Origin: Lytechinus pictus
Lineage: Eukaryota
Reading direction: 5' to 3'
Assembly (NCBI RefSeq): GCF_037042905.1
Contig: NC_087248.1
Location: 15,066,001 to 15,130,000 of the forward strand
Length of the DNA stretch: 64,000 nucleotides
Below the pieces are notes generated by a model. The model was not told where the DNA came from, did no database searches, and worked only from the letters and a program-made list of their open reading frames with translations. How positions within the stretch are numbered: the first letter of the stretch is position 1; each line of letters begins with the position of its first letter. Positions 1 to 64,000 of the stretch are shown here, piece by piece. Position numbers and translations under genes: made by a program.

Positions 1-366
1 TTTTGGAGGGTAGGGGGCTCGCCAAATAGTGACACACTTTTTTTTGTAAAATGTTATGCAAGAAAAAATGATCTTCAATCATTATCAGCTACCTTTCATT
101 TTTTTTTAGGGGGGGGGGGCTTGTCAAATTTTACGTGGGACAATTAAATGACCTTCATTTTTTAGTGATTTTTTTTTTTATACTTGACAAATTTTAAGAG
201 GAACAAAATGGCCTTCAATCATTTTTAGTTAAAACCTTTTTTTGGGAGGGGGGCTTGCCAAATATTTCACAAACAAAATGAACTTCAATTTTAGTGACCA
301 TCTTTTTATTACTTTTAAAATTTCACGCAGGACAAAATGACCTTCACTTTTTTTCAATGTTATGTT

Positions 367-566
367 ATATCGAGATTTTTTACCTGACTGCTAAAAAAGC
401 ACGAATGCCTGTGAGCAAGCAACCAGGGGACCAACGGCTTAAGGTCCTCTCCGAGGGACCTGGTAATGAGGATAAGCCTTAAGGGCACTAGCGCACCACT
501 TGGGAATCGAACCCGGGTCACCGGAATCCGAAACCCCTGCTCTACCGACTGAGCCATCGCGCCTCC
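367..566 (-). mobile_element. tRNA-derived SINE (family A, copy 1)
   Basis: Minus strand begins GGAGGCGCGATGGCTCAGTCGGTAGAGC (A box) ... GGGTTCGATTCCC (B box), then a non-tRNA body; near-identical copy at 44518-44725. Confidence 0.8.
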
Positions 567-1549
567 GATATGTTAAACTTGGGGGGGGGGGAGGCTTGCC
601 AAATATTACACGGACAAAATGAGTCTTTTATTTTTAGTAACCATCTTTTCTTTTTACTTGTCAAATCTTACGCGAGACAAAATGACAATTTTTCTGGGAT
701 AACCTTTTTGGGGGGGTTGTCAAATTTTACTTGAGAAATTGCACCCCCCTACTTTGGAAAATCGAAGATTAAGATCATGAGTATAGCCTACATCTCAGAG
801 GCATAAACAGATGGGGGCATGGCTGGCCATCCCCCGAGTGGATTTCACCTGAAAAAAAAACATAGGAGCAACGGAAGGAAGAAAGAAAGAAAAATGAAAG
901 AAAGAACGAAAGGAAATTTAAAAAGGAAAGTAATGTGAGAACAAATAATCCGGGGGGGGGGGCTACTCAGATAATAAAAAAATCTGCCATCTGTAATTAA
1001 ATTGGATTAGTTAATATCCAGAGGTCCCAGGGCTACCAACATACATGTAGCGCGGGCAGTGCATGGCGTACCTAGGATTTTCCACAGGGGGGCAAAATCG
1101 GCCGCCAAAAAATTTGACAAGCAAAAAAAAAGGAAAAAAAGGCTCTTCAATGAAAAAGGTCTTCAATCGTACCAGAAAAAATTTGACAAGCAAAAAAAAA
1201 GTCTTCAAGCTCGCCAGGGGGGGCAAAATAGGTATTCAAGCTCGTCGGGGGGGGGCAAAATAGGTTTTCAAGCTCGTCAGGGGGGCCGGGGGGCAGAGAT
1301 ATGTAATTTGCATGGGTTTGTGACTCATCGGGGGGGGGGGGGGGGGGGGCAGACTGCCCCCCCCCTAGGTACGCTAGTGCTCGGGACTTACATTACGTAA
1401 CTTTTATCTTCCACATGCGACATGTACTATGCCCCCTCTTATATACCCCTGTTATGCCCCTGCACAGACTCGTCTACATTGATTTCGATATTTAAGCGTC
1501 ATTATAAAATTATAGCAAAAAGAACGCCTTGATTAAAGGCCATTACCCC

Positions 1550-1995
1550 TAGACCAAAAGCTTCTGTCTCTGTTATGTTGGTTGTTCAGCTGAACTCCGT
1601 TGGCTTCACTCACCAAATACAGAGACCGAAGTTCTAGCGCGATCTGTACAGGGGACTCAATGGCCATATGTTTATGTACTTAAGATCGGATAAAACAGGG
1701 AAGTGAATTTGCGCGACAGCCGAGGTAAGTCACTGTTTTTGTTCCTTTTAACTTGATTTTTCTCCGTTTCTTGGCAATAAATGCCAAGAGGGAATGTTAA
1801 TTTGTATTTTGGTCGCATTAATTTTCAAAAAAAAATTTCATTAAAGACAAAAATTGAAGAGCCCCGACGGGGGGATTTTGCATTGCAAGTCCCCTAATGG
1901 TGGCTGCACGATAGCGAGCCGTCTGTGTATGAGGAGAAATAAAAAAAAACAAAATGTTAAAAAACTCCTCAAAACAGACGGCTGCCAGCTGTCTA
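1550..1995. mobile_element. Non-autonomous DNA transposon with TAGAC...GTCTA ends (hAT-like), copy 1
   Basis: Flanked by 8-bp direct repeat ATTACCCC (1542-1549, 1996-2003); reverse-orientation copies at 36543-36997 and ~46450-47025. Confidence 0.7.
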
Positions 1996-2639
1996 ATTAC
2001 CCCTAGAGACTCGCGAGCGTCATGTGACAACTCGCCCTGGATTTGCACGTACAGGATCCTATGGCGACAAAATCCATCGCAAGAGTTGGCCAGAAGAGGC
2101 GATGAAAACACAAAATTTGGAAAGAAAAGAACCCGTGAGTACCCGTTTTACATTATAATTATGAAATTAGTATATAATTGATAACATAGACCTAAATTTA
2201 GGCCGTAATTTTGATTAATTTGCTGGAAATTCAAGGCCAAAACATACCCGTCTGGCGTCGACTTTTCCAACACGCGTTGGAATAGCGGTGTAGCCCCAGA
2301 GTGCTCAAGACTGGATATCACTGCTAAATGATTATGACACTGACAGTAGTGTCACACTTTCACTGTCACTGACACAGAACGAAATTAGGTGGGACTGAGC
2401 ACATGAATACGTCTGATAATTTTTAATTACCACTCACCTGGACTCCTCCTCGAGTATGTAGACTGCATGGTGGGATATCTCACAAAAGGTGACTCAGACT
2501 CAGAGTATAATAGCGAATAATTGCAATAATCTTGCTCCAAAGGCAAAAGAACGGACTATTCACAAAGCGACGTGGCGTTTTCTCATATGATACGGTCAGC
2601 TGAATCCTCGCACTCCCACATTAAGTTGTGCTAATGTGT

Positions 2640-2770
2640 CGCATTCTCTGATTGGTCAGAACTTTGTGAAGTATTCATCATTGGCCAACCAATGTATGTC
2701 TTGGAAAATCGCTCAGTATTTGGTTTAAAGGGCCGACGTAAACAAACCATCCCTCTACTAACACGTGCAG
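2640..2770 (+). promoter_or_regulatory. Putative NSUN4 proximal promoter
   Basis: Clustered CCAAT/ATTGG boxes (~2651, 2680-2693) and a CACGTG E-box (2763) 70-190 bp upstream of the ATG. Confidence 0.35.
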
Positions 2771-2837
2771 AGAGTGTTTCATGTGAACTTGTAATATTAG
2801 AGTTTTTACGACGTTTGCTGCAGATAGTTTCTACATT

Positions 2838-8382
<5,545 letters not shown>

Positions 8383-9254
8383 CATATTTTCACCCGAGAC
8401 TCCAGAAAATTACTTTTTGTGATAGTTGTGATAATAAGAGAAACAAAGCATGGGAAAGGGAATTTGAATGTCTATGCGATTCTTCCTGCTGCATATATAT
8501 ATATATATACTGTAGGATTTAATGCAAGACCATCACTGGTAAAATGTATGGGTCAAAGGTCATTAATTGGGTGTAAACCAACTGCCGTGTGCTTCTTAGA
8601 CATGCATATTGGGATTTTTAAATATTTTAAATATCGAATGAGTATTGATTTTTTTAGTATAGAGTATGATCAAAACGTGTTCTCATATTCTATTCACTAT
8701 AGTCATTTTTATGATGTCATCTATTAAAAAAGATAGCCCAAAACCTAGCTCGATGATGTATGGTACCATTGCAACAGCTGTACTGTACAACCCCTGCACA
8801 TACAATCCATTGTGATACAATTTATTAACATATTGCATTTTGTTGCATCAACTATATTGAAAGTTCAACAAGTAAAAGAATCAGGTTGATGTTAGGACTT
8901 GAATACACAACTAAAAATTCTGCTTTACAGTATTAGCCTTGTGGTATGGAGCAAAGTTAACCTGTCTTCAAATTGCGGTTGATAACAAGACTTATATAAC
9001 ACTACTACAATTTTGAATTGATTACCCTTTTATTCCTATAGAGATGTTTGATATACTAGATTTAGAATTTTGATTCATAACACTATTCAGACCTTTGATC
9101 TTAAGATTTTATTGGTTGGAATTCTCAAATATTATTCAAGATTTTTTGCAAACAGATTGTGTAGTGTGCACTGGGCTTAAAAGTAAACTTGCATGCGATA
9201 CGCTATACTCTGATGAAATCACTAAACTACATAATTCTGGTCACAAACAACTTA

Positions 9255-9673
9255 AAGCCCCCATCACACTTATTCCGAATCAAGCAGAATTGGCCTGAAT
9301 GAAAGGACTATTGTTTGACCACCAGTTGGTCATTTAAATCTACTTCGAACACCGTTCGAAAATATCCCTCGAATGTTTTGAACATGACCAAAACCTTCGG
9401 GATGGCCAAAAGAAATGACAAAAATATTTCGAATGCACTCAGAATGCAGTCAGGATATTTAGAATGTCCAAGAACGTAGCACGAATTATCAATCTGACTC
9501 CATTGCGGTTCATTTTGACTAGTGTATGATGATACACGTCAATTTTCTGAATTTCAACTCCAGTTTGGTGAATTCATAAGTTCCTCCCCAAAATTTCTAG
9601 ATTTTTTGAATATTTTTTTCTTTCCAGCTTCTGCTTGATTCCTGCTGATTCCGAATAAGTGTGATGGGGGCTT
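9255..9673. mobile_element. MITE
   Basis: TIR AAGCCCCCATCACACTTATTC ... GAATAAGTGTGATGGGGGCTT. Confidence 0.75.
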
Positions 9674-10134
9674 TACATAGACAAATCACAAGCCTTTTTA
9701 AATAGTTGTTTTGTCAACTGTTTATTCTATTTAAATGAACACTAAACATCATATGTATAAAACTACAGGCTAATGCACATCCATATTATGAATTTATTTT
9801 CATCAATTACACTTGTTTTGGCATAAAAAATTGAATGCAGTTCTCTCCTTTTCCCCTATTTGATTTCTTTTCCTTTTTGGGTATAATTCGATTATTAAAA
9901 GTTTTGATATTAGTGATTACAATTATTCTCAACCAAAAATAAGGTTATGCTATCTTTTTTTCAGAATTAAGAAATATGCAAAATGCTTTTTCTTCTAAAA
10001 TCAGTTTGTAAACCAGTTATTTGCCTGTAATAGATGGTTTCTTATGGGAGCACACACTGACGGAATTCGTCAATAAAGACTTCCTGTCGAAATTACACAA
10101 CTACAACTGTTCCCCTTGGTCTTGGTATGGAAAT

Positions 10135-11196
10135 TTCATTGTGCAATGATGACAGAAGCTGGACGGCCTTAGAGCCTGCTCTGGCTCTTTCAGTCTTGAC
10201 CAAGCTTTGACAGTTTAACCTTTTCTATTGAGCCTTTCCAGGGTAACTGCATTGTCTTTCTAGGCAGCTTTCATTGTACAATGATGAGAGGGAGTGGACC
10301 GTCCCAGACGCTGCTTTGGCTTCTTTTAGTCTGGACCAAGCTTTGACAGCTTCACCCTTTCTATCAAGTTTCTCCAGGATTACTGTATAGTCTTTCTAGG
10401 CAGGTTTCATTGTACAATGATAAGAGGGAGTCGACCGTCCCGGTCGCTGCTTTGACTTCTTTTAGTCTGGACCAAGCTTTAACAGTTTCACTCTTTCTAT
10501 CAAGCTTCTCCAGGATTACTGCATGGTCTTTGTAGTAAGGTTTCATTGTACAATGATGAGAGGGAGTGGACCGTCCCAGAGGCTTCTTTTAGTCTTGACC
10601 AAGCTTTGACAGCTTCACCCTTTCTATTTAGCTTCTCCAGGATTACTGTATGGTCTTTGTAGGCAGGTTTCAGGGTACAATGATGAGAGGGAGTGGACCG
10701 TCCCAGATGCTGATTTGGCTTCTTTTAGTCTGGACCAAGCTTTGACAGCTTCACCCTTTCTATTTAGCTTCTCCAGGATTACTGTATGGTCTTTGTAGGC
10801 AGGTTTCAGGGTACAATGACGAGAGGGAGTGGACCGTCCCAGATGCTGATTTGGCTTCTTTTAGTCTGGACCAAGCTTTGACAGTTTCACCCTTTCTATC
10901 AAGCTTCTCCAGGACTACTGCATGGTCTTTCTAGGCAGGTTTCATTGTATAATGTTGAGAGGAAGTTGACCGTCTCAGATGCTGCTTTGGCTTCTTTTAG
11001 TCTGGACCAAGCTTTGACAGTTTCACCCTTTCTATCAAGCTTCTCCAGGATTACTGCATGGTCTTTGTAGGCAGGTTTCATTGTACAATGATGAGAGGGA
11101 GTGGACCTTCCCAGACGCTGCTTTGGCTTCTTTTAGTCTGGACCAAGCTTTGACAGCTTCACCCTTTCTATTTAGCTTCTCCAGGATTACTGCATG
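10135..11196 (-). repeat. 136-bp tandem array (8 units) derived from the last FANCG coding exon
   Basis: Anchor AAGCTTT(G/A)ACAG at 10202, 10338, 10474, 10601, 10737, 10873, 11009, 11145 (spacing 136, one 127). Confidence 0.93.
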
Positions 11197-14100
11197 GGTC
11201 CTCAAGGAATCTGTATTACCTGCATATGAGATAAGGATGAGAGAGGGTGAGTGAGAGAGAGGGAGGATAAGAGAGAGTGGGAAAGGAATCGGGAGAAGTG
11301 TATATGAGAGAGACAAGAATGGGAGAGAAGAAAAAATAGAAAGGGAAAATACGAAAAGGAGGAAGAGAGGAAGTAAAAGAGGTAAAAGATGGTTAAACTA
11401 TCGACAAATATCTAAGAGTTCAATAGAATAATATGCATCCATTTAAATCAAGTTGGGCAATGTATCGTGCAATACCTGAAACGATGCCAAATTCCCATTT
11501 TTGAAGTTCATGCATGGAAAAAGAATTCTGATATCTGATAATTTAAAATATTCCTTAGTTACGAGTCCATAGATAAGAAATTGCAAAGCCCATTTAAGTT
11601 ACTGATTCCATGATATGTAATGGAGCAATCAAATATTATTCCCAAGCCTACATATATTATTGAACAGTTACATGGGTTAATATAATATTGGCTTCGCACT
11701 AAAGCCACAAATGAGTTTCTCACTGGAATACTAAAATATCATTTCCAGGCCTAGCATTGACAAGTATGAATGATTTATGGATATAAAGGGTTCGCCAGTT
11801 TTAAAGCCACAAATTAGTTTCTAACTGGGATACTATAATATCACTCCAAGGTCTACCTACTAATGTTTTAAAGGTTAATAAGACTTCAAACTAAAGCCAC
11901 AATTTCTTACTGGGAAAGCAGTGGAGGCTTTGCAAGACGACTTTCATTGCATCGTGTGGCTGATTCTGACTCATTAAAATTGATGCTTTGAGCTGATATG
12001 CAATAGATTTCAGGATTGATGACTGCGTTGACTGACTGTCGAATAGGGAGCTTCCTATATTGTCTGGTATTTTCAGGCCATCTGATACTGTATGTTGGAA
12101 AATAAAGTCAGAAGTGACAGGTGTCAAAACCCTTTATCTCAAGAATGCAAAGGAAATAAAATTCAAGACATATGAAAAATTGATGCTGACAACATTACAA
12201 TACTAAGAAAGAGATTGATCTTAATTATTGGAAAAGTATCAACCACATTAACCATCAAAGAAACAATAGAAAAAATAGAAATAAAAACAAAAATACACAG
12301 GAAATTTTTAAAACAATAAAATACCTACAGTGGAAAGTAACATTTTCATACCAATTTTAAAGTTTATGTGCATGTGATCAAAATCCTACAATGAGTCCCG
12401 AGACAGAATGATTGCTTTATTTATAGATTTACAGCCACATCATAAATTCATGCATAAATTAGCACAATTAATTCATGTAAAAGAGATTCAGTGAAATCTG
12501 GCCATGTAACCTTATAGATCATGTAAGTTTTTTTACCATCGTGCAATATTCTGTTGTGATCGCACAATTTGCAGCCGAGGTTTTGAGGGGGTAATAATGC
12601 CCCCCAATCCCTGACTGACAAGACTAGAAATACCCAGAAAATAATAGGTTAAAATATGGAGCTGAGACAAAACAACTTGAACAAGACAGATCCTTGACTG
12701 TACGCACATCAGAACACCAAACTTCTACGATTATCAAATAATGATCTTTGTTACTTTTGACCTTCAACCTTGTAACCCCTACTATATGCATACATGAGTA
12801 AAGTTTGAAGTTGATAACTCGAAAAATATGGTACAGACGGACGGATGGACAGACAACCCCAAATCATCATGCCACCAGCACCCTCCTTTGGTGAGAGGTA
12901 ACATACTAGTAACTGATGTGAAAAGTGGCAGGGCGGGTTGACTCATGCATTTGTACCAAAAGAGATTAAAAGATCACTGTTTTAGCATTTGAAAGATAAT
13001 AATTGATACATACAGTATACGGGATAAGTCTAGAAACAGTACAAATTCAAGAAAAGAGTTCAGAGGTAAAAAGAGAAATTCCCTTCCTATAGTGAGCAGT
13101 CATTGAGACAATCTTTGTTTAGGATTTTTTTTCTACATAATATCATTCACCAATTTGGTCACATCAACTCCCTTTTATTGGGGGGGGGGGTTCTATTTGG
13201 CAATATCATCATGACTCATAACATGATAATTGATATTAATCAGATTTTAGCAGATAGAAAATATGTTTTACCTGAATCGATTCTTCTCCTTTTAGCCTTG
13301 CTGATATCATCTGTGCCCTCATTCTCCTCTATCCTTTGGCCATCCTCGACTCTTTCCGCTATACTGGTCTGCAAGATTCCCAAAGCACACTCAACTTCTG
13401 TCATGGCCAGCTCGGCTTTATGTTCCTTGAAGAGGCAATGTGCTTGCAGTATCAGGGCATGTGCGGTGTAGATTTCATCCTCTTCCTTCTCTTGTCTTCC
13501 ACTATCAGAATTGCTACTGTCAATGTGGACTTGGTTTTCAAGTGTTGATGAGGATGTTCCTGTGACTGCCAAGGTCTCATTCTGCTCCCGCTGCCTCTTC
13601 CTTCTGCCTACAGTGTCCCCAGAACCGCTTTGACCTTGCATGCCAGTACCATGATGGCCAACATTAATACCATGTCCAAGGGTGTGATGTCCACCGGAAC
13701 CACTGCTGCATCCAGGTATACTCCCATCCCTACCATCCCCGCCTCCTTGGTTGACTGGGTGTGAGCTCCTCTCCGCCTTGGAACGCTCCTCGGAAGACGG
13801 TGTTGCACATGGCACCAAGAAAGGGAACCTGCGGGATGACCTCTTGGTTTCATCATCATCCATCTCAGAGGATGAATCTGGTATGTTGTCATGTTGGAGA
13901 AGAGACGATTTGGACAGGAGTTTATCACACACCGCCAGTGCTTCCTGGGTTTTGCCTGCCTTCAGGAGGGCAGTGGCAGCATCCAAATAAATGGTTTTCA
14001 GAGGAGGCAGGAGTGAATTACCTCGGCTGCCTCTATCCTGAAAAGATAGATAAAACCATCCGTGATCAAATACATATCCACTCCCTCTTCCAGTAAAATT

Positions 14101-17100
14101 TTTAGAAATAACATGTTCCCATAAAAATACTTTGCAAATGCACATGTTATCTGAATGAAAAGAATTCTTAATTTGAAAGTGATTCTATAAAATACAGCCA
14201 ACCCCCTATAATGTGGGACCTTCATAAACTTATTTGACTCTCTTTTCTGCATGTAGATCTTATATACAAATTTGTATTGCTCTCAAATGGTCATTACTTG
14301 GGCATTTCATGAACTGAAGTAAGAATGGAAAAAATGAGGTGTCAGACGTCCAAAAAGTTGATTCTTTTTGTAGAATTGCCCTCAAATTCCTTCAAATTTC
14401 TCAAGATTTACAAAAATTTGTCTTATGATTGATTACCAAAAAAGAAAACTCAAATTAAGATTGATCTCAATAGTGTGCCTAACTATTAAAGAGTGAGAAC
14501 AATGTCAATTGGAGCTTCATTTGATTTAATCACAACTCTTTGAAATAGTAATAATACAGGGCATATGAGGGGTACACTTTTTTTTCCTTTTCTTCTTTTT
14601 GCTCCTGATATTTTTCAATGTGGCAAATATCAACCTCTCCTACTTTCATGGTCTAATGCTTTTGTTGATGACAACCATATTTTACAGGCTTGTATTGCAA
14701 TGAAACTGAACAAACTTACAAAGGCCAGAGAGCCGTTTTCAAGTAGTCCAACGTCAGAGAGTAAGGCCATAAACATATCAACAGCAATGTCAGTCCTGCA
14801 CAATTAGATACAAAGTGAACAGCAATAACGGCAATGCTCCAAGCTCATCATTCTACCAGGGAGAGTTTCATGAAGCAAAAATAAAGTTATTTTCACTGAC
14901 TAAATTGCTCTAAGCCAATCAGATGCAAGGATTTCAGTAGCTTATAACAAATAGTCAGTGAAAATCACTGACAACTTGTTTCATGGAATGCTCCCTTGAT
15001 ATTAGGCAGATCAAGACTGCAGTACAATTTCTGTGATGTGGAGACGTGTTGGGTTTTTTATTTTGTGAAGACGATAGCAGCACTCTTTAAATTATATCAC
15101 AAGAGAAAATCAGTGCATTTTTACCATTGTTTTATATAATGGGTATGCACTTTGATTTGAAAGGTGTATGCAGTGCACTTCTCAGTTTTATGATGTAACA
15201 ATCATCCAGAATATGAAGCTCCGGGACATAACCGAGAACAATTGTGAGAAAAATGTTTAGCACAGGGATCTCCTAGATCCATACAGGGCGGTTCATGTGC
15301 AATTCTGAGAAATCAATGTGTTACAACAAGATGGAAAACAGGTTTTAGAACGACTCAGTGACATTTACATGCAGGAAATTTAATTTACATACAGGAAATT
15401 GATATTGGATTGCAAGAAACCAAACACATTATAGTAATGCCTAAAATAATATATGTTTGCTGCAATGGAGGTAAAACAAAATGGGTCAGTCAGTCAGTGT
15501 TTTTTCTTCTCCTTCCCAGTCATGGATGAACATTTACCTTGCCATTCACCAGTAAAACAAAACAAATAATTCAGCAAACAATTAAAGTTATGGTTGGCAA
15601 GCACCTTTTTTTTTTTTTTTTTTTTTTTTGTGGGGGAGGGGGGTCCTATTTAAATAAAAATATGATTTAGCTGACTTGGCAAAGGTTGGTCAGGTTATGG
15701 CAAATTTTTTTTTTTTTGGGGGGGGGTTGCCTAACCCCATTGATGGGCCGGGGGCTGTTTCATAAAGCTGTTTGTACGTTAAGACTGGTGATCCTTTCTA
15801 GTGGTAAATGATATTGACCATTAATTGTTCATTGGTGATTATTTAGTGTGTTAGAAAGGTTCACCAGTCGTTCTTTACTTACGAACAGCTGTATGAAAGA
15901 CCCTCCTGGCTATAAAATACTCACTGGTTGAGATCATGGCTACGCTTTGCCAGGATGTAGACCCCTGTCCAATAATCAAAGGATTGTATGGGAAAATTAG
16001 ACTTCCTCTTTGTCCAAGAAACTGGAAGTAGCAGCACTGCTGGCCATGCAGGACTAGGACTGATAAAGGTATCGTCTCCATTCTCATCTGCAGTCTGGTC
16101 TAACGCAAGGGCCTATAATATATGTGACGACAGAAGTCTGACGACTTTACACAAGTCTGTGTGACATTTAGCCTACTTATAAAATCAGCAACCTTAGTGT
16201 AACGACAGACATCACTGCCCTGCGTTAAATCCTAGAGATTTGTCACCAATAGTGTACTTAAAATCAGACATCGTTTTGTATCTCTTTCAAAGTGATTACA
16301 AACCTTGTGTAAAGTGGCCAGAGCGGTAGGCAAGGGGTGTAGTTCTAACTTACAGAGAAATGAAGTGGACAACCTTACTCGATGATTGCCTGTGATGAAC
16401 TGCCCTGGGCTGAACAACTTTGAACCTCAGGGGTTTATTTGGCATAAAAAATGTACATGCTTGATTTATATATAACAAAGATAAATAATGGATATTCAAA
16501 TAGCAAAGGTAGCAAAAAAAAGAAATACATGAATATACATGGATATGAATAGCTGCTATTGAATATTAATGAACTTAAGTCAGAGGGAGAGAACCAATCA
16601 GAGAATAAGAACTTGGCAAGAGTCAAGTATGTGTGAACATGAGCATGAACAAAAGAGAGGGATGGAAGAATGAATCTGGTATGTTGAAAGGAATGTAAAG
16701 AAGGTGATGGAAGAAAAGATGGAATTTTGATGACTAACAGAGGAGAGAGGATGAACAAGAATAATGAAGAAGACATCTATAAATAACATTAAGTATTCTT
16801 GAAACCCTGTTCACACTACAGCTCTACACTTGGTTAAAGACTACATTTTTTTCTAAAATCATACAGTGGGGGCACTGTGGTCCACTAGTTATGTCTCATG
16901 TATTTCAATCAGAGATTATTACTAGATAGGCATTTATAAATCCATATTATCATTACACTTAAAGGTCTGCTGATTAATCCTTCTCTCTGTGCTTTAGATA
17001 CCATGTTCAGTGAAGTATTTCTTTAATTATTCAATTATCACACTCGGTACACGTTTTACAAATTATACGCAAATTGAGAACTTTGTCTCCTTCTGCAGAT

Positions 17101-20100
17101 TTTTCATTGTCATAAAAATCGCACATTTCAACTAATTTTTATGCTTGAAAGGAGAGCAAATATACTGACCTTTACTAAGAGATGGAGAGATTTCATTTCT
17201 GCGTCTTCATCCCCCAGATCTCTATAGGTAACAGACAGGTTGAAGAGGGACAGTGGTGGAATGACTGAACAGCTTGCAAGAGCTTTCCTGAACTGCTGCT
17301 GTGCCATATGAGGTTTTCCCTGGTAGCAAGAGAATGAGACAAAATTCATGGTCATGCTTGCTCATTCGAGTTATCTACCGGTAAATATCCAATGTTAAAA
17401 TTCAAGAAAAAAATTAAAATACAATGGAAAATTATAGTGCCTCTTTCGTTTAGCCACTGGGCTTGATGGAATCTGATTAGTTTCTACACTGTTAAATCAC
17501 TGGGGTACACCTGAGAAACAGGTTTTTTCCCTGGTAATGTAATGTTGTAGACACTAGAACCGGTGTGTTGGGTCAGTTGGTAGAGCGTCCGTCTCACAAC
17601 CGGGAGGTCGGGGGTACAAACCCCGGCCGCGTCAGACCAAAAGACGCTAAAAGAGGGAGTTGCCCCTACCATGTTCAACAATTAAAGGGATAGAGCCTCG
17701 TCAATCTGGCGCTGCATAGCAGCTGCCAGGCCCACGATCAATTGGGCAAAGTAAATTTTCGGAGTATTACATTTCATGTCTATTTCGAACAATAAAATAT
17801 GGATTTTCATCTTTCATCTAATCAGATTCCGCTGACCACAGTGGCTGAACAAATTTGGTCCAGAATGTGGATATGGCAAAACTAAGATTTCATGTGCCAA
17901 GATTACCGAGATTTAATTTTCCAAACCAAATTAACAAAGGTTCAAAACTATTGGTGAAAATTATTCATCCTCATTTTGACGGGCAATGCCCCCTCCCCCC
18001 CTCGTTGCCAGTCCAACCTTGGATGGATAATTCCCTCCTATACTTTCTTAAATCCTGGTAAATGTCTATCTATTGATAATATTTGTCATCAGTGTTACAT
18101 CACCAATAGGAAGACAGATCTCACCATTTGCCTAAGACAGCATCCCATAAGGTTGTATACTTGGACAGAGACACCATCTTTGGAGATAATCTCAGTCAGT
18201 CGCTGACAGGCATCTAGCGCTTCAGTGAAGTTGCCATGGTGATATAGACAGAAGGCTGGAGAAGGAGATGACATCCTTGTAAAACATTTCAATTTTTTCA
18301 TTAGTTTGATTAGTATGGTAGTAATTGGGCTTGTACCCTAAATGGTTTGATTATACGCATAGGCGGTGAAAGCGGGGGGGGGGGGGGGGGGGGGGGGGTT
18401 GCCGATCCCCCCCCCCCTAAATTTGTAGTTGATAACCCTTTTTTTTTTTTGCTTGTCAATTTTGTTTCCTGCCTGGACCCCCAAAAATTTTTCAATGGTC
18501 CCCCCCTAAAATTTTGGTTGATACCTTTTTTGGGGGGTTTGTCAAAAAATTTGGGTGGTCCCCCCCTAAATTTTTTTGGCTTCCGCCGCCTATGATTATA
18601 CGAAGAAAACTACAATAAATATCATATTATACATTAATTGAAATTCACATGTATTCCAGATAATGGGCATGGAATCAAATCAAATTGCAACCAGAATGTC
18701 ACAAAAGTTCAGAAAGAGTACCTGTAAGTCTAAACTTTCATACAGAGGCTGAAAACTCAAGGGGCAGGGAAAATTTCACCACCATTTGTCAAAATGACTC
18801 TATATCAAGTTGAAGGGGAGGGGAGTAAATAAGAGAGAAATGGTATAAATACATTTTTTGGGGTCTCCTCTTCCTCTCACTTCCTTCTTCTATCTATCTT
18901 AATCCTTTTATGCTGATTAAAGGCCAAATCCATTCCAACAACAAATGGATATGGATTTTCATTTTTTTCAACTGACCTCTTATATACTGGACTTGATCCT
19001 GTAGTTGATCCGGTATAGAATGCAGCTCTTTATTGATAATCTCAACACATTTGATCCATTCTTCAGCTTGAACCAAAGAACATACTCTCAGGTAGCTTAT
19101 GATACCTCTCAACTGCATTCTGAAACCTGAAATAATAAAACAATTTATGTTATGTTATATACAACATATGGACAATAATAATTACAGTAATAATAATAAT
19201 TACAATAATAATAATAATTACAATAATAATAATAACTACAATAATAATTATAATAATAATGATAATAATTACAATAATAATAATTACGATAATAATAATA
19301 ACTATAATAATAACAGTTCTTGTATAGTGCTTATCACATTATTTTATAACATCTCCATTCCTCTGATTGATCATAAATATCTCCAAAGATGACATTGACA
19401 TACAATTGCTTGGTAATATTTAAAAAAAAAAACATTTTCTGCATGTATTTCCACAAATACATGCAAAATGCTTTGAAAGAATGTCTAGCCAAAGCTTTAC
19501 AAGAAAATGTAATTCACACACATCTTGTTGTGCACATATTCTCAATTTGCAAATATTTGGAAATGGATATAGAGCACCAATTCATGAAAGTTGTCAGAAC
19601 TAAGTAAATCATCAGCTCCAACAATTTCAGTGAAATACCAAATTTTAATTGACCAAGAAGTGCTGTTCCCTGACTGTTTCTATGGTAACCGACGATGACA
19701 ACTATAGTCAGTGTTGACCAGCTTCATTGCCATGGCCTTACCCAAATTCTCTGTTGCAGTCTGTTGTTGGTGATGAGTTGAATCTTGTGCTTGTACTCGG
19801 CTATGTCTCTGACTCTGAAAAAACCCAAGATATGAAGTATTTATCAATAAATTTATAGATAAATCAATGCAGTTAACTTAATACCACTCTTACAAATGTT
19901 GCCCCTTTTATATTTTGTTTCATCCATTCCCAGTTTTTACCATTTACTTTTGGTTTTAATACTAATTCGAATTGTTCTTGATCACTTGATCATTGAATTG
20001 TACCAGAGTTTGGGTCTAGTTTCATAAAGACATACAGTTATGGTAACTACCATGGAAACTCTGCTTTTGATTTTTGGCTACTGAGCCCTATTGTTACCAT

Positions 20101-23100
20101 CCGGGGGGGGGGGGCAGTCTAATATATTCCTGTACACATGCATGACCAAAAAAATGTGTTTAAAGGGGTGTTTTTTCAGTTTTGGACGAGGGCTTCGCGT
20201 GCCCTCTTTAAGGGTATCAAAAACACCGATTTTCAAGAAAAAGGGTGGTTTTAAAAGACTGGTCAACTGTCAATCACGGGGTCAAATGTATTTAGGGTAT
20301 GTTTTTTCCCCAAGCTTTTTCCCAGGGGTCTAATTCTGGCGACAACTTGTTTAGGGGCCAAAATGTGTAAATAAAGCCCGCGAAAAACTTGTTGAGGGGG
20401 TTATTTTGCACACAGAGAAAAAACTTGTTTAGGGGGTGTTTGGAAATAATTTGGTCAAGCATGTGTACAGCAATACATTCGACTTCGCGCACAGGAGCAG
20501 GCAGCGCACTAGTGCTAGTTTACTTTAATGTGACTGTGATGCCTTAAAAATGAAAAAAAATTGGCAAAAGCGTAGGAAAAATTTACTGAAAAAAAAAAGA
20601 TCAAAATTTTGCAAAGAAATATGCTGCAAATTTCTCTCCCACCTCCTGGACCCTAGTAAACAGCTAATGCAAGCCGGTCGAGCCATGTCGGCCAGCGCAG
20701 CATAATCGCACACAATATTATGCACTAGCACAGCAAACAGATGTCGACTTTTTCCAATGAGGCATTGCGAGAATTTTGGCCTGTCCATTGCAACCGATAG
20801 ATGGCGCACCAAATTAGGTGAGAGTATCATGGAAAACTTTAGAAGTATATTTCAATGCTATAAATACCTAAACTACATGGACCACAGAAACTTAAAGAAC
20901 ATCAATTTTGCAGGAATGTCAGCATGACATAATAATATACCTCATCATTTGTCTGTAACATCTGTTCTATATAGCCAAGCTGAAGTTCCACGGACCATCT
21001 TTGTAGTAAACAGCATGATATCCACATCAAACCCAAGAGAACTACTTTATTTCCAACACCATTCAAATCTATCATGAAAAAAAAAACGATATCTAGTATT
21101 GTTCGTTAGCCATTTTCTTGTTCCCTATAAAAAATAAATAAATCATGATAAAAATTTCTAACCAATAAGAAGATTCAATTTGATTTGATACAATTTATTT
21201 TTAATACCATATTCAATTCTTAAAATAACAATACAAAACATATGAAAGATTTCATAACCAAATTAACAAATGAAAATGAAATGGAGAACTACAAGGTACA
21301 TATATAAAACCACAAGGCCTCGTACAATTTTACAGTTTCCAAACAAAACATCAAACTCAGGAGAACTACTTGATTTCCAACACCATTCAAATCTATCATG
21401 AAGAAAAAACGATATCTAGTATTGTTCGTTAGCCATTTTCTTGTTCCCTATCAAAAAATGAATAAATAAATAAATAAATCATGATAAAATTTCTAACCAA
21501 TAAGAAGATTCAATTTGATTTGATAAAATTTATTTTTAATACTATGGGGAACTTGGTCGCCCGCGCGAAGTGCTACAATACGCGCGACCGTGCGTGCGAC
21601 CATGCCCCCCAGAAACCCTCCATACGTACGCAGAATCAGGATCCCAAGATCAGACGCATTCTCACGTTCAGCTCTCGATCAGTACAGTACTACAGTCTAC
21701 TACGTATACGTCCCTCAAGTTCACACGAGTCATCAGGTTCTACGACAAGTCTACTTACAAGTTCTACGACAAGCTCTATATACTTACAAGTCATCGAAGT
21801 CTTCATCCTTTGTAAGATTAAGACGGATTGACCCAGGATTAAGGTGAGTATATGGTTCTCGGTAATCCAGCTTACTTTATTTAGGTTAACATCCATATAG
21901 TCAGTTTACTATATATTGGCGCTGCGTATGAACACGACTCTGCGCTAGTTTTGTAAATGCAGTAAAAAAAGCGGCGCAGAAAACTAAATTGGCTAGACAT
22001 CGTTTTAAGTGCTTAAAAGTAGGGAAAAGTGTACCGTAGGGCGGCAAAGTAAATCGCACTCTTTATAAATTGTTTAAACTTTTGATTCAATCCGCCGTCC
22101 TACAGCGATATAGATCTGTATTATAGTTATCTTAAACAAATAATAGCAGTGTTTTAGGGCTTATTCTCAGCGTTTTTGCGTAGGTTTTAAACCCTTACAC
22201 TATCCCCTTAACCCGGTTTAAATTTTGGGTGTGGCAGGACGCCACGTAGGGCACGCCATTTATGCAAATAGCGTTAAACGTTTTCTATTGTTCGCCGCTC
22301 CCCGCATTCTATTGTGTGTTAGGGCTGAATGTATGCCTTGCCTGAGAGTTGCTTGGGGTGTGGTTCTGGCGATGATTTTGTATGTACCCCCTTTCCCTGT
22401 TAGGATTTAATTAAATTAGGATTTGAATTTTGATGTAGGATAATTAAATTTAGGAATTGTACGTAACTGAGATATATATTTATTGTTGAATTTGGCTGTT
22501 GGTGATTTAATGATTGCGTGATTGGTGAAAGATCGTATTGCTTAACCTGACTTTCCCCCCTTTAGCTGTAGCAGACGACGAGGAATCTACGTACGTTGAG
22601 TAGTTGAGTTATGATGATTCTGTATATGCCGTTCTTGATTCGTGAGGTCGTGTATTGATATTACGAGTGAAAACGAATTTTGACCATTTCTTATACAGAT
22701 TTTCCCGTCTTGCAGTAATCATTTTTTGGCGCCAGTTAGGTTGCCGTTTTACGGATTTATTCGGCGCCGTTTAGATTGCCGTTTTGCATATAGGGAGGAT
22801 TTTACTATTGCCGTTTTATAGGTGCGTGAAGTCTGAATTATACCGTGACTTTTTTGTATGGAATTATCCTAGTGTTATCTGGCTAAAACGGAGTTACCCT
22901 CATACGACTTTAGTACGTCGGGTTTCTCTTGTGGACTTTATTTAATGATCAATTTGATTTCATCTCGGTATTAAGATATCATCTCAAAAAAAAAAAATAA
23001 ATAAATAAATAAATAAAAATAAAAATAATAAAATAAGGAGTGATTGATATATTTTATATGCCGTTGCAAGCCACCAATGCTTATATTTAGAGTGGCATTA

Positions 23101-26100
23101 AGCTACAAATTTTAGTGGATGGTATTTATATTAATTAATTACTTAGTCAGTTGGTGAATACTTAGAGTATTTTTTGGAGCTTGAACATAAGTCTGGGGAC
23201 TCGACCAATTATATTATATTGGCCTAACTTGTCTTCGGATTTAGTGAATATACTCATTGATTCCCGTCACGTACATTGGTGACGCTCGTATTTCGGACAA
23301 TTATTGTGCTAATTTTATTTTAGGACTGAAAGTTAACTTTTGACTTTGTATTTTTATAATACGGTCCGTCTCATTATAATCCGACGCTACTTGCGTTAGT
23401 GTAGTTCCAAAAAACTCTCTCGTACTTAATCTGTTCAGACTTCCGTACACCCGTTGGGAATTTATTTAGAGAAAAAAACTTAATAGTTTATTGGAGTTAA
23501 AGATTATATATTTTGACCGTTATAACAATCTCTGGCCACCGGTAGTTTGTTGCAAAGTCGCACCTGCTGTCAATTAAAAGTACAACGATATTATTAATAG
23601 GGCCTTTGTGGATTGTTTAAGCTGATCTGGAGTAAGGATTTTGCTGGATCGTTTGGAGGTTTATACTTTGGAGTTCTTTAGGACAGAAATTTGTACTTAA
23701 CTTAGTTAATACTAGAACTTCTTGTTATTTCTATTGAATTTATTCGAGAAAAGAAATACTTATGTCAATTTTGCTTTGAAAACAAAAAAATACTTATATA
23801 AATTTTGCTTTGAATAAAGAAGAAAATAAAATTTTCATTCGGTTCTGAGATAGAAAGTTTTGAATCTGTAATTCGAGTTTATATAGGAAAGAATTATTCC
23901 AAACAAATTTGACTTTGAGATATAATATTTTAGAACTTCCATCTAATTATAAGAGCATAGGGTGCTTGTAATTTATTTCGGTATTCTTAGTTTATATCAG
24001 TATTTGGTCATTTTCTTTGGTCATCGACAAGCAAGGTCATTTTTAGTTTTTAATTATCTGAAGGGTGTTTTCAGTATACAAAGCTTATAGATAAGGGATA
24101 AGCAAAGTATATATATATACGCCCGAAGATAATTTAAACTTTTGTGTCAGCAGTGGAGGCATTTTCCACTTAGTACACATATAGGTGCTGGGTGCACCTG
24201 GTTAGCTCAGCATCGGAGTAGAGGCTAGTGTTTTATTTTCGGTATATTTACACATTTGTACTTTAATAATATAGGCCTCATATTGGCCATATCAGAGCTT
24301 TAAACCTTTGATAAATTTTAATAATTAGGTTTTCCAAACAAACTTAGTTTTTAGTTGTTGTTGTTTAGCTCTCTGGTAAGATTGATGATTGAAAGTGATC
24401 AATCCTATTTGGTGGTGATCACTGATCAGTGATAATTCTGATTTTCGAAGGAGCTTTACTCAGTACTTAGGTGCTTGTTAGCGTAAGATAGAACTTTCAA
24501 AATTTAGTCACCCTTCCTCGAATCATGTCCAAGATTCAAATTAATTGTTGTGAACCAGAGGAGCTATTGAAGGTCCCAGGAATTGGTAGTACTTTGGCCG
24601 AGCGAATATTGGTCCTCCGAGAGGCTAATGATATTACGATGGAAACTTTCTTAGATATTCCGCACATACGTAATGCCTCTGAGATTGCAGGGTATTTTGA
24701 TTTTGCCCCTTATGCTGTTTTAGAATCTGGCACAAATTCTACCGATTCTATTGAGGAAAGAGTGATAGTAGGCCCTGCTGCGGCAGGTGATGTAGCAGCA
24801 CAGGGCGATGAGCAGCCAACCCAATCCCCCTCTCCCTACCCTTTTGAATCCTATCCTCAAGATTCGTTGCCAGGACATCTTAAAATAGTAATGGGGAGAG
24901 AGAGTGGAGAGTCAGGGGCTGCCAGCTCACGCAGAGATAAGGTAGCTAGAGGCAATTCGCCCTCACGGAAGCATGTGGTTTTCTCTTCGCCGCGAAAACG
25001 CACACCCCCACCGAGGGAAGGTGAGGATGATGGGCTTTCTTCCCCTATGAAGTCACCCTCAAGTGACCAGGCCAGTCCTAGGTCATCTAGGGATCATGCT
25101 AACCCACCAAGGGGTAGCCACGGGTCACCTATATCTCGGTCACCCACATCTGGTCGCCACAACAGCCGCCGTGGATCACCACGTACAAACCGCCGGGATA
25201 GTCGATTTGATTCTCCTTTTCGGGATTATGGTGGGCGCCGACAAGGGTCACCTAGAGGTCACAGGCGGGATCGATATGATCATAGTAGGGATCGTTATGA
25301 TCGGAGTAGGGATCGTTATGATTGCAGTAGGGATCGATATGACTACTATAGGAACAGGTATCGCTATTCCCCTCGCCGATATCGAAATGACCGTTATGAT
25401 TCTCCCCCACGATATTATAGGGGTAATCACAGTCCGTGTAGAGGTCGTGATGATTGGCATAGGTCAAACTCTAACCGTTCCCACTCGCCTGACCATGGCC
25501 CTCGTAGGTCATCATCCCCCCGAAGAACACAAGACCACAATAGGCGGGATGCAAGACAGTCAAATGAAGACGTAGCAGTTGATTTATCATCGCGTGTTTT
25601 GCAATCACTATTTGCCATCAACCGTGCCCCTGAAACGCAGGCCCCCCAATCCCAAGAGCATGATTTCGAGTCCCACAACCCACCACCGGTACGAAGATCC
25701 TTAAGTACCAGTACAGGGGAAGGGGACAGACCCCGACTGGTTTCGGTGCCAAAGTCCATAACCTTTAACGGTACGGGCAGCTGGCAAGCCTTCATTGCGA
25801 AGTTTAAATTATTCGCCAGTGAGAATGGGTGGGACGCCAAACAATCGCGTAATTACTTATGTTGGACGTTAGATGGGGAGGCTAGCTCCTATTTAGCCAC
25901 GCTTCTTGAGCGAGAGCCCGATATGCCATATAACATTATGGTGAATAGGATGGAAAAGAGGTTCACACTTAAAGAAATGCCTGAGGTATCGCAAATGAAT
26001 TTCTCTTATGCAAGACAGGCCCCTGACGAGAATGTCACCAAGTGGGCTGCTCGGTTGCTTACCTTAGCCTCTCAGGCTTTTCCTAATTTGCCCGAGGCAT

Positions 26101-29100
26101 ATGTGCAGCAGCAGGTAGTGATGCGTTTCTGCCAGGGCTCCGCAGATAAGGAAGCTGGGCAACATGCACTCAATTCCAGACCTAAGACTGTGGAAGAGGC
26201 TGTTGATCTTGTTAAATGGTATCAACACTCACACCGAGCTATTTATGGGAAACCGCGCAGGGAGGTTAAACATGTCTCCTTGTCTGAAAAGACCCCCCTT
26301 GAACCAACCGCAAGGCAGGTGAGTGCGCCCCATACTTCCCCAGCGTATACCGTTTTAGAGCGAAGGGTTTCCGCTTTAGAAGGGAAGATGGACTCTGCAC
26401 TAAAGCAATTGGAAGCACTTGGGTCTTTGCCGGCTACTGTTCAAAGCCTAGCTGAGAGTGTAAAAAAGTTAGTAGTTTCTCCTCGTGGTAGAGGCAGAGC
26501 ATCTCCTGCCCGAGGGAATATGTCACCGGGTCGTATTGGTGCCTGCTTCCACTGTGGAAAGTCTGGACACTTCAAGAACGAGTGTCCAGAACGAGGCCCC
26601 CGACCGAGCGTTTCCTTTGTCTGTGAAGTTTTGGGAAACGATTCGGGATCGGAGGAGGAGGTCCGACCCCGATCCCACTAAAAGCGGACCCCAATTCTAA
26701 TTTGGATTCCGAAAATGCCAAAGTACTTTTACAGGATTCGCTCTCTCAAGAGGAGCAAGAAACAGATATATCCTTGGTAGTACTTGAGGCTAACAGGTCG
26801 TTGGATAGCAAAGACTCTCTTCCCAGAGGAAGTAAGGAACTGGGTGTTCCCTCTCCTGAATTGATTGTTAAAGAATCCGAACTGAGAGATGGCGGTCAGG
26901 ACGGTATTGGTATCACTGAAGGGTCAGGGAAAGTTCCGAGTGTCAAGGAACTCTCCTCTCCACCCCCCATCAGCCAGGTGATTGATACGCCTAGGCCTCC
27001 ATTGGAGCCCAGCCCCTGGTTGGTACCCCCCTGGCCACCCCCTGAAGAGGATCCGCAATTAGATAGCTGGATCCTGAAGGACCTCGAACAGGCCTCGGAC
27101 GTTGTAGTCTGCCGGATAAAGTCATCATCTACTTATAGCATAAATATATTGGTCGGTAACCAATTGATGCGTGCCGTAATCGATACTGCTGCAGAGGTGA
27201 CTATAATGTCTGATAAAATCTACCATGCACTACGCCCCGCTCCTCCAGTTATTAGGTCAGTCGTCCTAAATACAGCTGGAAGAAATATGAGTATGACTGG
27301 AATAATTGTAGGACCGGTTGATATGACCCTAGGTGGCCAGACGTTTAGTGAATGCGTCTATGTTGCCCCGATAGACGATGATATGCTGCTTGGAGCTGAT
27401 CTCCTCAAGAAGCACAGTGCATTCATCAATATACCGGATTCCTTGTTAATCTTTCAGGGCGAGTGCATTACCATGACTTGTGGTGAAGACACTGATACCT
27501 CTCAGGTTTTCGTTTCAAATTCTGTGACCATCCCCCCAATGTCAGTCAAACGAGTACAATGCGAACTTGATTCTTCTTGCACGTTTGACCAGTTTATGGT
27601 AGAGCCGGATGTTGCCCTTATAGGATTGGTTCCCCGCACATTGCATTCTGGGAGTAGCTCTATACAGTTATATGCTGTGAATGCTACTGATGTTTCCATC
27701 CATTGGGATAAAGGTCAACACCTTGGACAGGCTTCTCGCGTAGGTTCTAGAGAACCCCCCGACTTTGACAATCCTATTCCAAGTGTCAGCCAGGTTGACT
27801 TGACTGGGGATGCCAAAATCCCCACCCATTTGGAAGATCTTTGGAAACGATCTTCGGAACACTTAATTCCTGAACAGCAAGGAATATTAAAGGGCTTGTT
27901 GCTAGAATTTGAGGGTGTCTTTGCCCGGGATGAATTCGACTTGGGTAATTTCACAGCCATTACCCATTCAATCGACACAGGCGAAGCTACGCCCATCAAG
28001 CAAAAGATGAGGCGTACACCCATGAACTTTGTTCAAGAGGAGCGAGCATGTCTTAACAAAATGCTGTCCGCCGGGGTGATCCAACCTTCGATGTCGGAAT
28101 GGGCGTCCGCCCCTGTCTTAATCCGAAAACGGGACGGTAGCGTCCGTTGGTGTATAGACTATCGTAAACTTAACAACGTTACGAAGAAAGATGTCTACCC
28201 GCTTCCTTGCATCGAAGAGTGTTTGGATACCTTAGCAGAGAATTCATGGTTCTCCAAACTAGATGCAAATTCTGCCTATTGGCAAGTCAATCTCAGGCCG
28301 GAAGACCGTGAAAAGACAGCATTTATCACCAAGTATGGTTTATACGAGTTTGTTCGCATGGGCTTCGGCTTATGTAATGCCCCAGCCACGTTCTCTCGAG
28401 CAATGAATCTCATCCTCAGGGGATTGAACTGGGATATCGCTTTAGCCTTCTTGGATGATGTTGTAGTGCTCGGCACCTCTTTCTCTGATCACGTCACTAA
28501 CATCAGACAGGTGTTGGAACGATTTAGGGACTTTAAGCTTAAGTTGAAGCCAAAGAAATGTTCCTTCTTCCAACGTCGGGTAGAGTTTCTTGGTAGAGAG
28601 GTTGATGGGAATGGTCTCCACCTTAAGGAAGAGCATGTTCAAGCCGTAGTGGACTGGCCCACCCCTAAGTCCACAAAGGAGGTGGAACGGCTCCTCGGAC
28701 TTGTAAATTATCACCGTGTCTTCCTTAAAGACTATGCCCAGGTTGTAGGGCCACTATATGGCCTCACTGGGAACAATGACTTCCGCTGGGAGGACCAGCA
28801 TCAAGTGGCTTTTGAGGAAGTCAAGAGGCTCATGACCACCGCCCCTATCCTCGCACTACCCAACTCCACGGATCCGTTCATTCTGGATACCGATGCGTCT
28901 GGCACAGCTATTGGGGCTGTTTTAACCCAAGTCCAACAGGGGCAAGAGCGAACTATTGCATATGGCAGTTTTTCCCTGACCCCTGAACAACGACGCTATT
29001 GTGTAACCAGGCGTGAGCTGTTGGCAGTGGTACGGTTTACCCGCCAGTATAGGCATTACCTCCTCGGAAAACCTTTTACAGTTCGCACGGACCATGGGAG

Positions 29101-32100
29101 TCTGACATGGTTAATGAACTTTAGGGAGCCTCAAGGGCAGCTTGCCCGGTGGCTCGAAGAACTGGGCCAATATGATATGGCAGTTGAACACCGCCCTGGC
29201 AAGAAACATCAGAATGCCGATGCATTGTCTCGTATACCCGACGGCGACTTTACATGTGAGAACTACCGTCTGGGTATTGACCCCAAGAGTTTGCCCTGTG
29301 GTGGTTGTGCATACTGCCTGAAGGCCCACACAGACTGGGCACACTTCACTGATGCTGTGGACAATGTGATCCAATTGGCACAAAGGAGTAAAGTTTCGGA
29401 AGTTACCCTTGACCCCGGAGAATCGGAGGACCTCTTTATCACTCACCTGGATATTGGTCCAATCGACGGTCCATTCTCTTTTAGGGTCAACGGGGTAACC
29501 CATGATGCCGGGTCTGGTATCGACCTCACCTCAATGGACTTTCTTCGGAAAGAACAAGAGGCTGATGGTCAACTGACCCCCTTGCGCAAATGGCTGCTCG
29601 ATAAAGAGGAACCAGACGAGGGAACTGTTCTTCTGTGGGACCCCGCTGGAAAGTTCCTATGGGTCAACCGAGAGCTGTTTGTGCTTAAGGATGGTGTCAT
29701 TTGGCGTAAAGGCGATGACAATCTCCTACTTGTAGTGCCCAAGTCTTTGCGTACTGAAGTGATCAAGCTAAATCATGATCCTCCTTCAGCAGCTCATGCT
29801 GGTGTGAACCGTACTAAAGGTAAACTTCGGTCCAAATACTACTGGTATGGTATGTCGGGCGACATCCAAGAGTATATTCGGAGATGTGCCGTCTGTAATA
29901 AAAATAAGAAAGCCGTGAGGTATGGGAAACACCCCATGATAACTTATCATGCGGGGGCCCCGATGGAACGTGTACACCTCGATTTCATGGGTCCTTTACC
30001 CAAAACCTCACGAGGTAACGTGTACATCTTGATGATGGTGGACCAGTTCACCAAGTGGGTTGAGTGTGTCCCACTGCCCTCTCAGACAGCGGAAGTAACT
30101 GCTCAGGCAGCCATTAGCGAGTTCTTTTGCCGCTTTGGCTATCCATTCCAGATTTTTACTGATCAGGGCAGAAATTTTGAGAGCAGGTTATTCACGAACA
30201 TCTGTAAACTGCTCCATATACATAAGGCTAGGACTTCCCCGTACCGACCTTCCGCAAACGGCCAGGTTGAACGTTTCAACCGAACCTTAATGGATGCGGT
30301 AAGGTGCTACATTGGGAAGTCCCAGACTCATTGGGACCACAACCTCGCCCAGATCGCTGGAGCGATTCGTTCCACGATCAACCGTAGTACGGGATTCACG
30401 CCCAATCAATTGATGCTGGGGCGTGAAACTAATCAACCAGCGGAGCTGATTTTTCCACTTCCCCCATCCGTCTCTGACCGACCTCTGGATGAATATTCAT
30501 CTCAGAGCATCCGAGAGGCGCACGATGCTGCGAGAGCCACCCTCCGGAATACACAGCGACGGTTGAAGCGGGATTACGACATAAAGGTATACTTGCGGCA
30601 ATTTAAAGAAGGGGACCGAGTATACCTTCTCGCCAAGGCGACCCCCAAGGGAAAATGCAAGAAGCTGCAATCTCCCTGGAAGGGTCCGGCTATTATCGTG
30701 AAGCGATATACCCCTTATGTATACCGGGTGATCTATCGGAACAAGGCCCTGACTGTAAACCATGACCAGCTCAAAAGGTGCCTTGACGAGGCCAAGCCCT
30801 CAGGCCCTGACTGGAGGAAGGAAAGGTATTGCTACTGTAGAACCCCCGACGATGGATCGTTCATGATTCAATGTGATGGGTGCGATGAGTGGTTCCATGG
30901 TGCATGTGTTGGTGTTACCCATGCGGAAGGAATGTCTATTGACAAGTATTTTTGTCCTTTTTGTAGCTGTGGGTAACCCATTTCCTTTTCTCTTTTCAGA
31001 TGGATGAGCTAGAACTCCACGCCGAGTCAACCTTCGAGGTGGAAATGGACACCCGGCCCCCCTCTACCCCCCCAGAGGCTATCCCTCCAGAGGCTGCCTG
31101 GCAAGCAGAAATAGATGCACGGATGGGCCCAATCCCGCCCCCTGGCAGTAGACAAAAACGTACGTGGCTCCGTAAGTTGCGTCGATTACGGAGTCGGTTA
31201 AGGGCAGGGTCCAGGGATTCCCCTAATTCCCTAAAGGAAACTCCCGGTCCTGCCCCTGTCATGATGAAGGGCGTTAAGCCATCCAAAGGAATGGGGAGGG
31301 GGAGAGGGTTTGCAAGGGTCCGCAAGGGTCCCATAACACCCGGCACGCCCGGTACTTTCCATAGTAAGGGGAGAGGGAGGGGTCTCTTGAATTACCTCAA
31401 CCGAGAAGATTTCTCTTTAATGGATGCCCCCGCCCCTGCTCCGAGCTCCCATCCCCCGCCTCTGCTAGGGTTTGATAGCCATTTTCACCCAGACAGGTGT
31501 GGTTGGTACAGTAAGAGAAAGGGGAAGAGCGTGGTGACAAAGCACCCGGTAGAGATAGTCGGAGGGGTCCTGAACTTCTGTGACCCAGAGTTCTTTATGG
31601 ACCCCGGCTTTCTTTCCCGGGTGCTGGCTCACAGCCCCCCATACAACAAGAGGGACGGGAGCTGGAGATTAGCAGTAGGGATACACCCTAAACAGGCCTC
31701 GCAGTACACCGAAGATCAGTGGCAGCGTTTGGTTGCCCTACTTCAAAGCCCCTTGGTTGTAGGCGTAAGCGAACTGGGCTTTGACTTTTCTGTCAACTCC
31801 CAGTGGTGGCCTGACCAGGAAGCGCTCTTTCTGCGACTTCTTGGTCAGGGCACCCAAGGGAGGGTCCTTATCCTTCACCTAAGGGGTGATTCGAAGAATA
31901 ATACCGCGTACGCGGCGCACACTTTGGCCCGCCGGCTTCTTGCAAAGCACTGCTCCCCACTCCAAAGGATACACATCCATAACTTCTCCAGCGATGCTTT
32001 GCAAGCCGGGAAATGGATCGCTGCCTTTCCATATTGCTATTTCGGTATTGCCGGGATGGCAGCGTACTTCACAACAGAACAAATTCAAGGCCTTAGGGCC

Positions 32101-35100
32101 GTCCCCGCGGATCGGCTAATTCTGGAGACCGATGCTCCGCATCTCCCTCCTCGCCCGGACATGACGGTGACTTCACCTGAAAGCCTGGGTGATGTGGGGG
32201 CGGTGGTAGCCAACCTGCGGGGGCAGCCCTTGGCCACTATAATGGCCCAAGCCACATACAATGCAAAACTACTGTATGGCCTGTTAGGGTAATAGGGTAT
32301 GTTATTCATTTTTTTGGTGGCCCCTGTCTCATGTTTTATTTTTCTGTCCAAAATCTTGCCCTTCCTACTTTGGAAGTTAATTAAAAGATAAAGTCGCGGC
32401 CTATCCATGTAATTGAGGGGTCTTAGGTTCTTCTCTTCTGCGATGCAGTATTTTCTCTCTCCGGAGAACGTTTCTATTCTGTATCGTGGCGGAGAAGGAC
32501 TGAGAAGTTTTCCCAACGTACCGGGCCGAACTAGACCAGATTTTACATTCCCAAGTGGAAAGTGTCTGTTGGCTGTCATCTTTCGGACCCTCCTTAGTCT
32601 TCAGGGACTGGTAAAGGTTGCGGACTCTTATATTCCATAAAGCCCAAGGGACATTGGTTTAGTTTTTTGAAATATTGTGCCAACTTGTGTCGCACGTAAA
32701 GTTATATATCCAGGTGATATTATATTTATTCCAACCGTGGTGCCAAAATACGTCACAAGTGAGTTTATAAATTTCTTTACATACTATCCAGCGGATATAG
32801 GTTTGGTTTTCAAAGACAATATTGTGCCAAGTTGTGTCACACAAAGTTTTTTAGTTATTTCAACCATTGTGCCGAATGACGTCACAGGTAAAATTATACA
32901 TTTCCTTTAATGATATCCAGGCGATATGGTCTTCAATTTAGTTTTAAAGTCTGCTGGCCAAGCAAGGCTTATTACTTGGTTATCATCCTCCAAAGATTGG
33001 GGATTGAGATTTGGGGCCATCCATATTTTTTTGTGTGTAAATAGTCCTTTTCACGCATGAACTACATGAACTACATGCTTAGTAGCTCGTAACCTAAAGA
33101 CATGTATACATATATATGTATATGTTCAATAAAGTTTTTTGAGGGTCTGTTTAATGCCCACGAGTATAGGGAAAGAAACCTAAATTTCCTTAGTATATGT
33201 TTTCGTGATATTTCCGAGATACTGGGAAGTAAATAGTTCCTTTCAGGGGTCTAGGACGAGTGTTTTTATTCTTGGTACTACATGTACCGGTTTATTGTTA
33301 CTTTTTTGTCCACTCCTCAGACCTATCTTTATATCTACATGAGTGATTAGGAAAGTACAGTTAATAATCAATCTCCCCTTTATTTTTACGGTTGGGGGGA
33401 ATATGGGGAACTTGGTCGCCCGCGCGAAGTGCTACAATACGCGCGACCGTGCGTGCGACCATGCCCCCCAGAAACCCTCCATACGTACGCAGAATCAGGA
33501 TCCCAAGATCAGAGGCATTCTCACGTTCAGCTCTCGATCAGTACAGTACTACAGTCTACTACGTATACGTCCCTCAAGTTCACACGAGTCATCAGGTTCT
33601 ACGACAAGTCTACTTACAAGTTCTACGACAAGCTCTATATACTTACAAGTCATCGAAGTCTTCATCCTTTGTAAGATTAAGACGGATTGACCCAGGATTA
33701 AGGTGAGTATATGGTTCTCGGTAATCCAGCTTACTTTATTTAGGTTAACATCCATATAGTCAGTTTACTATAATACCATATTCAATTCTTAAAATAATAA
33801 TACAAAACATATGAAAGATTTCATAACCAAATAAAAAAATGAAAATGAAAAGAACTACAAGGTACATATATAAAACCACAAGGCCTTGTTCAAATTTACA
33901 GTTTCCAAACAAAACAAAAATGACAGTTTATTCAAATGATTCACCAGAGCTCTGACAATGTTTTGAACAATAATAGTAGGTAGTGTATTACTTATCAAGA
34001 AAATTACTGCCATCATACTTGACATATGAATCACAAAGAAAGACACAAATAGTGTAACTATCAAGAAAACCACGACCAAGAAAATATGTGAAAGATATTG
34101 AATTCAAGCGACTGATTATGATTGTGTAGCTAGTTTATTGTCTAGCTAGTGACTTCAAATCTCCATAATTTTATTTGCAGGAATTTTTGGGGGCCGACAA
34201 GAATTTGATATGGAGGCTTGTTTCATACTGTATAGTAATTTTTTACAAATGTTACAAATATATTCTAGAGTAAGTAGAGTAGGCCTACTGTGAATGATAT
34301 TATAAGATAACGTCTCTGCATCTGAAAGGCACGGTATATAGTAAGTTTAATAGAAGCATACTTTTAATATAATTTTTATGTTGAATTTACCTGACGATTT
34401 AATTGAAATCTTCTGAATCATGATGGTGATGTCATCTTCTTGTGGAGCCTCCTCACCATACAAAAACCTGTAGACTGAAAGAAAAAAGTTTAGGTTTGAC
34501 AGTGTCCAATTCACATTCAATAGACTTTCTTGATAAATATACAAACCCATGCTAAATATGTTGAGCCCCCCCCCCCCTTCAGCAAAAAAAAAAAATCAAT
34601 CAGGGTCAAGAGTTTTAAATCACTTCTATGAGTATAACCAGGAGAAATGCTCTTTATTTAAAAAAAATAGATAGAATTAATTCACACACCCTCCATCTAA
34701 AGAAAAATAAAATGAATAAATCAAACTACACTTTTTCAATTAAAAAAGAAAACAATCAGAAATAAATTAATGTTCTTTTACAATTCTCAAGAAATTACAT
34801 ATTTTTATATTTCAAAAACATAATGGAAGGGCAAATGAAAATTCAATGTTGGCCGAGTTTCATTTGAAACCCCCCTTTTGTGCTTGACTTGAATCATTAC
34901 TATTTTGTTCAATTGTTGGATGCTTTACCACTAAAACCAACCCATTGCAGCGGGTCCCTCTATATGCTTTCCTCAGCTTACCTCTTCTGAAGGCTTGGTT
35001 GATCATCGGGCGACTTAACCCTACCAGACCATCCGGTCCATGCTCGCCTGATCTTCTTAGATTGTTAATCGCATGTTTGCATGTTGCACTGAGAACAGTC

Positions 35101-37666
35101 TGGAGGTGAGTCTCTGTGAGTGGAAGGCCTGATATGAATCATGAAAAGAAACTTCATTACAAGTTATTAGTATTTCAAAAATCAGTTTGTAAAAATGTAT
35201 GAGGAAGAGGAGACCTATGATTGCGAAGAGGTCAAGGGGGTGAGAAAGAAAGAAGAGCGAGAAGAAGGGGAGATGGGGAAGCAGAAGGGGGAGGAAGAGG
35301 AGGAAAATGGGAAGGAAGGAAAAAAGAAGAAGAGGATGCCTATTATAATCTTAAGCTCACATACATAAAGTTTTTTTACATTTGATTCAAAATGAAAACT
35401 GCAATCTATTCAGGGTAATGTGGGAAACAAAATGTGTTGGTATTGATGATCTTGATAGAAAATCAAGAAAGCCAAACAAATTCTTTTTCACTGGCAATCT
35501 TTTTTATAACTGAAATATTATCTTATGAAAGTTTGGTAGTTTGCACTATGTTCTATCAAGGTAACTTGTTTTTTTTTTCAAACAATTATTTACAATGCAC
35601 GCATGCAATTACTAGATATGATTTTCAATAAAATAAACTCTCAAAGAATTCAAGAAATAAATGCATTAGACTCTTAAAAAATTCAGAAAACCATAATTGA
35701 TCAACTGTATTGTAAATTTTTTGGTTTAAAAAAAATATAATACTGGTAATATGACCTTAGAAATCTCTTACCCAATAGTTTACTCAGTGATTCCTCTTCT
35801 CCTTTCTCAATCTATAAAACAATGCAGAAAAATGAAACTCAATGATTTCAATTAACATGATTAAACTTATTCCAGGAAGCTCTGCCGCTTTGATGGATAA
35901 ATAATTAACTGGGGTTAGTTTGAAAGTTATGATTGAGAAGTCTTGTATCAAACTAGAGTCTGTTAACAGTCTTTTTTGGGGATTTATATAAAAACAAATT
36001 CTGAAATTTTGTCCATCATCACATTCCTAGACCTAGGCCAAGTAAAGAGTTCAACAGTTCAGGGAAACAACTAACCCAGGGAGCTCCGGCCCGCAAAGCC
36101 GGCCGGAGCCCAGGAGTCGACCGTGCAAAACGACGGAGACACGGGACTGGGGTAGTTTGGGGTCTCAATAGTAATCTTAATAAAATGTGGAAACAGAAAT
36201 TATGCACTTACCACGATTATATGGATGAAGGTCTATCGTGACACACAAATCCTGACATCGAGGCACAGACTGGAACCTAAAAAAAAAATATATAGCCTCG
36301 GTCTCGATCGGCCATTTTGTTTTGAATTTTGAAAGAAGGAGAGGTATCGCGACATAACTTTTCGTTTTTTTGAGGTTCCAGTCTGTGCCTCGATGTCAAG
36401 ATTTGTGTGTCACGATAGACCTTCATCCATATAATCATGGTAAGTGCATAATTTCTGTTTCCACATTTTATTAAGATTACTATTGAGACCCCAATCTACC
36501 CCAGTGTCTCCCACTCACACGTATTGCGAGGTTAGTATTAGTTAGACAGCTGGCAGCCGTCTGTTTCGTTTTCGAGGAGTTTTAAGCATTTTTTATTTTT
36601 TTAATTTCTCCTCGTACACAGACGGCTCACTATCGTGCAGCCACCATTAGGGGACTTACAATGCAAATAAAAATCCCCCTGTCGGGGCTCATTGATTTTT
36701 GTCTTTATTTCATAAAAAATATATAAGAAGAACTGTACCAAAATAAAGATTATTATTCCGTTTTGGCCTGAAATGCACCAAAACGGGGAAAAATAAACTT
36801 AAAAGGGGAAAAAAACAGTGACTTACTTCGGCTGTCACGCAACTTAACTTCCCTGTTTTATCCAAACTTAATACATAAACATATGGCCATTGTCCCCTGT
36901 ACAGATCGCGCTAGAACTTCGGTCTCTGTATTTGGTGAGTGGAGCCAACGTAGTTCAGCGGAACAACCAAAATACAGAGACTGAAGCTTTTGGTCTAAGT
37001 ATTAGTATAGCTGTATACTAACCTCGCACCATGAACCGCGTTTGGCAGTGGATTTCTAACTAGTGGGACAGGGTCGCGCGTGCTGCGATCCCACTTCTGG
37101 TGTCCACAACACACGACTTCTATGGCTTGATTTTTCTGTGCGTGGCGGCATGTAATGAACCCTTGAGTGAGTGTCTCCCTCATTTTGCACGGTCGACTCC
37201 TGGGCTCCGGCCCGCTGGGTTAGGAAACAACTAACTGCACAGCACAGAGACCATGAACATGATGAAGGTTTTGCTTTCAAATAGACCTGTCCTATCTCAG
37301 TTTCTAGACTAACCTGCTAACTTAGACTCAGGTCAATGCAGGTACTTAGAGTTAGAGTTAGATCATAGAACTGAGTTAAGTCTATATTACTTAGTAATAG
37401 TAATACTAATGATTGGAAATAAGTCACGATTCAATTTCCATTTAAAAAATCATTTGAATTTTTAGAGTCCAAAAATAAAAAATAGCAAATAATTCAGGAT
37501 TTACCATCTTTCCAGAAATCCTACTAGATGCAAAACCGCCACCACCACCAATCAGAGTAGCATCGCAGAGCCAGTTCAAAAGGCCAGAATGTAAGGGGTC
37601 TTCGCTTGTGTTTCGTCCGCCAGAGTTCAAGGGGAAGTCGTGTGCTGGAATCTGGTTCATTTTCAT
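11035..37666 (-). CDS. FANCG: Fanconi anemia group G TPR protein; coding exons 37505-37666, 35772-35811, 34982-35128, 34391-34474, 20941-21068, 19742-19814, 18977-19126, 18125-18255, 17170-17319, 15925-16112, 14720-14795, 13272-14037, 11911-12087, 11035-11219
   Basis: All exons join in frame through GT-AG introns. Peptides VQVYNLMGCCLRQMGKPHMA..FRKAL, YRDLGDEDAEMKSLHLLVKAL, IYLDAATALLKAGKTQEALAVCDKLLSK and LEKLNRKGEAVKAWSRL are colinear with vertebrate FANCG TPR segments as recalled. The first exon is the least certain. Confidence 0.85.
17559..17812 (+). mobile_element. SURF1-like tRNA-derived SINE (sea urchin retroposon family)
   Basis: ACCGGTGTGTTGGGTCAGTTGGTAGAGCGTCCGTCTCACAACCGGGAGGTCGG...CCCCGGCCGCGTCAGACCAAAAGACG head, ending near an AATAAA and short TTCATC repeats. 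Confidence 0.75.
19171..19313. repeat. (AAT)n-type microsatellite, intronic
   Basis: Run of AAT/AAC/TAC/GAT triplets. Confidence 0.95.
21024..21542. repeat. ~324-bp tandem duplication; second copy is split by the LTR element and resumes at 33777-~33917
   Basis: 21024-21347 matches 21348-21542 plus 33777-33917; copy 1 shows the empty site TTTTTAATACCATATTC. Confidence 0.88.
21543..21913 (+). repeat. 5' LTR
   Basis: Direct repeat of 33402-33772; one mismatch seen (CAGACGC vs CAGAGGC); preceded by ATAC at 21539-21542. Confidence 0.96.
21841..21849 (+). promoter_or_regulatory. Consensus splice donor inside the LTR (AAG|GTGAGT)
   Basis: Full consensus match; candidate donor for a subgenomic RNA. 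Confidence 0.6.
21917..21926 (+). promoter_or_regulatory. Primer-binding site, tRNA-Ser-like
   Basis: TGGCGCTGCG 3 nt after the LTR is complementary to a tRNA 3' end CGCAGCGCCA (G73 discriminator, typical of tRNA-Ser). Confidence 0.65.
24525..26681 (+). CDS. gag: Gag (718 aa): N-terminal helix-hairpin-helix, RS/RD-rich region, capsid-like domain, CCHC zinc knuckle
   Basis: IQINCCEPEELLKVPGIGSTLAERILVLRE (HhH); FNGTGSWQAFIAKF..NGW (capsid-like); CFHCGKSGHFKNEC (knuckle). Confidence 0.92.
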   Translation: MSKIQINCCEPEELLKVPGIGSTLAERILVLREANDITMETFLDIPHIRNASEIAGYFDFAPYAVLESGTNSTDSIEERVIVGPAAAGDVAAQGDEQPTQSPSPYPFESYPQDSLPGHLKIVMGRESGESGAASSRRDKVARGNSPSRKHVVFSSPRKRTPPPREGEDDGLSSPMKSPSSDQASPRSSRDHANPPRGSHGSPISRSPTSGRHNSRRGSPRTNRRDSRFDSPFRDYGGRRQGSPRGHRRDRYDHSRDRYDRSRDRYDCSRDRYDYYRNRYRYSPRRYRNDRYDSPPRYYRGNHSPCRGRDDWHRSNSNRSHSPDHGPRRSSSPRRTQDHNRRDARQSNEDVAVDLSSRVLQSLFAINRAPETQAPQSQEHDFESHNPPPVRRSLSTSTGEGDRPRLVSVPKSITFNGTGSWQAFIAKFKLFASENGWDAKQSRNYLCWTLDGEASSYLATLLEREPDMPYNIMVNRMEKRFTLKEMPEVSQMNFSYARQAPDENVTKWAARLLTLASQAFPNLPEAYVQQQVVMRFCQGSADKEAGQHALNSRPKTVEEAVDLVKWYQHSHRAIYGKPRREVKHVSLSEKTPLEPTARQVSAPHTSPAYTVLERRVSALEGKMDSALKQLEALGSLPATVQSLAESVKKLVVSPRGRGRASPARGNMSPGRIGACFHCGKSGHFKNECPERGPRPSVSFVCEVLGNDSGSEEEVRPRSH
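26633..26690 (+). promoter_or_regulatory. -1 programmed ribosomal frameshift signal: slippery G GGA AAC plus H-type pseudoknot
   Basis: Heptamer at 26633-26639 in the gag frame; pol frame is -1 and open from 26627; stems GGGATCGG/CCGATCCC and GGTCCG/CGGACC. Confidence 0.88.
26633..30976 (+). CDS. pol: Pol (expressed as Gag-Pol): protease, RT, RNase H, integrase with C-terminal PHD finger
   Basis: PR VIDTAAEVT; RT WCIDYRKLN, KLDANSAYWQ, FGLCNAPATF, AFLDD; RH TDASGTAIGAVL, RELLAV, TDHGSL, NADALSR; IN HDPPSAAH..CAVC, HLDFMGP, TDQGRNF, NGQVERFN, WKGPA; PHD YCYC..MIQCDGCDEWFHGACV..YFCPFC. Confidence 0.96.
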   Translation, partial: GKRFGIGGGGPTPIPLKADPNSNLDSENAKVLLQDSLSQEEQETDISLVVLEANRSLDSKDSLPRGSKELGVPSPELIVKESELRDGGQDGIGITEGSGKVPSVKELSSPPPISQVIDTPRPPLEPSPWLVPPWPPPEEDPQLDSWILKDLEQASDVVVCRIKSSSTYSINILVGNQLMRAVIDTAAEVTIMSDKIYHALRPAPPVIRSVVLNTAGRNMSMTGIIVGPVDMTLGGQTFSECVYVAPIDDDMLLGADLLKKHSAFINIPDSLLIFQGECITMTCGEDTDTSQVFVSNSVTIPPMSVKRVQCELDSSCTFDQFMVEPDVALIGLVPRTLHSGSSSIQLYAVNATDVSIHWDKGQHLGQASRVGSREPPDFDNPIPSVSQVDLTGDAKIPTHLEDLWKRSSEHLIPEQQGILKGLLLEFEGVFARDEFDLGNFTAITHSIDTGEATPIKQKMRRTPMNFVQEERACLNKMLSAGVIQPSMSEWASAPVLIRKRDGSVRWCIDYRKLNNVTKKDVYPLPCIEECLDTLAENSWFSKLDANSAYWQVNLRPEDREKTAFITKYGLYEFVRMGFGLCNAPATFSRAMNLILRGLNWDIALAFLDDVVVLGTSFSDHVTNIRQVLERFRDFKLKLKPKKCSFFQRRVEFLGREVDGNGLHLKEEHVQAVVDWPTPKSTKEVERLLGLVNYHRVFLKDYAQVVGPLYGLTGNNDFRWEDQHQVAFEEVKRLMTTAPILALPNSTDPFILDTDASGTAIGAVLTQVQQGQERTIAYGSFSLTPEQRRYCVTRRELLAVVRFTRQYRHYLLGKPFTVRTDHGSLTWLMNFREPQGQLARWLEELGQYDMAVEHRPGKKHQNADALSRIPDGDFTCENYRLGIDPKSLPCGGCAYCLKAHTDWAHFTDAVDNVIQLAQRSKVSEVTLDPGESEDLFITHLDIGPIDGPFSFRVNGVTHDAGSGIDLTSMDFLRKEQEADGQLTPLRKWLLDKEEPDEGTVLLWDPAGKFLWVNRELFVLKDGVIWRKGDDNLLLVVPKSLRTEVIKLNHDPPSAAHAGVNRTKGKLRSKYYWYGMSGDIQEYIRRCAVCNKNKKAVRYGKHPMITYHAGAPMERVHLDFMGPLPKTSRGNVYILMMVDQFTKWVECVPLPSQTAEVTAQAAISEFFCRFGYPFQIFTDQGRNFESRLFTNICKLLHIHKARTSPYRPSANGQVERFNRTLMDAVRCYIGKSQTHWDHNLAQIAGAIRSTINRSTGFTPNQLMLGRETNQPAELIFPLPPSVSDRPLDEYSSQSIREAHDAARATLRNTQRRLKRDYDIKVYLRQFKEGDRVYLLAKATPKGKCKKLQSPWKGPAIIVKRYTPYVYRVIYRNKALTVNHDQLKRCLDEAKPSGPDWRKERYCYCRTPDDGSFMIQCDGCDEWFHGACVGVTHAEGMSIDKYFCPFCSCG
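30974..30999 (+). promoter_or_regulatory. Splice acceptor (branch-like TAAC, polypyrimidine tract, CAG) directly before the ORF3 ATG
   Basis: TAACCCATTTCCTTTTCTCTTTTCAG|ATG. Confidence 0.8.
31000..32292 (+). CDS. ORF3: TatD-family metal-dependent DNase (430 aa) with ~150-aa basic/Pro-rich N-terminal extension
   Basis: Ordered TatD motifs FDSHFH, AVGIHP, VGVSELGFDF, LILHLR, IHIHNFS, YFGIAG, VPADRLILETDAPHL, TYNAKLLYGL. Confidence 0.93.
   Translation: MDELELHAESTFEVEMDTRPPSTPPEAIPPEAAWQAEIDARMGPIPPPGSRQKRTWLRKLRRLRSRLRAGSRDSPNSLKETPGPAPVMMKGVKPSKGMGRGRGFARVRKGPITPGTPGTFHSKGRGRGLLNYLNREDFSLMDAPAPAPSSHPPPLLGFDSHFHPDRCGWYSKRKGKSVVTKHPVEIVGGVLNFCDPEFFMDPGFLSRVLAHSPPYNKRDGSWRLAVGIHPKQASQYTEDQWQRLVALLQSPLVVGVSELGFDFSVNSQWWPDQEALFLRLLGQGTQGRVLILHLRGDSKNNTAYAAHTLARRLLAKHCSPLQRIHIHNFSSDALQAGKWIAAFPYCYFGIAGMAAYFTTEQIQGLRAVPADRLILETDAPHLPPRPDMTVTSPESLGDVGAVVANLRGQPLATIMAQATYNAKLLYGLLG
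33390..33401 (+). promoter_or_regulatory. Polypurine tract
   Basis: GGTTGGGGGGAA immediately 5' of the 3' LTR. Confidence 0.75.
33402..33772 (+). repeat. 3' LTR
   Basis: Copy of the 5' LTR, followed by ATAC (33773-33776). Confidence 0.96.
36072..37222. mobile_element. Foldback/MULE-like non-autonomous element with long TIRs, carrying nested insertions
   Basis: TAACCCAG...CTGGGTTA ends, 9-bp TSD GGAAACAAC (36063-36071, 37223-37231); inverted arms 36146-36286 / 36365-36505. Confidence 0.8.
36543..36997. mobile_element. TAGAC-ended non-autonomous transposon, copy 2 (nested)
   Basis: Reverse complement of 1550-1995; flanked by AGTATTAGT repeats. Confidence 0.75.
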
Positions 37667-38344
37667 TCGCGTTCAAGTGCCGATTTCCACTACAAATTGT
37701 ACCCAGTACAGTTCATGGACTTTGCAGGTCTTCTGCCCCGAGACTTAATACAATGTACCAGTTCCTTGCTTGGCAGTGTATGTTTAACTTGTTGAAATCA
37801 CTATAAAAAGTCTATATTTCTCGTCGTTTGATTGAAGCAATTTTTTTCCATCACTGCGGGCATCAGCTCATCGACTCAAATTCACGCGCGATCGAACCAG
37901 ACGAAAATTCGGGAAATCCCCGATCCTGCTTGCAATTTATCACGTGATGTATCACCTGATAACGCCACGGCGCGCCGGTTTTATTTTGTGCAAAAAATAG
38001 AATTATCCAACATCTAGCTTATTTTGACTCGTTATAGGGATCAAACACTTCTCTAGATTGTCGCCCGATATTTTGTCTTTATAGTGTAAGAATTCGGGTG
38101 TCACTTCCTGTGCTTTGTTGAATGACCAGTCAGGACTGGAGTTCTGCTTTTCTGATTAGACACTGACAGTGCAGTGGGTCAGTGCAGTGACACTCGGTCA
38201 TATTTCATTTAACTCACTCAGCTCAGTCTCTGTGCAGTGAGCTTGACTAATTTCTGAAGTGGAATTAGTACTTGTGCACCCAACCTGAGTGCACCTGAAA
38301 ATGAACTGAAGATTGCTTAATGCTTACCACCAATAACCCAGAAA

Positions 38345-38719
38345 ATGGCAAATACACTATCCATAAGAGAGAAATACAAAGCCAGACATACGCTGGTTTG
38401 TCTTCTTCGTGCAGTAGTTGGCCGTATCACAACTGTGGAACTCAGAAATGAATGTTCAGCGACTGGCTATGTGGATGACGTCGATGGTTTTATGAATGTG
38501 ACAATGTCCAAGGTTCTGTTCGTGAACATGGATGGAGAGAAAACGCACATGGACTCGTTCTTCGTCCAGGCAAGCCTTGTTCGCTATGTGCAAATTCCAG
38601 ATGACATCAACATGGTGAAGGCTATGAAGCGGCAGTTGATGTCGATGAATCCCCAAAAACCAGCACCAGGGAGTATGTCAGGAGGCCGCAAGAAACCACC
38701 ATTAAAGCTTTGTGACTGA
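38345..38719 (+). CDS. LSM10: U7 snRNA-associated Sm-like protein LSm10
   Basis: Single-exon 124-aa ORF; TLVCLLRAVVGRITTVELRNE..GYVDDVDGFMNV (Sm1) and FFVQASLVRYVQIPD (Sm2) match LSm10. Confidence 0.92.
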   Translation: MANTLSIREKYKARHTLVCLLRAVVGRITTVELRNECSATGYVDDVDGFMNVTMSKVLFVNMDGEKTHMDSFFVQASLVRYVQIPDDINMVKAMKRQLMSMNPQKPAPGSMSGGRKKPPLKLCD

Positions 38720-41700
38720 TTCATGATCTCTCCAAGCCAAGATGATCATAACCAAGTGATTCAGCAGGTTTAAGTTCTACCCAGCCACAGGATCAAGGAC
38801 AGCATTGACAATTTTTAAGTGTTGAGGAATAGTTCAACTTCTTGGACGGACCTTATTATCTGGGAATGAGAACATGTCTTGAACTTCCAAAAAAGTGTTG
38901 AAGATCTATAACAGCATCAAATCTTCCATATAGATGTGCCAAAAAATTGAGTGTAGCTCTTTGTTGCTATGGCAGGTTTTATTTTGGCAATCTGATAAAA
39001 ATTTTAACTTTTTCAAGGTACTTTATTTCCTGAAGTTTTGAACCATGTCTTTTGCCAAGCTTTGCCTATGGTTAAAGCCAAAGGTTCAGTGTAAATCATA
39101 CTTGACATTCCGATCAAGTGTACTTGTCAATTTTTTTCAGCTGTTAATTCTTTGAGAGAATTTGAATTTTGATTTTCTTAGATATCTAGCAGTAAACTAG
39201 CACCATCGGTAATGTTTTTTTCCTCAAAAAGGGCCTTTTGAGCATTTATCTTAAGAATTTAGTGATTGAATAATACAGCGATTCAAAGAAACCGGTAATT
39301 TCCAGTTCACTTCATGTCATGTTTATAACTTGTAAGCAGTTTTATATTTAAAAAAAATAGAACATAGTGACATCAAACTCATTTTCCATATAGCCCAACC
39401 TGCATATTTGTATGCAGGCTGTCTTCAGTGAATTTAAAATGGTAATCAGTGGTCAATAGCAAAAAAAAAGCATTTCATGAAATTCTATCCATAATTCTAT
39501 TTATATCAGAATGTAACCCAATAGTGTCACTCTTGAAATTCAAATGAAAACAGTTTTGATGGTTTTAATAGCTTTTATTGTCAGTTTCGGAAAGCAAATT
39601 GTACATATGATTGTAACAAGTTAACAAAATGATTTTCTCCTATTTCAATTCTCCACTCACTTTGTAATCAATATTATTGCATTTAGATGGAGGGGAATCC
39701 AACCCAAAATGAGAATTTATTTTAATTTAAAAGAAAAGAAACCAGAGGAGCAGATAGGTGACAGTTATGTTTTGTTTTCATTTTTTTTCACAAAATGAAT
39801 TTCGAAGTTGTGAAAAGTTATTAAGGTAAAGAGGCTCCGGAGAAACCACAAATTCCTGATTAACAAATACTCAGAAATGTGGGAGATGTCCCTACCACTT
39901 GTCACTATCTACTCAAGAAAATATTGCTATTTTGAGACCGAGTGAATAATGTACAAAATTAGTGATCTCATCATGTTTAAAAAAACTCTAAATCTTCAAC
40001 AGATTCTCCTCTTTCACCATTCTGCATTTCACATTATTTTCCTTTCACACAAATCATTTTAAATATGTTAGATTCCCTTTTAAAGTCACATTCTGCTTTT
40101 GTAGGATCTGTTCAGCAAGTCAAATGTCTGGCCAGGCTTGGCCGCCACACATTCATGGGACTTGTGTTTTATGATGCTAGGTTTTCCATTCAGATTTCTC
40201 AATAATGTGTGGACAAATCAATTTCATTTTTATTGTTAATCTCATCTGTTTGATGATTCAGACAAGAAACAATAAATGTTTACTTTTATAAAGATATTTC
40301 TGGGTGATGTTTTTTTTTAAATCACTGTGGGACATAATGAATAAAGATGATGAACAGATACATGTTCGAAGAGATAAGAAAAGCAAATAATAGGGAGAGA
40401 GAGATGGGGAAGATTGCAAAATGCATGACAGAGAGGGAGAAAGAGGAGAGAAATAGAGTGGATGGTCTGCTTGAATGAAAGCATACTGAGGTTTTGGTAG
40501 ATGATACATTCATTAATTTCTTTTCATATCAGATTTCTTTTATAATGGGTATACTTTTCTTGCTTTATTCCAAATCCAGCTTTCCATTTCAAACCCTTCT
40601 CTCATGTGTGTCGTTTTACTCTCAATCTCATGCACTCTCATTTTCTAAATGCATTTTTTTCTTAACACTGTAATGTCTCGGTTACACCAACTAATGACTC
40701 ATCAATACTGCATGGTTGCAGAGTTTAAATCTGCATCATTAGTTTGCTCGTGTGACTGAGGCACAGAACAGTGTTCAGAGATGATGAGACAAATCATATC
40801 AAAATACTAACAAACACACATATCATTCAAGTCTTGAAAAGTGATTGATTGTTGTACAGACAACAATATTTGATAATGGTGAATGAATGATAATGGTGAT
40901 GATGATGAATGATATCATGGTGATAATGATGATGATAATGGTGATGAACGATGATGATCATCATCATCATGGTATAAATAATGCCATTCTTTCCTATCCC
41001 CCAAGTCCATCAAACCATTGTCTTATTAATAAGAATAAAAAAATACTTTGCCATAGCATCAATTGATATATTTCTTTAAATGCATCTAAGTACAATAAAC
41101 TTAGTGTATACTTTATTGTTCACAGAACATATATCAACATACAGTAAATACATGTAATGTACTATCAGGTACTTGCAAATTCAATTGCAATGCAATCAAG
41201 TTCTGAACATTTTTTCAGAAATCAGAAGCATTAAAACATTGCATTTTATTCATATAATTTCAAATTTTATACGGTTTAAAGATGCATCCCTTTCAAGTTC
41301 ACACATTCCTCGGATCTTTTTACATCATAAAGTAAAATTTGAAAATAAACCTGATTTATCAACAGTCTTGTATCTTTTTTTTTTTTTATAGAATAGGTAA
41401 CCAAAATTCTTTTATCTACAAATAGTGGTCCTCAAACTCTTGACCAATTCACCATTAGTAATTCACATTTCCTTAGGCATATCCAGAACCCCCATATTCC
41501 CATTCTCACCAGTTTTATAACAAGTATACAAAAAGATTACTTTCTCCTTCTATACCTCAAATAAGTTTGAATACATAAAACAATCTGTTATTTATTAAAT
41601 GCTCTGGAATGCACAAAATATCACAAAAGTACATGAGCATAGAAGGAATACAGTGAAATTTGATAACAGAAAATATGAATATAGTGAGATACAGATACAA

Positions 41701-43910
41701 ATACATGCTCTGGAATTCGGAAGACTACAAAATGTGACTGCAAAGCAGCGACGGCCTATATACTCCCATCTTGTGTTAGTTCTTGATTTCTCTTGACGAA
41801 AAAACCCACACCAAATCTAGTAAAAAATAAACAAGAACAAATGCAAGACCGAGGTGGTGACTGCTTCACAGACTTTGTAGTATTTGGCATCAGATGTATT
41901 TCTGATGATTCATGTAAAAGCACAGACAAAAGCTTCAGCCCAGATTAAAGGCTACACATAGGGCTCTATGGGGCTCCATTGCACAAAAAATTGTGTTTAA
42001 ACTTATTTTACAGATCATCATACTCAGATCCCAAATGGGTGCTTCTGATTGGTAAAAAATCAAACTGCGATTGATCTTTGGACTTGCGAGTGATTCCAAC
42101 TCTTTCAGCAATGGACCCCATAACATGTATGCTTTTAGTATAATTCACACATACATGTAAGAAGTGGTAAATCAGTTAAACTTAAAATTTATTAAACATA
42201 AATCAATCTATATAAAGATACATTGCATCCAGGCAAAATTGTTCGTGTACTTAATTCATTTCATTTGAAGGTTATAAAGTTTCCTTTCAGTAAGTTCAGA
42301 AATAATTTTCTCTGTATAATTCTAAAACATGGAGGAAGATAAAGAAAGGATGAGATAAGATGTGAGTTTCTTCAAATATCTACAACCTTTTTCATCAAAA
42401 TTAGTGATAACCTCTCGTATCTATCTCAAACTTAGCAATATCATGTTACACAATATTGCAGAAACTAAAATCTTATTTAGAATGCAATCTAATTTGAAAG
42501 GTACATGTATAGTCATAACCAGCACACATATGAACATATATACAGGTCTGCTATCTCGCTGAATTTGATATTTATTTACTTGTAATGTCTACACTGTACT
42601 TTTTCAATTTATTTGTTTTCAATCATATTTTCTTTTAAAAACCTGATCTCCTTTGGAATGATGAATATCTTACATGTATGAATTACATTATATTGATCAC
42701 GACGACTGGATGAATGAGGCGAATTTACATCAGTTTATGAATTACATTGGTTTGAATGAATTTAGAAGAGTTCAAACAAAGAATACAGGTAAATAGAAAA
42801 AGTTCAATTAATGTAAAGAAGGTCTGCCAAGAGGTTGTTGCTGGTTAAAAGAGTTGTCGGGAAGATAACCAATTAAAAGAGGCCAGACTGTAATGCAGCC
42901 AGTTCCAGGGGCAGATCCAGTGGGCCTACAGTCGCCTTCCCCCTCATACTTTTATAATTAAGGTTTTCATCTTTGAAATATAGTGTCATTTGACATCTTC
43001 ATCTTTGCTTGGCAGAAAATTGTTCCACCACTGTCTGCTTGAGAGGAACCACGGTAGAGAGATGGGAAGACTAGATTTGAATTGAAAGAATACCAAGTAC
43101 CAGCCAAAGCATTCCTGATGAATCCTAGAATCAAATCACTGGATAAATCTGGAAAAAAAAAGGACAGAAAAAAAAAATCATTATCCTCTCAATTACTCAA
43201 TACAGAAATGACACTCGGTGCTTCCAAATTCTTGTAGCCAGCATTTTGAACTGAATCTGATATTTAAAGGGGCATTCATATAGGTGGCTGTACTGTTTAA
43301 TTTTGAAAAAAAGATTAAATTAGTGTTCAAACTGGAGAGTTCCAATAACTACATTGTATGGAGGTGGCCCACAAGATATTTTTTGAAAAATTCTAATTGC
43401 AATTCCACAGCTTTTCACCCTAAACACCTATTTAAAAGTTTGTAATAAGCTCAGTTGTTTGACTCGCTTCGCTGCCAATATATTCTTGAATTGAAACCAT
43501 GATTGGAATGTTTTTTCTTGTTTTCTGCTCGGTTCAGAGGGGGTATCCAACACTATAACAACATCCCTCCCTTCACTTTTTCATTCATAAAAGCAAAATG
43601 TAAGCAGAAAATCAACAGCCTTAATTGCATATAGTCATCTTATCTGCTTGCTGATAAAACCATGTATCTCAAACTTCTGACTTAATTTCAAAATAGTCAG
43701 TCGATTGATTCCTGTCCAGATCCTGGATTTCTTAGCAGCAAAAATAAACCACCACAGTGCGTCAAAGCAAGGTGATCCCAGAGCGAGCTCTCTGAAACAT
43801 TCAACATTTTTTCAGATTTTTATCGACCCGTTCATGATCAACCGTAAAGGTGTCAAACCAACTCACCTATATTGAAATGGAAGGGAAATCTGTCGTTGAA
43901 AGATCAAAGG

Positions 43911-46900
43911 TCAGATTTTGAACCCCAGGGACCTCATGCACTCCTTATGCGCTTCAATTAGATCGCCACACTGTGCTTCTCCTTTCTCCATTATGCTTTG
44001 GAAAAACAAACAGAGAATTACATGAGAGAGATGATGGATAATGGACAATTTGATGAACACAAATGAAAACAAAACAATTTAACCCTCTTCTTTGTCAAAC
44101 AGACAAATACATACATGTAGGGCCTGCATGAAACAACAATTTTTCATTGTATTGAGTTTGGATGTTTCAGCAACATCGCAATTGATATTTTTTGGCTGCC
44201 AGATTCACAGAATGCATGCATGGAACTACGTCACAGCATGTCTGGCAATGTCAACAAGATGTCTTTAATTAGAAAGTGTTGTTTTAATGGTTAAAAAAAA
44301 TATATCACACATACTTAATTAGCCACAACATGTACGTCTGTTTGATGGGGCTTTTTTTAGGATAGTGGAATCCAATCCTGGTTTAAAATATCCACAATCA
44401 GGCCTGCGATAAAGTCTATTATTTCAAGATGAAAAAACTTCCACAATCATCACAGAACTCTATTATACATGTAGCCCCACACCCCACCTCTTCACTGACA
44501 CTATTTATCTTTTATTTATATACCGAGGTTTTTTACCCGACTGCTAAGAAAGCACGAATGCCTGTGAGCAAGCAACCAGGGGACCAACGGCTTAAGGTCC
44601 TTTCCAAGGGACCTGGTAATGAGGATAAATGCCTTACCAAAGGGCACTAGCGCACCACTTGGGAATCGAACCCGGGTCACCGGAATCCGAAACCCCCGCT
44701 CTAACGACGGAGCTATCGCGCCTCCCTTGATTACAAATTGCTTTCTACAGTCATGCATCGTGTGGTTGCGTACTTTGGGATAACATGGTGATTTTTGCTT
44801 CCGCATCACATTGTATATTACGATAGCAATAAGGTATACATTTTCTGACAGGAAACTGCCCAACGGTCATCAAATCTAAAGATGCAATCAGAAATAAAAA
44901 AGATCCTGGCCTACATCTATGCAGATTCTTTATTTGGTCAGGCACAAGATATTACAGTTTTAACGCATGTAGATTTATCATCTACCCACCATCAAATTCG
45001 CAAGAATCCTACTCAGGCCGGCCCCAGGCCATTGGACTAGGAACATCATAATTCTGTTGATAACTTGATATCAGAATTAGTGAATTTGGATAAGAAAAAC
45101 AAAACATTAACCTAGATTTTTTGGGTCTTCTATCATTAATAATGGCGATTGGGCATAATTTAAAAGTAACATTAACATTATTGCCTTTGGCCAGGCACCG
45201 TAAAGAATGTAAAAATTATAAAAATTTATAGCCCTAGATCTAGTACATTTCCAGGCTGGAAAGGGTTCCTTTTGTGACAGTCACCCTAACCCTAAAGCCC
45301 AGCTTTGAAAACAGACGGGAGCGACGAGCGATTCCGCTCTTGTGTGCTTTTGAATCGCTCTCGCAACTGCCTAAAAACTGCCGAGTACGGAGCGACTCCC
45401 AACATGAAAATGGCTCCCGTCCGCGCCCATCCGGTCTCCCATCCACGCTTGCATACATGTACAAGCCAGACAGACTTCTATGCATTGTCACTTTTTGACG
45501 TGTAACTGAGTGTACTTTTTATAGTCACGAGCACGGCGTTTCAGAAAATGCGTATCCAGTTCACTGATACTCCGATATCCCGGAGCACTATTTTTCAAAA
45601 CACTGTGCGGCACCTGTCTTGCCGGAACTTTGATAGAGAAAAATTAATTGTTTTTGAAGATACCAACCTAAATTTGCTAGAAAATAAGTTTGTGTACTCA
45701 GAACAAAATCACAGATTTTTTCATTTTAGCATGTTTTTGGCGACCCCACTTCTTAAATCCTAACTAAGCCACCAGGTACTCTGGAAATATGGTGCGGATC
45801 CCGCAATTTGAAGGGCGAAATTAGGATTTTCAGCCCCGATTTTTGGTTACAGTCAGTGCCTCAGTATATACATGTAAAGGCGTTAATGCAGTTTCATACC
45901 CGCCTGTATTGCAGTAATGATTGACTGTGACCTATGCTACTAGCTGTGCTGGAGTAGGCGTAGCTTAGCTTTTGAAATAAGTTGACATGTTGAGGTAATA
46001 GCTGTCACTGTCAGGCTGCAATGCATTCAATATTTCATAAAATAATTTTCAAGTGAGTTTTTATCAAATAATAAATCAAAAATTATGATAAGGATTTCTC
46101 TGAGCACAAATCCTGTTCAAATTTGATAACCTTCATCTAAATCAATTTGATTGAAAAAGATGTAAAAGAATGTTCAGTTGATTTAATGTGTGATGCACAA
46201 TAAACATTAAATGAACAATAAATTAAATAATCATTTAACAAATTACAATGAAGAAAAAATAAATGTCAATTAAAAAAACAATGTTAAACATTAAATGAAT
46301 TTGTAAACAAGCAGGACAAACAGCGATGCTAAACCATGCGTTGAATCATGAAAAATAGAAATAATGGCTCTGGTAAAATGAAAAATGTCTCTCAAAATTT
46401 TTTCAAAATGGCTCCTTAAAAATAAAAAGTAATTTCAACACGGCTGGCTCGACAGCTGGCAGCCGTCTGCTTCGAGGAGTTTTTTAACATTTTTTTTTCA
46501 TTTCTCCTCGTACACAGACGGCTCGCGGTCTTGCAGCCTCCATCAGGGGGTTAAAAATGCAAAATCCCCCCAACGGTGCTCATCCGTTTTTGTCTTTATT
46601 TCATAAATCATATAAAAAGAACTGGACCAAAATAAAGGTTATTATTCTGTTTTGGCCTGAAATGCACCAAAACTGGACAAAATAAACTTAAAAGGACCAA
46701 AACAGTGACTTAATTCGGCTGTCGCGCAACTTCACTTCCCTGGTTTATCCAAACTTAATGAACATATCAGGGGCCGCGGAAGTGGGGGCTGGTTTTTTTT
46801 CTCCCAAAACCGTGTATAAAAACGTAAAAATTACCATATGATTGTGCTTTTTTGCATGCTCAGCCCCCCCCCCCCCCCACTTTGAAAACCGTTCCGTGGA

Positions 46901-48084
46901 CCCTGCATATGGCCATTGAGTCCCTGTACAGATCGAGTTAGAACTTCGGTCTCTGTAACTAGTGAGTGGAGCCAACAGAGTTCAACGGAACAACCAATAA
47001 AACAGAGTCCGAAGCTTTTGGTCTATGCTAAGGCCTAACCCTTATACAGTAGAGGCGCACGGCCAATATTGGAGACTGTCTCCAATGTGGGAGATTATCT
47101 CCAATATCAGAGACTTTTGTAAAGAATTTGGGTATCCAATTTCAGAGACAGTCTCCAGTTTTGGAGTCCAATTTCCTTTGTTTACATTTGCTGCAAAAGG
47201 ATTACCTTGGCGGCGAATAAAAATGTGATAAGCAGATTCCTCATGAAAAATTACCCCTTTTCACCGTCTACTTTCGTTTTGATAAGGATTTTTGTTGTCA
47301 ATCACACACAAAACAAATGGGCTTCTGAGAATCTGACCTCACGTGCTCAGTGAGACAACATTTTTGGTGGAAAAAATCATGCTTTTGTTGGTGTTGTTTC
47401 TTTTGTCCTTTTGCAAAGCAAGTCTCCAAATAATGTGGGAGATTGTCTCCCCTATTGGCCGTGCGCCTCTACTGTTATATATCCTAACCCTACTCCTAAA
47501 CCTAACCTAATCTGTTCTCTATAGATCTATGGGGGGGGGGGGTTGCACTTTATCGAGTACGGGTAGCTGTCACAAAACTGAAACTCTTCTGTCTTCACTC
47601 CAGTCTGCCAGTGTCGTGTCTGAGCCGCCCGATTCTGAAATAGAAAAATTCATCATCCTACACATGTTGTTTTATAAATTTTGGGCATACACATTGATGA
47701 AATGAGATAATCCAGTAATAAACTGAAATATTGACATAAACAAAGGCTAAGATTTTGATGAAGAAATACAGATAAGGCGCAGCGACCTAGCCCTAGGCCA
47801 GCAACACGAGCACTAGCAGTAGCACAGCCGCCGAAGCAGAGGCGGAGCTTTCTCTCGATTATCGCCTAGTGCCGTAATTTGGGGTGCAGGGCCCGGCCCG
47901 AGTTACCAATCTGACTCGGCCTCGCGCTAGCCGGAGTCGGAGCCAGATTTTGACTGCAATTACTGGAAACTTACCATGCATCTCTGACTTTTTTCGTTTC
48001 TGGACAGGCACAGCATGGTTTCAACTTTGGCTTAGCATCCCCCTCTCCACTCACAGATCCTTCGATTTCTTTCTTATCAGGCAT
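43911..48084 (-). CDS. COX17: Cytochrome c oxidase copper chaperone COX17; coding exons 47975-48084 and 43911-43995; likely 3' UTR intron 43149-43866
   Basis: Spliced translation [64 protein letters not shown]: CC copper site plus twin CX9C. Confidence 0.97.
44518..44725 (-). mobile_element. tRNA-derived SINE (family A, copy 2)
   Basis: High identity to 367-566. Confidence 0.8.
46450..47025. mobile_element. TAGAC-ended element, copy 3, interrupted by a small MITE (46768-46905, TSD CATAT)
   Basis: Similar to 1550-1995; insert has TIR CAGGGGCCGCGGAA/TTCCGTGGACCCTG between CATAT repeats. Confidence 0.7.
47048..47474. mobile_element. Tc1/mariner-like MITE
   Basis: TA-CAGTAGAGGCGCACGGCCAATA ... 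TATTGGCCGTGCGCCTCTACTG. Confidence 0.75.
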
Positions 48085-48479
48085 TTTTGATATTGATCAA
48101 GCCTCCAAAATGTGCCAGAGCAAGAGCAGTGTAGTGGTCACAATATCGTCATACACGAAAATATTACATAATGATGATTTTGCAATACACGTGATGAACT
48201 AGTCTTGTGTTTGAGTCCCTTTAGCCATGGAGCTCCATGCTTTAGCTTGCATGTTCTGCTCAATTGAGTCTTGATCTTTTCTTATTCTGCTCTATTCTCC
48301 CCGCCCCCCTTTTTTTTTGGGGGGGGGGAGGAGCAAGCTATATTCAAAGTTATCACCTTTGCTACTAACTTTAAGTTTTTCAACTGTGGGGGGGGGGTGG
48401 GCAATGGTCCCTCCATCACTTTTGAAATTGACTTAGACTACATGGGAAATAATTCAAGACAGTCTTCAGTCTTTTCAGA

Positions 48480-51400
48480 AGAACTTTGATAATTTTGTGT
48501 GTGATTTAGATTAAGTTGATATTTGGAGGGAAATTAATGGCGTTAATACCTTGGTCACATTTGCTCTATATACGGCGGCCGTACGGCGAGTCGAAAACAG
48601 CCGTTTTAACATTTTTTGTACCAACTACATAGGCCTATAGGTGGTTTTAATTAAAATTAATAAAGGTTGTTTTCGACTTGCCGTACAGCAAATGTGACCA
48701 AGGTATAAGACACAGTATACTTTTAGACAAATTAACCCCTTTATGCAAAGCAGGTTAGATTATTGGTTTATTACCGGGGTTTATTACAGAAAGATTTAGA
48801 AAACTCGTTTTAACATACAGTGATATAATCCCGTCTATATATAGCGCCAGATCACTCGGCGGTTGTATTTCAACTCTGTAGTAAACCCTCTCAGTCATTT
48901 CAAACATCTAAAGGCACTTATTGGAAATTTAACAATAGTCTATGTACAGATGGTGATTTCACTCGACAAATGAAAGAAAAAATTATCAATTTGAAAGAAA
49001 CTTTTAAAAAAGAAATCAAAGATGAAAATGAAAATGAGTAATTTTTCTCGAAAATATTCAAAAGAAAAGGCTGAAAAAACGAAGAGAGATAATTAAAGAT
49101 TTAGAAAAAGAAATTGATGGTATTCAAACGAGATTAGCTACAAATATGAATAAACAAGCAATTTTATTAGACAATACAAAGACAGAATTAAAGGCATGTT
49201 ATGACTATGTGAGCGAAGGTCTTAAAATCAGATCGAGAGCTTCTTTTTATGAAAGTGGGTAAAGGGATACCAGGTACTTTACTCAGTAATGGAATCTAAC
49301 AATAAGAAAACAAATATACGTAAATTATAAGAGATAGAATAACTTTTGATCAAAATGAAATAAAAAATGAAATAGGAACTTTCATAGCATGTTATATGCA
49401 AAGAGAGACGATAAGATCCTTGATGATGATTTTTTCTCCGATGTAACAAAATTATCAGACGAATCGATGAAATAATGTGAAGGGAAAATTACGAAAGGTG
49501 AATGTTTAGCTGCTTAAAAGGAATGAACTTGAATAAATCACCGGGTAATGACGGGCTTAGCGTATAATTTTATTTAGTGTTCAGTGGCCGCTGATTGGGG
49601 ATGTTTTAGTTGATGATTTAAATAATGATTTTATAAGAGGATCGAGAACTTTCGCCATCACAAAGACAAGCTACTATTACTTTAATTCATAAAGAAGGAA
49701 AGGATCCATTACATATTAAACATTGTCGGCCCATCTCACTGTTAAATGTGGACTACAAGATTTTGGCGAAAGGTACTTTCAACAAGAATAAAGGAGGTGT
49801 TGCATGAAAATAATCAATGTCGACCAAGTAAGATATTTAAAAGGAAGGAATATTGGGGAAGCTATTAGACTTATAGATGACATGATCTTTCACTCGGTAA
49901 AAATGATATATCGGCATATCTATTGGCCATTAATTTTGAAAAGGCATTTGATTCTGTTTCACATTGTTTTTTATTTAAAGTATTGCAAACTTTTGGTTTT
50001 GGACCCTCATTTTGTAAATGGATAAGTACTTTGTATAAAAAAGCTGAAAGTTGTGTTTTTAATGGCAGTATTTCAACAGGTTACTTTGATAAAGGGAGAG
50101 GGGTAAGACAAGGAGATCCGTTATTCCTCTATCTCTTTATTTTATGTATTGAAATATTGGCTAACAGAATAAGATTTGAACCAGAAATTCACAGAATTAA
50201 GTTTGGGAATACAGAAGTTAAGCAAATGCTATACGCAGATGATATGACAATTTTTGTAAAAGACACTCAGTCGATTGAAAAGTTAGATATGCTGTTCGAA
50301 TGTTTTGCCGAAACGTCAGGGTTGAGGATGAATAAAGATAAAACCTTTATTATGTTACTGGGACACCATGGAAACATAGATCCAATCTAACCTTTTGGTA
50401 AAGTGGAGCAAATGGTTAGGATCTTAGGTATATTTTTTTCATTAGATAGAGAAAGTCAAGTAATAATAAATTACAAAGAAATACTTAGTAGAATAAAGAA
50501 GATTTTGATGTGGTGGAAGCAAAGGGATTTGACATTAATGGGCAAAATTCAGTTAATTAAAACATTTTTACTATCTAAATTGATATACATTTCTTTTCTT
50601 ATATACCCTTGTCCCGACATGGGTAATATAGGATCTTAATACATTGATCTTTGGATTTTTATGGGGTGGTAAAGATAAAATTAAAAGAGACATTGTTTAT
50701 TTAGATTATGATAATGCTGGTCTAAAAATGACAGATTTTCAGTTATTCATTAAGACACAAAGAATTATGTGGATTTAAAAGACTTATAATGGGAGAGCAA
50801 AAATGAAATAGAAACAATATTTCAGATACTTAGCACACGGTATGAGAGGATTGCTGATTTTTTTTAGTAACCTCACAATGAATTTGATAGGATTTGAATT
50901 GCCGGAATTTTATACAGAAATGTTAGATGTATGGTTTCATAAAAAAAAAAGTTTTTACTTAAAGAAGAGAAGAATAAAAGAAATGAGATCATTTTCAATA
51001 ATAAGTTCATCCGTTTGAAAGGACAAACATATTATAATGAAAAGCTGTTTTTGAAGATTATTTATAAACTCCATCATATTGTAGATAAAGATGGGTAGAT
51101 GAAGTCTATCTCGACCCTTCAAAAAATGGGTTTGGATCGTTTTGAAATAGAAAAGATACTCGATATTCTTAATAACATTCCATACTTTTGGAAGGACTCG
51201 CTGAAAAAAGAGGGTCAAAGTTTCATAGATAGTGAGTTAATTTTGGATTTTCAGTTAAAGGGCAGGATTTTTGACTCGCAAGACATCACATCAAAAATAA
51301 TATATGATACTCTTGTAAGGATGAAAACGGATATACTCCAAGCATTTAAAAAGCTTGAGGAAAAAATAATATAACAAAAAAAGATATTTCTGATATTTTT

Positions 51401-51750
51401 CTAAGACCACGAAAATCCACTCTGAACAGTAAACTCAGAGAATTTCAATATAAAAATTACACAATATGCTATACACAAAAAATATTTATATTTATTTAAA
51501 ATGACAACGGATGATTTATGTTAATTCTGCAGTAAAGAAGAAACATAATATGATCATATTTTTTTTTCTTCATGTGATAAGATAAAAACTATATGGAAGG
51601 AATGTGGGAACATGCTCCAACTCTCTATATTAATAAAACAGGTGTACACTTAGGTGTGGGAGGTTCAACTAGAGGAGAGGCTCGATTATTAAATCACATA
51701 ATAATCCTAATAAAGTATATGATTTAAAAAAATAGTAGAAACACAGGAAC
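48480..51750 (+). pseudogene. Decayed L1/Tx1-type LINE ORF2 (endonuclease, RT, C-terminal Cys motif)
   Basis: Fragments SRLDYWFI, PDHSAV, YWKFNNSL, KSPGNDG, RPISLLNVDYKILAK, FEKAFDSV, GVRQGDPL, YADD with many stops and frameshifts. Confidence 0.88.
48547..48705. mobile_element. Harbinger/Tourist-like MITE inserted in the LINE
   Basis: TIR TACCTTGGTCACATTTGCT/AGCAAATGTGACCAAGGTA with TAA on both sides. Confidence 0.75.
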
Positions 51751-53106
51751 ACAGAGGAACTATTTTTTAGCATTAATCTAATTTGTCGATATAATCAACA
51801 CTGAGAATTTAGTTGAAAAATTAATAATGAGTCTCGTTTATTAATAATTCATCCCATATTAACAAAAGCCCATTTTACAAAACATGTGATCTTCTGATAG
51901 TATATAGTTTAGTATATTAATGAATCTTAATTACTTCATACTTCATCTGACCAAAGAACAAAACGGGTGACTTTCTTTCATTTATTGAAAGAGCAAATGG
52001 ATTACATATACAAAAATGAAATGCTGTAAATCTTCCTAAACAAAACCATCATGACTATAAGTTTTAGTCCCTCAAATAATTTGTAGAATGTTAATACAGA
52101 TGATAATGATGAATGAATAAATAAGTGCATAAATCAATTAATCAATATAAATAGATTATTGAATATAGATAAATATAAAAAATGGGACACTTTTAGTCAA
52201 GGGCGGAAATCTCTCCCAAAGGGGCGGGAAAATTTGATGAGCAAAAAAAAACTTTAAAAAAAAAGGTTATCACCCCCAAAGTAAGGTCATCTCGGTCCAA
52301 AATATATGTTTTATTGCGATTTTGAATGATGTATTTCTTTCCATCATACAAGACCAAAAATAGTAGGGGGACATTTGATATTGTGTCCCCTACTATTTTG
52401 AGTAGGGGCGGGGGGGGGGGACGCGTCCCCCTGTTCCCCCTGGGATTTCCGCCCATGCTTTTAGTGTAGGTATGCTGTACATAAATACACGACATGACAT
52501 AAGACAATAATGCAGTTAAGGAGTTACATTGGTCAAAACGGTCTATCGGAATGGTCGAGGTCTCTTAAAAGAAGGAATCCTACCCAAACGGGAGTGATTT
52601 AACTGAACAAAAACTGAAATACAAGATAAGCAACTGGTAAATGATTGAACGAAATCGGACGAAATATAAGACAGTTATTAATTCATACAATTAGTTGTAA
52701 AGAGTTGCAATCTCTATGTTTGGATTTTCATTGGCATTGACATTAATGGAATGAAAGGAAACAGTTCCCTTTCAAATTTGACAGAGGTTTAAGCAGAATG
52801 CCATTCGTGAAAATCATTCTTGTATTCATTATTTGTAATGGGGAAAGCCCATGCACTCCACATATACGATCCATTGCGATCCGTTTTTGACACCAATGTT
52901 GGCAATCATAACTCACTGCGATCTGGTTGCCGCACCATCACTTTACTTCTTATGCATATAGCTATTCCTCAATTCAATCACCAAAAAGGCTATTTCAAGG
53001 ATTTCTTTGTCGCAATATTACATCTTATATTTTCATCAACCGGATAGCACAGATCGAAAAGTGTGAAACAATTATTGTCTAAACATGCCAAATGACGTCA
53101 TCATCG

Positions 53107-56100
53107 TCACTCCTGAACGGTCATGCAGGACTGGTAAGTTGGGACCATGAGCTTGATGTTGACGAATGCTTCTGCTCCTCCGTGTCTCTCGAGGACTTCC
53201 AAGGTCTCCTGGATCACGTCGCCCACGTTGAAGCCCTTCTGCTGTCCGTATTCGATCCCATCACCAGAATTGACTGGGGGGGGGGGGGGGAGGAGATGGG
53301 AGATATGGTGAGGATGAGCAGACGCGGAGCCGGGGGAAGAAGATGAATTATCATACCCCCCTGCCCCATTGAAGGTAAAATGTGTACACTTCATTTAGTT
53401 GAAGAAAACATAATTATGTACACTCTTTATTAAAGGGTTGAAATAATCTGTACTTAGGTCTATATGACTTGGCAAACGATTCGCCAACTATTTCAATCCC
53501 AATATAAACGTGCGGTCTAGCTGAGTTTTACATTATCTTAATCAATGCTATGGAAATGCTACAGAAAGTTAATTTGAATAAAAAGAGAAAAATTCAACAA
53601 GCATAACACAAAAATTTCATCAAAATCGGATATGAAATAAGAAAGTTATGACATTTTAAACTTTCGCTTAATTTCACAAAACAGCTATATGCACGATCTG
53701 GTCGATATGCAAATGAAGGGACTGATGACATCACCAACTCACTATTTCTTTTGTATTTAATTACATGAATTTTTCCTCATTGTCAAGTGAAACGAACTTT
53801 TATTTCTCCCTGAACATGTAGAATTACCATTGTTCTAACATTTTGTGGTTCAGTCAAGTTGGTCCTTAATATATTGTCAAATCTATACAAATCGAAATGT
53901 TGTATAATTCAAACAATAATAAAATAAAAGAAATAGTGAGGGACATCATCAACTCTTTCATTTGCATACCACCGACCTGTGCATATAACTGTTTGGTGAA
54001 AAATATGCGAAATTTTAAAATTTCATGACTTTCTTTATTTCTTATCCGATTTTAATGAAATGTTCACCTTCATATGCTTTTTTTATTTTTCTCTACTGAT
54101 TCAAATCAAAAATTTTCTGGGGTGGACATGACCTTTAAGGAAACTGCGTAAGTAACATTTTATTCTTAACCTATTGACTACTAAATTCTGTAATTCCAAT
54201 AGACTTTGTACATGTATCACCAGGTTCCAGTTGGCAATGGGTTAAAACTCACAATTGTTTCCTCGGAAGATGTTGAGTACAGGTAAGATTTGACGGTAAT
54301 ACGGCACCAAAGCCTCGCCGACAAACTCGCCAGAGACTGCCAGTTTCTGGAGGGCCTTCAATGTGCTACAGATGACCCGCCTATCTCTCGTGTTCAAAGC
54401 ATCTGAGAATGAAATAAATTAAGGAACCCCAACATATGATTTGGAAAGCAATATTTTATCCTCATATATTTATTCCTGTCTATAATCACAATTACTGTGA
54501 TGATTTGGCTAGAAATTACAATTCACAGTTCACCCAACAATTAAGACACTCGTCAACATGCATTTTAATCCGCATACAGTTCTGACTCACAAATCTATAT
54601 CACAAATAGGCCTTTTGGTCCTGATCAGTGGCGGGTCCATGGGGGGGGGGGGCACATACGACCAGTGCCCCCCCTTGAGAGTCATAAATCAATTTTTGTT
54701 ATATGAATATGCCGTCCTAACACAAATGTGCCCCCCCCCCCCACTTTGAAAGTCACAGCATTTTGAATTTTGAATGGCCTATATAGTCTGTCGTTCGCAC
54801 ACACTTGTCGAATTTTCCTCGGGAAAATGTAGGCCCTACTCATGTAAAAAAAAATGTAAATCTTTTGGTCTCCTTCAATTATAATCATTGCATTGTCCCA
54901 GTTTTATTTGGGACGCCCCCCCCCCCTCTGTAAATCTTCTTTCTGTACATTTTGTGTAATTATACAGTCTGTATTTTAGTTTTAGTATAAGGTTGCTTTC
55001 CTTTCATGTCCGTTTGTTAATTCTGGCTCAATATTTTTTGGCATTAACTTTATTTCTTTAGGATGTATTGAGGATTCAAGCCTCGCGCTTATTACATAAT
55101 ATTGTCTCTCTATGATTTATTTTCAATACATGCCATTCAAATGACCTATCCGATCCCTCACGCTGGAAAGAACACATTGTCATAGTGTGATCACAGTGTG
55201 TTCACATAGTGGACTGTTATATGTGAAAATATCATGAAACACACTGTTAAATGCCTACATCTATAATAATGTGAATTGATTTCACCATGTCCATGATTTC
55301 ATACTGTCGCTACCTCTATGGTGTGGATATTTACACTATATAGTCATAGTAGATTAGCGATGTGAATACGAGATTCACACTGTTGAAATGCCCAAATTTA
55401 ACAGTGTGAAGGTGATTTCATATTGTGTTCCACACTGTGTCACACACTATGTCCTTTCCAGTAGGGTTATTATTATTTTTTATTTATATATTTTCATACT
55501 GTGGACACCTTTACAGTGTGGCTGTTCAAAGTGTGTTCACATGGTTGACTATATGATTATGTGATTCACACTGTTGAAATGCTCAAATTTAACAGTGTGA
55601 AGGTGATTTCACATTGTGTTCAACACTGCGTACACACTGTGGGAGACTGAGTTATTTATTTCCAGTATAGGGATGTGTGTATGGAGTGAGGGTGTGTTGA
55701 AATGCTGAAATTTAACAGTGTGAAGGTGATTTCACATTTGTGTTCAACAACACTGCGTACACACTGTGCATGGGAGACTGTGTTCTTTATTTCCAGTAGG
55801 GATGTGTGTATGGAGTGAGGGTGTGTTGAAATGCTAAAATTTAACAGTGTGAAGATGATTTCACATTATGTTCCACACTGTGAACACACTGTCGAACAAT
55901 GTGTTCTTTCCAGTAGGGATATCAGGGCATCAGGATGTAGGTCCTATTATATTACCTTTGATGGGTATGATGAGCTGAGGGATAACGGGAAGTATCTTTT
56001 GACCGCCATGTTCCAACATGTCATTGATGCCACGGCTGGCGAAGAAGTCAAAAGGATGCTCAGTTTCTCGAAGTCCCTCGAAGAATAGGGGAAGATAGTG

Positions 56101-56867
56101 GTGATAATCCAACTTCTCGATTTCTTTCTACGGATTGAAATCGAGATCGAAAGTCTTAAATTTCTACGAATCACAAAACAAATCATATCTTATCAAGTGA
56201 TAGTGAGAGGAATGAAATGATGGGAAAATAAAAACTAGAATACAAAAAATAGAGTCTTTGCCATGTAACTCGATTAAACCTCTTCAACTCGGAAAATATC
56301 GTCACTTTTTTAGGTAGGTCATCTTGACCAGCCTCTCCCCGCGGTAAATACCATTGGCGTCAATCAAATATCAATAATATTGGTTAATATATTCGATCAC
56401 AGGCCTGATTCATAAAGAAAAACGGAAGAAGTTTTAGATTATTTTCCTGAAAATTGCTTCGAACTGCCATTTTGACCGGGGGAAAAACTATGGACGACGT
56501 CTAACGTTCATAATAAAACACGATTTCTCTCTTATCGGTTGAAGGGACTTCGTCATGTTCGTGGCAGATTTTTTTTTTTTAATAAGCTTTGAGGTGATGG
56601 CAGATATAATATTTTACCTTCACTAGGTGACTCTATTTGCCAAACGTTGTCGTGCTATAGAGACCCTATATAAAGCTATCCATTTGCCTACCTTCCAAAA
56701 TATTTTGTTGCCCATGCCGTAGTGCTCCATAGCAATGGGCAGGTCACCCCTCTGATACAGTTTTCTGAAGATAGTTGGCTTCATCTCCCGTGTGCTGGTC
56801 GCTGTTTCGTTCAAAAACGGCTTATTCTTTCCCTCATGGGGCCTCTTGCGTGGACTTACTTTTAATT
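53107..56867 (-). CDS. PACRG: Parkin co-regulated gene (PACRG) family protein; exons 56692-56867, 55956-56127, 54253-54402, 53107-53273; first exon not located
   Basis: [85 protein letters not shown]; intron phases compatible. Confidence 0.9.
55155..55919. mobile_element. MITE with tandemly reiterated right end
   Basis: Left end CTGGAAAGAACACATTGT; right-end module ending TTCCAGTA(TA)GGG occurs four times. Confidence 0.6.
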
Positions 56868-57220
56868 CTGACATTGTGCAACACAATTATATCCAGAAAA
56901 TGCAATATTAATGAAAATAAATTTCAAATTTTAAGGGATCGACAAAATTTTTTACTCTTTCAATCCATTCCACATGTTGAATATATTAAGCGCGCAAATT
57001 TTAGCGCGCACAATCTTTTGTGCGCGTAGAGGTCTCCGATCGAATTATCGCCCTACTTATTTTGATACTGATAAACAAGAACACTTTTTTTGTCCATTTT
57101 ATTATCAAATCTATATGGCAGTGAGTCCAAACTTCGCGCGTGTCCATACTTCGCGGACGGTCATTATCTTAAAAAATAGCCAATATCCTTAAAATCTGAC
57201 ATCATCAACGTGAAAAGCGA

Positions 57221-57408
57221 CCTAAAATTACCCTTTGGTGTAAGTTTCTTTAGGATGAGTTCAGTATTCATGAAAATATTGGCAAAAGATCGGCAAATTT
57301 GTCACCGTTAGCGCCTAAAATTACCCTTTGGTGTAAGTTTCTTTAGGATGAGTTCAGTATTCATGAAAATATTGGCAAAAGATCGGCAAATTTGTCACCG
57401 TTAGCGCC
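57221..57408. repeat. Perfect 93-bp tandem duplication
   Basis: 57221-57313 is repeated at 57314-57406. Confidence 0.92.
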
Positions 57409-58589
57409 CGTTTTGAAGAAATCTGATATTCTCAACAAGCATCACGATATCACCATTTTGCAAGCAGAAATCATCAAAAATGTGAGTTAAATGTGGTACT
57501 AACCAATTCTATAGCATTTTGCCATCAATCTGATATAAATATTTCACTTTTTGAGCTTGAGTTTTTGCTTAAATGTCCACAAAAACTTTGGTCCGCGAAG
57601 TTAGGTCACACTTTTTCTGAACGTTCTCCAGCACAGCGCGCATTCGCCGATCGGAATAGAATTTTGAGATCGCGATACCGGCGAATTCCCTTGACCTACT
57701 TTACATTTTCGTCCATGATTTTATAGTTTACGATCTTGCCGTCAATGTGGTAACTATTTCTTGAATTGGTTTTGTATAATTTATGAATATTTTGTGAAAA
57801 ACTTTAAACCTGATGAGTATTTTTGAAAAGTGCGCGAAGTTTGGACACCCCATCATACATTGACATCAAACATTGCGAAGAAAAACATTTGGTAATTGGA
57901 GCTGACATATAATAGCAAGGCCAATCTTTTAGGGTCCACAAAAGAAAATTTACATAAAACAATCACACTCATTCACAGAAACTCCCGTGTCTTTCTCTCT
58001 ATTCCTACAATCCTAGCTCTTCCCTCTCTTTCCTCTATCTTTGCAAAAAAATTGTGTGAATTAGTGATTTATATTTATATGAATGAATGAAGTACATTTA
58101 TTTCCAATAATAAAAGCAACAATACATTTTATAAACTTGAACAAAACAATGGAGGTAGCAACTCAGAAAGCACAGCTTGTGATGAGTGCACCTTGACAAA
58201 AACAATAGTATACCCAGTTGTTGTGTGTCCGGACAGGTTGTGTGTCCGGACGATCAATTTTAGAAAGTCATTTGGAAAAATTTGAAAGCGAAGTTTCATA
58301 AATTTTTAGTACAAAATGTTAGGAAATATTATAAAGAACAAAATAGAAGATGATTACAAGTATTGAATTCATATTTTTAGTGTAATCCAAAGACAAAAAA
58401 GAAGGCTTCAAAAATATAAAGTGTCCGGACACCCGACCCCCCATCCTACATGAAAGAAACTTATCTAAACAGAGTATAATACAAAACAAGGGGAAAAGTG
58501 GGGGGGGGGGCAGGGCAACTTTATATTAAATACTTGTATGTCATTTGAAACAGAAAATAAATCGTCAAACCAATCACCCCACAACTAAA

Positions 58590-60130
58590 TATATAAGGCA
58601 AATCACAAAATGTAGGGACCAGACGTAAGTTTTTTCTTAAGTTTTTTCTTAAAGTTATTCAAAGTTGATGCATTTCTGATGTCTGTAGGTAAATTGTTCC
58701 ACTTTTTTGGACCTATAAAACGAATATTATGTTGATAAGAACAAATCCTGTGTCTTGGCAAATGAATCAAAGAAGAGGAGCGTGTATTGTATTTATATAA
58801 ATTATGATTTGTATCAAACAATACAGAAAAATTAGCAGGCATAAGCCGATTGATACACTGATAAATAAAACACATTGTTGGTAGGTTGTAATTTCTTCCG
58901 TAAAGTAAGCAGTTTAAACTCTGAGTGTAATGTATCAACTTTAGATCTTGGGCTTGCTCCAGCTATGATTCTAACTGTTTTATTTTGTTTTGTAACAAGT
59001 TTCTTTATAGGTTAGACGGAAAAGTACTACCCCAAACTAAGTTACAGTAAGACAAATATGGCAATATGAGTGTGGAATACAACATTCGCAATATATAAGC
59101 TGGTAAAAAGTAACTTAATCTGGATATAATACCAATATTCTTTGATATTTTCTTCTCTATATTTTGTATGTGAAATTTCCTAGTTAATTTTGAATCAATG
59201 GTTACACCAAGAAATTTTGTTTTTTCAACTTTAGGAATCTCAATGCTATTCATTTGTAATTTAAAACAATCAGTGTCATATTGCTTGTTACGATTACTGA
59301 AAAAATGAAGTTACACTTACGGGGGTTGACAGATAGCCTATTTGCCTGGAACCACATGCACAGTTTAGAGAGATTATCATTTACTTGTCCTTGCAAGGAA
59401 GTTAAATCTTTACCACTAAACAGTATATTTGTATCATCAGCATATAGTATGAATGATGGGATATTTGACACATTTGCAATATCATTTATGTACAATATAA
59501 ATAACAAAGGCCCTAACAAGGACCCTTGCGGAACTCCACACACAATTTTCTTAGGTTCTGACAAGCAGGTATTATATTTAGTACATTGAAATCGATTGGA
59601 GAGGTAGCTACTAAACCAACTATGTTCTATTCCTCGAATCCCGTAGTGTTTTAGTTTAGCTAACATGATCTCATGATTTATAGTGTCAAAAGCCTTTGAC
59701 AAATCAACAAAAACACCAACAAGAAAAGAATTACGTTCAAACGCGTCTACATTCTTCTTTACGATATCAGTAAGAGCCATACTTGTTGAATATTTGTTTC
59801 GGAAGCCATACTGATAGCTACCCAAAATATTACATTTATCTAGGAACTTGACAGTGCGTTTATAAACAATCTTTTCCAAAACCTTTGAAAAACAAGATGG
59901 AACAGATATAGGACGGTAGTTCGATAATTCACATTTATCACCACTCTTAAATACAGGAGTTACCCGAGCAATTTTTAGGTTTATCTGGAAAGATTCCCTT
60001 CGAAAGAGATAAATTAAATATATGGCACAGAGGTTTAAAAATTTCTTTTATTATACACTTTATGACACGTGAACTAAAATCATCAATTCCAGAAGCTGTA
60101 TTATTCTGAAAGGTGTTTACAATACTGCAT
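58590..60130 (-). pseudogene. 5'-truncated, frameshifted CR1/L2-group LINE reverse transcriptase
   Basis: NYRPISV..SKVLEK, QYGFR, VDLSKAFDTINH, GVPQGSLLGPLLF, YADDT, KFLGVTID, YCNLVWG. Confidence 0.9.
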
Positions 60131-60921
60131 ACATGATTTTAATTCCGGTGTTGGCATTGGTGTTGGTGTTGAACTTTGGATTGCTTCCCTTAGCTCCAAA
60201 TTTTATTCAGTTTATAAAACTGATGCAGATTCGGGACCATCTTCATTTTATGTTTGGTGTAATGATGGTGTAAAAATTGACCTAACACCAACACCAAAAG
60301 GTGAACACTGAACTTGAAATCACCCAGTGGGGCACGCCGCCCCGTTTTGATATCTTTGTTAAGTATATAATTTATGTTTGACTTGTCCAAGGAATTTTCT
60401 ACGGAAAATTGACTTCAAGAGTAATGACCTTTGACCTCTTTATTTTTTTTTCTTCGTCAGAAATCCCCCCCGTCCTGATTTTATCACTCTTTATTTCCAA
60501 GACTTCAAACAAAATGCAAGGGCACATCAGTTATTAAAAAATACGATCACGTGAAAATTTATACAACACTTTATATATTTTTTTAATGTCAAAGCTGAAT
60601 AAATTCCTCAGTTATAAATACTTAATGGCGCAAAAGCTTCATTTATCAAATAGTGACGATCACCATGACCACAAGAGACGGAAGGACGTTTATGATGCGA
60701 GATGATGATGGTGATAGTGATGATGATTATGACAATTTAAAGCTACAAGAATAATGATGATAAATTGATAATGAAAAAAAATAATGGTAAGAACAATAAC
60801 ACATCTAGTATCGAAAAATATAGTCTACCTCGTTGCTTTCACCAACGGTATTTAGTCTACCGTTTGCTAAATTATGCATATTATTTCAGATCAGTCGCCA
60901 TTGTGTCGAATTTATAAGAGA

Positions 60922-61525
60922 CTTAAAGGGGAATCCAGCCTTGGCCATAAAATGTTGTGTTGGGAAGGAGAAAAATAAATTAAACAGCATTGTGAAAGTT
61001 TGAAAGGAATCGGACAACCAACAAGAAAGTTATAGCTGATTTAAATCTGAGATCACTGATACTATGTAGATTTCAAATTGGCAACTGGGTAAGTAAATTA
61101 TGACAAGGGGCAAGGACAACTTTCCCATAGGCCATGTACTTTATTATCAGGGATTTGTGGTTTTCTCCTAAGTACCCATTCCCCTGGGGCAGTAATCTGA
61201 ATATAACCCAGGTAGTATATTGCTTTATGTCCTCATGAAAGAAAAATATAATTTGAAATAAAACTTTTGGGGAAAATGACATTTTAGCCATAACATGTAT
61301 TGGAGTACATGGAAGAGTAGTCCTTGCCTTACATCACTATGACATCCCATATGCGGCCAATTTGAAGTCTCCATGGGTATAGTGATTACCAATATTTACA
61401 ACTTTTAAAAATTCATAACTTTCCTGTTGTTTGTCCGATATTGTTCAATTTTTCACCTATCATCTTGTCTGATTTTTCTTTTCCTTATAAAAACAAATTT
61501 TTATTTGGGTTGGATTCCCCTTTAA
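60922..61525. mobile_element. Kolobok-like non-autonomous element
   Basis: TTAA-AGGGGAATCCA ... TGGATTCCCCT-TTAA; related decayed copy at ~39691-40083. Confidence 0.75.
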
Positions 61526-61574
61526 AAAACATCAGCGAATCTCCCTGAAAATGTTAGATAACAATAATCAAATA

Positions 61575-62610
61575 CAGCGCGTCCCCAAAAAAATGTCCCT
61601 CTGACATAGGGCTGAATTAATTCTAAAATGTGGTAGTATTCTCAAATAAATGTTCATGAGTAGAAAGCTCATTTCATGATCTAGCTTCTATACAAATTTC
61701 ATTGGTCACGCTTCAGCGGTTTTGTATAAACACTCTGTTATGTAAGAGTGGTGCATTTTAGCCCATTCCAAGTTTGCAGCATTGATGCATTTTTGCATTG
61801 TCTAAGGCATATTAACCCCCAATTTTACATCTTGGATCTGAGCAGGGACATTTCCCTAATCATATCCAGGTTCATCAAATCATAAACTTGGGCATGTTCA
61901 GACGGACAAGAAACATAAGAATTAATTTTGTTTCATGATTGATAAGGGGAATCAGTGCACCAACTTGGAAAGAAAATTGAATGATGGATGAGTAAAATAA
62001 GCTGAAAAATAAAGGGGAATCTGCAAAAGGAAAGGAACTTTACCAATGAAATTTTTTACTTTTTTTCTTTTAAAAAGTTACATTGAATTAAGTTAACCAC
62101 AGTAGCTTATTAACTTAAAAAGAGTAATGAAAACAAAAATGCAGAATATTAAGCATGAATCAGGCATTAAACAGACATAACCAGTTGTCCTAATCATTGT
62201 GCATCTCCTGTTATCAAACATGAAATGAACTGTCAAATTTTGTTTTTGCCCTTCTGAACATGCTCAAGGTTGTGATTTGATGAGCCTGGGTAGGTCATGG
62301 AGATTTTCCTGATCAGATCAGGGAAATTCTTGGTAAGAATGTTCAAAGGGGGATGATACAAAACCTGTATGCTAGAAAGAGCAGAACACACAGCAGTGTT
62401 GCATGCATGCAAACTTGGAATGGGCTGAAAAGCACCACTGTTACATAATAGACTGTGTATTAAAAACCACTGAAGCGAGACCAATGAAAGTTTTATAGAT
62501 GTTAGAACATGATATGAGCTTACTAATTCCATACATTTCATTGAGAATAATTTTTATTTTTTGAAGTAATTCAGCCGCGTATCAGAGGGACATTTTTTTG
62601 GGACGCGCTG
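61575..62610. mobile_element. Tc1/mariner-like non-autonomous element with long imperfect TIRs
   Basis: TA-CAGCGCGTCCC..AAAAAAATGTCCCTCTGA ... TCAGAGGGACATTTTTTTGGGACGCGCTG-TA; inverted similarity extends ~200 bp inward. Confidence 0.8.
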
Positions 62611-62754
62611 TATAACAAAAAATCAATAAAAAATATAATGTTCTTTAAGTGAACAAGCGCTACCGCACTCCATGTTTGTTTGTTGAAAAGGGGTTTTGGG
62701 GACCTTATTAGATAAGACAGCCATTGGTTATGTGAAGAGGACGTGGAGGTGCAG

Positions 62755-63032
62755 CCCAGGGCCCCGTTGTACAAAGAGTTACGATTGATCCAATCAATCG
62801 TAACTCTATGGAAATCCATCAGTGTCATATTTTTTCTACAGGAAATTTGCAAAATGTCCTTTGTAATCAAAGGAGAATACCCCAAATTGTAAAGAAATCA
62901 ATAAATTTATGGATATGCATTCATATCTAGAATTTTTTTTAACAAACATGCATTTCATATGTTGACTTTGCTGGCTTTCCATAGTTGCGATTGATCGGAT
63001 CAATCGTAACTCTTTGTATAATGGGGCCCAGG
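62755..63032. mobile_element. MITE
   Basis: GGGCCCCGTTGTACAAAGAGTTACGATTGATCC ... GGATCAATCGTAACTCTTTGTATAATGGGGCCC. Confidence 0.75.
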
Positions 63033-63178
63033 TGTATCTTGCGTGGAGTGAGAATTATCTCTCAATACACCGGAGTATAATATACATTATTATATATATG
63101 CCTAATTGGTCTTTATTGCATTTGTTTTCAGACATCATAAAGTCTATCGGTTTTACTGCGAAGTAGAATTAAAGATGT

Positions 63179-64000
63179 CTAAACGGCGTTGTCTGATTCG
63201 AAAGTTTTGTTCGAATGTGTTTTTCCAATGGAAATGTCATCAAGGGGTATTTCGGTGACGTCATTTTCTTTTTGCTCCCTCGCCAGCTCGTCAGCTGCTA
63301 TTTTGTCATCATAGGCTTTCCTATGAAAACATGGAAAAAATAAAGAATTACCAGAATGACTAAAATTGAAAATAACAAACACATCATCGGTTGGCCTAAT
63401 CAGCATCTTACATATTAAAAACCGGAGATATAATTCAATTATCACATATGTTTTCATTCTTTTCGTCTGCTAAAAGTTAACATAAAATGCGATATTGATA
63501 TACATGTATGAAATATATCTGTATGACAGCCATATCAATACTAGGGGATATTCCTTTATTTAGACTGTAATTGTTAGGCCTAGTAGGAATTTGAATTTTT
63601 ACAGTCATATAATTATGGACGGGCAGTCGTCGATCACCCCTTACTAGTAATTTTTAAAGTGGAGAAAAAAGGAGAAAATATATATTAAGAGAAAGGGAAT
63701 AAAGAAGGAAAGGGAGACTACCGAAAAAGTTATGAGTCATGTTAATACCCCTATTATACAGTTGAGAACCAAAAAGGTCGTCACCATTTTGCCCTGGCGC
63801 CGCCCCTACAGAAATATTAGACAATGAATCAACTTACGTTCCGAAGATTTCCCCCTCTTCAACGGTTTCCGGTAGTTTCTTGCCTCGCGTCTCGGGGAAG
63901 AGAAGGGAGAGAAACCCAGCCAAGATGGTGGTGGTTCCAAAGATGATAAGAGGAGCGGGGTAATAGTAGTCCCCTAGGATGAGGATCAGGGGTGAAACAA
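63179..64000 (-). CDS. 3' end of an SLC22 (organic cation transporter-like, MFS) gene; exons 63838->64000 and 63179-63320
   Basis: SPLILILGDYYYPAPLIIFGTTTILAGFLSLLFPETRGKKLPETVEEGEIFG is the last TM helix plus the PET..LPET signature; splices in frame to a terminal exon. Confidence 0.88.

Follow-up and report, generated by a model that had tools for sequence, protein, structure and literature searches.

What does the third open reading frame (ORF3) of a retrotransposon in Lytechinus pictus encode, and how is it reached by translation? We addressed this question in a window of 64,000 nucleotides (contig NC_087248.1, positions 15,066,001 to 15,130,000), to which all coordinates below refer. A first-pass annotation of this window had proposed that ORF3 is expressed like env, from a spliced subgenomic RNA.

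The element at 21543-33772 is a young Gypsy LTR retrotransposon. Its 5' LTR (21543..21913; 371 nt, termini TAT...ATA) shows one mismatch to the 3' LTR (33402..33772), and the two ends are flanked by a matching ATAC (21539..21542 and 33773..33776). This 4-bp target-site duplication is perfect in five of six young copies of the element. The putative primer-binding site (21917..21926) is a PBS-like TGG motif, which we take to match the 3' end of tRNA-Ser, and a polypurine tract (33394..33401) precedes the 3' LTR. LTRs, duplication, primer-binding site and polypurine tract are thus all present, as are a CCHC gag and the pol order protease-RT-RNase H-integrase that are used to assign elements to Ty3/Gypsy; the LTR termini are not TG...CA. 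All features within the element lie on the forward strand. A leader of 2.6 kb with 19 ATGs (21914..24524) is followed by gag (24525..26681; 718 aa), which holds a PNMA-like capsid region, a CCHC knuckle and a weak helix-hairpin-helix match at its N-terminus. A likely -1 frameshift signal (26633..26676), composed of a slippery G GGA AAC and a hairpin (-20.5 kcal/mol, z -2.5), connects gag to the pol frame (26627..30976), whose product ends in a C-terminal PHD finger (~30830-30964). ORF3 (31000..32292; 430 aa) comes next. A candidate AATAAA (33128..33133) lies in the 3' UTR, 274 nt upstream of the 3' LTR, and none is present in the LTR of the element; of nine families, eight have an LTR with no poly(A) hexamer.

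These nine diverged families of the L. pictus genome (A-I), which share ancestry and are not independent draws, have the gag-pol(PHD)-TatD layout in common. Their identity amounts to 68-87% of RT residues and 34-49% of TatD residues, and the LTRs of the other families return no blastn match to the window LTR. As judged by multi-copy proteins, the lineage may extend beyond sea urchins to clams, scallops and abalone.

ORF3 combines a basic, proline-rich N-terminal part with an HxH-class TatD nuclease domain (31468-32289). TatD (PF01026) is its only Pfam match (E 4e-29, 102 bits against a cut-off of 27), its predicted structure is a TatD barrel (pLDDT 90), and the best PDB matches by sequence and by fold are all TatD. 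A look-up in the ESM Atlas gave the TatD label again and nothing more. The metal site is complete (H161, H163, H229, E258, H293, H327, E376 and D378) and follows the class II pattern of HxH, His, Glu, His, His and Glu-x-Asp, the HxH motif being the mark of class II TatD (PMC10085689). All eight residues are kept in eight of the nine families, and seven of the eight in the ninth. We also considered an env-like fusion glycoprotein and rejected it, given the lone TatD match and a protein with neither signal peptide nor transmembrane anchor: the highest 19-residue hydropathy in the window ORF3 is 1.36, its first windows are negative, and no 19-residue window exceeds KD 1.6 in the eight families tested. 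Rather than an envelope, ORF3 encodes an intact nuclease of the TatD family, which we infer to be catalytic. The initial likeness to env therefore holds for the expression route only, since the product is a soluble nuclease. The TatD identity of ORF3 had been missed at that stage.

We then asked where this nuclease comes from and whether it is maintained. The RT-IN and TatD trees share the groups A-B-C-D and H-I (Mantel p 0.017). In a TatD tree of 53 rows, which holds no TATDN1/3 rows, element-type TatDs group in a clade of their own (SH-aLRT 99), separate from that of TATDN2. As the host's own intron-containing gene belongs to the TATDN2 clade, ORF3 is not a recent capture of that gene. A larger set of tree rows left out eight of 225 proteins, namely the window's own protein and seven with short matches. 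ORF3 nevertheless resembles TATDN2 in its HxH motif, its long low-complexity N-terminus and the C-terminal position of its domain. A F/Y-C/S-x-P motif is shared by 17 of 19 element-type and 9 of 14 TATDN2 rows and is missing from all 20 bacterial rows. These shared motifs suggest kinship with TATDN2, at an identity of only 24-28% to the named TATDN2 proteins. Assignment to TATDN2 by profile score was dropped as ambiguous, because it did not separate TATDN2 from the bacterial set, which had been pre-selected for likeness to the query.

Compared with six older relatives, ORF3 shows a dN/dS of 0.07-0.31, which indicates purifying selection. The lowest value was obtained at a dS of 0.61 against the copy at C17:19043000, and family D is higher, at about 0.5. 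Relative to the window copy, four intact young copies show 1 replacement and 16 silent changes, a tally that counts shared changes repeatedly. That ORF3 is a neutral captured passenger has nothing in its favour beyond absent expression data; it is contradicted by the selection test (dN/dS 0.07; 1 replacement against 16 silent) and by an active site retained across families so diverged in TatD, and we regard it as barely credible. The shared tree groups and the purifying selection support well the earlier opinion that ORF3 is a gene of the element rather than a passenger.

How ORF3 is expressed depends on the short region between pol and its start codon. The pol stop TAA (30974-30976) is followed by a spacer of 23 nt and then by the ORF3 ATG at 31000. 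As first described, and base for base, this spacer resembles a splice acceptor: it consists of a pyrimidine tract and a terminal CAG, the 31 nt upstream are free of another AG, and a branch-like GTAAC (30973-30977) overlaps the pol stop. The resulting putative 3' splice site (30973..30999) is the best among the element's 785 AGs by pyrimidine count, ranks 1 of 808 by a rough matrix that, like our donor matrix, was built from general knowledge, and stands out from 500 dinucleotide-shuffled versions of the spacer (p = 0.002). Readthrough or frameshift from pol into ORF3 could be discarded, in agreement with the initial reading of the frames. The ORF3 frame, -1 relative to pol, opens only at 30967, after a stop at 30964-30966, and the 10-nt overlap has no slippery run.

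A top-ranked acceptor between pol and ORF3 was found in all nine families, with ranks of 1, 1, 1, 2, 3, 1, 6, 1 and 1 for families A to I among 734-1179 AGs; that of family F lay outside the first search window of 200 nt and was found once the window was widened. In eight of nine families, the first ATG 3' of the acceptor matches the TatD frame, which has a chance of about 0.001 at one in three (hand calculation). Family C is the exception, and there an ATG lies 26 nt 5' of the LTR donor motif, in a phase (2) that equals that of the acceptor. Among closer relatives, the tract and AG of the spacer are kept in four of five, and the codons after the ATG diverge. No such constancy was seen upstream of gag, where a conserved acceptor was sought and rejected (scores -3.7 to 10.6, no constant pattern). 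On the strength of these signals, the acceptor is very probably used in the spliced expression of ORF3.

The same spacers bear on whether splicing is needed at all. ORF3 could be translated from unspliced RNA by termination-reinitiation, readthrough or internal entry, and the pyrimidine tract could be a relic of gene capture. In support of this, the ATG of the window copy is only 23 nt past the pol stop, the TatD frame of family C follows the pol stop directly and in pol's frame, and spliced RNA is unseen, with reads at zero depth over the acceptor. However, the pol-ORF3 spacers range from 23 to >400 nt, often contain out-of-frame ATGs and place ORF3 in differing frames. Moreover, the spacers resemble one another barely or not at all in sequence and yet retain top-ranked acceptors, which is not what a relic would do. 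Translation from unspliced RNA is therefore very unlikely.

The candidate partner of the acceptor is the consensus donor AAG/GTGAGT (21841..21849, cut 21843/21844), which is present in the 5' LTR as the first-pass annotation had stated. It lies 69 nt short of the LTR end, upstream of the primer-binding site, and the 3' LTR carries a second copy at 33702/33703. The two copies tie for second among 733 GTs, and the site reaches p = 0.010 against LTR shuffles. Joining it to the acceptor would remove a predicted intron of 9156 nt and would change position -3 of the ORF3 start from C to A. The improved start context noted earlier thus stands for this copy. It is not general: the ATG is directly at the acceptor only in families A and I, whereas in six further families the start codon sits 2-81 nt past the acceptor, with a context that splicing leaves unchanged. 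We accordingly rejected context gain as a general device, since it holds in only two of nine families.

Seven of nine families have the donor motif GTRAGK within the final 40% of the LTR, compared with an expectation of 0.72 from shuffles and 1.04 from internal windows (P 6e-6), in a test set post hoc, after seeing the LTRs. Controls gave three of nine both on the antisense strand and in the 5' part of the LTR. By matrix score, the LTR donor beats shuffles (p < 0.05) in four of nine families; G reaches 0.062, and B, C, F and I fail. Families F and I have no GTRAGK, and I has a strong donor 306 nt beyond the LTR. Within the window lineage, GTRAGT is kept in seven of eight diverged LTRs, three of them with a tolerated G-to-A at +3. 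The donor is only 27th of 363 windows by conservation because the whole distal LTR is conserved. These patterns argue that the LTR donor is probably used in the spliced expression of ORF3.

A competing donor-like site, CAG/GTGAGT, lies within gag (26316..26324, cut 26318/26319) and outranks the LTR donor by a narrow matrix score (8.1 against 8.0). A real acceptor could be joined to this site, or to a leader donor. The gag joint would be in phase 0, like the acceptor, and would give a Gag-TatD fusion devoid of the zinc knuckle, bringing the nuclease into particles. There are in-frame gag donors also in families G, H and I and leader donors in A, B, H and I, and in Cer1 CERV gag-frame exons are spliced to a 3' ORF (PMC10309623). 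On the other hand, no equivalent of this gag site was seen at the corresponding position of other families. Only four of nine families have an in-frame gag donor with a score >=3, at unrelated codons (598, 689, 400 and 170), about the chance level, and an own in-frame ATG after the acceptor, which a Gag fusion does not need, is kept in eight families. We consider a gag or leader donor unlikely. Another option is an internal promoter in 3' pol with a short intron or none, the LTR donor serving some other purpose, such as U1 binding that restrains 3'-end formation. U1 suppresses polyadenylation in retroviral LTRs, several families have donor-like sites in pol, and the LTR donor is weak or absent by matrix score in B, C, F and I. 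Yet no pol donor is common across families, and an internal promoter leaves the phase match of the family C LTR ATG unexplained, so that this option appears quite improbable.

We searched for the predicted junction in three raw rRNA-depleted RNA runs bearing the same species label, each sampled at about 6 in 100 reads, where the listing of a joint needs three reads. They gave 11, 6 and 14 reads on 11.9 kb, with zero depth at 30631-31027, so that none of the 31 reads covers the acceptor and no joint was listed. The junction search proposed initially was thus run and returned no junction read; the spliced RNA itself is backed by the acceptor in nine of nine families and the donor motif in seven of nine, with no RNA read over the acceptor. 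A contig set (X1), whose RNA nature is a guess and which may be DNA, covers 29 of 30 bins with unspliced sequence only, though contigs drop rare forms; its sole joint is a 3' UTR running into the LTR. Neither the 14 matches to the ORF3 junction nor the 24 LTR matches included a spliced retrocopy, as expected if spliced RNA lacks the primer site. In the short LTR-ORF3-LTR derivatives on C17, C14 and C15, the joint falls at the end of the LTR or beyond it and does not use the donor. Two public proteins, P0071 and P0073, have an upstream exon modelled in phase onto the homologous acceptor. They come from host-like copies, TatD loci without pol or LTR, and their N-terminus matches that of P0072 from another species.

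Overall, the likely template for translating the ORF3 nuclease is a spliced subgenomic mRNA running from the LTR exon to 30999/31000. A short LTR exon ending at 21843/21844 would be joined to this acceptor, and transcription would have to start before the donor. The leader of 2.6 kb, gag, pol and the primer-binding site would all be spliced out, giving an mRNA that would be translatable but not copied. Its product would be a separately dosed, soluble and probably nuclear accessory enzyme. Human TATDN2 degrades R-loop RNA (PMC10711561), and because of this enzyme family we tentatively suggest that ORF3 might clear RNA:DNA hybrids or trim 3' ends at the element's transcription or integration sites. 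A broader scenario, speculative and offered with reservation, is that an old undescribed Gypsy lineage in marine invertebrates swapped env for a TATDN2-related nuclease. This would be made from an LTR-exon mRNA that is not reverse-transcribable and could strip RNA:DNA hybrids or silencing RNAs at element loci in the nucleus, and hosts might recruit it via the acceptor. If host exons are indeed spliced onto this acceptor, many annotated 'TATDN2-like' genes would be transposon genes. Multi-copy 'TATDN2-like' or 'YcfH-like' models in sea urchins and molluscs may accordingly be transposon or domesticated cargo, which bears on claims of gene-family expansion.

Spliced third genes are already known and the splice route is textbook, but its cargo here is not: a TatD nuclease that a deep clade of retrotransposons has kept as its regular third gene. 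Literature listings showed no TatD third gene of retrotransposons; Repbase, Dfam, GyDB, subscription journals and bioRxiv supplements, which lie outside this search, may hold the family. Neither PMC13524379 (main text and seven supplements) nor PMC6238403 (main text) contains the term 'TatD'; the former is a survey that found no env-carrying Gypsy elements in echinoderms. The role of non-env third genes in LTR elements is an open question, for which this element provides a testable case, with a defined enzyme, defined active-site residues, near-identical young copies and a laboratory-tractable animal group.

In retroviruses and errantiviruses (Drosophila gypsy, Kuruka, Tirant), env is likewise a third ORF after pol with an acceptor just upstream, whereas the product of ORF3 here is a soluble TatD nuclease that lacks both signal and membrane segments. 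The place of the donor differs as well: major donors of retroviruses are usually found 3' of the primer-binding site, the putative one here 5' of it, inside the LTR. Env is made from a spliced subgenomic mRNA, and its acceptor is better conserved than its donor (PMC13669377, PMC1262188). Another comparison is with Juno and Vesta of bdelloid rotifers, whose ORF3 is also an enzyme with intact catalytic residues and not an env. It is a DEDDy 3'-5' exonuclease or a GDSL esterase of unknown function, described as a recent, family-specific addition that is nearly neutral in the genome, and the authors state that ORF3s are typically expressed from spliced messages (PMC5408684). By contrast, the ORF3 studied here has a TatD barrel rather than a DEDDh/y fold, is clade-wide, tracks the pol tree under purifying selection and follows a pol that ends in a PHD finger. 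Finally, the env position of Cer1 in C. elegans is likewise occupied by an accessory protein that is not an env, CERV; it acts in the nucleus and is produced from a spliced mRNA, as proposed here for ORF3. CERV uses exons in the gag frame, is reported to lack homologues outside nematodes and serves to export genomic RNA (PMC10309623), whereas ORF3 is an enzyme of a universal family.

ORF3 (31000-32292, 430 aa), the third gene of the young Gypsy LTR retrotransposon at 21543-33772 on the + strand, encodes what by sequence is a TatD-family nuclease and not env. Pfam assigns residues 158-427 to TatD (102 bits), all PDB sequence matches are TatD-family without exception, and the top matches of the predicted structure (pLDDT 90) are TatD structures, with TM about 0.7. 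The HxH-class metal site of TatD (described in the available text of PMC10085689) is filled by H161, H163, H229, E258, H293, H327, E376 and D378. We compared nine diverged gag-pol(PHD)-TatD families of the host genome, A to I, each represented by one copy with both LTRs, the window element being family A. All eight metal-site residues are kept in eight families and seven in the ninth, and no membrane-strength hydrophobic segment was found in ORF3 of the eight families tested. The first-pass annotation had described ORF3 as expressed in the manner of env, from a spliced RNA; the product falls outside env in a membership test, and it is the expression route that sequence comparison supports. ORF3 dN/dS is 0.07-0.31 between the window family and six older relatives and about 0.5 in family D, where integrase has 0.14-0.23; that ORF3 is a neutral passenger is hardly credible.

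The element's + strand LTRs (21543-21913 and 33402-33772) differ by one base and are flanked by the target-site duplication ATAC. A primer-site-like motif lies immediately 3' of the upstream LTR, and a purine tract immediately 5' of the downstream one. We found six near-identical genomic copies, window copy included, and in all six young copies the LTR termini are TAT...ATA (21543-21545 and 21911-21913), not TG...CA; the family D LTR starts with TATA and ends with TA. Gag carries a CCHC knuckle and a weak helix-hairpin-helix match, and its overlap with pol (26633-26676) holds a likely -1 frameshift signal of canonical form, the slippery heptamer G GGA AAC with a hairpin after it (z -2.5). Pol encodes, in this order, protease, RT, RNase H and integrase, and its C-terminal PHD finger (30830-30964) is present in all nine families. 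This finger and the helix-hairpin-helix-like gag start (24525-24640, five of nine families) may serve to target chromatin or DNA. Among named proteins, the nearest are those of Strongylocentrotus, Lytechinus and Diadema, which identifies the host as a sea urchin. In the copy at G000:C11:23764386 of the host genome, gag and pol form a single unbroken frame of 2165 codons and ORF3 is truncated. The insertion lies within a tandem duplication in host DNA, about 330 bp long (21024-21545, 33771-33916), that retains empty-site sequence near 21199-21220. The rest of the window contains host exons of an RsmB/NSUN-type methyltransferase (3585-4553) and of an LSM protein (38345-38719), a fragment resembling a LINE-type reverse transcriptase (59250-59780), and a 136-bp tandem array (10050-11292).

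In a protein search, the genome gave 91 matches. Integrase and PHD lie upstream on the same strand in 24 of 29 TatD-anchored regions but not in the other five; among eight further regions, three have both, two have gag and protease only, and three show no clear link. Families share 68-87% identity in RT and 34-49% in TatD, and the groups A-B-C-D and H-I are common to the RT-integrase and TatD trees (Mantel p 0.017). The host has its own intron-containing TATDN2-like gene at a separate locus; in the tree this gene falls with the TATDN2 of fish and arthropods, outside the element clade. A profile search with a cut-off of E 1e-30 gave 714 cluster representatives; species names were attached to four of 20 looked-up matches, all molluscs (Haliotis, Pecten, Mya, Argopecten). 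Seven full-length Mya proteins share 97.8-98.5% identity with the first, as would be expected of transposon copies, judging from the proteins alone. Short LTR-ORF3-LTR derivatives of the window lineage (G000:C17:19041464-19044258, C14:9024225-9028955 and C15:27478434-27482357) have lost gag and pol and keep most of the TatD region; we rejected them as spliced copies, as they are deletions.

The splice signals reported for the window element are confirmed, and their interpretation is partly supported. The donor-like AAG|GTGAGT is present at 21843/21844, 69 nt 5' of the LTR end, and the pol stop (30974-30976) and the ORF3 ATG (31000) are 23 nt apart, separated by a pyrimidine spacer that terminates with CAG. 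Of the element's 785 AGs, none has a richer pyrimidine tract than this acceptor. Tests with 500 dinucleotide shuffles gave p = 0.002 for the acceptor and p = 0.010 for the donor. The donor ranks joint second among 733 GTs, tied with its 3' LTR counterpart, and a site in gag scores slightly higher; use of that gag donor to make a Gag-TatD fusion, or of a leader donor, is unlikely. Readthrough is precluded as proposed, ORF3 being in the -1 frame to pol, with a stop 33 nt upstream and no slippery run in the overlap. Position -3 of its ATG is C in the unspliced RNA and would be A if joined. Translation of ORF3 by reinitiation on unspliced RNA is very improbable.

Across families A to I, a candidate acceptor between pol stop and ORF3 ranks 1, 1, 1, 2, 3, 1, 6, 1 and 1 among 734-1179 AGs. 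Restricting the search to a fixed 200-nt window gives a combined p of 3 × 10-9; family F (p = 0.12) is missed by this window because its site sits 345 nt past the pol stop. In blastn against the window spacer, five of the eight other spacers had no match and three matched over about 20 nt. Five closer relatives keep the pyrimidine tract, and four of them the AG. In eight of nine families, the first ATG downstream of the acceptor is in frame with TatD; that of family C is off-frame, and an ATG 26 nt before the donor motif of its LTR matches in phase. The LTR donor beats its own shuffles by matrix score at p < 0.05 in four of nine families (combined p 4 × 10-5). GTRAGK occurs in the distal 40% of the LTR in seven of nine families against 0.72-1.04 expected, in a test set up post hoc whose two other controls gave three of nine each. 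GTRAGT is kept in seven of eight diverged LTRs of the window lineage, three with A at +3, where flanking sequence is likewise conserved. Families C, E (element at G000:C16:7181004) and G also have a pyrimidine tract and AG within 60-85 nt past the donor, inside the LTR, which could represent a short intron that competes or else a U-rich 3'-end element.

Three raw RNA runs yielded 31 reads in total, none in the acceptor's bin, and one contig set contained unspliced sequence only. An internal promoter for ORF3 is improbable. In the most likely scenario, transcription from the LTR promoter yields a full-length RNA that serves gag, gag-pol and packaging, and a fraction of this RNA would be spliced from 21843 to 31000. 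Since the donor sits 69 nt short of the LTR end, splicing would strip the RNA of the primer site and of 19 leader ATGs; the former fits the lack of spliced retrocopies among genome matches. Transcription would have to start 5' of 21843, and a start 3' of 21602 would be preferable, where an ATG in the LTR opens a frame out of phase with ORF3 (81 codons, 21602-21847, ending across the donor). That frame probably lies upstream of the transcription start or is an upstream ORF.

TatD genes without pol occur as well. Two, at G000:C15:31243155 and C18:26152719, are sister to the window family and lack gag, pol and LTR (15 kb upstream checked). In annotation models, the public proteins matching both have their first 47 residues encoded by an exon that lies 8-9 kb upstream and is spliced in phase onto the homologous acceptor. 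A near-identical TatD domain occurs in another Lytechinus species, and both genes are likely domesticated cargo. A further such gene, at G000:C4:20313728, is a 1180-codon frame sister to family H, also shared with another Lytechinus species; it retains an acceptor and is likely catalytically dead, because three metal-site residues are changed.

The basic, glycine-arginine-rich N-terminus of ORF3, with a zinc-finger-like motif in four families, suggests a nuclear nucleic-acid-binding enzyme. As far as the available text of the sources goes, TatD proteins have 3' exonuclease and AP endonuclease activity (PMC10085689), and TATDN2 of humans breaks down the RNA of R-loops (PMC10711561). Given these activities, we tentatively predict that ORF3 clears RNA:DNA hybrids or trims ends at loci of the element, a role we would favor over destruction of silencing RNAs or competing elements.

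Literature listings, which did not extend to repeat databases or subscription journals, contained no article describing TatD within an LTR element, and a TatD term search of PMC6238403 gave no matches. In the portions available of the following sources, PHD occurs in Ginger transposases (PMC2836005), and env-carrying Gypsy elements are reported absent from echinoderms (PMC13524379). Errantiviral env uses the expression route proposed here (PMC13669377, PMC1262188), but ORF3 is not env. Cer1 CERV is a non-env accessory gene that is spliced (PMC10309623), and the closest precedent is that of rotifer Juno and Vesta, with a DEDDy exonuclease as ORF3 (PMC5408684). A spliced third gene is ordinary; what appears new is a clade-wide TatD nuclease at the third-gene position.

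What the first reader, a model, noticed from the sequence alone, without database searches (positions are those of the whole stretch)
21543..33772. Intact Gypsy retrotransposon carrying three extra DNA/chromatin modules: HhH-Gag, PHD-integrase and a TatD DNase in the env slot
Seen: all three ORFs lie between two almost identical LTRs and none has a stop or frameshift lesion, and PBS, PPT, frameshift and splice signals are all present. Established: Ty3/Gypsy elements normally carry gag and pol, sometimes env, and chromoviruses add a chromodomain to integrase. Inference: this is an active lineage with a DNA-binding capsid protein, a histone-mark reader for targeting and its own nuclease. I do not know a description of this combination, but I cannot search to confirm that.
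Basis: partly seen in the sequence, partly recalled or inferred. Interest (0 to 1): 0.95.

Follow-up and report, generated by a model that had tools for sequence, protein, structure and literature searches.

The report
Sea-urchin Gypsy retrotransposon with TatD nuclease gene
This is an intact, very young copy of a sea-urchin Gypsy-type retrotransposon whose lineage, found in several marine invertebrates, always carries a DNA-binding motif on its capsid protein, a histone-reading finger on its integrase and, where an envelope gene would sit, a conserved TatD-type nuclease gene that I could not find described in any paper I could search.

Summary
Window 21543-33772 is a 12.2-kb LTR retrotransposon. 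Its 371-bp LTRs differ at one base. It has a 4-bp target duplication, a PBS-like site, a polypurine tract and three intact ORFs.

- ORF1 (gag) has an N-terminal helix-hairpin-helix (HhH), a capsid-like region and a CCHC knuckle.
- ORF2 (pol) is reached by a -1 frameshift. It encodes PR-RT-RNaseH-IN and ends in a PHD finger. The finger's closest solved relatives are CFP1, PHF2, BPTF and DIDO1, known as H3K4me3 readers (my knowledge).
- ORF3 (430 aa) has an arginine-rich N-terminus and a TatD TIM-barrel with all metal-ligand positions kept. It has no membrane segment.

A strong splice donor in the LTR and a strong acceptor directly before the ORF3 ATG suggest a subgenomic mRNA.

Two more intact copies about 99% identical lie in Lytechinus pictus. 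Between the three copies ORF3 shows 5 synonymous and 0 nonsynonymous changes.

The same three-module layout recurs in S. purpuratus, L. variegatus and six metagenome or unnamed assembly contigs, three of which held only the pol end and TatD. ORF3 identity there falls to 30-36%.

PHD fingers in retrotransposons, and exonuclease genes in the env position (DEDDy type, in rotifers), are already described. A TatD gene there, and this trio, I did not find described. What the nuclease acts on is inferred only. I rate it a new variant of a known kind, interest 0.6.

The parts
21539..21542 (+). left copy of the target-site duplication (ATAC)
   Evidence: The L001 copy has ATGC at both ends.
21543..21913 (+). 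5' LTR (371 bp)
   Evidence: 370/371 identical to the 3' LTR. The terminus TATGGGGAA is shared with the S. purpuratus relative.
21841..21849 (+). 5' splice donor inside the LTR (AAG|GTGAGT, exon end 21843)
   Evidence: A donor-like site lies at the same relative place in the S. purpuratus LTR.
21917..21926 (+). PBS-like site starting TGG, 3 nt after the LTR
   Evidence: the same 10 nt follow the LTR of L004. The cognate tRNA was not identified.
21914..24524 (+). long leader without an ORF over 61 aa
   Evidence: Between copies it carries more indels than the coding part.
24525..26681 (+). ORF1, gag (718 aa). Order: HhH, then an Arg/Ser/Pro-rich region, then a capsid-like region, then CCHC.
24531..24632 (+). 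helix-hairpin-helix motif at the Gag N-terminus (aa 3-36)
   Evidence: The hairpin P-G-I-G is invariant in 5 relatives. The closest solved proteins are EEPD1 and ComEA.
25842..26081 (+). capsid-like region (weak PNMA match, aa 440-519)
   Evidence: The same weak match occurs in L003.
26541..26591 (+). CCHC zinc knuckle (aa 673-689)
26633..26639 (+). slippery heptamer GGGAAAC for a programmed -1 frameshift, in phase
   Evidence: In-phase heptamers also lie in the gag/pol overlap of L001, L002, L004 and L003.
26645..26676 (+). predicted stem-loop 5 nt after the heptamer
   Evidence: -29.8 kcal/mol for the whole 91-nt stretch folded, z -2.06
26627..30976 (+). ORF2, pol. The frame is open from 26627 and the listed ORF starts at 26702 (1424 aa). 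Order: PR-RT-RNaseH-IN-PHD.
27143..27412 (+). aspartyl protease; the active-site triad reads D-T-A
28121..28597 (+). reverse transcriptase (RVT_1; F-L-D-D motif)
28787..29173 (+). RNase H
29735..30307 (+). integrase: H2C2 zinc domain and DDE core
30830..30964 (+). PHD finger at the C-terminus of integrase (aa 1377-1421)
   Evidence: The best solved matches are CFP1, PHF2, BPTF, DIDO1, PHF8, Spp1 and TAF3.
30978..30999 (+). 3' splice acceptor (pyrimidine tract plus CAG) ending at the base before the ORF3 ATG
   Evidence: Acceptors lie at or just before ORF3 in L004, L005 and L006.
31000..32292 (+). ORF3 (430 aa), an accessory nuclease gene in the position of env
31147..31206 (+). arginine-rich helix (aa 50-69) shared with P0003 and P0004
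31465..32289 (+). TatD TIM-barrel domain (aa 156-430)
33390..33401 (+). polypurine tract directly before the 3' LTR
   Evidence: A similar tract lies in L004.
33402..33772 (+). 3' LTR
33773..33776 (+). right copy of the target-site duplication (ATAC)

Best explanation
What it is. This is an intact, recently inserted copy of a multi-copy Ty3/Gypsy-type LTR retrotransposon in a Lytechinus (most likely L. pictus) genome. It belongs to a lineage, found in several marine invertebrates, with a fixed layout:
- LTR
- a long leader
- gag, with an N-terminal helix-hairpin-helix
- a -1 frameshift
- pol, as PR-RT-RNaseH-IN with a C-terminal PHD finger
- a separate ORF3 with a TatD-fold metal-dependent nuclease
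- a polypurine tract and the second LTR

Shown here: the anatomy, the conservation of all three modules, their co-divergence and purifying selection.

Inferred:
1. ORF3 is translated from a subgenomic mRNA spliced from the donor in the 5' LTR to the acceptor directly before its ATG, as env is in env-bearing relatives.
2. The Gag HhH binds DNA without sequence preference. It holds the particle or pre-integration complex on chromatin.
3. The PHD finger reads H3K4me3 and biases integration towards active promoter chromatin, as the chromodomain does for other marks in chromoviruses.
4. ORF3 is an active nuclease supplied in trans. It is probably nuclear, because of its arginine-rich N-terminus. 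It works on the element's own reverse-transcription intermediates or by-products: single-stranded DNA ends or the RNA of RNA-DNA hybrids. This matches what TatD enzymes are known to cut.

My rough odds: point 1, 0.7; point 3, 0.5; point 2, 0.4; point 4, 0.35 for the substrate and 0.75 for being an active nuclease.
For: Anatomy.

Copies: three loci are 98.9-99.4% identical, and all ORFs are intact in each. LTR pairs are 100% identical in L001 and L002 and 99.7% in the window.

Selection between copies (nonsynonymous/synonymous changes, with the binomial P against neutrality):
- ORF3: 0/5, P 0.0008
- ORF2: 12/11, P 0.007
- ORF1: 5/7, P 0.01

Same gene order elsewhere:
- S. purpuratus L004: identical LTRs, three intact ORFs.
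- L. variegatus L005.
- Full gag-pol-TatD layout in TARA scaffold L003, in the ENA contig of P0004 and in metagenome contig L011.
- Three shorter contigs hold only the pol end and TatD: JGI L006, ENA L008 and metagenome contig L010.
- An Acanthaster planci gene model joins IN, PHD and TatD.

Co-divergence: IN-PHD and TatD distances correlate, r 0.68, Mantel P 0.005.

TatD:
- Pfam E 4e-29.
- Solved bacterial TatD and YcfH proteins match at E 1e-13 to 1e-10.
- The AlphaFold model has pLDDT above 85 over most of the barrel. Foldseek TM is 0.77-0.78 to TatD structures.
- The H-x-H, Glu, His, His and Glu/Asp positions are invariant or nearly so in 13 family members.
- No hydrophobic segment: maximum Kyte-Doolittle 1.36.

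Splice signals are conserved in position in relatives whose LTRs do not align.

PHD: the best solved relatives are CFP1, PHF2, BPTF, DIDO1, PHF8, Spp1 and TAF3, at E 9e-15 to 5e-10. The alignments show the zinc ligands and the Trp before the His kept.

HhH.

Frameshift.
Against: - No expression data were available, so the splice model rests on signals only.
- The window copy sits in an AT-rich tandem repeat, not in an obvious promoter. One copy (L002) shows no target duplication. The few insertion sites seen neither support nor exclude promoter targeting.
- ORF3 is not part of Gag-Pol, so nothing shows that it meets the replication complex.
- In some relatives, PHD and TatD lie in one called ORF or gene model (P0006, A. 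planci P0291). The way ORF3 is expressed may therefore differ between lineages.
- Three more distant family members stand alone, with no gag or pol within 10 kb. The protein can evidently persist outside an element.
- The HhH match in the window itself is 0.2 bits under Pfam's cut-off.
Confidence: 0.8

Rival explanations
1. ORF3 is mainly a regulatory or RNA-handling protein rather than a DNA nuclease. Its arginine-rich helix would bind the element's RNA. It would then act like the Cer1 CERV protein or a retroviral Rev, with the TatD barrel serving as a binding or RNA-trimming module.
For: - An arginine-rich helix at aa 50-69 is conserved in P0003 and P0004.
- CERV of Cer1 is a non-env protein encoded at the env position by a spliced mRNA. 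It is needed for export of genomic RNA (PMC10309623).
- The unspliced RNA keeps a strong donor and acceptor, and would need help to leave the nucleus.
- NCBI's model for E. coli TatD (NF007745) names it a 3'-5' ssDNA/RNA exonuclease.
Against: - All metal-ligand positions are kept over 30-36% identity. That argues for catalysis, not mere binding.
- The arginine-rich helix is missing from the long-form relatives. Those carry a different Cys/His-rich N-terminal module.
Confidence: 0.15
2. ORF3 is made as a C-terminal extension of Pol (IN-PHD-TatD), by splicing or recoding, and is not a separate protein.
For: - In P0006, the PHD finger and TatD lie in one called ORF.
- The A. planci gene model P0291 joins rve, PHD and TatD.
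- In the window only 23 nt separate the pol stop from the ORF3 ATG.
Against: - In the window, L001, L002, L004 and L006, pol ends in a stop and ORF3 starts with its own ATG.
- In the window ORF3 is in another frame, and the 10-nt overlap of open frames holds no slippery heptamer.
- The acceptor lies directly before the ATG, as expected for a leader-to-ORF3 splice.
Confidence: 0.08
3. ORF3 is a passenger: a host or bacterial TatD gene picked up by chance, with no role for the element.
For: - The closest non-element relatives are bacterial-type TatD, YcfH and YabD proteins at about 30% identity.
- Stand-alone family members exist.
Against: - TatD is present in every copy and in relatives down to 30-36% identity.
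- It co-diverges with integrase.
- It shows 0 nonsynonymous against 5 synonymous changes between copies.
- Its catalytic positions are kept.
Confidence: 0.02
4. The element is a dead relic or an assembly artefact, not part of a living family.
For: The L002 copy lacks a clear target duplication. No expression data were seen.
Against: - Three separate loci have different flanks.
- LTR pairs are identical or nearly so.
- All ORFs are intact.
- The excess of synonymous change can only arise while copies descend from functioning parents.
Confidence: 0.03

Closest known systems
Juno and Vesta LTR retrotransposons of bdelloid rotifers, with a DEDDy-type 3'-5' exonuclease ORF3 (PMC5408684)
   Same: [quoted passage not shown] In both, the role of the nuclease is unknown.
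   Different: The fold is unrelated (DnaQ-like DEDDy against a TatD TIM-barrel), and so are the host phylum and the element lineage. The rotifer elements carry dUTPase, and no HhH or PHD is reported for them.
Chromoviruses (Ty3/Gypsy with a chromodomain on integrase) and other retrotransposons with PHD fingers (CR1-like elements, REM1 of Chlamydomonas; cited in PMC6673714)
   Same: A histone-tail reader is fused to, or encoded beside, the integration machinery. Targeting through chromatin marks is the accepted reading for chromodomains.
   Different: It sits at the very end of a Gypsy integrase in animals. No chromodomain was detected.
Cer1 of C. elegans and its CERV protein (PMC10309623)
   Same: A Gypsy-type element with a non-env protein encoded at the env position and made from a spliced mRNA.
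   Different: CERV has no enzyme fold and no relatives outside nematodes. ORF3 here is a recognisable TatD nuclease.
Env-bearing Gypsy elements of insects (errantiviruses)
   Same: Three ORFs, a -1 frameshift between gag and pol, and a third ORF served by a subgenomic splice.
   Different: ORF3 here has no signal peptide, no membrane segment and no glycoprotein fold.
Cellular TatD nucleases (E. coli TatD and YcfH, S. aureus and Thermotoga TatD, human TATDN1 and TATDN3)
   Same: The same TIM-barrel fold and the same metal-ligand positions.
   Different: The element protein carries a 155-aa disordered, arginine-rich N-terminal extension (much longer in relatives). It falls far below NCBIfam's cut-offs for any bacterial TatD family (79 bits against 206). 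It is encoded inside a retrotransposon.
Chromatin tethers in retroviral Gag (foamy-virus Gag chromatin-binding site, MLV p12); from my own knowledge, not tested here
   Same: A Gag-borne module that could hold the incoming complex on host chromatin.
   Different: Those are short peptide motifs that bind nucleosomes. Here it is a ComEA/EEPD1-type HhH that would bind the DNA backbone.

Membership tests
Ty3/Gypsy LTR retrotransposons (Metaviridae) | Two direct LTRs flanked by a short target-site duplication | tested here: met
   371-bp LTRs, 370/371 identical, with a 4-bp duplication
Ty3/Gypsy LTR retrotransposons (Metaviridae) | Primer-binding site after the 5' LTR and polypurine tract before the 3' LTR | tested here: met
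   The PBS-like 10 nt are shared with the S. purpuratus relative. The tRNA was not identified.
Ty3/Gypsy LTR retrotransposons (Metaviridae) | pol domain order PR-RT-RNaseH-IN | tested here: met
   domains at aa 148-237, 474-632, 696-824 and 1012-1202
Ty3/Gypsy LTR retrotransposons (Metaviridae) | gag with a capsid-like domain and a CCHC knuckle | tested here: met
   The capsid match is weak (PNMA, 18 bits).
Ty3/Gypsy LTR retrotransposons (Metaviridae) | Placement of the RT inside a named Gypsy clade by phylogeny | not tested
   No reference set of named clades (GyDB, Repbase, Dfam) was available.
Chromoviruses | Chromodomain at the C-terminus of integrase | tested here: not met
   no chromodomain match. 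A PHD finger occupies that place.
Env-bearing Gypsy elements (errantivirus-like) | ORF3 is a membrane glycoprotein with a signal peptide and a transmembrane segment | tested here: not met
   TatD fold, maximum hydropathy 1.36
TatD nuclease family (PF01026) | Profile match above the curated cut-off | tested here: met
   102 bits against a cut-off of 27
TatD nuclease family (PF01026) | TIM-barrel fold like solved TatD proteins | tested here: met
   TM 0.77-0.78 (normalised to the target) to 6l25, 2gzx and 1j6o
TatD nuclease family (PF01026) | Metal-ligand His, Glu and Asp positions kept | tested here: met
   H161, H163, E258, H293, H325/H327 and E376/D378 are invariant or at least 90% conserved in 13 members
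TatD nuclease family (PF01026) | Metal-dependent nuclease activity | not testable with these tools
   No test of enzyme activity is possible with these tools.
PHD fingers that read H3K4me3 | Cys4-His-Cys3 ligand pattern, and closest solved relatives that are known readers | tested here: met
   CFP1, PHF2, BPTF, DIDO1, PHF8, Spp1 and TAF3 at E 9e-15 to 5e-10
PHD fingers that read H3K4me3 | Binding of the methylated histone tail | not testable with these tools
   Inferred from similarity only.
Helix-hairpin-helix DNA-binding motifs (HHH_3, ComEA type) | Profile match and conserved hairpin | tested here: met
   - Window: 26.8 bits against a cut-off of 27.
- Relatives: 40 and 27.2 bits.
- The hairpin is invariant in 5 sequences.
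- EEPD1 and ComEA are the best solved matches.
Rotifer Juno/Vesta elements with an exonuclease ORF3 | DEDDy (DnaQ-like) fold of ORF3 | tested here: not met
   ORF3 is a TatD barrel. The likeness is in kind, not in descent.

The most novel reading that the evidence does not exclude
The TatD ORF3 is a counter-defence gene. It would act like cellular TREX1, removing surplus or abortive reverse-transcription products (single-stranded DNA, RNA-DNA hybrids), so that the element escapes the nucleic-acid sensors of the cGAS-STING type that echinoderms and molluscs have in large numbers. If so, a whole retrotransposon lineage of marine invertebrates would carry its own immune-evasion nuclease. The stand-alone family members could then be copies taken over by hosts.
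Probability: 0.15. Interest if true: 0.85.

Novelty: new variant of a known kind. Interest (0 to 1): 0.6.

Why it matters
Accessory genes of retroviruses and their relatives show what limits replication inside a host. This nuclease gene has been kept across a deeply diverged element lineage: its protein identity falls to 30-36%, with the catalytic positions intact. So it does something the element needs, and no paper I could search says what.

The same lineage pairs it with two chromatin or DNA modules. That makes it a natural case for studying how an element chooses and reaches its integration sites in animals with no genetic tools for this.

There is also a practical side.
- ORF3 and pol of these elements are annotated as host genes in sea-urchin and oyster genomes, under names such as 'YabD-like', 'TatD-like' and 'mucin-17-like'.
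- They are filed under bacterial genome bins from clam symbionts.

Both should be corrected.

Tried and rejected
- Rfam scan of the element at E up to 0.1: nothing.
- The only tRNA gene in the window does not match the PBS.
- Protein search with Gag gave only six hits. Its low-complexity middle took up the search words.
- The metagenome scan with TatD patterns returned mostly bacterial TatD genes. Only two of 80 loci were elements.
- Seven literature searches paired TatD terms with retrotransposon, Gypsy, LTR, transposable element, reverse transcriptase/integrase, retroelement or Ty3. None found a paper on a TatD gene in a retroelement. Repbase, Dfam and GyDB could not be searched, so an unremarked catalogue entry cannot be excluded. 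This matters most for S. purpuratus.
- An env reading of ORF3 was rejected: no membrane segment, and an enzyme fold.
- A pol-ORF3 frameshift was rejected: no slippery site in the 10-nt overlap.
- A strong acceptor before the gag ATG, which would have explained the long leader as an intron, was not found.
- The neighbour-joining tree of TatD domains is rough. I use it only to say that the stand-alone members are not clear outgroups.

That indirectly bounds their frame breaks. I did not use or repeat those bounds, and nothing was deleted.

Full report
**1. The observation**

A pair of direct repeats bounds the region: 21543-21913 and 33402-33772. Each is 371 bp, they match at 370 of 371 bases, and there are no gaps.

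The four bases ATAC lie on both sides, at 21539-21542 and 33773-33776. The element splits a short tandem repeat of about 330 bp, whose two halves still match across the insertion.

The element is richer in G+C than its surroundings (0.46 against 0.36-0.38) and richer in CpG.

Inside, three long ORFs on the + strand have no internal stop:
- 24525-26681 (718 aa)
- 26702-30976 (1424 aa, frame open from 26627)
- 31000-32292 (430 aa)

**2. The three proteins**

*ORF1.* Pfam finds an HHH_3 helix-hairpin-helix at aa 3-36, at 26.8 bits against a cut-off of 27. It also finds a CCHC knuckle at aa 673-689 and a weak PNMA-type capsid match. Between them lies a 300-residue stretch rich in Arg, Ser and Pro.

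*ORF2.* It has protease, RT, RNase H, the integrase zinc domain and core, and a PHD finger at aa 1377-1421, three residues before the stop. The RT has an F-L-D-D motif. The integrase has the H-H-C-C and D-D-E spacings. The protease triad reads D-T-A instead of the usual D-T/S-G. This holds in most relatives too.

*ORF3.*
- It matches TatD_DNase over aa 158-427, at E 4e-29.
- It matches solved bacterial TatD and YcfH proteins by sequence, at E 1e-13 to 1e-10.
- It scores far below NCBIfam's cut-offs for any bacterial TatD family.
- An AlphaFold model built on 13 family members has a confident barrel and a mostly disordered N-terminal 150 residues. That N-terminal part contains one arginine-rich helix.
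- Foldseek places the barrel with TatD structures, at TM 0.77-0.78 normalised to the target.
- The positions that hold the metal ions in TatD enzymes (H-x-H, Glu, His, His, Glu/Asp) are invariant or nearly so in the family alignment. All are present here.
- There is no hydrophobic segment. ORF3 is therefore not an envelope protein.

**3. Signals**

*Primer-binding site.* A site beginning TGG lies three bases after the 5' LTR, at 21917-21926. The same ten bases follow the LTR of the S. purpuratus relative.

*Polypurine tract.* A purine tract at 33390-33401 abuts the 3' LTR.

*Frameshift.*
- ORF2 is in the -1 frame relative to ORF1, and the two frames overlap by 55 nt.
- Inside the overlap the heptamer GGGAAAC (26633-26639) lies in the X XXY YYZ phase.
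- A predicted stem-loop starts five bases after it.
- In-phase heptamers sit in the same overlap in both sister copies, in the S. purpuratus element and in a TARA scaffold.

*Splice sites.*
- A consensus donor AAG|GTGAGT lies in the LTR, at 21843|21844.
- The strongest acceptor in the element has 15 of 15 pyrimidines followed by CAG. It ends at 30999, the base before the ORF3 ATG.
- Acceptors lie just before the ORF3 ATG in L004 and L006, and at the pol/ORF3 boundary in L005.
- The unalignable LTR of the S. purpuratus element has a donor-like site at the same relative place.
- This pattern is expected for a leader-to-ORF3 subgenomic mRNA. No transcript data were available to prove it.

**4. 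Source and copies**

The exact ORF3 protein is encoded at two other loci of assembly GCA_037042905.1. The Holothuria scabra genome paper cites that assembly as Lytechinus pictus (PMC11082199).

Both loci hold full elements that are 99.4% and 98.9% identical to the window copy. Their flanks differ, their LTR pairs are 100% identical, and all three ORFs are intact. The window is therefore a third locus of a young family.

On the three-copy tree the changes are:

| ORF | Nonsynonymous | Synonymous | Binomial P against neutrality |
|---|---|---|---|
| ORF3 | 0 | 5 | 0.0008 |
| ORF2 | 12 | 11 | 0.007 |
| ORF1 | 5 | 7 | 0.01 |

A deficit like this can only build up while copies descend from working parents.

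**5. The lineage**

I examined the genomic context of 13 further family members.

The same order, pol ending in IN-PHD followed by TatD, with HhH-gag upstream where the contig reached that far, was found in:
- S. purpuratus (L004): identical 266-bp LTRs and three intact ORFs. NCBI annotates only the last 238 aa of ORF3.
- L. variegatus (L005): a degraded copy. gag ends short of the pol frame, pol is split into two ORFs, and the integrase part has one in-frame stop.
- A TARA ocean scaffold (L003).
- A JGI contig (L006): one in-frame stop.
- ENA contigs: P0004, P0006, P0007 and L008.
- Two metagenome contigs: L010, and L011, which has several frame breaks.

An Acanthaster planci gene model joins rve, PHD and TatD.

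Identity to the window protein falls to 30-36% for TatD and about 50% for pol, yet the architecture holds.

The HhH is above Pfam's cut-off in L003 (40 bits) and L004 (27.2 bits). Its hairpin is invariant in five sequences. Its closest solved relatives are the HhH repeats of EEPD1 and ComEA.

Distances for IN-PHD and for TatD across eight elements correlate (r 0.68, Mantel P 0.005). TatD evolves about one and a half to two and a half times as fast. This fits one old capture followed by descent within the lineage.

A profile search of 1.84 billion representatives gave 886 clusters at E up to 1e-30. All of the best 150 scored above 260 bits, and most carry long N-terminal extensions.

The search with the PHD-integrase part returned over 1000 proteins. 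The named ones come from sea urchins, a starfish, oysters, abalone, whelk, a vent snail and an acorn worm.

Three more distant TatD family members stand alone, with no gag or pol within 10 kb: Ostrea edulis L007, P0156 and P0254. In a rough tree they are not clear outgroups. Whether they are remnants, host-adopted copies or the source of the capture remains open.

**6. How it most likely works**

Shown: the element has everything a Gypsy-type element needs, plus three conserved extras under selection.

Inferred:
- *Gag HhH.* It sits where retroviral Gag proteins carry their membrane or chromatin-contact modules. HhH motifs of the ComEA type bind the DNA backbone without sequence preference. 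I therefore read it as a tether to DNA or chromatin.
- *PHD finger.* It belongs to the sequence group of CFP1, PHF2, BPTF, DIDO1, PHF8, Spp1 and TAF3. All of these are known readers of H3K4me3. The alignments show the zinc ligands and the tryptophan before the histidine kept. At the end of integrase it would bias integration towards active promoters.
- *Insertion sites.* The few sites seen do not test this. The S. purpuratus copy ends 456 bp upstream of an annotated gene start, while the window copy lies in a tandem repeat.
- *ORF3.* It would be a trans-acting nuclease made from its own mRNA. TatD enzymes are 3'-5' exonucleases on single-stranded DNA and RNA, and some animal members cut the RNA of RNA-DNA hybrids (my knowledge). 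The natural substrates in a retroelement are therefore reverse-transcription intermediates or by-products. I cannot tell whether the purpose is maturation, clean-up or hiding from innate sensors. The last is my 'novel case'.

**7. Comparison with what is known**

- The nearest precedent for ORF3 is the DEDDy exonuclease ORF3 of the rotifer Juno and Vesta elements (PMC5408684). It is the same kind of gene in the same place, with a different fold, and its role is just as unknown.
- Cer1's CERV shows that the env position can hold a spliced, non-env accessory gene (PMC10309623).
- PHD fingers are reported in CR1-like elements, in REM1 and in Ginger1 transposases (PMC6673714, PMC2836005). Chromodomains on Gypsy integrases are textbook knowledge.
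- I found no paper that links TatD with any retroelement.
- The BFVD library of viral protein structures holds a single TatD-like match, from a giant virus.
- Repbase, Dfam and GyDB could not be searched.

**8. Verdict**

The novelty lies in the TatD accessory gene and in the conserved trio of modules. It does not lie in the idea of extra domains as such. I rate it a new variant of a known kind, with interest 0.6.

**9. Slip**

The tblastn tables list matches by frame for two degraded relatives, and so indirectly bound their breaks. I did not use or repeat these bounds.

Noticed in passing
window 27182-27190 (ORF2 aa 161-163) and relatives L003, L004, L005: The protease active-site triad reads D-T-A instead of the usual D-T/S-G. 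The same holds in most relatives checked. One database pol has D-S-G and one has D-S-A.
   Followed up: partly
window 21914-24524: A 2.6-kb leader lies between the PBS and the gag ATG. It has no ORF over 61 aa and no Rfam match. Between copies it carries more indels than the coding part. The S. purpuratus relative has a leader of about 1.9 kb with 57-bp tandem repeats. How gag is translated past it is unexplained.
   Followed up: partly
L007 10001-13309 (Ostrea edulis), and the contigs of P0156 and P0254: TatD-family proteins share the long N-terminal module of the long-form element ORF3s. They stand alone, with no gag or pol within 10 kb. The oyster gene is a single 1102-aa ORF. They may be remnants, host-adopted copies or the source of the capture.
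   Followed up: partly
alignment A1, long-form ORF3s (P0006, P0008, P0010, P0014, P0015): Long-form ORF3s share a Cys/His-rich N-terminal module with no Pfam match. The window's short-form ORF3 lacks it and has an arginine-rich helix instead.
   Followed up: no
proteins P0292, P0310, P0318, P0391: pol proteins of this animal retrotransposon lineage are deposited under bacterial genome bins (Sedimenticola, and Thiodiazotropha from lucinid clams). They are most likely host contigs that were mis-binned.
   Followed up: no
proteins P0002, P0005, P0009, P0191, P0275: Element ORF3s are annotated as host genes in sea-urchin genomes, under the names 'TatD-like', 'YabD-like' and 'mucin-17-like'. In S. 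purpuratus only the last 238 aa of a 472-aa ORF are annotated.
   Followed up: partly
L004 11636-12092: The S. purpuratus copy ends 456 bp upstream of the annotated start of a PDZ-domain gene on the same strand. In L002 a 676-aa ORF starts 3.5 kb downstream. This is anecdotal, but it fits promoter-proximal insertion.
   Followed up: no
L002 around 555 and 12798: This sister copy shows no evident target-site duplication. It may have arisen by recombination between copies.
   Followed up: no
window 21543-21545 and 33770-33772: The LTR termini read TA...TA rather than the usual TG...CA. The 5' terminus is shared with the S. purpuratus relative.
   Followed up: partly
window 491-562 (-): ARAGORN calls a tRNA-Arg (TCG) gene here. 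Its 3' end does not match the element's PBS.
   Followed up: partly
window 59250-59879 (-): A 209-aa ORF with a reverse-transcriptase match (RVT_1, E 1e-25): a fragment of another retroelement.
   Followed up: no
window 10134-11197, 55572-55892, 57216-57408: Tandem arrays with units of 136 (or 399), 129 and 93 bp. Window 6845-7445 and 58237-58449 match interspersed repeats next to the sister copies.
   Followed up: no

Follow-up and report, generated by a model that had tools for sequence, protein, structure and literature searches.

The Gag protein of an intact Ty3/Gypsy retrotransposon in Lytechinus pictus begins with a real, selected (HhH)2 domain, which stands at the matrix position and belongs to an old lineage of these elements in marine invertebrates. 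The element occupies positions 21543-33772 of the window, by which we mean the whole 64,000-nucleotide stretch of contig NC_087248.1 that was analyzed, and has three unbroken ORFs (gag, pol and ORF3) 3' of a 2.6-kb leader (Table 1). Only for a few elements is it understood how retrotransposon particles get to chromosomes, and a 62-residue domain that is kept across dozens of families, together with a young and intact element, makes this question testable on the isolated domain.

Table 1. Features of the element, in window coordinates
Feature	Position	Strand	Basis or remark
Target-site duplication ATAC, left copy	21539..21542		same 4 bases adjoin the 3' LTR
5' LTR, 371 bp, ends TA...TA	21543..21913	+	99.73% identity to 33402-33772
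Candidate splice donor AAG/GTGAGT within LTR	21844..21849	+	motif only
Candidate primer-binding site TGGCGCTGCG	21917..21926	+	position (3 bases past LTR), TGG start
(HhH)2 domain, Gag aa 1-62	24525..24710	+	Pfam, profile, AlphaFold2, structural match
Disordered linker, about 330-340 aa, with R/S/D-rich tract	24711..25736	+	pLDDT mostly <50 (aa 71-398)
Capsid domain (CA-NTD + CA-CTD), about aa 405-575	25737..26249	+	helical, pLDDT >90
CCHC zinc knuckle (nucleocapsid), aa 673-689	26541..26591	+	Pfam zf-CCHC, E 3.3e-5
pol: protease, RT, RNase H, integrase, C-terminal PHD finger (30830-30964)	26627..30976	+	Pfam
Candidate -1 frameshift site G GGA AAC and hairpin 3' of it	26633..26676	+	gag/pol overlap in -1 frame
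Candidate splice acceptor, pyrimidine tract ending CAG	30980..30999	+	motif only; abuts ORF3 ATG
ORF3, 430 aa; TatD nuclease domain 31471-32280	31000..32292	+	Pfam TatD_DNase, E 4e-29
Polypurine tract GGGGGGAA	33394..33401	+	abuts 3' LTR
3' LTR, 371 bp	33402..33772	+	99.73% identity to 5' LTR
Target-site duplication ATAC, right copy	33773..33776		same 4 bases as left copy

The element is assigned to Ty3/Gypsy by its paired LTRs, target-site duplication, primer-binding site and polypurine tract (the last two recognized by motif and position), by the pol domain order PR-RT-RH-IN, and by a Gag with a capsid fold and a CCHC knuckle. The TG...CA LTR ends that are usual, but not universal, in Ty3/Gypsy elements are absent from this one. 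Contigs of run X1 that diverge from the window at 21543 and 21913 support the limits of the LTRs. The candidate primer-binding site, which may be of the tRNA-Ser type, recurs as the same 10-mer upstream of gag in one of 24 related loci with HhH (L014), most of which are cut short. The insertion lies within a single ~330-bp unit of an AT-rich repeat (21024-21542 and 33773-33916).

The slippery sequence in the gag-pol overlap suggests that a Gag-Pol protein would begin with the HhH domain too; the hairpin that follows it (-20.5 kcal/mol, z -0.88) is no better than those of shuffled sequences. The donor motif in the LTR and the acceptor motif before the ORF3 start codon are suggestive of an env-like spliced message, and pyrimidine-rich sequence with an AG is found just 5' of the ORF3 start in several relatives as well. 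Two RNA read sets that carry the same species label contribute 13 and 11 reads over 12 kb and no splice joint, coverage that does not suffice to assess expression or splicing.

The element family is young and multi-copy, because near-identical proteins exist in L. pictus: one is 100% identical to the RT/RH query over the matched part, another is 95% identical to part of Gag, and the ORF3 cluster contains three named L. pictus proteins, which are encoded on other long contigs. The depth of run X1 is greater over the LTR, the leader and the 3' region than over gag-pol. One contig of this run, at depth 2, joins position 21926 in the primer-binding region to position 31040 in ORF3, with 18 foreign letters in between and gag-pol skipped. 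This contig is perhaps a non-autonomous derivative that contains only TatD.

The gag ORF (24525-26681, + frame, ATG at 24525-24527) encodes 718 amino acids, and in a model of the full-length protein the HhH domain is followed by a disordered linker, then by the capsid domain, and last by a coil and the CCHC knuckle. The HhH domain has a first hairpin formed by G19-I20-G21, an invariant R32, a second hairpin without GhG, and a closing D59-F60. Foldseek matches the capsid domain to the PNMA2 capsid (E 9.5e-5 and 1.5e-4) and next to Arc and Ty3. The ORF is therefore Gag by its capsid fold and CCHC knuckle, and an earlier, sequence-only reading was right to regard the N-terminus of such a protein as an unusual place for HhH. 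The linker varies from 42 to 660 amino acids across 75 Gags, with a median of 174. In the window copy it includes a repeat tract rich in RD and RS (25270-25420), equaled in RS content by only three of the 75 linkers. A 174-amino-acid ORF at 25051-25575 overlaps this tract and is probably its shadow.

The sequence-only reading had proposed that the first 62 residues of Gag form a ComEA/HHH_3-type domain whose second HhH is degenerate. The peptide is present at this place, and Pfam and AlphaFold2 agree on its nature. Pfam HHH_3 (PF12836) matches aa 3-36 with an E-value of 1.8e-7, and scores 31.6 bits on an 80-residue piece and 32.4 bits on aa 1-65, above the cut-off of 27. Of the 23 aligned HhH domains, 22 match HHH_3 at E<=0.01. 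AlphaFold2, given a 23-row alignment, predicts a compact two-hairpin helical fold with a pLDDT of 91.3, whose best structural match among 48,161 chains is ComEA (PDB 8dss; Z 9.2, rmsd 1.7 Å over 61 residues). The next matches are Tex (Z 8.0) and a ComEA-related protein of Thermus (7.6), then PsbU, TEFM and Spt6. The second HhH is indeed degenerate: its helices are present, and its GhG hairpin occurs in 0 of 75 aligned copies. One detail of the proposed consensus does not fit, as the window reads N-C-C where N-x-A was claimed. Protein-language-model matches for aa 1-75 are all HHH_3-like (the best at 0.91, with 140 of 256 features shared), which we treat as a lead only. A word-seeded search with the same 75 residues alone returned 92 candidates, none at E<=0.001; this is a miss of sensitivity, as HMMER found relatives.

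If the domain were a chance resemblance or a neutral passenger, two marginal scores would be explained: the whole Gag reaches 26.8 bits, slightly below the HHH_3 cut-off, and Foldseek ranks 8dss first for the 65-residue model with an E-value of merely 0.029. We regard this explanation as very improbable, and it is already largely refuted by relatives, structure, selection and shuffle controls. A profile built from 22 related loci, with the window sequence left out, gives the window HhH 57.6 bits, as against 7.3 for the best of 1000 shuffles and no more than 5.7 for any other ORF of the window (2163 in all). Moreover, HhH is retained in 74 clusters at <50% identity, whereas the linker varies freely. 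We rejected bacterial contamination as the source of the domain, since it shares its reading frame with the capsid and has an LTR on either side.

HhH is a lineage trait of Gag and not a one-off acquisition. An HMMER search with Gag detected 3876 relatives among 50%-identity representatives, and in the best 150, which were examined, HhH is found in 74 with an iterated profile and in 73 with the loci-only profile, a few of whose loci are the same elements as listed proteins. Of the sequences in which 100 residues or more precede the capsid core, 74 of 95 (query included) contain it, and the match begins within the first 13 residues in 65 of 75. Among 30 proteins that were looked up, the named carriers of an HhH-Gag are L. 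pictus, Pinctada imbricata and Mytilus edulis; named relatives of Pol add Lingula and Ostrea, and a relative of the TatD protein adds Dreissena. The named hosts are thus sea urchins, bivalves and a brachiopod. No relative of the element was found in the viral contigs searched.

Our estimate of selection comes from the single unsaturated pair of loci (L069/L078), in which HhH has a dN of 0.052 and a dS of 0.168 over 60 codons, and the linker has a dN of 0.172. Eight more distant pairs, with synonymous sites at or near saturation, are 43-59% identical in HhH, versus 25-50% in the linker.

The resemblance to ComEA is established for the fold and fails for the key DNA contacts. In Vibrio cholerae ComEA, G60, K62 and K63 come after the first hairpin; DNA is contacted mainly by K63, and R71 probably has a structural role (PMC3879209). 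The lysines corresponding to K63, which are K164 in Bacillus subtilis and K166 in Geobacillus stearothermophilus, are needed for DNA binding by ComEA (PMC9747964). Like ComEA (PF12836; PDB 8dss, 2duy), the Gag domain is a compact (HhH)2 with an IN start, a first GIG hairpin and an arginine 11 residues on, and this arginine, which matches R71, is kept in 72 of 74 copies. However, the position of the lysine, three residues past the hairpin glycine, is Leu24 in the window, and only two of 72 copies have Lys there. Gag HhH further differs from ComEA in lacking the second GhG, in ending with a conserved DF motif, and in being fused to a retrotransposon capsid with no competence context. The NCBIfam models for ComEA do not reach their cut-offs (17 vs 152 bits and 16.5 vs 53 bits). 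We rejected filing the domain as ComEA proper.

An intact first GhG is found in 45 of 71 copies (G19 in 56 and G21 in 58 of 75 rows), and 40 of 72 have K or R at one of two places after the first hairpin. The net charge has a median of 0, and the window copy, at -5, is acidic. The most conserved residues (N7, L14, A25, I28, R32, D59 and F60) look structural. Judging from these sequences, the domain probably does not bind DNA as strongly as ComEA does. The (HhH)2 fold also occurs in PsbU, GspK and Spt6/Tex, so the fold alone says nothing about function.

EEPD1 (PDB 9yi2) is the top whole-protein match of the HhH profile in the PDB (E 8.6e-16), and like Gag HhH it has a hydrophobic residue at the position of the ComEA lysine. 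Its (HhH)2 domains are described as flexibly tethered and as binding DNA only when several copies act together (PMC12988330). Unlike Gag, which has one HhH and no match to EEP, EEPD1 carries two (HhH)2 domains and EEP in one chain. Scored per domain, the profile prefers ComEA (41.7 bits) to EEPD1 (32.6 bits), and the order is reversed for whole proteins, so the donor may have been an animal EEPD1-like gene or a bacterial ComEA-like one.

A domain that has lost the DNA-contact lysine and the second hairpin, and that is neutral to acidic, might instead bind protein. It could drive dimerization or oligomerization of Gag at capsid vertices or dock a host factor, in the manner of the (HhH)2 domains of XPF-ERCC1. 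The conserved core and variable surface suit such a module, as do the (HhH)2 heterodimers cited in PMC12988330 and the sharing of the fold with PsbU and GspK. The glycines of the first hairpin and the basic residues near it nevertheless remain common, and we consider a protein-protein module unlikely.

We tentatively favor a different role, as a weak, multivalent tether to chromatin or DNA, and hold it to be possible without calling it probable. The scarcity of the lysine, the absence of the second GhG, the incomplete retention of the first, and the charge all count against it. The reading draws on analogy with other capsids and, for weak binding that adds up over several copies, on the precedent of EEPD1. 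The 156 N-terminal residues of PNMA2 are reported to form an outer, disordered spike (bioRxiv 2023.02.09.527862), and the N-terminus of the Ty3 capsid protein runs outward from a shell of 540 copies (PMC6525542). In these particles the residues that precede the capsid domain are on the outside, so an uncleaved HhH is expected there as well, in many copies and away from the cDNA, and binding to cDNA is for the same reason less likely than binding to chromatin. The HhH domains would thus be held on long flexible linkers outside the capsid shell, with hundreds of copies per particle. Each might bind the DNA backbone weakly and independently of sequence through its sole intact hairpin, and jointly the copies could hold the particle, or a capsid-bearing integration complex, on host chromatin. 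The PHD finger of the integrase would meanwhile read histone tails, and TatD would be a separate product of the element that need not contact HhH.

Tethering of a capsid-bearing complex to chromatin has been proposed for MLV p12 (PMC6021111), and we infer by analogy that HhH may work similarly. Both p12 and the chromatin-binding sequence of foamy-virus Gag resemble Gag HhH in being carried by Gag outside the capsid domain (PMC6021111). They are short peptides that bind nucleosomal histones, in contrast to a folded HhH, and the analogy is functional only. If the tether exists, this Gag would be the first in which a folded HhH binds DNA, and its tethering would be convergent with that by gammaretroviral p12. 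More doubtful is the wider proposal of a widespread, still active Gypsy lineage with its own chromatin kit, comprising an outer HhH tether, a PHD reader on the integrase and a separate TatD nuclease in the env slot. PNMA2, Arc and Ty3 share with this Gag the capsid fold and an N-terminal extension expected outside, but the available text of the sources on them reports neither HhH nor TatD.

RNA is another conceivable ligand: unassembled Gag could use HhH, together with the R/S-rich linker, to select or export unspliced genomic RNA. Tex is the second-best structural match, with Spt6 and TEFM lower, and the window Gag combines an RS/RD tract with a 2.6-kb 5' leader. There is a precedent in the Caenorhabditis elegans element Cer1, which exports its genomic RNA by means of a protein that shares Gag sequence (PMC10309623). 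However, Z differences of about 1 amount to ties, at least five RS/SR per 100 residues are found in only three of 75 linkers, and packaging is already served by the CCHC knuckle, all of which make an RNA-binding role improbable. The Cer1 protein, CERV, has a domain that its authors call helix-hairpin-helix. It differs from Gag HhH, by description only, in that it holds a potential leucine zipper and is not tied to HHH_3 in the available text (PMC10309623).

ORF3 encodes a TatD protein whose metal-site residues (H161, H163, E258, H293, H327 and D378) are conserved in 26-27 of 27 copies, and its alignment with TatD chains in the PDB covers the E, H, H and D of the metal site. Two close copies of ORF3 are called 'putative TATDN2' in RefSeq. 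Most relatives have a longer ORF3 of 600-1090 amino acids (for example, L001:6346-9588, L074:10551-13166 and L053:8060-9988), compared with 430 in the window. Before TatD these proteins have a conserved region without a Pfam match, with Cys/His residues and then an 'HWR' motif, that is absent from the window ORF3.

We detected no stretch of the Gag alignment conserved enough for a scan of loci, and used the Pol alignment instead. The resulting 90 loci comprise 68 from metagenomes (in the best 80 of 161 Pol matches) and 22 from bacterial genome bins, the latter most likely being host DNA, judged by content. HhH is present at 24 loci, TatD at 36 and PHD at 42. The sequence-only reading had asked whether HhH-Gag and TatD co-occur across related elements; they do, being found together on 17 of the 90 contigs, many of which stem from three assemblies, so that the hosts are few, and most of the contigs without the pair are too short to judge. 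At the seven HhH loci without TatD, the contig either has no integrase or stops about 1 kb or less from it, and TatD lies 1.7-4.6 kb downstream of the integrase in relatives (0.9 kb in the window). No HhH was called at 19 TatD loci: in 14 of them the contig contains no capsid, two more are truncated on the 5' side, the HhH of L007 and of L053 is weak or divergent (our profile E 0.0011; Pfam HHH_3 E 0.015), and L032 seems to lack it. Where at least 3 kb is available beyond the integrase, 25 of 27 PHD loci contain TatD. On several contigs TatD is 5' of HhH, probably from collapsed LTRs, and in L017 and L066 HhH is presumed to belong to Gag, the capsid being off the contig.

The pairing of HhH with TatD has one shared origin and did not arise repeatedly. 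In a 66-row tree of RT/RH, the 19 rows scored for PHD, including the window, fall inside one group of 40 rows (SH-aLRT 100), and the PHD finger on the integrase marks a younger subgroup of the lineage. L002, which is without TatD, belongs to the clade with HhH and PHD. Elements with TatD and no PHD, two of which have HhH, lie just outside the 40-row group, and HhH and TatD look older than PHD, with a fork that is not firm in the tree. Beside or below these elements are L044, L084 and L085, which have GDSL-like extra ORFs. The GDSL/SGNH-like ORFs are located at L044:3514-4680 (E 2e-9), L084:7304-8113 (E 0.04) and L085:399-1187 (by likeness to L084). Two relatives of Pol (P0327 and P0404) carry a Tpt1/KptA RNA 2'-phosphotransferase domain (PF01885).

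The sequence-only reading envisaged that HhH binds cDNA or chromatin and perhaps works with TatD. In the fuller form of this idea, HhH would hold cDNA and be the DNA-binding half of a split HhH-plus-nuclease that trims or repairs cDNA ends or RNA:DNA hybrids. The joint presence on 17 contigs suits it, and the pair is also seen in subgroups without PHD (L053 and L066), with GDSL-bearing neighbors lacking both. The TatD active site is intact, human TATDN2 digests the RNA in R-loops (PMC10711561), and EEPD1 fuses (HhH)2 to a nuclease fold. Co-inheritance within one lineage, however, counts as one event, and L032 and L002 each have only part of the pair. cDNA is made inside the shell, whereas HhH is expected outside, and ORF3, a gene in its own right with a separate start, lies outside Gag-Pol. 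A direct link between HhH and TatD would rest on co-occurrence only, and a predicted complex of the TatD domain with HhH, made without alignments, has a score of 0.00 that speaks neither for nor against binding. We therefore judge this partnership improbable, on a par with the RNA-binding role.

The architecture of HhH-Gag, PHD and TatD is apparently undescribed. In a full-text literature search, with Repbase, GyDB and subscription journals outside its scope, neither an HHH_3 domain in a Gag nor TatD in an LTR element was found; the Cer1 paper (PMC10309623) was the only pertinent one that mentions helix-hairpin-helix together with LTR retrotransposons. The LTR retrotransposons Juno and Vesta of bdelloid rotifers also have an enzymatic ORF3 after pol, encoding a DEDDy 3'-5' exonuclease or a GDSL esterase (PMC5408684). 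GDSL-like ORFs, as in Vesta, are likewise present in the lineages neighboring this one. The present element differs in that its ORF3 nuclease is TatD and its Gag has HhH. The named Gypsy clades (MolGy1-16, Cigr-1, CsRN1 and Mag) are set by RT/RH trees (PMC6238403). The term 'PHD' does not occur in the available text of two surveys of mollusc and annelid elements (PMC6238403, PMC8556966), and therefore the lineage may be a MolGy clade whose architecture was not noted there. Classifications based on RT alone may already have counted this lineage, which is marked by its signature of HhH-Gag, PHD-integrase and TatD ORF3, and have missed its architecture.

Annotation is affected as well, in that copies are listed as host 'TATDN2', and related contigs within MAGs of bacterial symbionts are read as ComEA-like and TatD genes. 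RefSeq gives the element-borne TatD copies P0504-P0506 the names of host TATDN2/TatD genes, and the bacterial MAGs include 22 Gypsy contigs (L069-L090), 19 of which belong to a single Sedimenticola bin.

Other features of the window lie outside the element. An open frame of 322 amino acids at 3585-4553 (+) has a short match to RsmB/F methyltransferases (E 1.6e-4) and probably represents one exon of an NSUN-type host gene. Reverse-transcriptase fragments (Pfam RVT_1) at 49881-50390 (+) and 59250-60047 (-) are probably LINE remnants. There is a tandem array with a 136-bp period at 10050-11292, and MITE-like inverted repeats with 141-bp arms that are 97% identical occupy 36097-37216. Two copies of a tRNA-like SINE head are found at 366-566 and 44519-44725.

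Follow-up and report, generated by a model that had tools for sequence, protein, structure and literature searches.

In errantiviruses and retroviruses, the env-type third open reading frame follows pol, and a single splice, with its donor close to the 5' end, gives access to it. The nearest precedent for a nuclease encoded as the third open reading frame of a retrotransposon is the DEDDy ORF3 of the rotifer elements Juno and Vesta; like the gene described here, it lies at the env position of Gypsy-like elements, keeps its catalytic residues and is absent from some branches (PMC5408684). The same source describes ORF3s as typically expressed via spliced messages. The rotifer enzyme has a DnaQ-like fold, goes back to two or more acquisitions and also occurs in Penelope-like elements (PMC5408684), whereas the gene described here encodes a TIM-barrel TatD protein that was apparently acquired once, diverged together with reverse transcriptase over nine families and reached other phyla.

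Among host proteins, the closest counterpart is animal TATDN2, which shares with this ORF3 the HxH that defines TatD group II (PMC10085689), two Glu and an Asp needed for activity, an FCxP cysteine and a long, disordered N-terminus (PMC10711561; PMC12709183; PMC10085689). TATDN2 is described as acting on RNA both as a 3' exonuclease and as an endonuclease, on R-loops and hairpins, with little activity on DNA and minimal activity on plain RNA:DNA duplexes (PMC10711561); its disordered N-terminus is required for R-loop binding, and loss of tatdn2 in medaka is reported to raise R-loops and kill germ cells (PMC12709183).

The element and its third open reading frame

The window, a 64,000-nucleotide stretch of the Lytechinus pictus genome, holds an intact Ty3/Gypsy element at 21543–33772 with ORF3 between pol and the 3' LTR; all features are on the forward strand. 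Gag is followed by protease, reverse transcriptase (RT), RNase H and integrase, together with paired LTRs, a primer-binding site, a polypurine tract and a target duplication. The 4-bp target-site duplication ATAC (21539–21542 and 33773–33776) has 4-bp counterparts around other copies and families, and the 371-bp LTRs (21543–21913 and 33402–33772), which end in TAT...ATA and not in TG...CA, differ at 1 of 371 bases; the element is a very young insertion. Its primer-binding site TGGCGCTGCG (21917–21926) is presumably of the tRNA-Ser type; a pattern search of the genome found no tRNA matching it. Gag (24525–26681) comprises an N-terminal helix-hairpin-helix, a PNMA-like capsid region and a CCHC zinc knuckle, and its overlap with pol contains a G GGA AAC heptamer (26633–26639), a predicted -1 frameshift site. 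Profile matches in pol (26627–30976) identify protease, RT, RNase H with its catalytic D, E and D residues, integrase and a C-terminal PHD finger (30830–30964); the polypurine tract (33390–33401) precedes the 3' LTR. Ginger1 transposases likewise combine a C-terminal PHD finger with 4-bp target duplications (PMC2836005), and chromovirus integrases of the Gypsy type likewise end in a chromatin-reader domain, the chromodomain (PMC12440569); unlike that of Ginger1, the PHD finger here belongs to a full LTR retrotransposon. The available portions of these two papers do not mention TatD, and those of a Gypsy clade listing that names CsRN1, Cigr-1 and MolGy among its clades mention neither PHD nor nuclease (PMC6238403).

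ORF3 runs from an ATG at 31000 through 430 intronless codons to a stop ending at 32292, as an earlier note on this sequence had stated, and comprises a Pro/Arg/Lys/Gly-rich N-terminal extension (31000–31464) and a group II TatD domain (31465–32292). The Pfam family TatD_DNase (PF01026) covers residues 158–427 over its entire model (1–253 of 253; E 3.9e-29), scoring 102 bits against a curated cut-off of 27. The motifs DSHFH (H161, H163), SELGFD (E258), LHLR (H293), IHNF (H327) and ETDAP (E376, D378) follow one another in this order and retain all seven catalytic residues of the group II set (HxH, E, H, H, E-x-D); the ordered pattern was absent from all 20,000 shuffled versions of the protein. 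AlphaFold2 predicts a TIM barrel (pLDDT 90.5, pTM 0.90) with H, E, H, H and E/D within or just after strands 1, 4, 5, 6 and 8, and the best 15 of the Foldseek matches listed for this model either come from the TatD family or are uncharacterised relatives of it (TM ~0.7). Motifs, profile match and position within an intact Gypsy element uphold the earlier claim of a retrotransposon-encoded TatD with a complete metal-binding site, and the profile and structure comparisons proposed with that claim agree with it; we are highly confident in the identity and origin of ORF3 as a predicted TatD-family nuclease domain and candidate metal-dependent enzyme.

The extension is Arg/Lys-rich, as previously noted, with 24 K/R against 2 D/E in residues 51–135 and GRGRG at residues 99 and 124; its basic KRTWLRKLRR motif is common to related proteins. 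Since the highest 19-residue hydropathy of ORF3 (1.36) falls inside the nuclease domain, the protein has no membrane helix, and a search for envelope hallmarks found neither this nor a signal peptide nor similarity to fusion proteins, so that the earlier reading as a non-envelope protein holds. ORF3 resembles env-type genes in its place behind pol and its likely single splice from a 5' donor, but it is a predicted enzyme that has no signal peptide or membrane helix and does not resemble envelope proteins, and its donor is located within the LTR, upstream of the primer-binding site.

This donor, AAG/GTGAGT (21843–21849; exon end at 21843), fits a GTRAGT sequence that older variants have kept in their upstream LTRs. 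The acceptor (30977–30999), in which 16 of 16 pyrimidines precede a CAG that abuts the ORF3 ATG, ranks first in strength among the element's 355 YAG sites, and in most families an acceptor near the ORF3 start is accompanied by a donor in or near the LTR. A GT..AG joint from 21843 to 31000, with a short side of 30 letters, occurs in one contig of run X2, which is guessed and not recorded to be RNA; none of the runs listed as containing the sequence is on record as RNA. In three true RNA runs, of which about 6% was read, element expression was very low (13, 7 and 21 element reads, too few for strand, level or joints), and no LTR–ORF3 joint was seen. ORF3 probably has a separate spliced message for its translation, as env does. 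Fusion of ORF3 to integrase was rejected, as pol has its own stop, ORF3 has its own ATG and the sole splice seen starts in the LTR. Short LTR–TatD–LTR copies (L039, L298, L299) were also considered as integrated spliced messages and rejected; they are internal deletions that retain the LTR end past the donor.

Kinship with TATDN2 and history within the Gypsy lineage

In a tree of 49 rows, element-type TatDs formed one clade (support 100/100) and animal TATDN2 another (99/98), and both together were separated from bacteria (100/99); a tree of 102 rows had the same shape. The trees took in element-type and bacterial TatDs and TATDN2 from non-cnidarian animals, and TATDN1/3 were compared by score: a single profile gave 173–209 bits for 16 of 18 TATDN2 rows (the remaining two are partial or damaged), at most 132 bits for 35 bacterial rows, 72 bits for human TATDN3 and 54 for human TATDN1. 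On these sequences, animal TATDN2 proteins are the closest sampled relatives of the element TatDs, which appear as their sister group and not nested among them. The phylogeny suggested in the earlier note, against TATDN1/2/3 and bacterial TatD, thus places ORF3 with TATDN2 and apart from bacterial TatD, YcfH and YjjV by tree, and apart from TATDN1/3 by profile score.

The F/Y-C-x-P motif is present in 10 of 10 element ORF3s and 18 of 18 TATDN2 rows and in none of 35 bacterial rows. The FCDP cysteine of ORF3, C194, likely equates, by spacing on P0119, with human C538, a residue described as special to TATDN2 (PMC10711561); an alignment also places a Cys of E. coli YcfH in this column. The position of the second TATDN2 cysteine (human C656, after the last His) is Asn328 in ORF3 and variable among element enzymes; 6 of 10 element ORF3s have a Cys there, as do E. 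coli TatD and YcfH. Unlike TATDN2, element ORF3s are intronless, multi-copy and mobile, with an N-terminus that turns over fast and is not homologous to that of TATDN2; ORF3 falls outside the TATDN2 clade and is not the orthologue of the host gene, which is present separately, with introns, at L091. Since the element enzymes stand on a long branch, as sisters to TATDN2, their substrate may have changed. Most ORF3 relatives, in a further difference from TATDN2, carry an extra zinc-finger/helical domain, which the family of the present element lacks; searches with this domain gave nothing in Pfam at cut-off, no significant sequence similarity to solved structures beyond the TatD part, and Atlas scores all below 0.9.

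Nine LTR families in the L. pictus genome share the layout gag-pol(integrase-PHD)-TatD and form one RT clade that includes a zebra-mussel sequence; TatD and RT divergence are correlated (Mantel r 0.80, p 0.0003). Homologues lie mostly in LTR elements, as the earlier reading had expected: 22 of 30 examined TatD homologue loci are directly 3' of integrase-PHD. TatD is absent from 14 of 14 outgroup Gypsy loci. Proteins related to ORF3 are found in other urchins, bivalves and one brachiopod; genomic context beyond L. pictus comes from locus L191, from a chimeric gene model (P0176) and from copy patterns, and the gag-pol-TatD layout recurs in L191 and in a zebra-mussel gene model. L191 carries integrase-PHD and is therefore likely animal DNA in a bacterial bin; it and L111 are the two element-type TatDs among at least 160 metagenome and prokaryote-genome loci listed, and no ORF3 relatives were found among viral contigs, so that a bacterial or viral origin was rejected. 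The lineage is an old one within the Gypsy retrotransposons.

The catalytic set H-H-E-H-H-E-D is intact in 10 of 10 element ORF3s from nine families at 34–50% identity, and in neither of two non-LTR derivatives; between families that keep these residues, synonymous sites are saturated. Comparison of ORF3 with L039 gives a dN/dS of 0.066 over 273 codons (81 synonymous and 25 replacement differences), and by this measure ORF3 is under purifying selection. A young, nested family, family N (LTRs 99.4–99.7% identical), has no ORF3; this and the intact RNase H indicate that ORF3 is an accessory gene and likely not part of the core copying machinery. The intact D, E and D residues also led us to reject TatD as a stand-in for a dead RNase H.

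Possible functions of ORF3

Because the element TatDs are sisters of TATDN2, an RNA substrate is more likely than DNA roles. The earlier note had listed roles that leaned on the DNA activities of E. coli TatD and TATDN1/3, whereas the kin of ORF3 is TATDN2; its premise of an encoded nuclease stands, and an essential role in cDNA trimming loses ground in view of the intact RNase H and the young family without ORF3. The mechanism that we propose, at somewhat less than even confidence, is that ORF3 is an accessory nuclease of the TATDN2 branch, made from its own spliced message, that cuts nuclear R-loop or hairpin RNA and helps the element in germ cells. A TATDN2-type gene would have been captured once, early in animal evolution; the LTR promoter would drive both the genomic RNA and a short message in which 21843 is joined to 31000, so that the nuclease would be made separately from Gag-Pol. 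The basic, disordered N-terminus could serve nuclear targeting and nucleic acid binding, comparable to that of TATDN2, and the two-metal site would degrade RNA located at the element or derived from it, either the RNA strand within R-loops or structured RNA; transcription could then continue, the host germ cell would suffer less replication stress, and the cutting of RNA may also blunt RNA-guided silencing. Counting against this mechanism, G-skew in the coding region is near 0, with none favouring R-loops, and the host retains its own TATDN2, which leaves the need for a second copy unexplained.

Integration gaps are normally repaired by host enzymes, and the outgroup Gypsy loci do without TatD; both points argue against ORF3 as a DNA-directed 3'-5' exonuclease or AP endonuclease that repairs integration gaps or damaged cDNA, a reading we consider possible but improbable. 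DNA exonuclease/AP-endonuclease activities are shared by human TATDN1 and TATDN3 with all three of the E. coli paralogues and are for this reason probably ancestral in the TatD family (PMC10085689), and ORF3 has the same two-metal group II site and is far diverged from TATDN2; yet its nearest relatives are the TATDN2 proteins, with little DNA activity reported (PMC10711561). Less probable still is packaging of ORF3 in the particle as a second RNase beside RNase H, trimming RNA primers, template ends or strong-stop intermediates. The RNA 3' exonuclease activity of TATDN2 (PMC10711561), a basic N-terminus that could bind genomic RNA, and the 3'-end processing suggested for the rotifer DEDDy ORF3 (PMC5408684) would suit such a role; ORF3 is, however, separate from Gag-Pol and preceded by a splice acceptor of its own, RNase H is intact, plain RNA:DNA duplexes are poor TATDN2 substrates, and family N spread recently without ORF3, although help in trans is possible.

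Similarly unlikely, and partly overlapping with the R-loop mechanism, is a conflict factor directed against precursors of small RNAs, competing elements, viruses or excess cDNA that would set off sensing; accessory status and rapid turnover of the N-terminus fit this reading, as do hairpin cleavage by TATDN2 (PMC10711561) and the precedent of retrotransposon-borne helicases with weak silencing-suppressor activity (PMC6338049), whereas purifying selection on the catalytic domain is strong and the pairs tested show no sign of an arms race. That ORF3 is a recently captured host retrocopy and functionless passenger is highly improbable; the loss of ORF3 from one young family and the very low expression would be compatible with it, but the low dN/dS, the catalytic residues kept despite saturated synonymous sites, the co-divergence with RT and the shared layout in L191 and the zebra-mussel gene model contradict it, and the selection and co-divergence data have already largely refuted it.

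Implications for the TatD family and its hosts

A broader scenario, more doubtful than the R-loop mechanism itself, is that of a Gypsy lineage dating back at least to the divergence of echinoderms from molluscs and brachiopods and equipped with a germ-line R-loop RNase that separated early from TATDN2, a zinc-finger/helical domain not described before and an integrase tipped with a PHD finger. The lineage would use the RNase to remove RNA:DNA structures and escape RNA-guided silencing, and urchins would twice have turned catalytically damaged copies into host genes, possibly decoys against it. A literature search, with Repbase, subscription journals and supplements outside its scope, found no TatD linked to a retrotransposon gene, and thus no prior case of TatD as a retrotransposon accessory gene; nuclease ORF3s as such are known from rotifers. 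Many urchin and bivalve gene models annotated as "putative deoxyribonuclease TATDN2", "YabD-like" or uncharacterised are likely element ORF3s, and apparent TatD expansions in these animals may therefore be transposon copies. As a small single-domain enzyme, ORF3 offers a means of testing the source of TATDN2 RNA specificity. Accessory enzymes reveal the host barriers that a retrotransposon must overcome; if the proposed mechanism is true, the retention of a TATDN2-type nuclease over hundreds of millions of years would link transposon success to the control of R-loops or structured RNA in germ cells.

ORF3, its probable transcript and its element

The open reading frame reported at 31000-32292 is real and encodes a 430-residue product with the ligands H161, H163, E258, H293, H327, E376, and D378 in TatD order; none of 20,000 shuffles of this protein met the ordered pattern. 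Residues 158-427 cover the whole Pfam TatD model (E = 3.9e-29), and the domain is modelled as a confident TIM barrel (pLDDT 90.5) whose top structural matches are TatD-family structures (TM about 0.7); the N-terminus is indeed basic, Pro/Gly-rich, and free of a membrane helix.

The carrier is a 12.2 kb Ty3/Gypsy element with LTRs of 371 bp each, starting at 21543 and 33402 and differing by one base, an ATAC target duplication, a primer-binding site, and a polypurine tract; gag overlaps pol (protease, RT, RNase H, integrase, terminal PHD finger) at a G GGA AAC heptamer with a predicted -1 frameshift. The host genome is that of a sea urchin, the nearest proteins in the database carrying Lytechinus and Strongylocentrotus labels. 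Since the 12 LTR matches of at least 97% identity form six pairs and include no solo LTR, this family has spread very recently. In its sixth copy (L300, L301; assembly G000, contig C11 near 23.76 Mb), RT lies inside a 2165-codon open frame and ORF3 is cut by an internal deletion.

The ORF3 ATG directly follows the strongest acceptor among 355 YAG sites, and a splice donor (AAG|GTGAGT, 21843) lies within the LTR; older variants retain GTRAGT in their upstream LTRs. The joint from 21843 to the ORF3 acceptor, with GT..AG ends, occurred in one contig of sequencing run X2, which is only guessed to be RNA, with a short side of 30 letters; it was found in none of three true RNA runs, of which about 6% was read (13, 7, and 21 reads). 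In most of the other families, an acceptor lies close to where ORF3 starts and a donor is located in or near the LTR; the pattern scan gave no clear acceptor in family H and no donor in family D. Separately, a contig of run X6 joins the acceptor at 30999 to sequence foreign to the element, and one of run X7 runs from the LTR end (21913) into a flank unmatched to any copy in the assembly.

Several features of the locus are recorded as side observations. Gag starts (24525-24640) with a helix-hairpin-helix DNA-binding motif, with Pfam HHH_3 slightly below cut-off, and the Gag of family N starts similarly. LTR ends depart from TG...CA in the window element (21543-21913) and at L050 and L068: TAT...ATA in the window element, TAT...TTA in family E, and TGT...ATA in family H. 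The element is located in a locally duplicated stretch (21024-21545, spacing about 330 bp); elsewhere the window holds a tandem array of a 136-bp unit (10050-11292), two copies of a tRNA-Arg-like repeat (366-566 and 44519-44725), and, at 3585-4553, 49881-50390, and 59250-60047, an ORF that weakly matches RsmB/F methyltransferase (E = 1.6e-4) and two fragments of reverse transcriptase lying apart from each other.

A TatD-bearing clade and its derivatives

The genome contains 91 matches to the ORF3 TatD domain, 30 of which were examined, chosen for long coverage. Homologues lie mostly within LTR elements: 22 of the 30 stand directly behind integrase-PHD, 20 of these between LTRs 94-100% identical, and of the remaining eight, one is a deleted copy, two are rearranged pieces, two are solitary and broken, and three are intact non-LTR ORFs; among additional broken loci, five of eight follow integrase-PHD. 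The nine families, including that of the window, are 66-85% identical in RT and 34-50% in TatD, and the two distance matrices are correlated (Mantel r = 0.80, p = 0.0003). Of the 147 RT matches with scores, 34 share at least 63% identity with the window RT, and the rest no more than 49%; the close group is a clade (support 100/100), and a zebra-mussel gene-model RT falls inside it (169 of 260 residues identical). Neither TatD nor PHD was detected in 14 outgroup Gypsy loci, with both positive controls detected. Family N (L274, L275, L277) is young, lies inside the clade, and has kept integrase-PHD and, after pol, a site resembling an acceptor; these copies have no TatD ORF, so the gene can be lost. 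TatD carriage is a property of a clade, not a single event.

Purifying constraint is visible in dN/dS: 0.066 for the window copy against L039, another genomic copy (273 codons), 0.07-0.16 for three shorter stretches taken from older copies, and 0.18 and 0.36 in two weaker pairs, two near-identical pairs being uninformative; for RT, the comparison of family A with family C gave 0.03. All seven catalytic residues are intact in 10 of 10 element ORF3s, in 32 of 37 relatives without known context, and in neither of two non-LTR derivatives. ORF3 is a real accessory gene under selection and a marker of an old Gypsy lineage, and its nuclease function is predicted from sequence and model.

Three long intact TatD ORFs (L041:3992-6280, L043:3992-6316, and L081:3989-7528) are nested among element TatDs, with neither a pol match nor paired LTRs close by. 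In L041 and L043 the first exon lies kilobases upstream, and one ligand has changed from His to Gln; three catalytic residues are missing from L081. The nuclease domains of these ORFs differ very little from those of P0074 and P0078, which come from another Lytechinus species, and the match is closer than in three element ORF3 pairs from the same two species; dN/dS of the non-LTR paralogues was 0.41, not significant. L041/L043 and L081 are likely two domestications.

A conserved 150-residue domain precedes TatD at L055:4228-4695, with matching parts in L047, L067, L071, L075, L077, and L081. It has a zinc-finger-like start (C-x4-C...H-x4-H), helices, and a terminal NSPA-x-L-x-HWR motif. Six of the nine families carry it, as do 64 of the 66 long representatives; it was not found in the window's family, C, E, or TATDN2. 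Its model is confident (pLDDT 91.6) and matched no family.

Kinship with TATDN2 and range

In a tree of 49 rows (15 bacterial, including E. coli TatD, YcfH, and YjjV), element-type TatDs (100/100) are sister to animal TATDN2 (99/98), apart from bacteria (100/99); a quick tree of 102 rows shows the same arrangement. One profile gave 173-209 bits for 16 intact TATDN2 rows, no more than 132 for bacterial rows, and 72 and 54 for human TATDN3 and TATDN1, respectively, and an F/Y-C-x-P motif is common to element TatDs and TATDN2 and occurs in none of 35 bacterial rows. TATDN2 was sampled from arthropods, a mollusc, this urchin, and a mammal; because the element clade falls outside this sample, capture (assumed to run from host to element) likely predates the splits among them, as judged from these sequences, unless fast evolution pulled the element clade out.

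A profile search over 50%-identity representatives gave 614 matches at E = 1e-30 or better; the best 150 of these are all below 1e-55, and 133 of the 150 are new, none of them nearer to a TATDN2 profile. Named relatives come from Diadema, Dreissena, Mya, Pecten, Argopecten, and Lingula, species names being attached to 3 of 20 representatives looked up. In Mya there are 13 near-identical models, and in Dreissena two clusters, of 11 and 31, spread over several large contigs, the pattern expected of a young transposon. Outside this genome, element context was seen at L191 and P0176 and is presumed for other relatives. L191, on a contig from a Sedimenticola bin, shows repeated integrase-PHD-TatD units; this contig and a Sedimenticola-labelled protein (P0094) look like animal DNA. 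The zebra-mussel model P0176 fuses TatD ORF3, Gag, RT-RNase H, and a TatD tail.

Possible roles and precedents

The role that we tentatively favor, at a little under even chances, is that of an accessory RNase that would reside in the nucleus and would clear R-loops or structured RNA tied to element expression in germ cells; this reading draws on the putative separate message, the basic N-terminus, the intact RNase H, and the loss in one family. For TATDN2 itself, one study reports cleavage of RNA, as a 3' exonuclease and an endonuclease acting on R-loops and hairpins, with little activity on DNA (PMC10711561), and another links TATDN2 loss to medaka germ-cell death via R-loop damage (PMC12709183). 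DNA exonuclease and AP endonuclease activities are described for TATDN1, TATDN3, and E. coli enzymes (PMC10085689); ORF3 acting in DNA repair at integration is an appreciably weaker candidate, at roughly one chance in five. Trimming within the particle is unlikely, and conflict with small RNAs or other elements is doubtful to a similar degree; that so constrained a gene is a passenger is very improbable.

Enzymes at the env position of LTR elements are already known. In the rotifer elements Juno and Vesta, a DEDDy exonuclease or GDSL esterase occupies that position (PMC5408684); the available text of a review covers accessory helicase, chromodomain, and DnaQ-like domains, with TatD absent there (PMC6338049), and a squid Hox cluster study, as far as accessible, offers a TATDN2-like gene label only (PMC6962438). 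A retrotransposon TatD was not found in the literature searched; Repbase, subscription journals, and supplements lay outside that scope and may bear on the point. New here are the kinship with TATDN2, the co-divergence of TatD with RT, and a family that lost ORF3, together with two likely domestications and a previously undescribed companion domain that most relatives carry.

What the first reader, a model, noticed from the sequence alone, without database searches (positions are those of the whole stretch)
30827..30973. Integrase ends in a PHD finger of the H3K4me3-reader type, where chromoviruses have a chromodomain
Seen: YCYCRTPDDGSFMIQCDGCDEWFHGACVGVTHAEGMSIDKYFCPFC is a full C4-H-C3 finger right after the GPY/F-like motif (WKGPA). 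It keeps the Tyr before Cys1, the Met in MIQC and the Trp in EWFH. Established: those positions form the methyl-lysine cage in BPTF/DIDO/CXXC1/PHF2-type PHDs; PHDs in retroelements are better known from LINE ORF1 and BEL/Pao Gag. Inference: integration is steered toward active chromatin. This copy lies in a housekeeping-gene intron, with a pre-insertion site ~4 kb from the FANCG/LSM10 promoter.
Basis: partly seen in the sequence, partly recalled or inferred. Interest (0 to 1): 0.8.

Follow-up and report, generated by a model that had tools for sequence, protein, structure and literature searches.

The report
Sea-urchin retrotransposon integrase ending in PHD finger
A young, intact gypsy-type retrotransposon in a sea-urchin genome has an integrase ending in a zinc finger of the kind that reads the active-promoter mark H3K4me3, a trait shared by a large group of marine-invertebrate elements and likely, though unproven, to guide where they insert.

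Summary
Window 30827-30964 (+) encodes a complete C4HC3 PHD finger (Pfam PF00628, E=1e-9) as the last domain of a 1424-aa Pol. It follows the integrase GPY/F-like module after a roughly 15-24-residue poorly conserved linker.

Its closest solved relatives by sequence and predicted fold are all H3K4me2/3 readers: Cfp1, PHF2, BPTF, DIDO1, PHF8/KDM7A, TAF3 and Spp1. The Tyr-Met-Trp cage triad is present. Across 108 homologues, Met and Trp are invariant and Tyr/Phe is 97%. The fourth wall is Asp here.

The host element (21543-33772) is a 12.2-kb Ty3/gypsy retrotransposon of Lytechinus pictus. It has near-identical LTRs, a 4-bp target duplication and open gag, pol and a third ORF encoding a TatD nuclease. 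It is absent from the orthologous L. variegatus site. At least four more ~99% identical copies exist.

The PHD marks a sublineage found in echinoderms and molluscs. The nearest PHD-less relatives carry no chromodomain.

Histone binding and promoter-directed integration remain inference, and five insertion sites show no clear pattern. The "intron" claim is not shown.

PHD-retrotransposon fusions are already surveyed in the literature, so I rate this a new variant of a known kind.

The parts
21539..21542 (.). Target-site duplication, 5' copy (ATAC)
   Evidence: The same 4 bases flank both ends. The uninterrupted site is visible in a paralogous ~330-bp tandem-repeat unit at ~21202.
21543..21913 (+). 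5' LTR (371 bp)
   Evidence: 99.7% identical to the 3' LTR, with 1 mismatch.
21914..24524 (+). Long AT-rich leader with no ORF; a TGG-initiated primer-binding-like site begins 3 nt after the LTR
   Evidence: No ORF of 62 aa or more on the + strand. The sequence after the LTR was read.
24525..26681 (+). gag (718 aa): N-terminal helix-hairpin-helix (24531-24632), PNMA-like capsid region, CCHC knuckle (26541-26591)
   Evidence: Pfam HHH_3 E=5.6e-6, PNMA E=2e-3, zf-CCHC E=3.3e-5.
26633..26639 (+). GGGAAAC heptamer in X_XXY_YYZ register of the gag frame, inside the gag/pol overlap (26627-26681); probable -1 frameshift site
   Evidence: Sequence and frame arithmetic. Function is inferred.
26702..30976 (+). 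pol (1424 aa): protease 27143-27412, RT 28121-28597, RNase H 28787-29173, integrase zinc domain 29735-29911, integrase core 29957-30250, GPY/F-like motif 30671-30691
   Evidence: Pfam hits gag-asp_proteas, RVT_1 (E=9.5e-31), RT_RNaseH (E=1.6e-32), Integrase_H2C2 (E=1.2e-19), rve (E=1.9e-15). Motif position.
30782..30826 (+). Linker between the integrase C-terminal module and the PHD finger
   Evidence: Low conservation: mean pairwise identity 0.31, against 0.56 for the PHD. AlphaFold pLDDT is below 50 at the start of the model, which corresponds to this stretch.
30827..30964 (+). PHD finger (C4HC3) of the H3K4me2/3-reader type; three residues and the stop codon follow
   Evidence: Pfam PF00628 E=1e-9. 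PDB sequence hits include Cfp1, PHF2, BPTF and DIDO1, down to E=4e-15. Foldseek gives BPTF rmsd 1.4 A over 51 columns and DIDO 1.1 A over 52. The eight zinc ligands plus Met and Trp are invariant in 47 aligned sequences.
31000..32292 (+). ORF3 (430 aa) encoding a TatD-family metal-dependent nuclease (domain 31471-32280)
   Evidence: Pfam PF01026 E=3.9e-29, covering the whole profile. Best PDB matches are bacterial TatD/YcfH. The same ORF follows pol in relatives.
33390..33401 (+). Polypurine tract (GGTTGGGGGGAA) abutting the 3' LTR
   Evidence: Sequence read directly.
33402..33772 (+). 3' LTR
33773..33776 (.). Target-site duplication, 3' copy (ATAC)
18894..19118 (-). Neighbour: first coding exon of a FANCG-like TPR gene; further exons lie at about 11.0-17.4 kb on the minus strand
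   Evidence: Orthologous to the start of the 600-aa TPR gene model of L. variegatus. The 13243-14145 exon hits human FANCG 7kzp_G at E=6.8e-4, the only PDB hit.
38345..38719 (+). Neighbour: LSM10 (single exon, 124 aa)
   Evidence: Human LSm10 6v4x_C E=1.9e-22. Clusters with the annotated Lytechinus LSm10.

Best explanation
The finger is a working module of the integrase of an intact, recently active Ty3/gypsy retrotransposon. It is a PHD finger of the methyl-H3K4-reading subclass, hung on a short flexible linker after the integrase C-terminal (GPY/F) domain.

The most likely mechanism is as follows. After reverse transcription, the integrase-cDNA complex is tethered through this finger to nucleosomes whose H3 tails carry K4me3 or K4me2, that is, chromatin at and just downstream of active promoters. 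This would bias target choice, in the way the chromodomain of chromoviruses tethers integrase to H3K9-methylated chromatin.

Shown here:
- domain identity, fold class and presence of the Trp/Met/Tyr cage;
- family-wide conservation equal to that of other essential integrase parts;
- clade-wide presence in echinoderm and mollusc elements;
- recent activity of this family.

Inferred, not shown:
- binding of methylated H3K4 (I put this at about 0.65);
- an effect on integration sites (about 0.45).

The Asp at the fourth cage position, shared with TAF3 and fly Cfp1, is compatible with me3 reading. It may also widen tolerance to me2.
For: Domain and subclass:
- Pfam PHD, E=1e-9.
- Every strong PDB sequence match is an H3K4me2/3 reader: Cfp1 9c0o 4e-15, PHF2, BPTF, DIDO1, PHF8, KDM7A, PPS, Spp1, EBS and TAF3.
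- The AlphaFold model has pLDDT of 87 or more over the finger. It superposes on BPTF-H3K4me3 (2f6j), DIDO-H3K4me3 (4l7x, 1.1 A), PPS, KDM7A and PHF2-H3K4me3 (3kqi).

Cage mapping:
- The alignment to BPTF gives Y10->Tyr, Y23->Met and W32->Trp.
- BPTF Y10/Y17/W32 form the cage (PMC4225485).
- Met is the conserved back wall in DIDO1 and TAF3, and losing it costs more than 100-fold in TAF3 binding (PMC8246079).
- ING2 uses a W-M-Y cage (PMC9898751).
- The Asp position matches the DIDO1 His / TAF3 Asp site (PMC8246079).

Selection:
- In 108 homologues, Met is 100%, Trp 100% and Tyr/Phe 97%.
- The only invariant columns of the finger are the 8 zinc ligands plus Met and Trp.
- Mean pairwise identity of the PHD is 0.56. 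The linker is 0.31, the integrase N-terminal domain 0.49 and the C-terminal domain 0.53.

Activity:
- LTRs are 99.7-100% identical and TSDs are 4 bp.
- All three ORFs are open in 4 of 5 copies.
- The orthologous site in L. variegatus is empty.

Precedent: reader domains fused to retrotransposon proteins are widespread (10.1101/2021.11.30.470311). A PHD-bearing Chlamydomonas Gypsy shows non-random insertion (PMC9940879).
Against: - There is no binding measurement and no genome-wide insertion map.
- The fourth cage wall is Asp in this copy, so it has three hydrophobic walls rather than four. In the family this position is D 47%, W/Y 39% and C 7%.
- The window copy sits in AT-rich, CpG-poor tandem repeat (flank CpG o/e 0.3-0.7). 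It is 2.5-3.9 kb from the nearest CpG-rich, promoter-like zone.
- The other young copies are mixed. One lies beside an NRF1-like palindrome in CpG-rich DNA, one is next to a related element, one is next to a BEL/Pao element, and one has no gene within 8 kb.
- Grau-Bove et al. argue that targeting active chromatin should be costly for a transposon.
- It is unknown whether protease processing leaves the finger attached to mature integrase.
Confidence: 0.55

Rival explanations
1. The finger tethers integrase, but to a different ligand. Candidates are an unmodified or differently modified H3 tail, or a non-histone protein whose N-terminus mimics H3. Target bias, if any, would then not be towards H3K4me3 chromatin.
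For: PHF2's PHD, one of the closest relatives, also binds the VRK1 N-terminal peptide (7m10 and 8f8y; PMC9898751). The fourth cage position is variable in the family and acidic in this copy. A BPTF variant with an acidic residue at Y17 prefers Kme2 (PMC4589357; 2ri7). The insertion contexts seen are not uniformly promoter-like.
Against: H3K4me0 readers lack the cage Trp (PMC4225485, PMC9898751). Here Trp and Met are invariant. No H3K4me0-type PHD appears among the strong hits.
Confidence: 0.2
2. The finger is functional but does not choose targets. It might instead help nuclear or chromosome retention of the pre-integration complex, integrase multimerisation or stability, or recruitment of host factors that favour expression of the new copy.
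For: Conservation shows function, not which function. The small sample of insertions shows no obvious site rule beyond a 4-bp duplication. The lineage carries other unusual accessory parts of unknown role, a TatD ORF3 and a Gag helix-hairpin-helix, which suggests an atypical replication cycle.
Against: The position, at the integrase C-terminus on a flexible linker, is exactly that of the chromodomain, for which a targeting role has been shown (Gao et al. 2008, as cited in PMC6673714). A histone-tail reader on integrase would bias target choice almost by necessity.
Confidence: 0.15
3. The finger is a neutral passenger, a recent exon capture or an assembly or annotation artefact with no role for the element.
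For: None found beyond the general possibility.
Against: It lies in one uninterrupted ORF with integrase in five copies on five chromosomes. It is present at the same position in 108 of 120 relatives from at least two phyla, with invariant ligand and cage residues.
Confidence: 0.03

Closest known systems
Chromoviruses (Ty3/gypsy elements with a chromodomain at the integrase C-terminus, e.g. MAGGY and Tf1-like elements)
   Same: Both are Ty3/gypsy elements with PR-RT-RH-IN order and a small histone-methyl-lysine reader fused after the integrase GPY/F module. The presumed role is to tether integrase to marked nucleosomes.
   Different: No Chromo hit was found in this Pol or in its nearest PHD-less relatives. 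The predicted mark is H3K4me2/3 (active chromatin) rather than H3K9me (heterochromatin). This lineage also carries a TatD ORF3.
Gypsy-7a_cRei of Chlamydomonas reinhardtii (PMC9940879), and REM1 and other Chlamydomonas PHD-bearing elements
   Same: It is an active Gypsy element whose polyprotein contains a PHD finger. Targeted insertion is suspected: intergenic insertions are 2.6 times more frequent than expected.
   Different: The PHD is listed between RNase H and integrase, not at the integrase C-terminus. The host is a green alga.
Retrotransposon-PHD fusions surveyed by Grau-Bove et al. (bioRxiv 10.1101/2021.11.30.470311), including cnidarian elements with PYGO1/2-like PHDs
   Same: These are animal retrotransposons whose RT/integrase proteins are fused to a PHD related to an H3K4me reader. 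The idea of chromatin-guided insertion is raised there.
   Different: The text describes a different PHD family (PYGO-like) in cnidarians. The echinoderm/mollusc lineage with a BPTF/PHF2/Cfp1-like finger, TatD ORF3 and HhH Gag is not described in the text I could read. The supplementary tables were not examined.
CR1/Jockey-superfamily LINE ORF1 proteins with PHD (Kapitonov and Jurka 2003; PMC4120745), and the Ginger1-9_HM DNA transposase with Ulp1+PHD (PMC2836005)
   Same: In each, a mobile-element protein has acquired a PHD finger. Ginger1 carries it C-terminal to a Gypsy-type integrase-like transposase.
   Different: These are different element classes (non-LTR, or cut-and-paste). The PHD sits in ORF1 or after a Ulp1 protease domain. 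There is no evidence that it is the same PHD subtype.
Cellular H3K4me3-reader PHDs: BPTF, PHF2/PHF8/KDM7A, DIDO1, CXXC1/Cfp1/Spp1, TAF3
   Same: 43-55% identity over ~50 residues and rmsd of 1.1-1.9 A to the crystal structures (solution structures of the same proteins align less tightly). The Tyr, Met and Trp cage positions are the same, with Asp at the TAF3/Cfp1-like position (PMC8246079).
   Different: The finger is embedded in a transposon polyprotein rather than a chromatin regulator. Which cellular PHD it derives from cannot be resolved, because scores to Cfp1, PHF2, BPTF and DIDO1 are nearly equal.

Membership tests
PHD finger (Pfam PF00628) | C4HC3 zinc-ligand pattern with canonical spacing and a score above the curated threshold | tested here: met
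   38.7 bits against a cut-off of 24, E=1e-9, profile positions 1-47 of 47. All eight ligands are invariant in the 47-sequence alignment.
PHD finger (Pfam PF00628) | Interleaved two-zinc fold with a small beta-sheet | tested here: met
   The AlphaFold model has pLDDT 87-93 over residues 21-60. Foldseek gives probability 1.00 to about 50 PHD structures, with rmsd 1.1-2.0 A to the crystal structures among them. This is a prediction, not a solved structure.
H3K4me2/3-reader subclass of PHD fingers (BPTF/PHF2/DIDO1/Cfp1/TAF3/ING type) | Invariant Trp two residues before the His ligand (BPTF W32; left wall of the cage) | tested here: met
   Aligned to BPTF W32. Trp is present in 108 of 108 homologues. 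Its role is described in PMC4225485 and PMC9898751.
H3K4me2/3-reader subclass of PHD fingers | Met (or Tyr in BPTF) three residues before Cys3, forming the back wall of the cage | tested here: met
   Met is present here and in 108 of 108 homologues. It aligns with the Met of PHF2, Cfp1 and DIDO1 and with BPTF Y23. Its role is described in PMC8246079.
H3K4me2/3-reader subclass of PHD fingers | Aromatic residue immediately before Cys1 (BPTF Y10; floor of the cage) | tested here: met
   Tyr here. In the family: Y 83%, F 14%. Aligned to BPTF Y10.
H3K4me2/3-reader subclass of PHD fingers | Fourth aromatic wall (BPTF Y17 / PHF2 Tyr). This is not universal in the subclass: DIDO1 has His and TAF3 has Asp. 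| tested here: not met
   Asp in this copy. In the family: D 47%, W 20%, Y 19%, C 7%. The position is equivalent to DIDO1 His / TAF3 Asp (PMC8246079). The feature is optional, so failing it does not exclude membership.
H3K4me2/3-reader subclass of PHD fingers | Measured selective binding to methylated H3K4 peptides or nucleosomes | not testable with these tools
   No binding data exist for this protein, and sequence and fold only predict binding.
Ty3/gypsy (Metaviridae-like) LTR retrotransposon | Direct LTRs, short target duplication, polypurine tract, gag then pol with order PR-RT-RNaseH-IN | tested here: met
Chromovirus clade of Ty3/gypsy | Chromodomain at the integrase C-terminus | tested here: not met
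   No Chromo family hit at E<=0.01 in this Pol, nor at E<=0.001 in seven of the nearest relatives. The resemblance is positional only. RT-based phylogenetic placement against reference clades was not possible with these tools.
Chromatin-mark-targeted integrating elements (functional class) | Insertion sites enriched at the mark read by the fused domain | tested here: inconclusive
   Only five young copies were inspected, with at most 0.5 kb of 5' flank and 8.5 kb of 3' flank for four of them. Contexts are mixed, and no chromatin data are available.

The most novel reading that the evidence does not exclude
This would be a large, old and still active lineage of marine-invertebrate Ty3/gypsy elements, defined by a TatD-nuclease third ORF. 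One of its sublineages has equipped integrase with a direct reader of the active-promoter mark H3K4me3. If the finger really steers integration, it would be the first retroelement shown to read an active-chromatin histone mark by itself rather than through a host adaptor. It would be the mirror image of chromoviruses. It also comes with a natural control, because PHD-less sister families are found in marine-invertebrate-derived sequence too.
Probability: 0.4. Interest if true: 0.75.

Novelty: new variant of a known kind. Interest (0 to 1): 0.55.

Why it matters
Where mobile elements land decides how much harm or regulatory novelty they bring.

Reader domains on integrases are the simplest known targeting devices, but only the heterochromatin-reading chromodomain has been studied. 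An integrase with an H3K4me3-type finger predicts the opposite preference, towards promoters and gene 5' ends. That would matter for several reasons:
- gene-regulatory evolution in echinoderms and molluscs;
- interpreting genome annotations, because NCBI currently labels this element's ORF3 copies as host 'TATDN2' genes and its Pol as an uncharacterized host protein;
- understanding how often transposons borrow chromatin readers.

The family is young and multi-copy in L. pictus, and PHD-less relatives of the same lineage exist. The question can therefore be answered with existing kinds of descriptive data.

Tried and rejected
Steps that led nowhere:
- The Rfam scan of 20-40 kb found nothing.
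- The sigma-70 promoter/terminator scan does not apply to an animal genome, and I ignored it.
- Pfam did not recognise the FANCG-like exons beyond weak TPR hits. The FANCG label rests on one weak PDB hit and on orthology to a 600-aa TPR gene model.
- Gag has no PDB sequence relative.
- The paper on the engineered BPTF finger (PMC4689580) is not held, so I cite PMC4589357 for that point.
- Literature searches for TatD with LTR retrotransposon or Gypsy gave nothing relevant.
- I did not attempt dN/dS. Within-family copies are ~99% identical and between-family copies are saturated, so I used amino-acid conservation instead.

Ideas rejected:
- Shared target repeat. The similar TTTTTAAT(A/G)C flanks of two copies suggested it, but the flanks of the five copies are unrelated to each other.
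- Chromovirus membership. No chromodomain is present.
- A reader of unmethylated H3K4. The cage Trp and Met are invariant.

Limits:
- The mini-survey of insertion contexts is too small for any statistic.
- Assignment of the finger to one cellular ancestor is unresolved.

Slips to disclose:
- In one search the script formed an unused in-memory string of the host flanks without the element. It was neither printed nor saved.
- Alignment tools printed consensus lines on their own.
Full report
OBSERVATION

It is the C-terminal end of a 1424-aa ORF, 26702-30976.

Pfam finds the following in this ORF, in order: an aspartic protease, reverse transcriptase, RNase H, the integrase H2C2 zinc domain, the integrase core, and a PHD finger at residues 1377-1421. 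The PHD hit is PF00628, E=1e-9, 38.7 bits against a curated cut-off of 24. No chromodomain is found.

The GPY/F-like motif (SPWKGPA) is at residues 1324-1330. The integrase C-terminal module ends about residue 1360, and a 15-residue linker leads to the finger.

THE ELEMENT AROUND IT

The ORF belongs to a 12,230-bp LTR retrotransposon spanning 21543-33772.
- Its 371-bp LTRs differ at one position.
- It is flanked by a 4-bp duplication, ATAC.
- A polypurine tract abuts the 3' LTR.
- It inserted into a ~330-bp AT-rich tandem repeat. A neighbouring repeat unit shows the uninterrupted site.

After a 2.6-kb leader without ORFs come three genes.
- gag (718 aa) has an N-terminal helix-hairpin-helix motif, a PNMA-like capsid region and a CCHC knuckle.
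- pol overlaps gag by 55 nt in the -1 frame. A GGGAAAC heptamer sits in the right register for frameshifting (the function is inferred).
- ORF3 (430 aa) is a full-length TatD-family nuclease (Pfam E=3.9e-29). Its closest solved relatives are bacterial TatD/YcfH.

HOST, AGE AND COPIES

The best integrase homologue, at 98% identity, is a Lytechinus pictus protein. The neighbouring LSM10 gene clusters with the Lytechinus LSm10.

The orthologous L. variegatus locus is collinear with the window on both sides but lacks the element. About 230 bp there separate sequences that are 12.8 kb apart in the window.

Exact or near-exact ORF3 proteins led to four more full-length copies on other L. pictus chromosomes.
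- They are ~99% identical to the window copy.
- Their LTR pairs are 100% identical.
- The 4-bp duplications are ATGC, AAGT and TTTT. One copy has no matching duplication.
- All three ORFs are open in four of the five copies. In one copy pol is interrupted once.

The family was therefore active very recently.

WHAT KIND OF PHD

phmmer against all PDB sequences returns PHD fingers among all 60 listed of its 71 matches. The strongest are fly Cfp1/CXXC1 (9c0o, 4e-15), PHF2, BPTF, DIDO1, PHF8, KDM7A, PPS, Spp1, EBS/SHL and TAF3. All of these are H3K4me2/3 readers.

An AlphaFold model was built from a 47-sequence alignment. Its pLDDT is 87-93 across the finger and below 50 for the linker. Foldseek matches it best to BPTF-H3K4me3 (rmsd 1.4-1.9 A over 51 columns), DIDO-H3K4me3 (1.1 A over 52 columns), PPS-H3K4me3, KDM7A and PHF2-H3K4me3.

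Through the alignment, BPTF Y10 corresponds to the Tyr before Cys1, BPTF Y23 to the Met, and BPTF W32 to the Trp. The literature held here confirms the roles of these positions.
- W32, Y10 and Y17 form the BPTF cage (PMC4225485).
- A conserved Met forms the back face of the cage in DIDO1 and TAF3. BPTF Y23 is its analogue. Removing the Met costs more than 100-fold in TAF3 binding (PMC8246079).
- ING2 uses a W-M-Y cage (PMC9898751).

The remaining wall, BPTF Y17, is not aromatic here. The loop is one residue shorter, as in Cfp1 and DIDO1, and the corresponding residue is Asp. This is the position occupied by His in DIDO1 and Asp in TAF3 (PMC8246079). An acidic residue at BPTF Y17 shifts preference to Kme2 (PMC4589357), so me2 tolerance is conceivable. 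That last point is inference.

CONSERVATION AND DISTRIBUTION

Of the 120 closest integrase homologues, 108 have the complete finger, nearly all within 0-15 residues of the C-terminus. Most of the rest are truncated models.

Across those 108:
- the Met is 100%;
- the Trp is 100%;
- the residue before Cys1 is Tyr 83% or Phe 14%;
- the fourth-wall position is Asp 47%, Trp 20%, Tyr 19% or Cys 7%.

In the 47-sequence alignment, the only invariant columns of the finger are the eight zinc ligands plus that Met and Trp.

Mean pairwise identity by region:
| Region | Mean pairwise identity |
|---|---|
| PHD finger | 0.56 |
| Linker | 0.31 |
| Integrase zinc domain | 0.49 |
| Integrase C-terminal module | 0.53 |
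| Catalytic core | 0.73 |

The finger is thus under the same kind of constraint as the rest of integrase.

Named hosts include echinoderms (Lytechinus, Acanthaster) and molluscs (Ostrea, Pinctada, Haliotis, Nucella). There are also contigs mislabelled as bacterial symbiont bins.

In an exhaustive search of 1.84 billion representatives, integrase relatives number over 100,000. Only about 15-18 of the best 150 fifty-percent clusters carry the finger. Of seven of the next-nearest relatives scanned, one has the finger on a longer linker and six have no recognisable reader domain at all, not a chromodomain. Two of those six were looked up, and both keep the TatD ORF downstream of pol. The same gag-pol-TatD order is seen in PHD-bearing relatives. 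So the TatD ORF defines a wider lineage, and the PHD was gained within it.

CONTEXT CLAIMS

LSM10 is at 38345-38719 (+).

A FANCG-like TPR gene runs on the minus strand. Its first coding exon starts at 19118, orthologous to the start of the 600-aa L. variegatus model.

The element therefore lies between the two genes, 2.4 kb upstream of the FANCG-like ATG and 4.6 kb upstream of the LSM10 ATG. It is antisense to FANCG.

The DNA around the FANCG ATG is AT-rich and CpG-poor. The only CpG-rich zone (observed/expected about 1.0) is at 36.3-38.3 kb. A 151-aa minus-strand gene model starts there at 37666 and ends inside the element. A shared bidirectional promoter with a FANCG 5'UTR intron containing the insertion is therefore possible, but it is not shown.

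Four kilobases is outside a typical H3K4me3 peak, so this copy says little about targeting.

The other copies are mixed:
- one has a GCGCATGCGC palindrome about 30 bp upstream and CpG-rich flanks;
- one abuts LTR-like sequence and the gag of a related element;
- one lies near a BEL/Pao element;
- one has no called gene within 8 kb;
- an older fragment sits in an intron of a TM9SF gene.

This sample is too small and too filtered for any conclusion.

MECHANISM

The best-supported reading is that the finger is a chromatin tether on integrase that recognises H3K4me3/me2 and biases integration towards active promoter-proximal nucleosomes. In function it would be the active-chromatin counterpart of the chromovirus chromodomain.

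Shown: identity, fold class, cage residues, constraint, clade-wide presence and recent activity. Inferred: ligand and effect on target choice.

Rivals are a different ligand (PHF2's finger also binds a non-histone H3 mimic), a non-targeting role, and a neutral passenger. The last is effectively excluded by conservation.

COMPARISON WITH WHAT IS KNOWN

PHD fingers in mobile elements are documented in several places:
- CR1/Jockey ORF1 (PMC4120745; Kapitonov and Jurka 2003, as cited in PMC6673714);
- a Ginger1 transposase (PMC2836005);
- REM1, Penelope-like and Gypsy elements of Chlamydomonas, including the active Gypsy-7a_cRei. Its PHD lies between RNase H and integrase, and its insertions are non-random (PMC8557442, PMC9940879).

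A 172-genome survey found that PHD and Chromo dominate chromatin-domain fusions with retrotransposon RT/integrase domains. It singled out cnidarian elements with PYGO-like PHDs (10.1101/2021.11.30.470311).

I found no description of this echinoderm/mollusc lineage, of an H3K4me3-type finger at the integrase C-terminus, or of TatD in LTR retrotransposons. The library does not cover subscription journals or Repbase reports.

I therefore rate it a new variant of a known kind.

Noticed in passing
window 31000-32292 (+); also the P0002 contig (no DNA was held for it), L009:12327-13169, L010:7008-10178, L011:7034-8110: The element's third ORF is a full-length TatD-family nuclease. It is closer to bacterial TatD/YcfH than to yeast TatD. 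It follows pol in both PHD-bearing and PHD-less relatives, so it marks a wider Ty3/gypsy lineage. I found no paper linking TatD to LTR retrotransposons. NCBI annotates the copies as host 'TATDN2' or 'TatD-like' genes.
   Followed up: partly
window 24531-24632 (+): The N-terminus of Gag carries a helix-hairpin-helix motif (HHH_3) just below Pfam's threshold (26.8 bits against 27). The same family is recorded for the Gag next to P0002 and in P0073. A DNA-binding motif in a retrotransposon Gag is unusual.
   Followed up: partly
window 26627-26681, heptamer 26633-26639: gag and pol overlap by 55 nt in the -1 frame. A GGGAAAC heptamer sits in X_XXY_YYZ register, as expected for programmed -1 frameshifting. 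No downstream structure was analysed.
   Followed up: no
L003:548-12785, L004:555-12793, L005:523-12786, L006:556-12804: There are four further full-length copies on other L. pictus chromosomes. They are ~99% identical to the window copy and their LTR pairs are 100% identical. Three have 4-bp target duplications and one has none. All ORFs are open except pol in one copy, which is interrupted once. The family looks currently or very recently active.
   Followed up: yes
L003 about 30-45 bp upstream of the insertion (L003:~500-520): A GCGCATGCGC palindrome (NRF1/P3A2-like) lies just upstream of this copy. The flanks have CpG observed/expected of about 0.85-1.1, which is promoter-like DNA, but no gene is called within 8 kb downstream.
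   Followed up: partly
L004:12794-18600: The 3' flank of this copy starts with LTR-like sequence and, 3.5 kb on, has a 676-aa RS-rich Gag-like ORF followed by a Pol-like start. This copy therefore sits beside or inside a related element. It is also the one copy without a matching target duplication.
   Followed up: partly
window 33071-37666 (-): A 151-aa gene model of the L. pictus annotation starts in the CpG-rich zone next to LSM10 and ends inside the retrotransposon. Its first exon codes for nothing recognisable. It may reflect a bidirectional-promoter transcript, or a FANCG 5'UTR, now terminating in the element.
   Followed up: partly
window 20900-21542 and 33773-33920: The insertion site is an AT-rich tandem repeat with a period of about 325-335 bp. 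L. variegatus has homologous sequence at the orthologous position.
   Followed up: partly
window 3585-4553 and 8029-8382 (+): These are exons of an NSUN-type RsmB/F RNA methyltransferase gene.
   Followed up: no
window 49923-50390 (+) and 59250-59879 (-): These are reverse-transcriptase fragments of non-LTR (LINE-like) elements.
   Followed up: no
proteins P0015, P0033, P0041, P0114: Pol proteins of this animal retrotransposon clade are deposited as proteins of bacterial metagenome-assembled genomes (Sedimenticola, and Candidatus Thiodiazotropha symbionts of clams). This almost certainly reflects host-DNA contamination of those bins.
   Followed up: no
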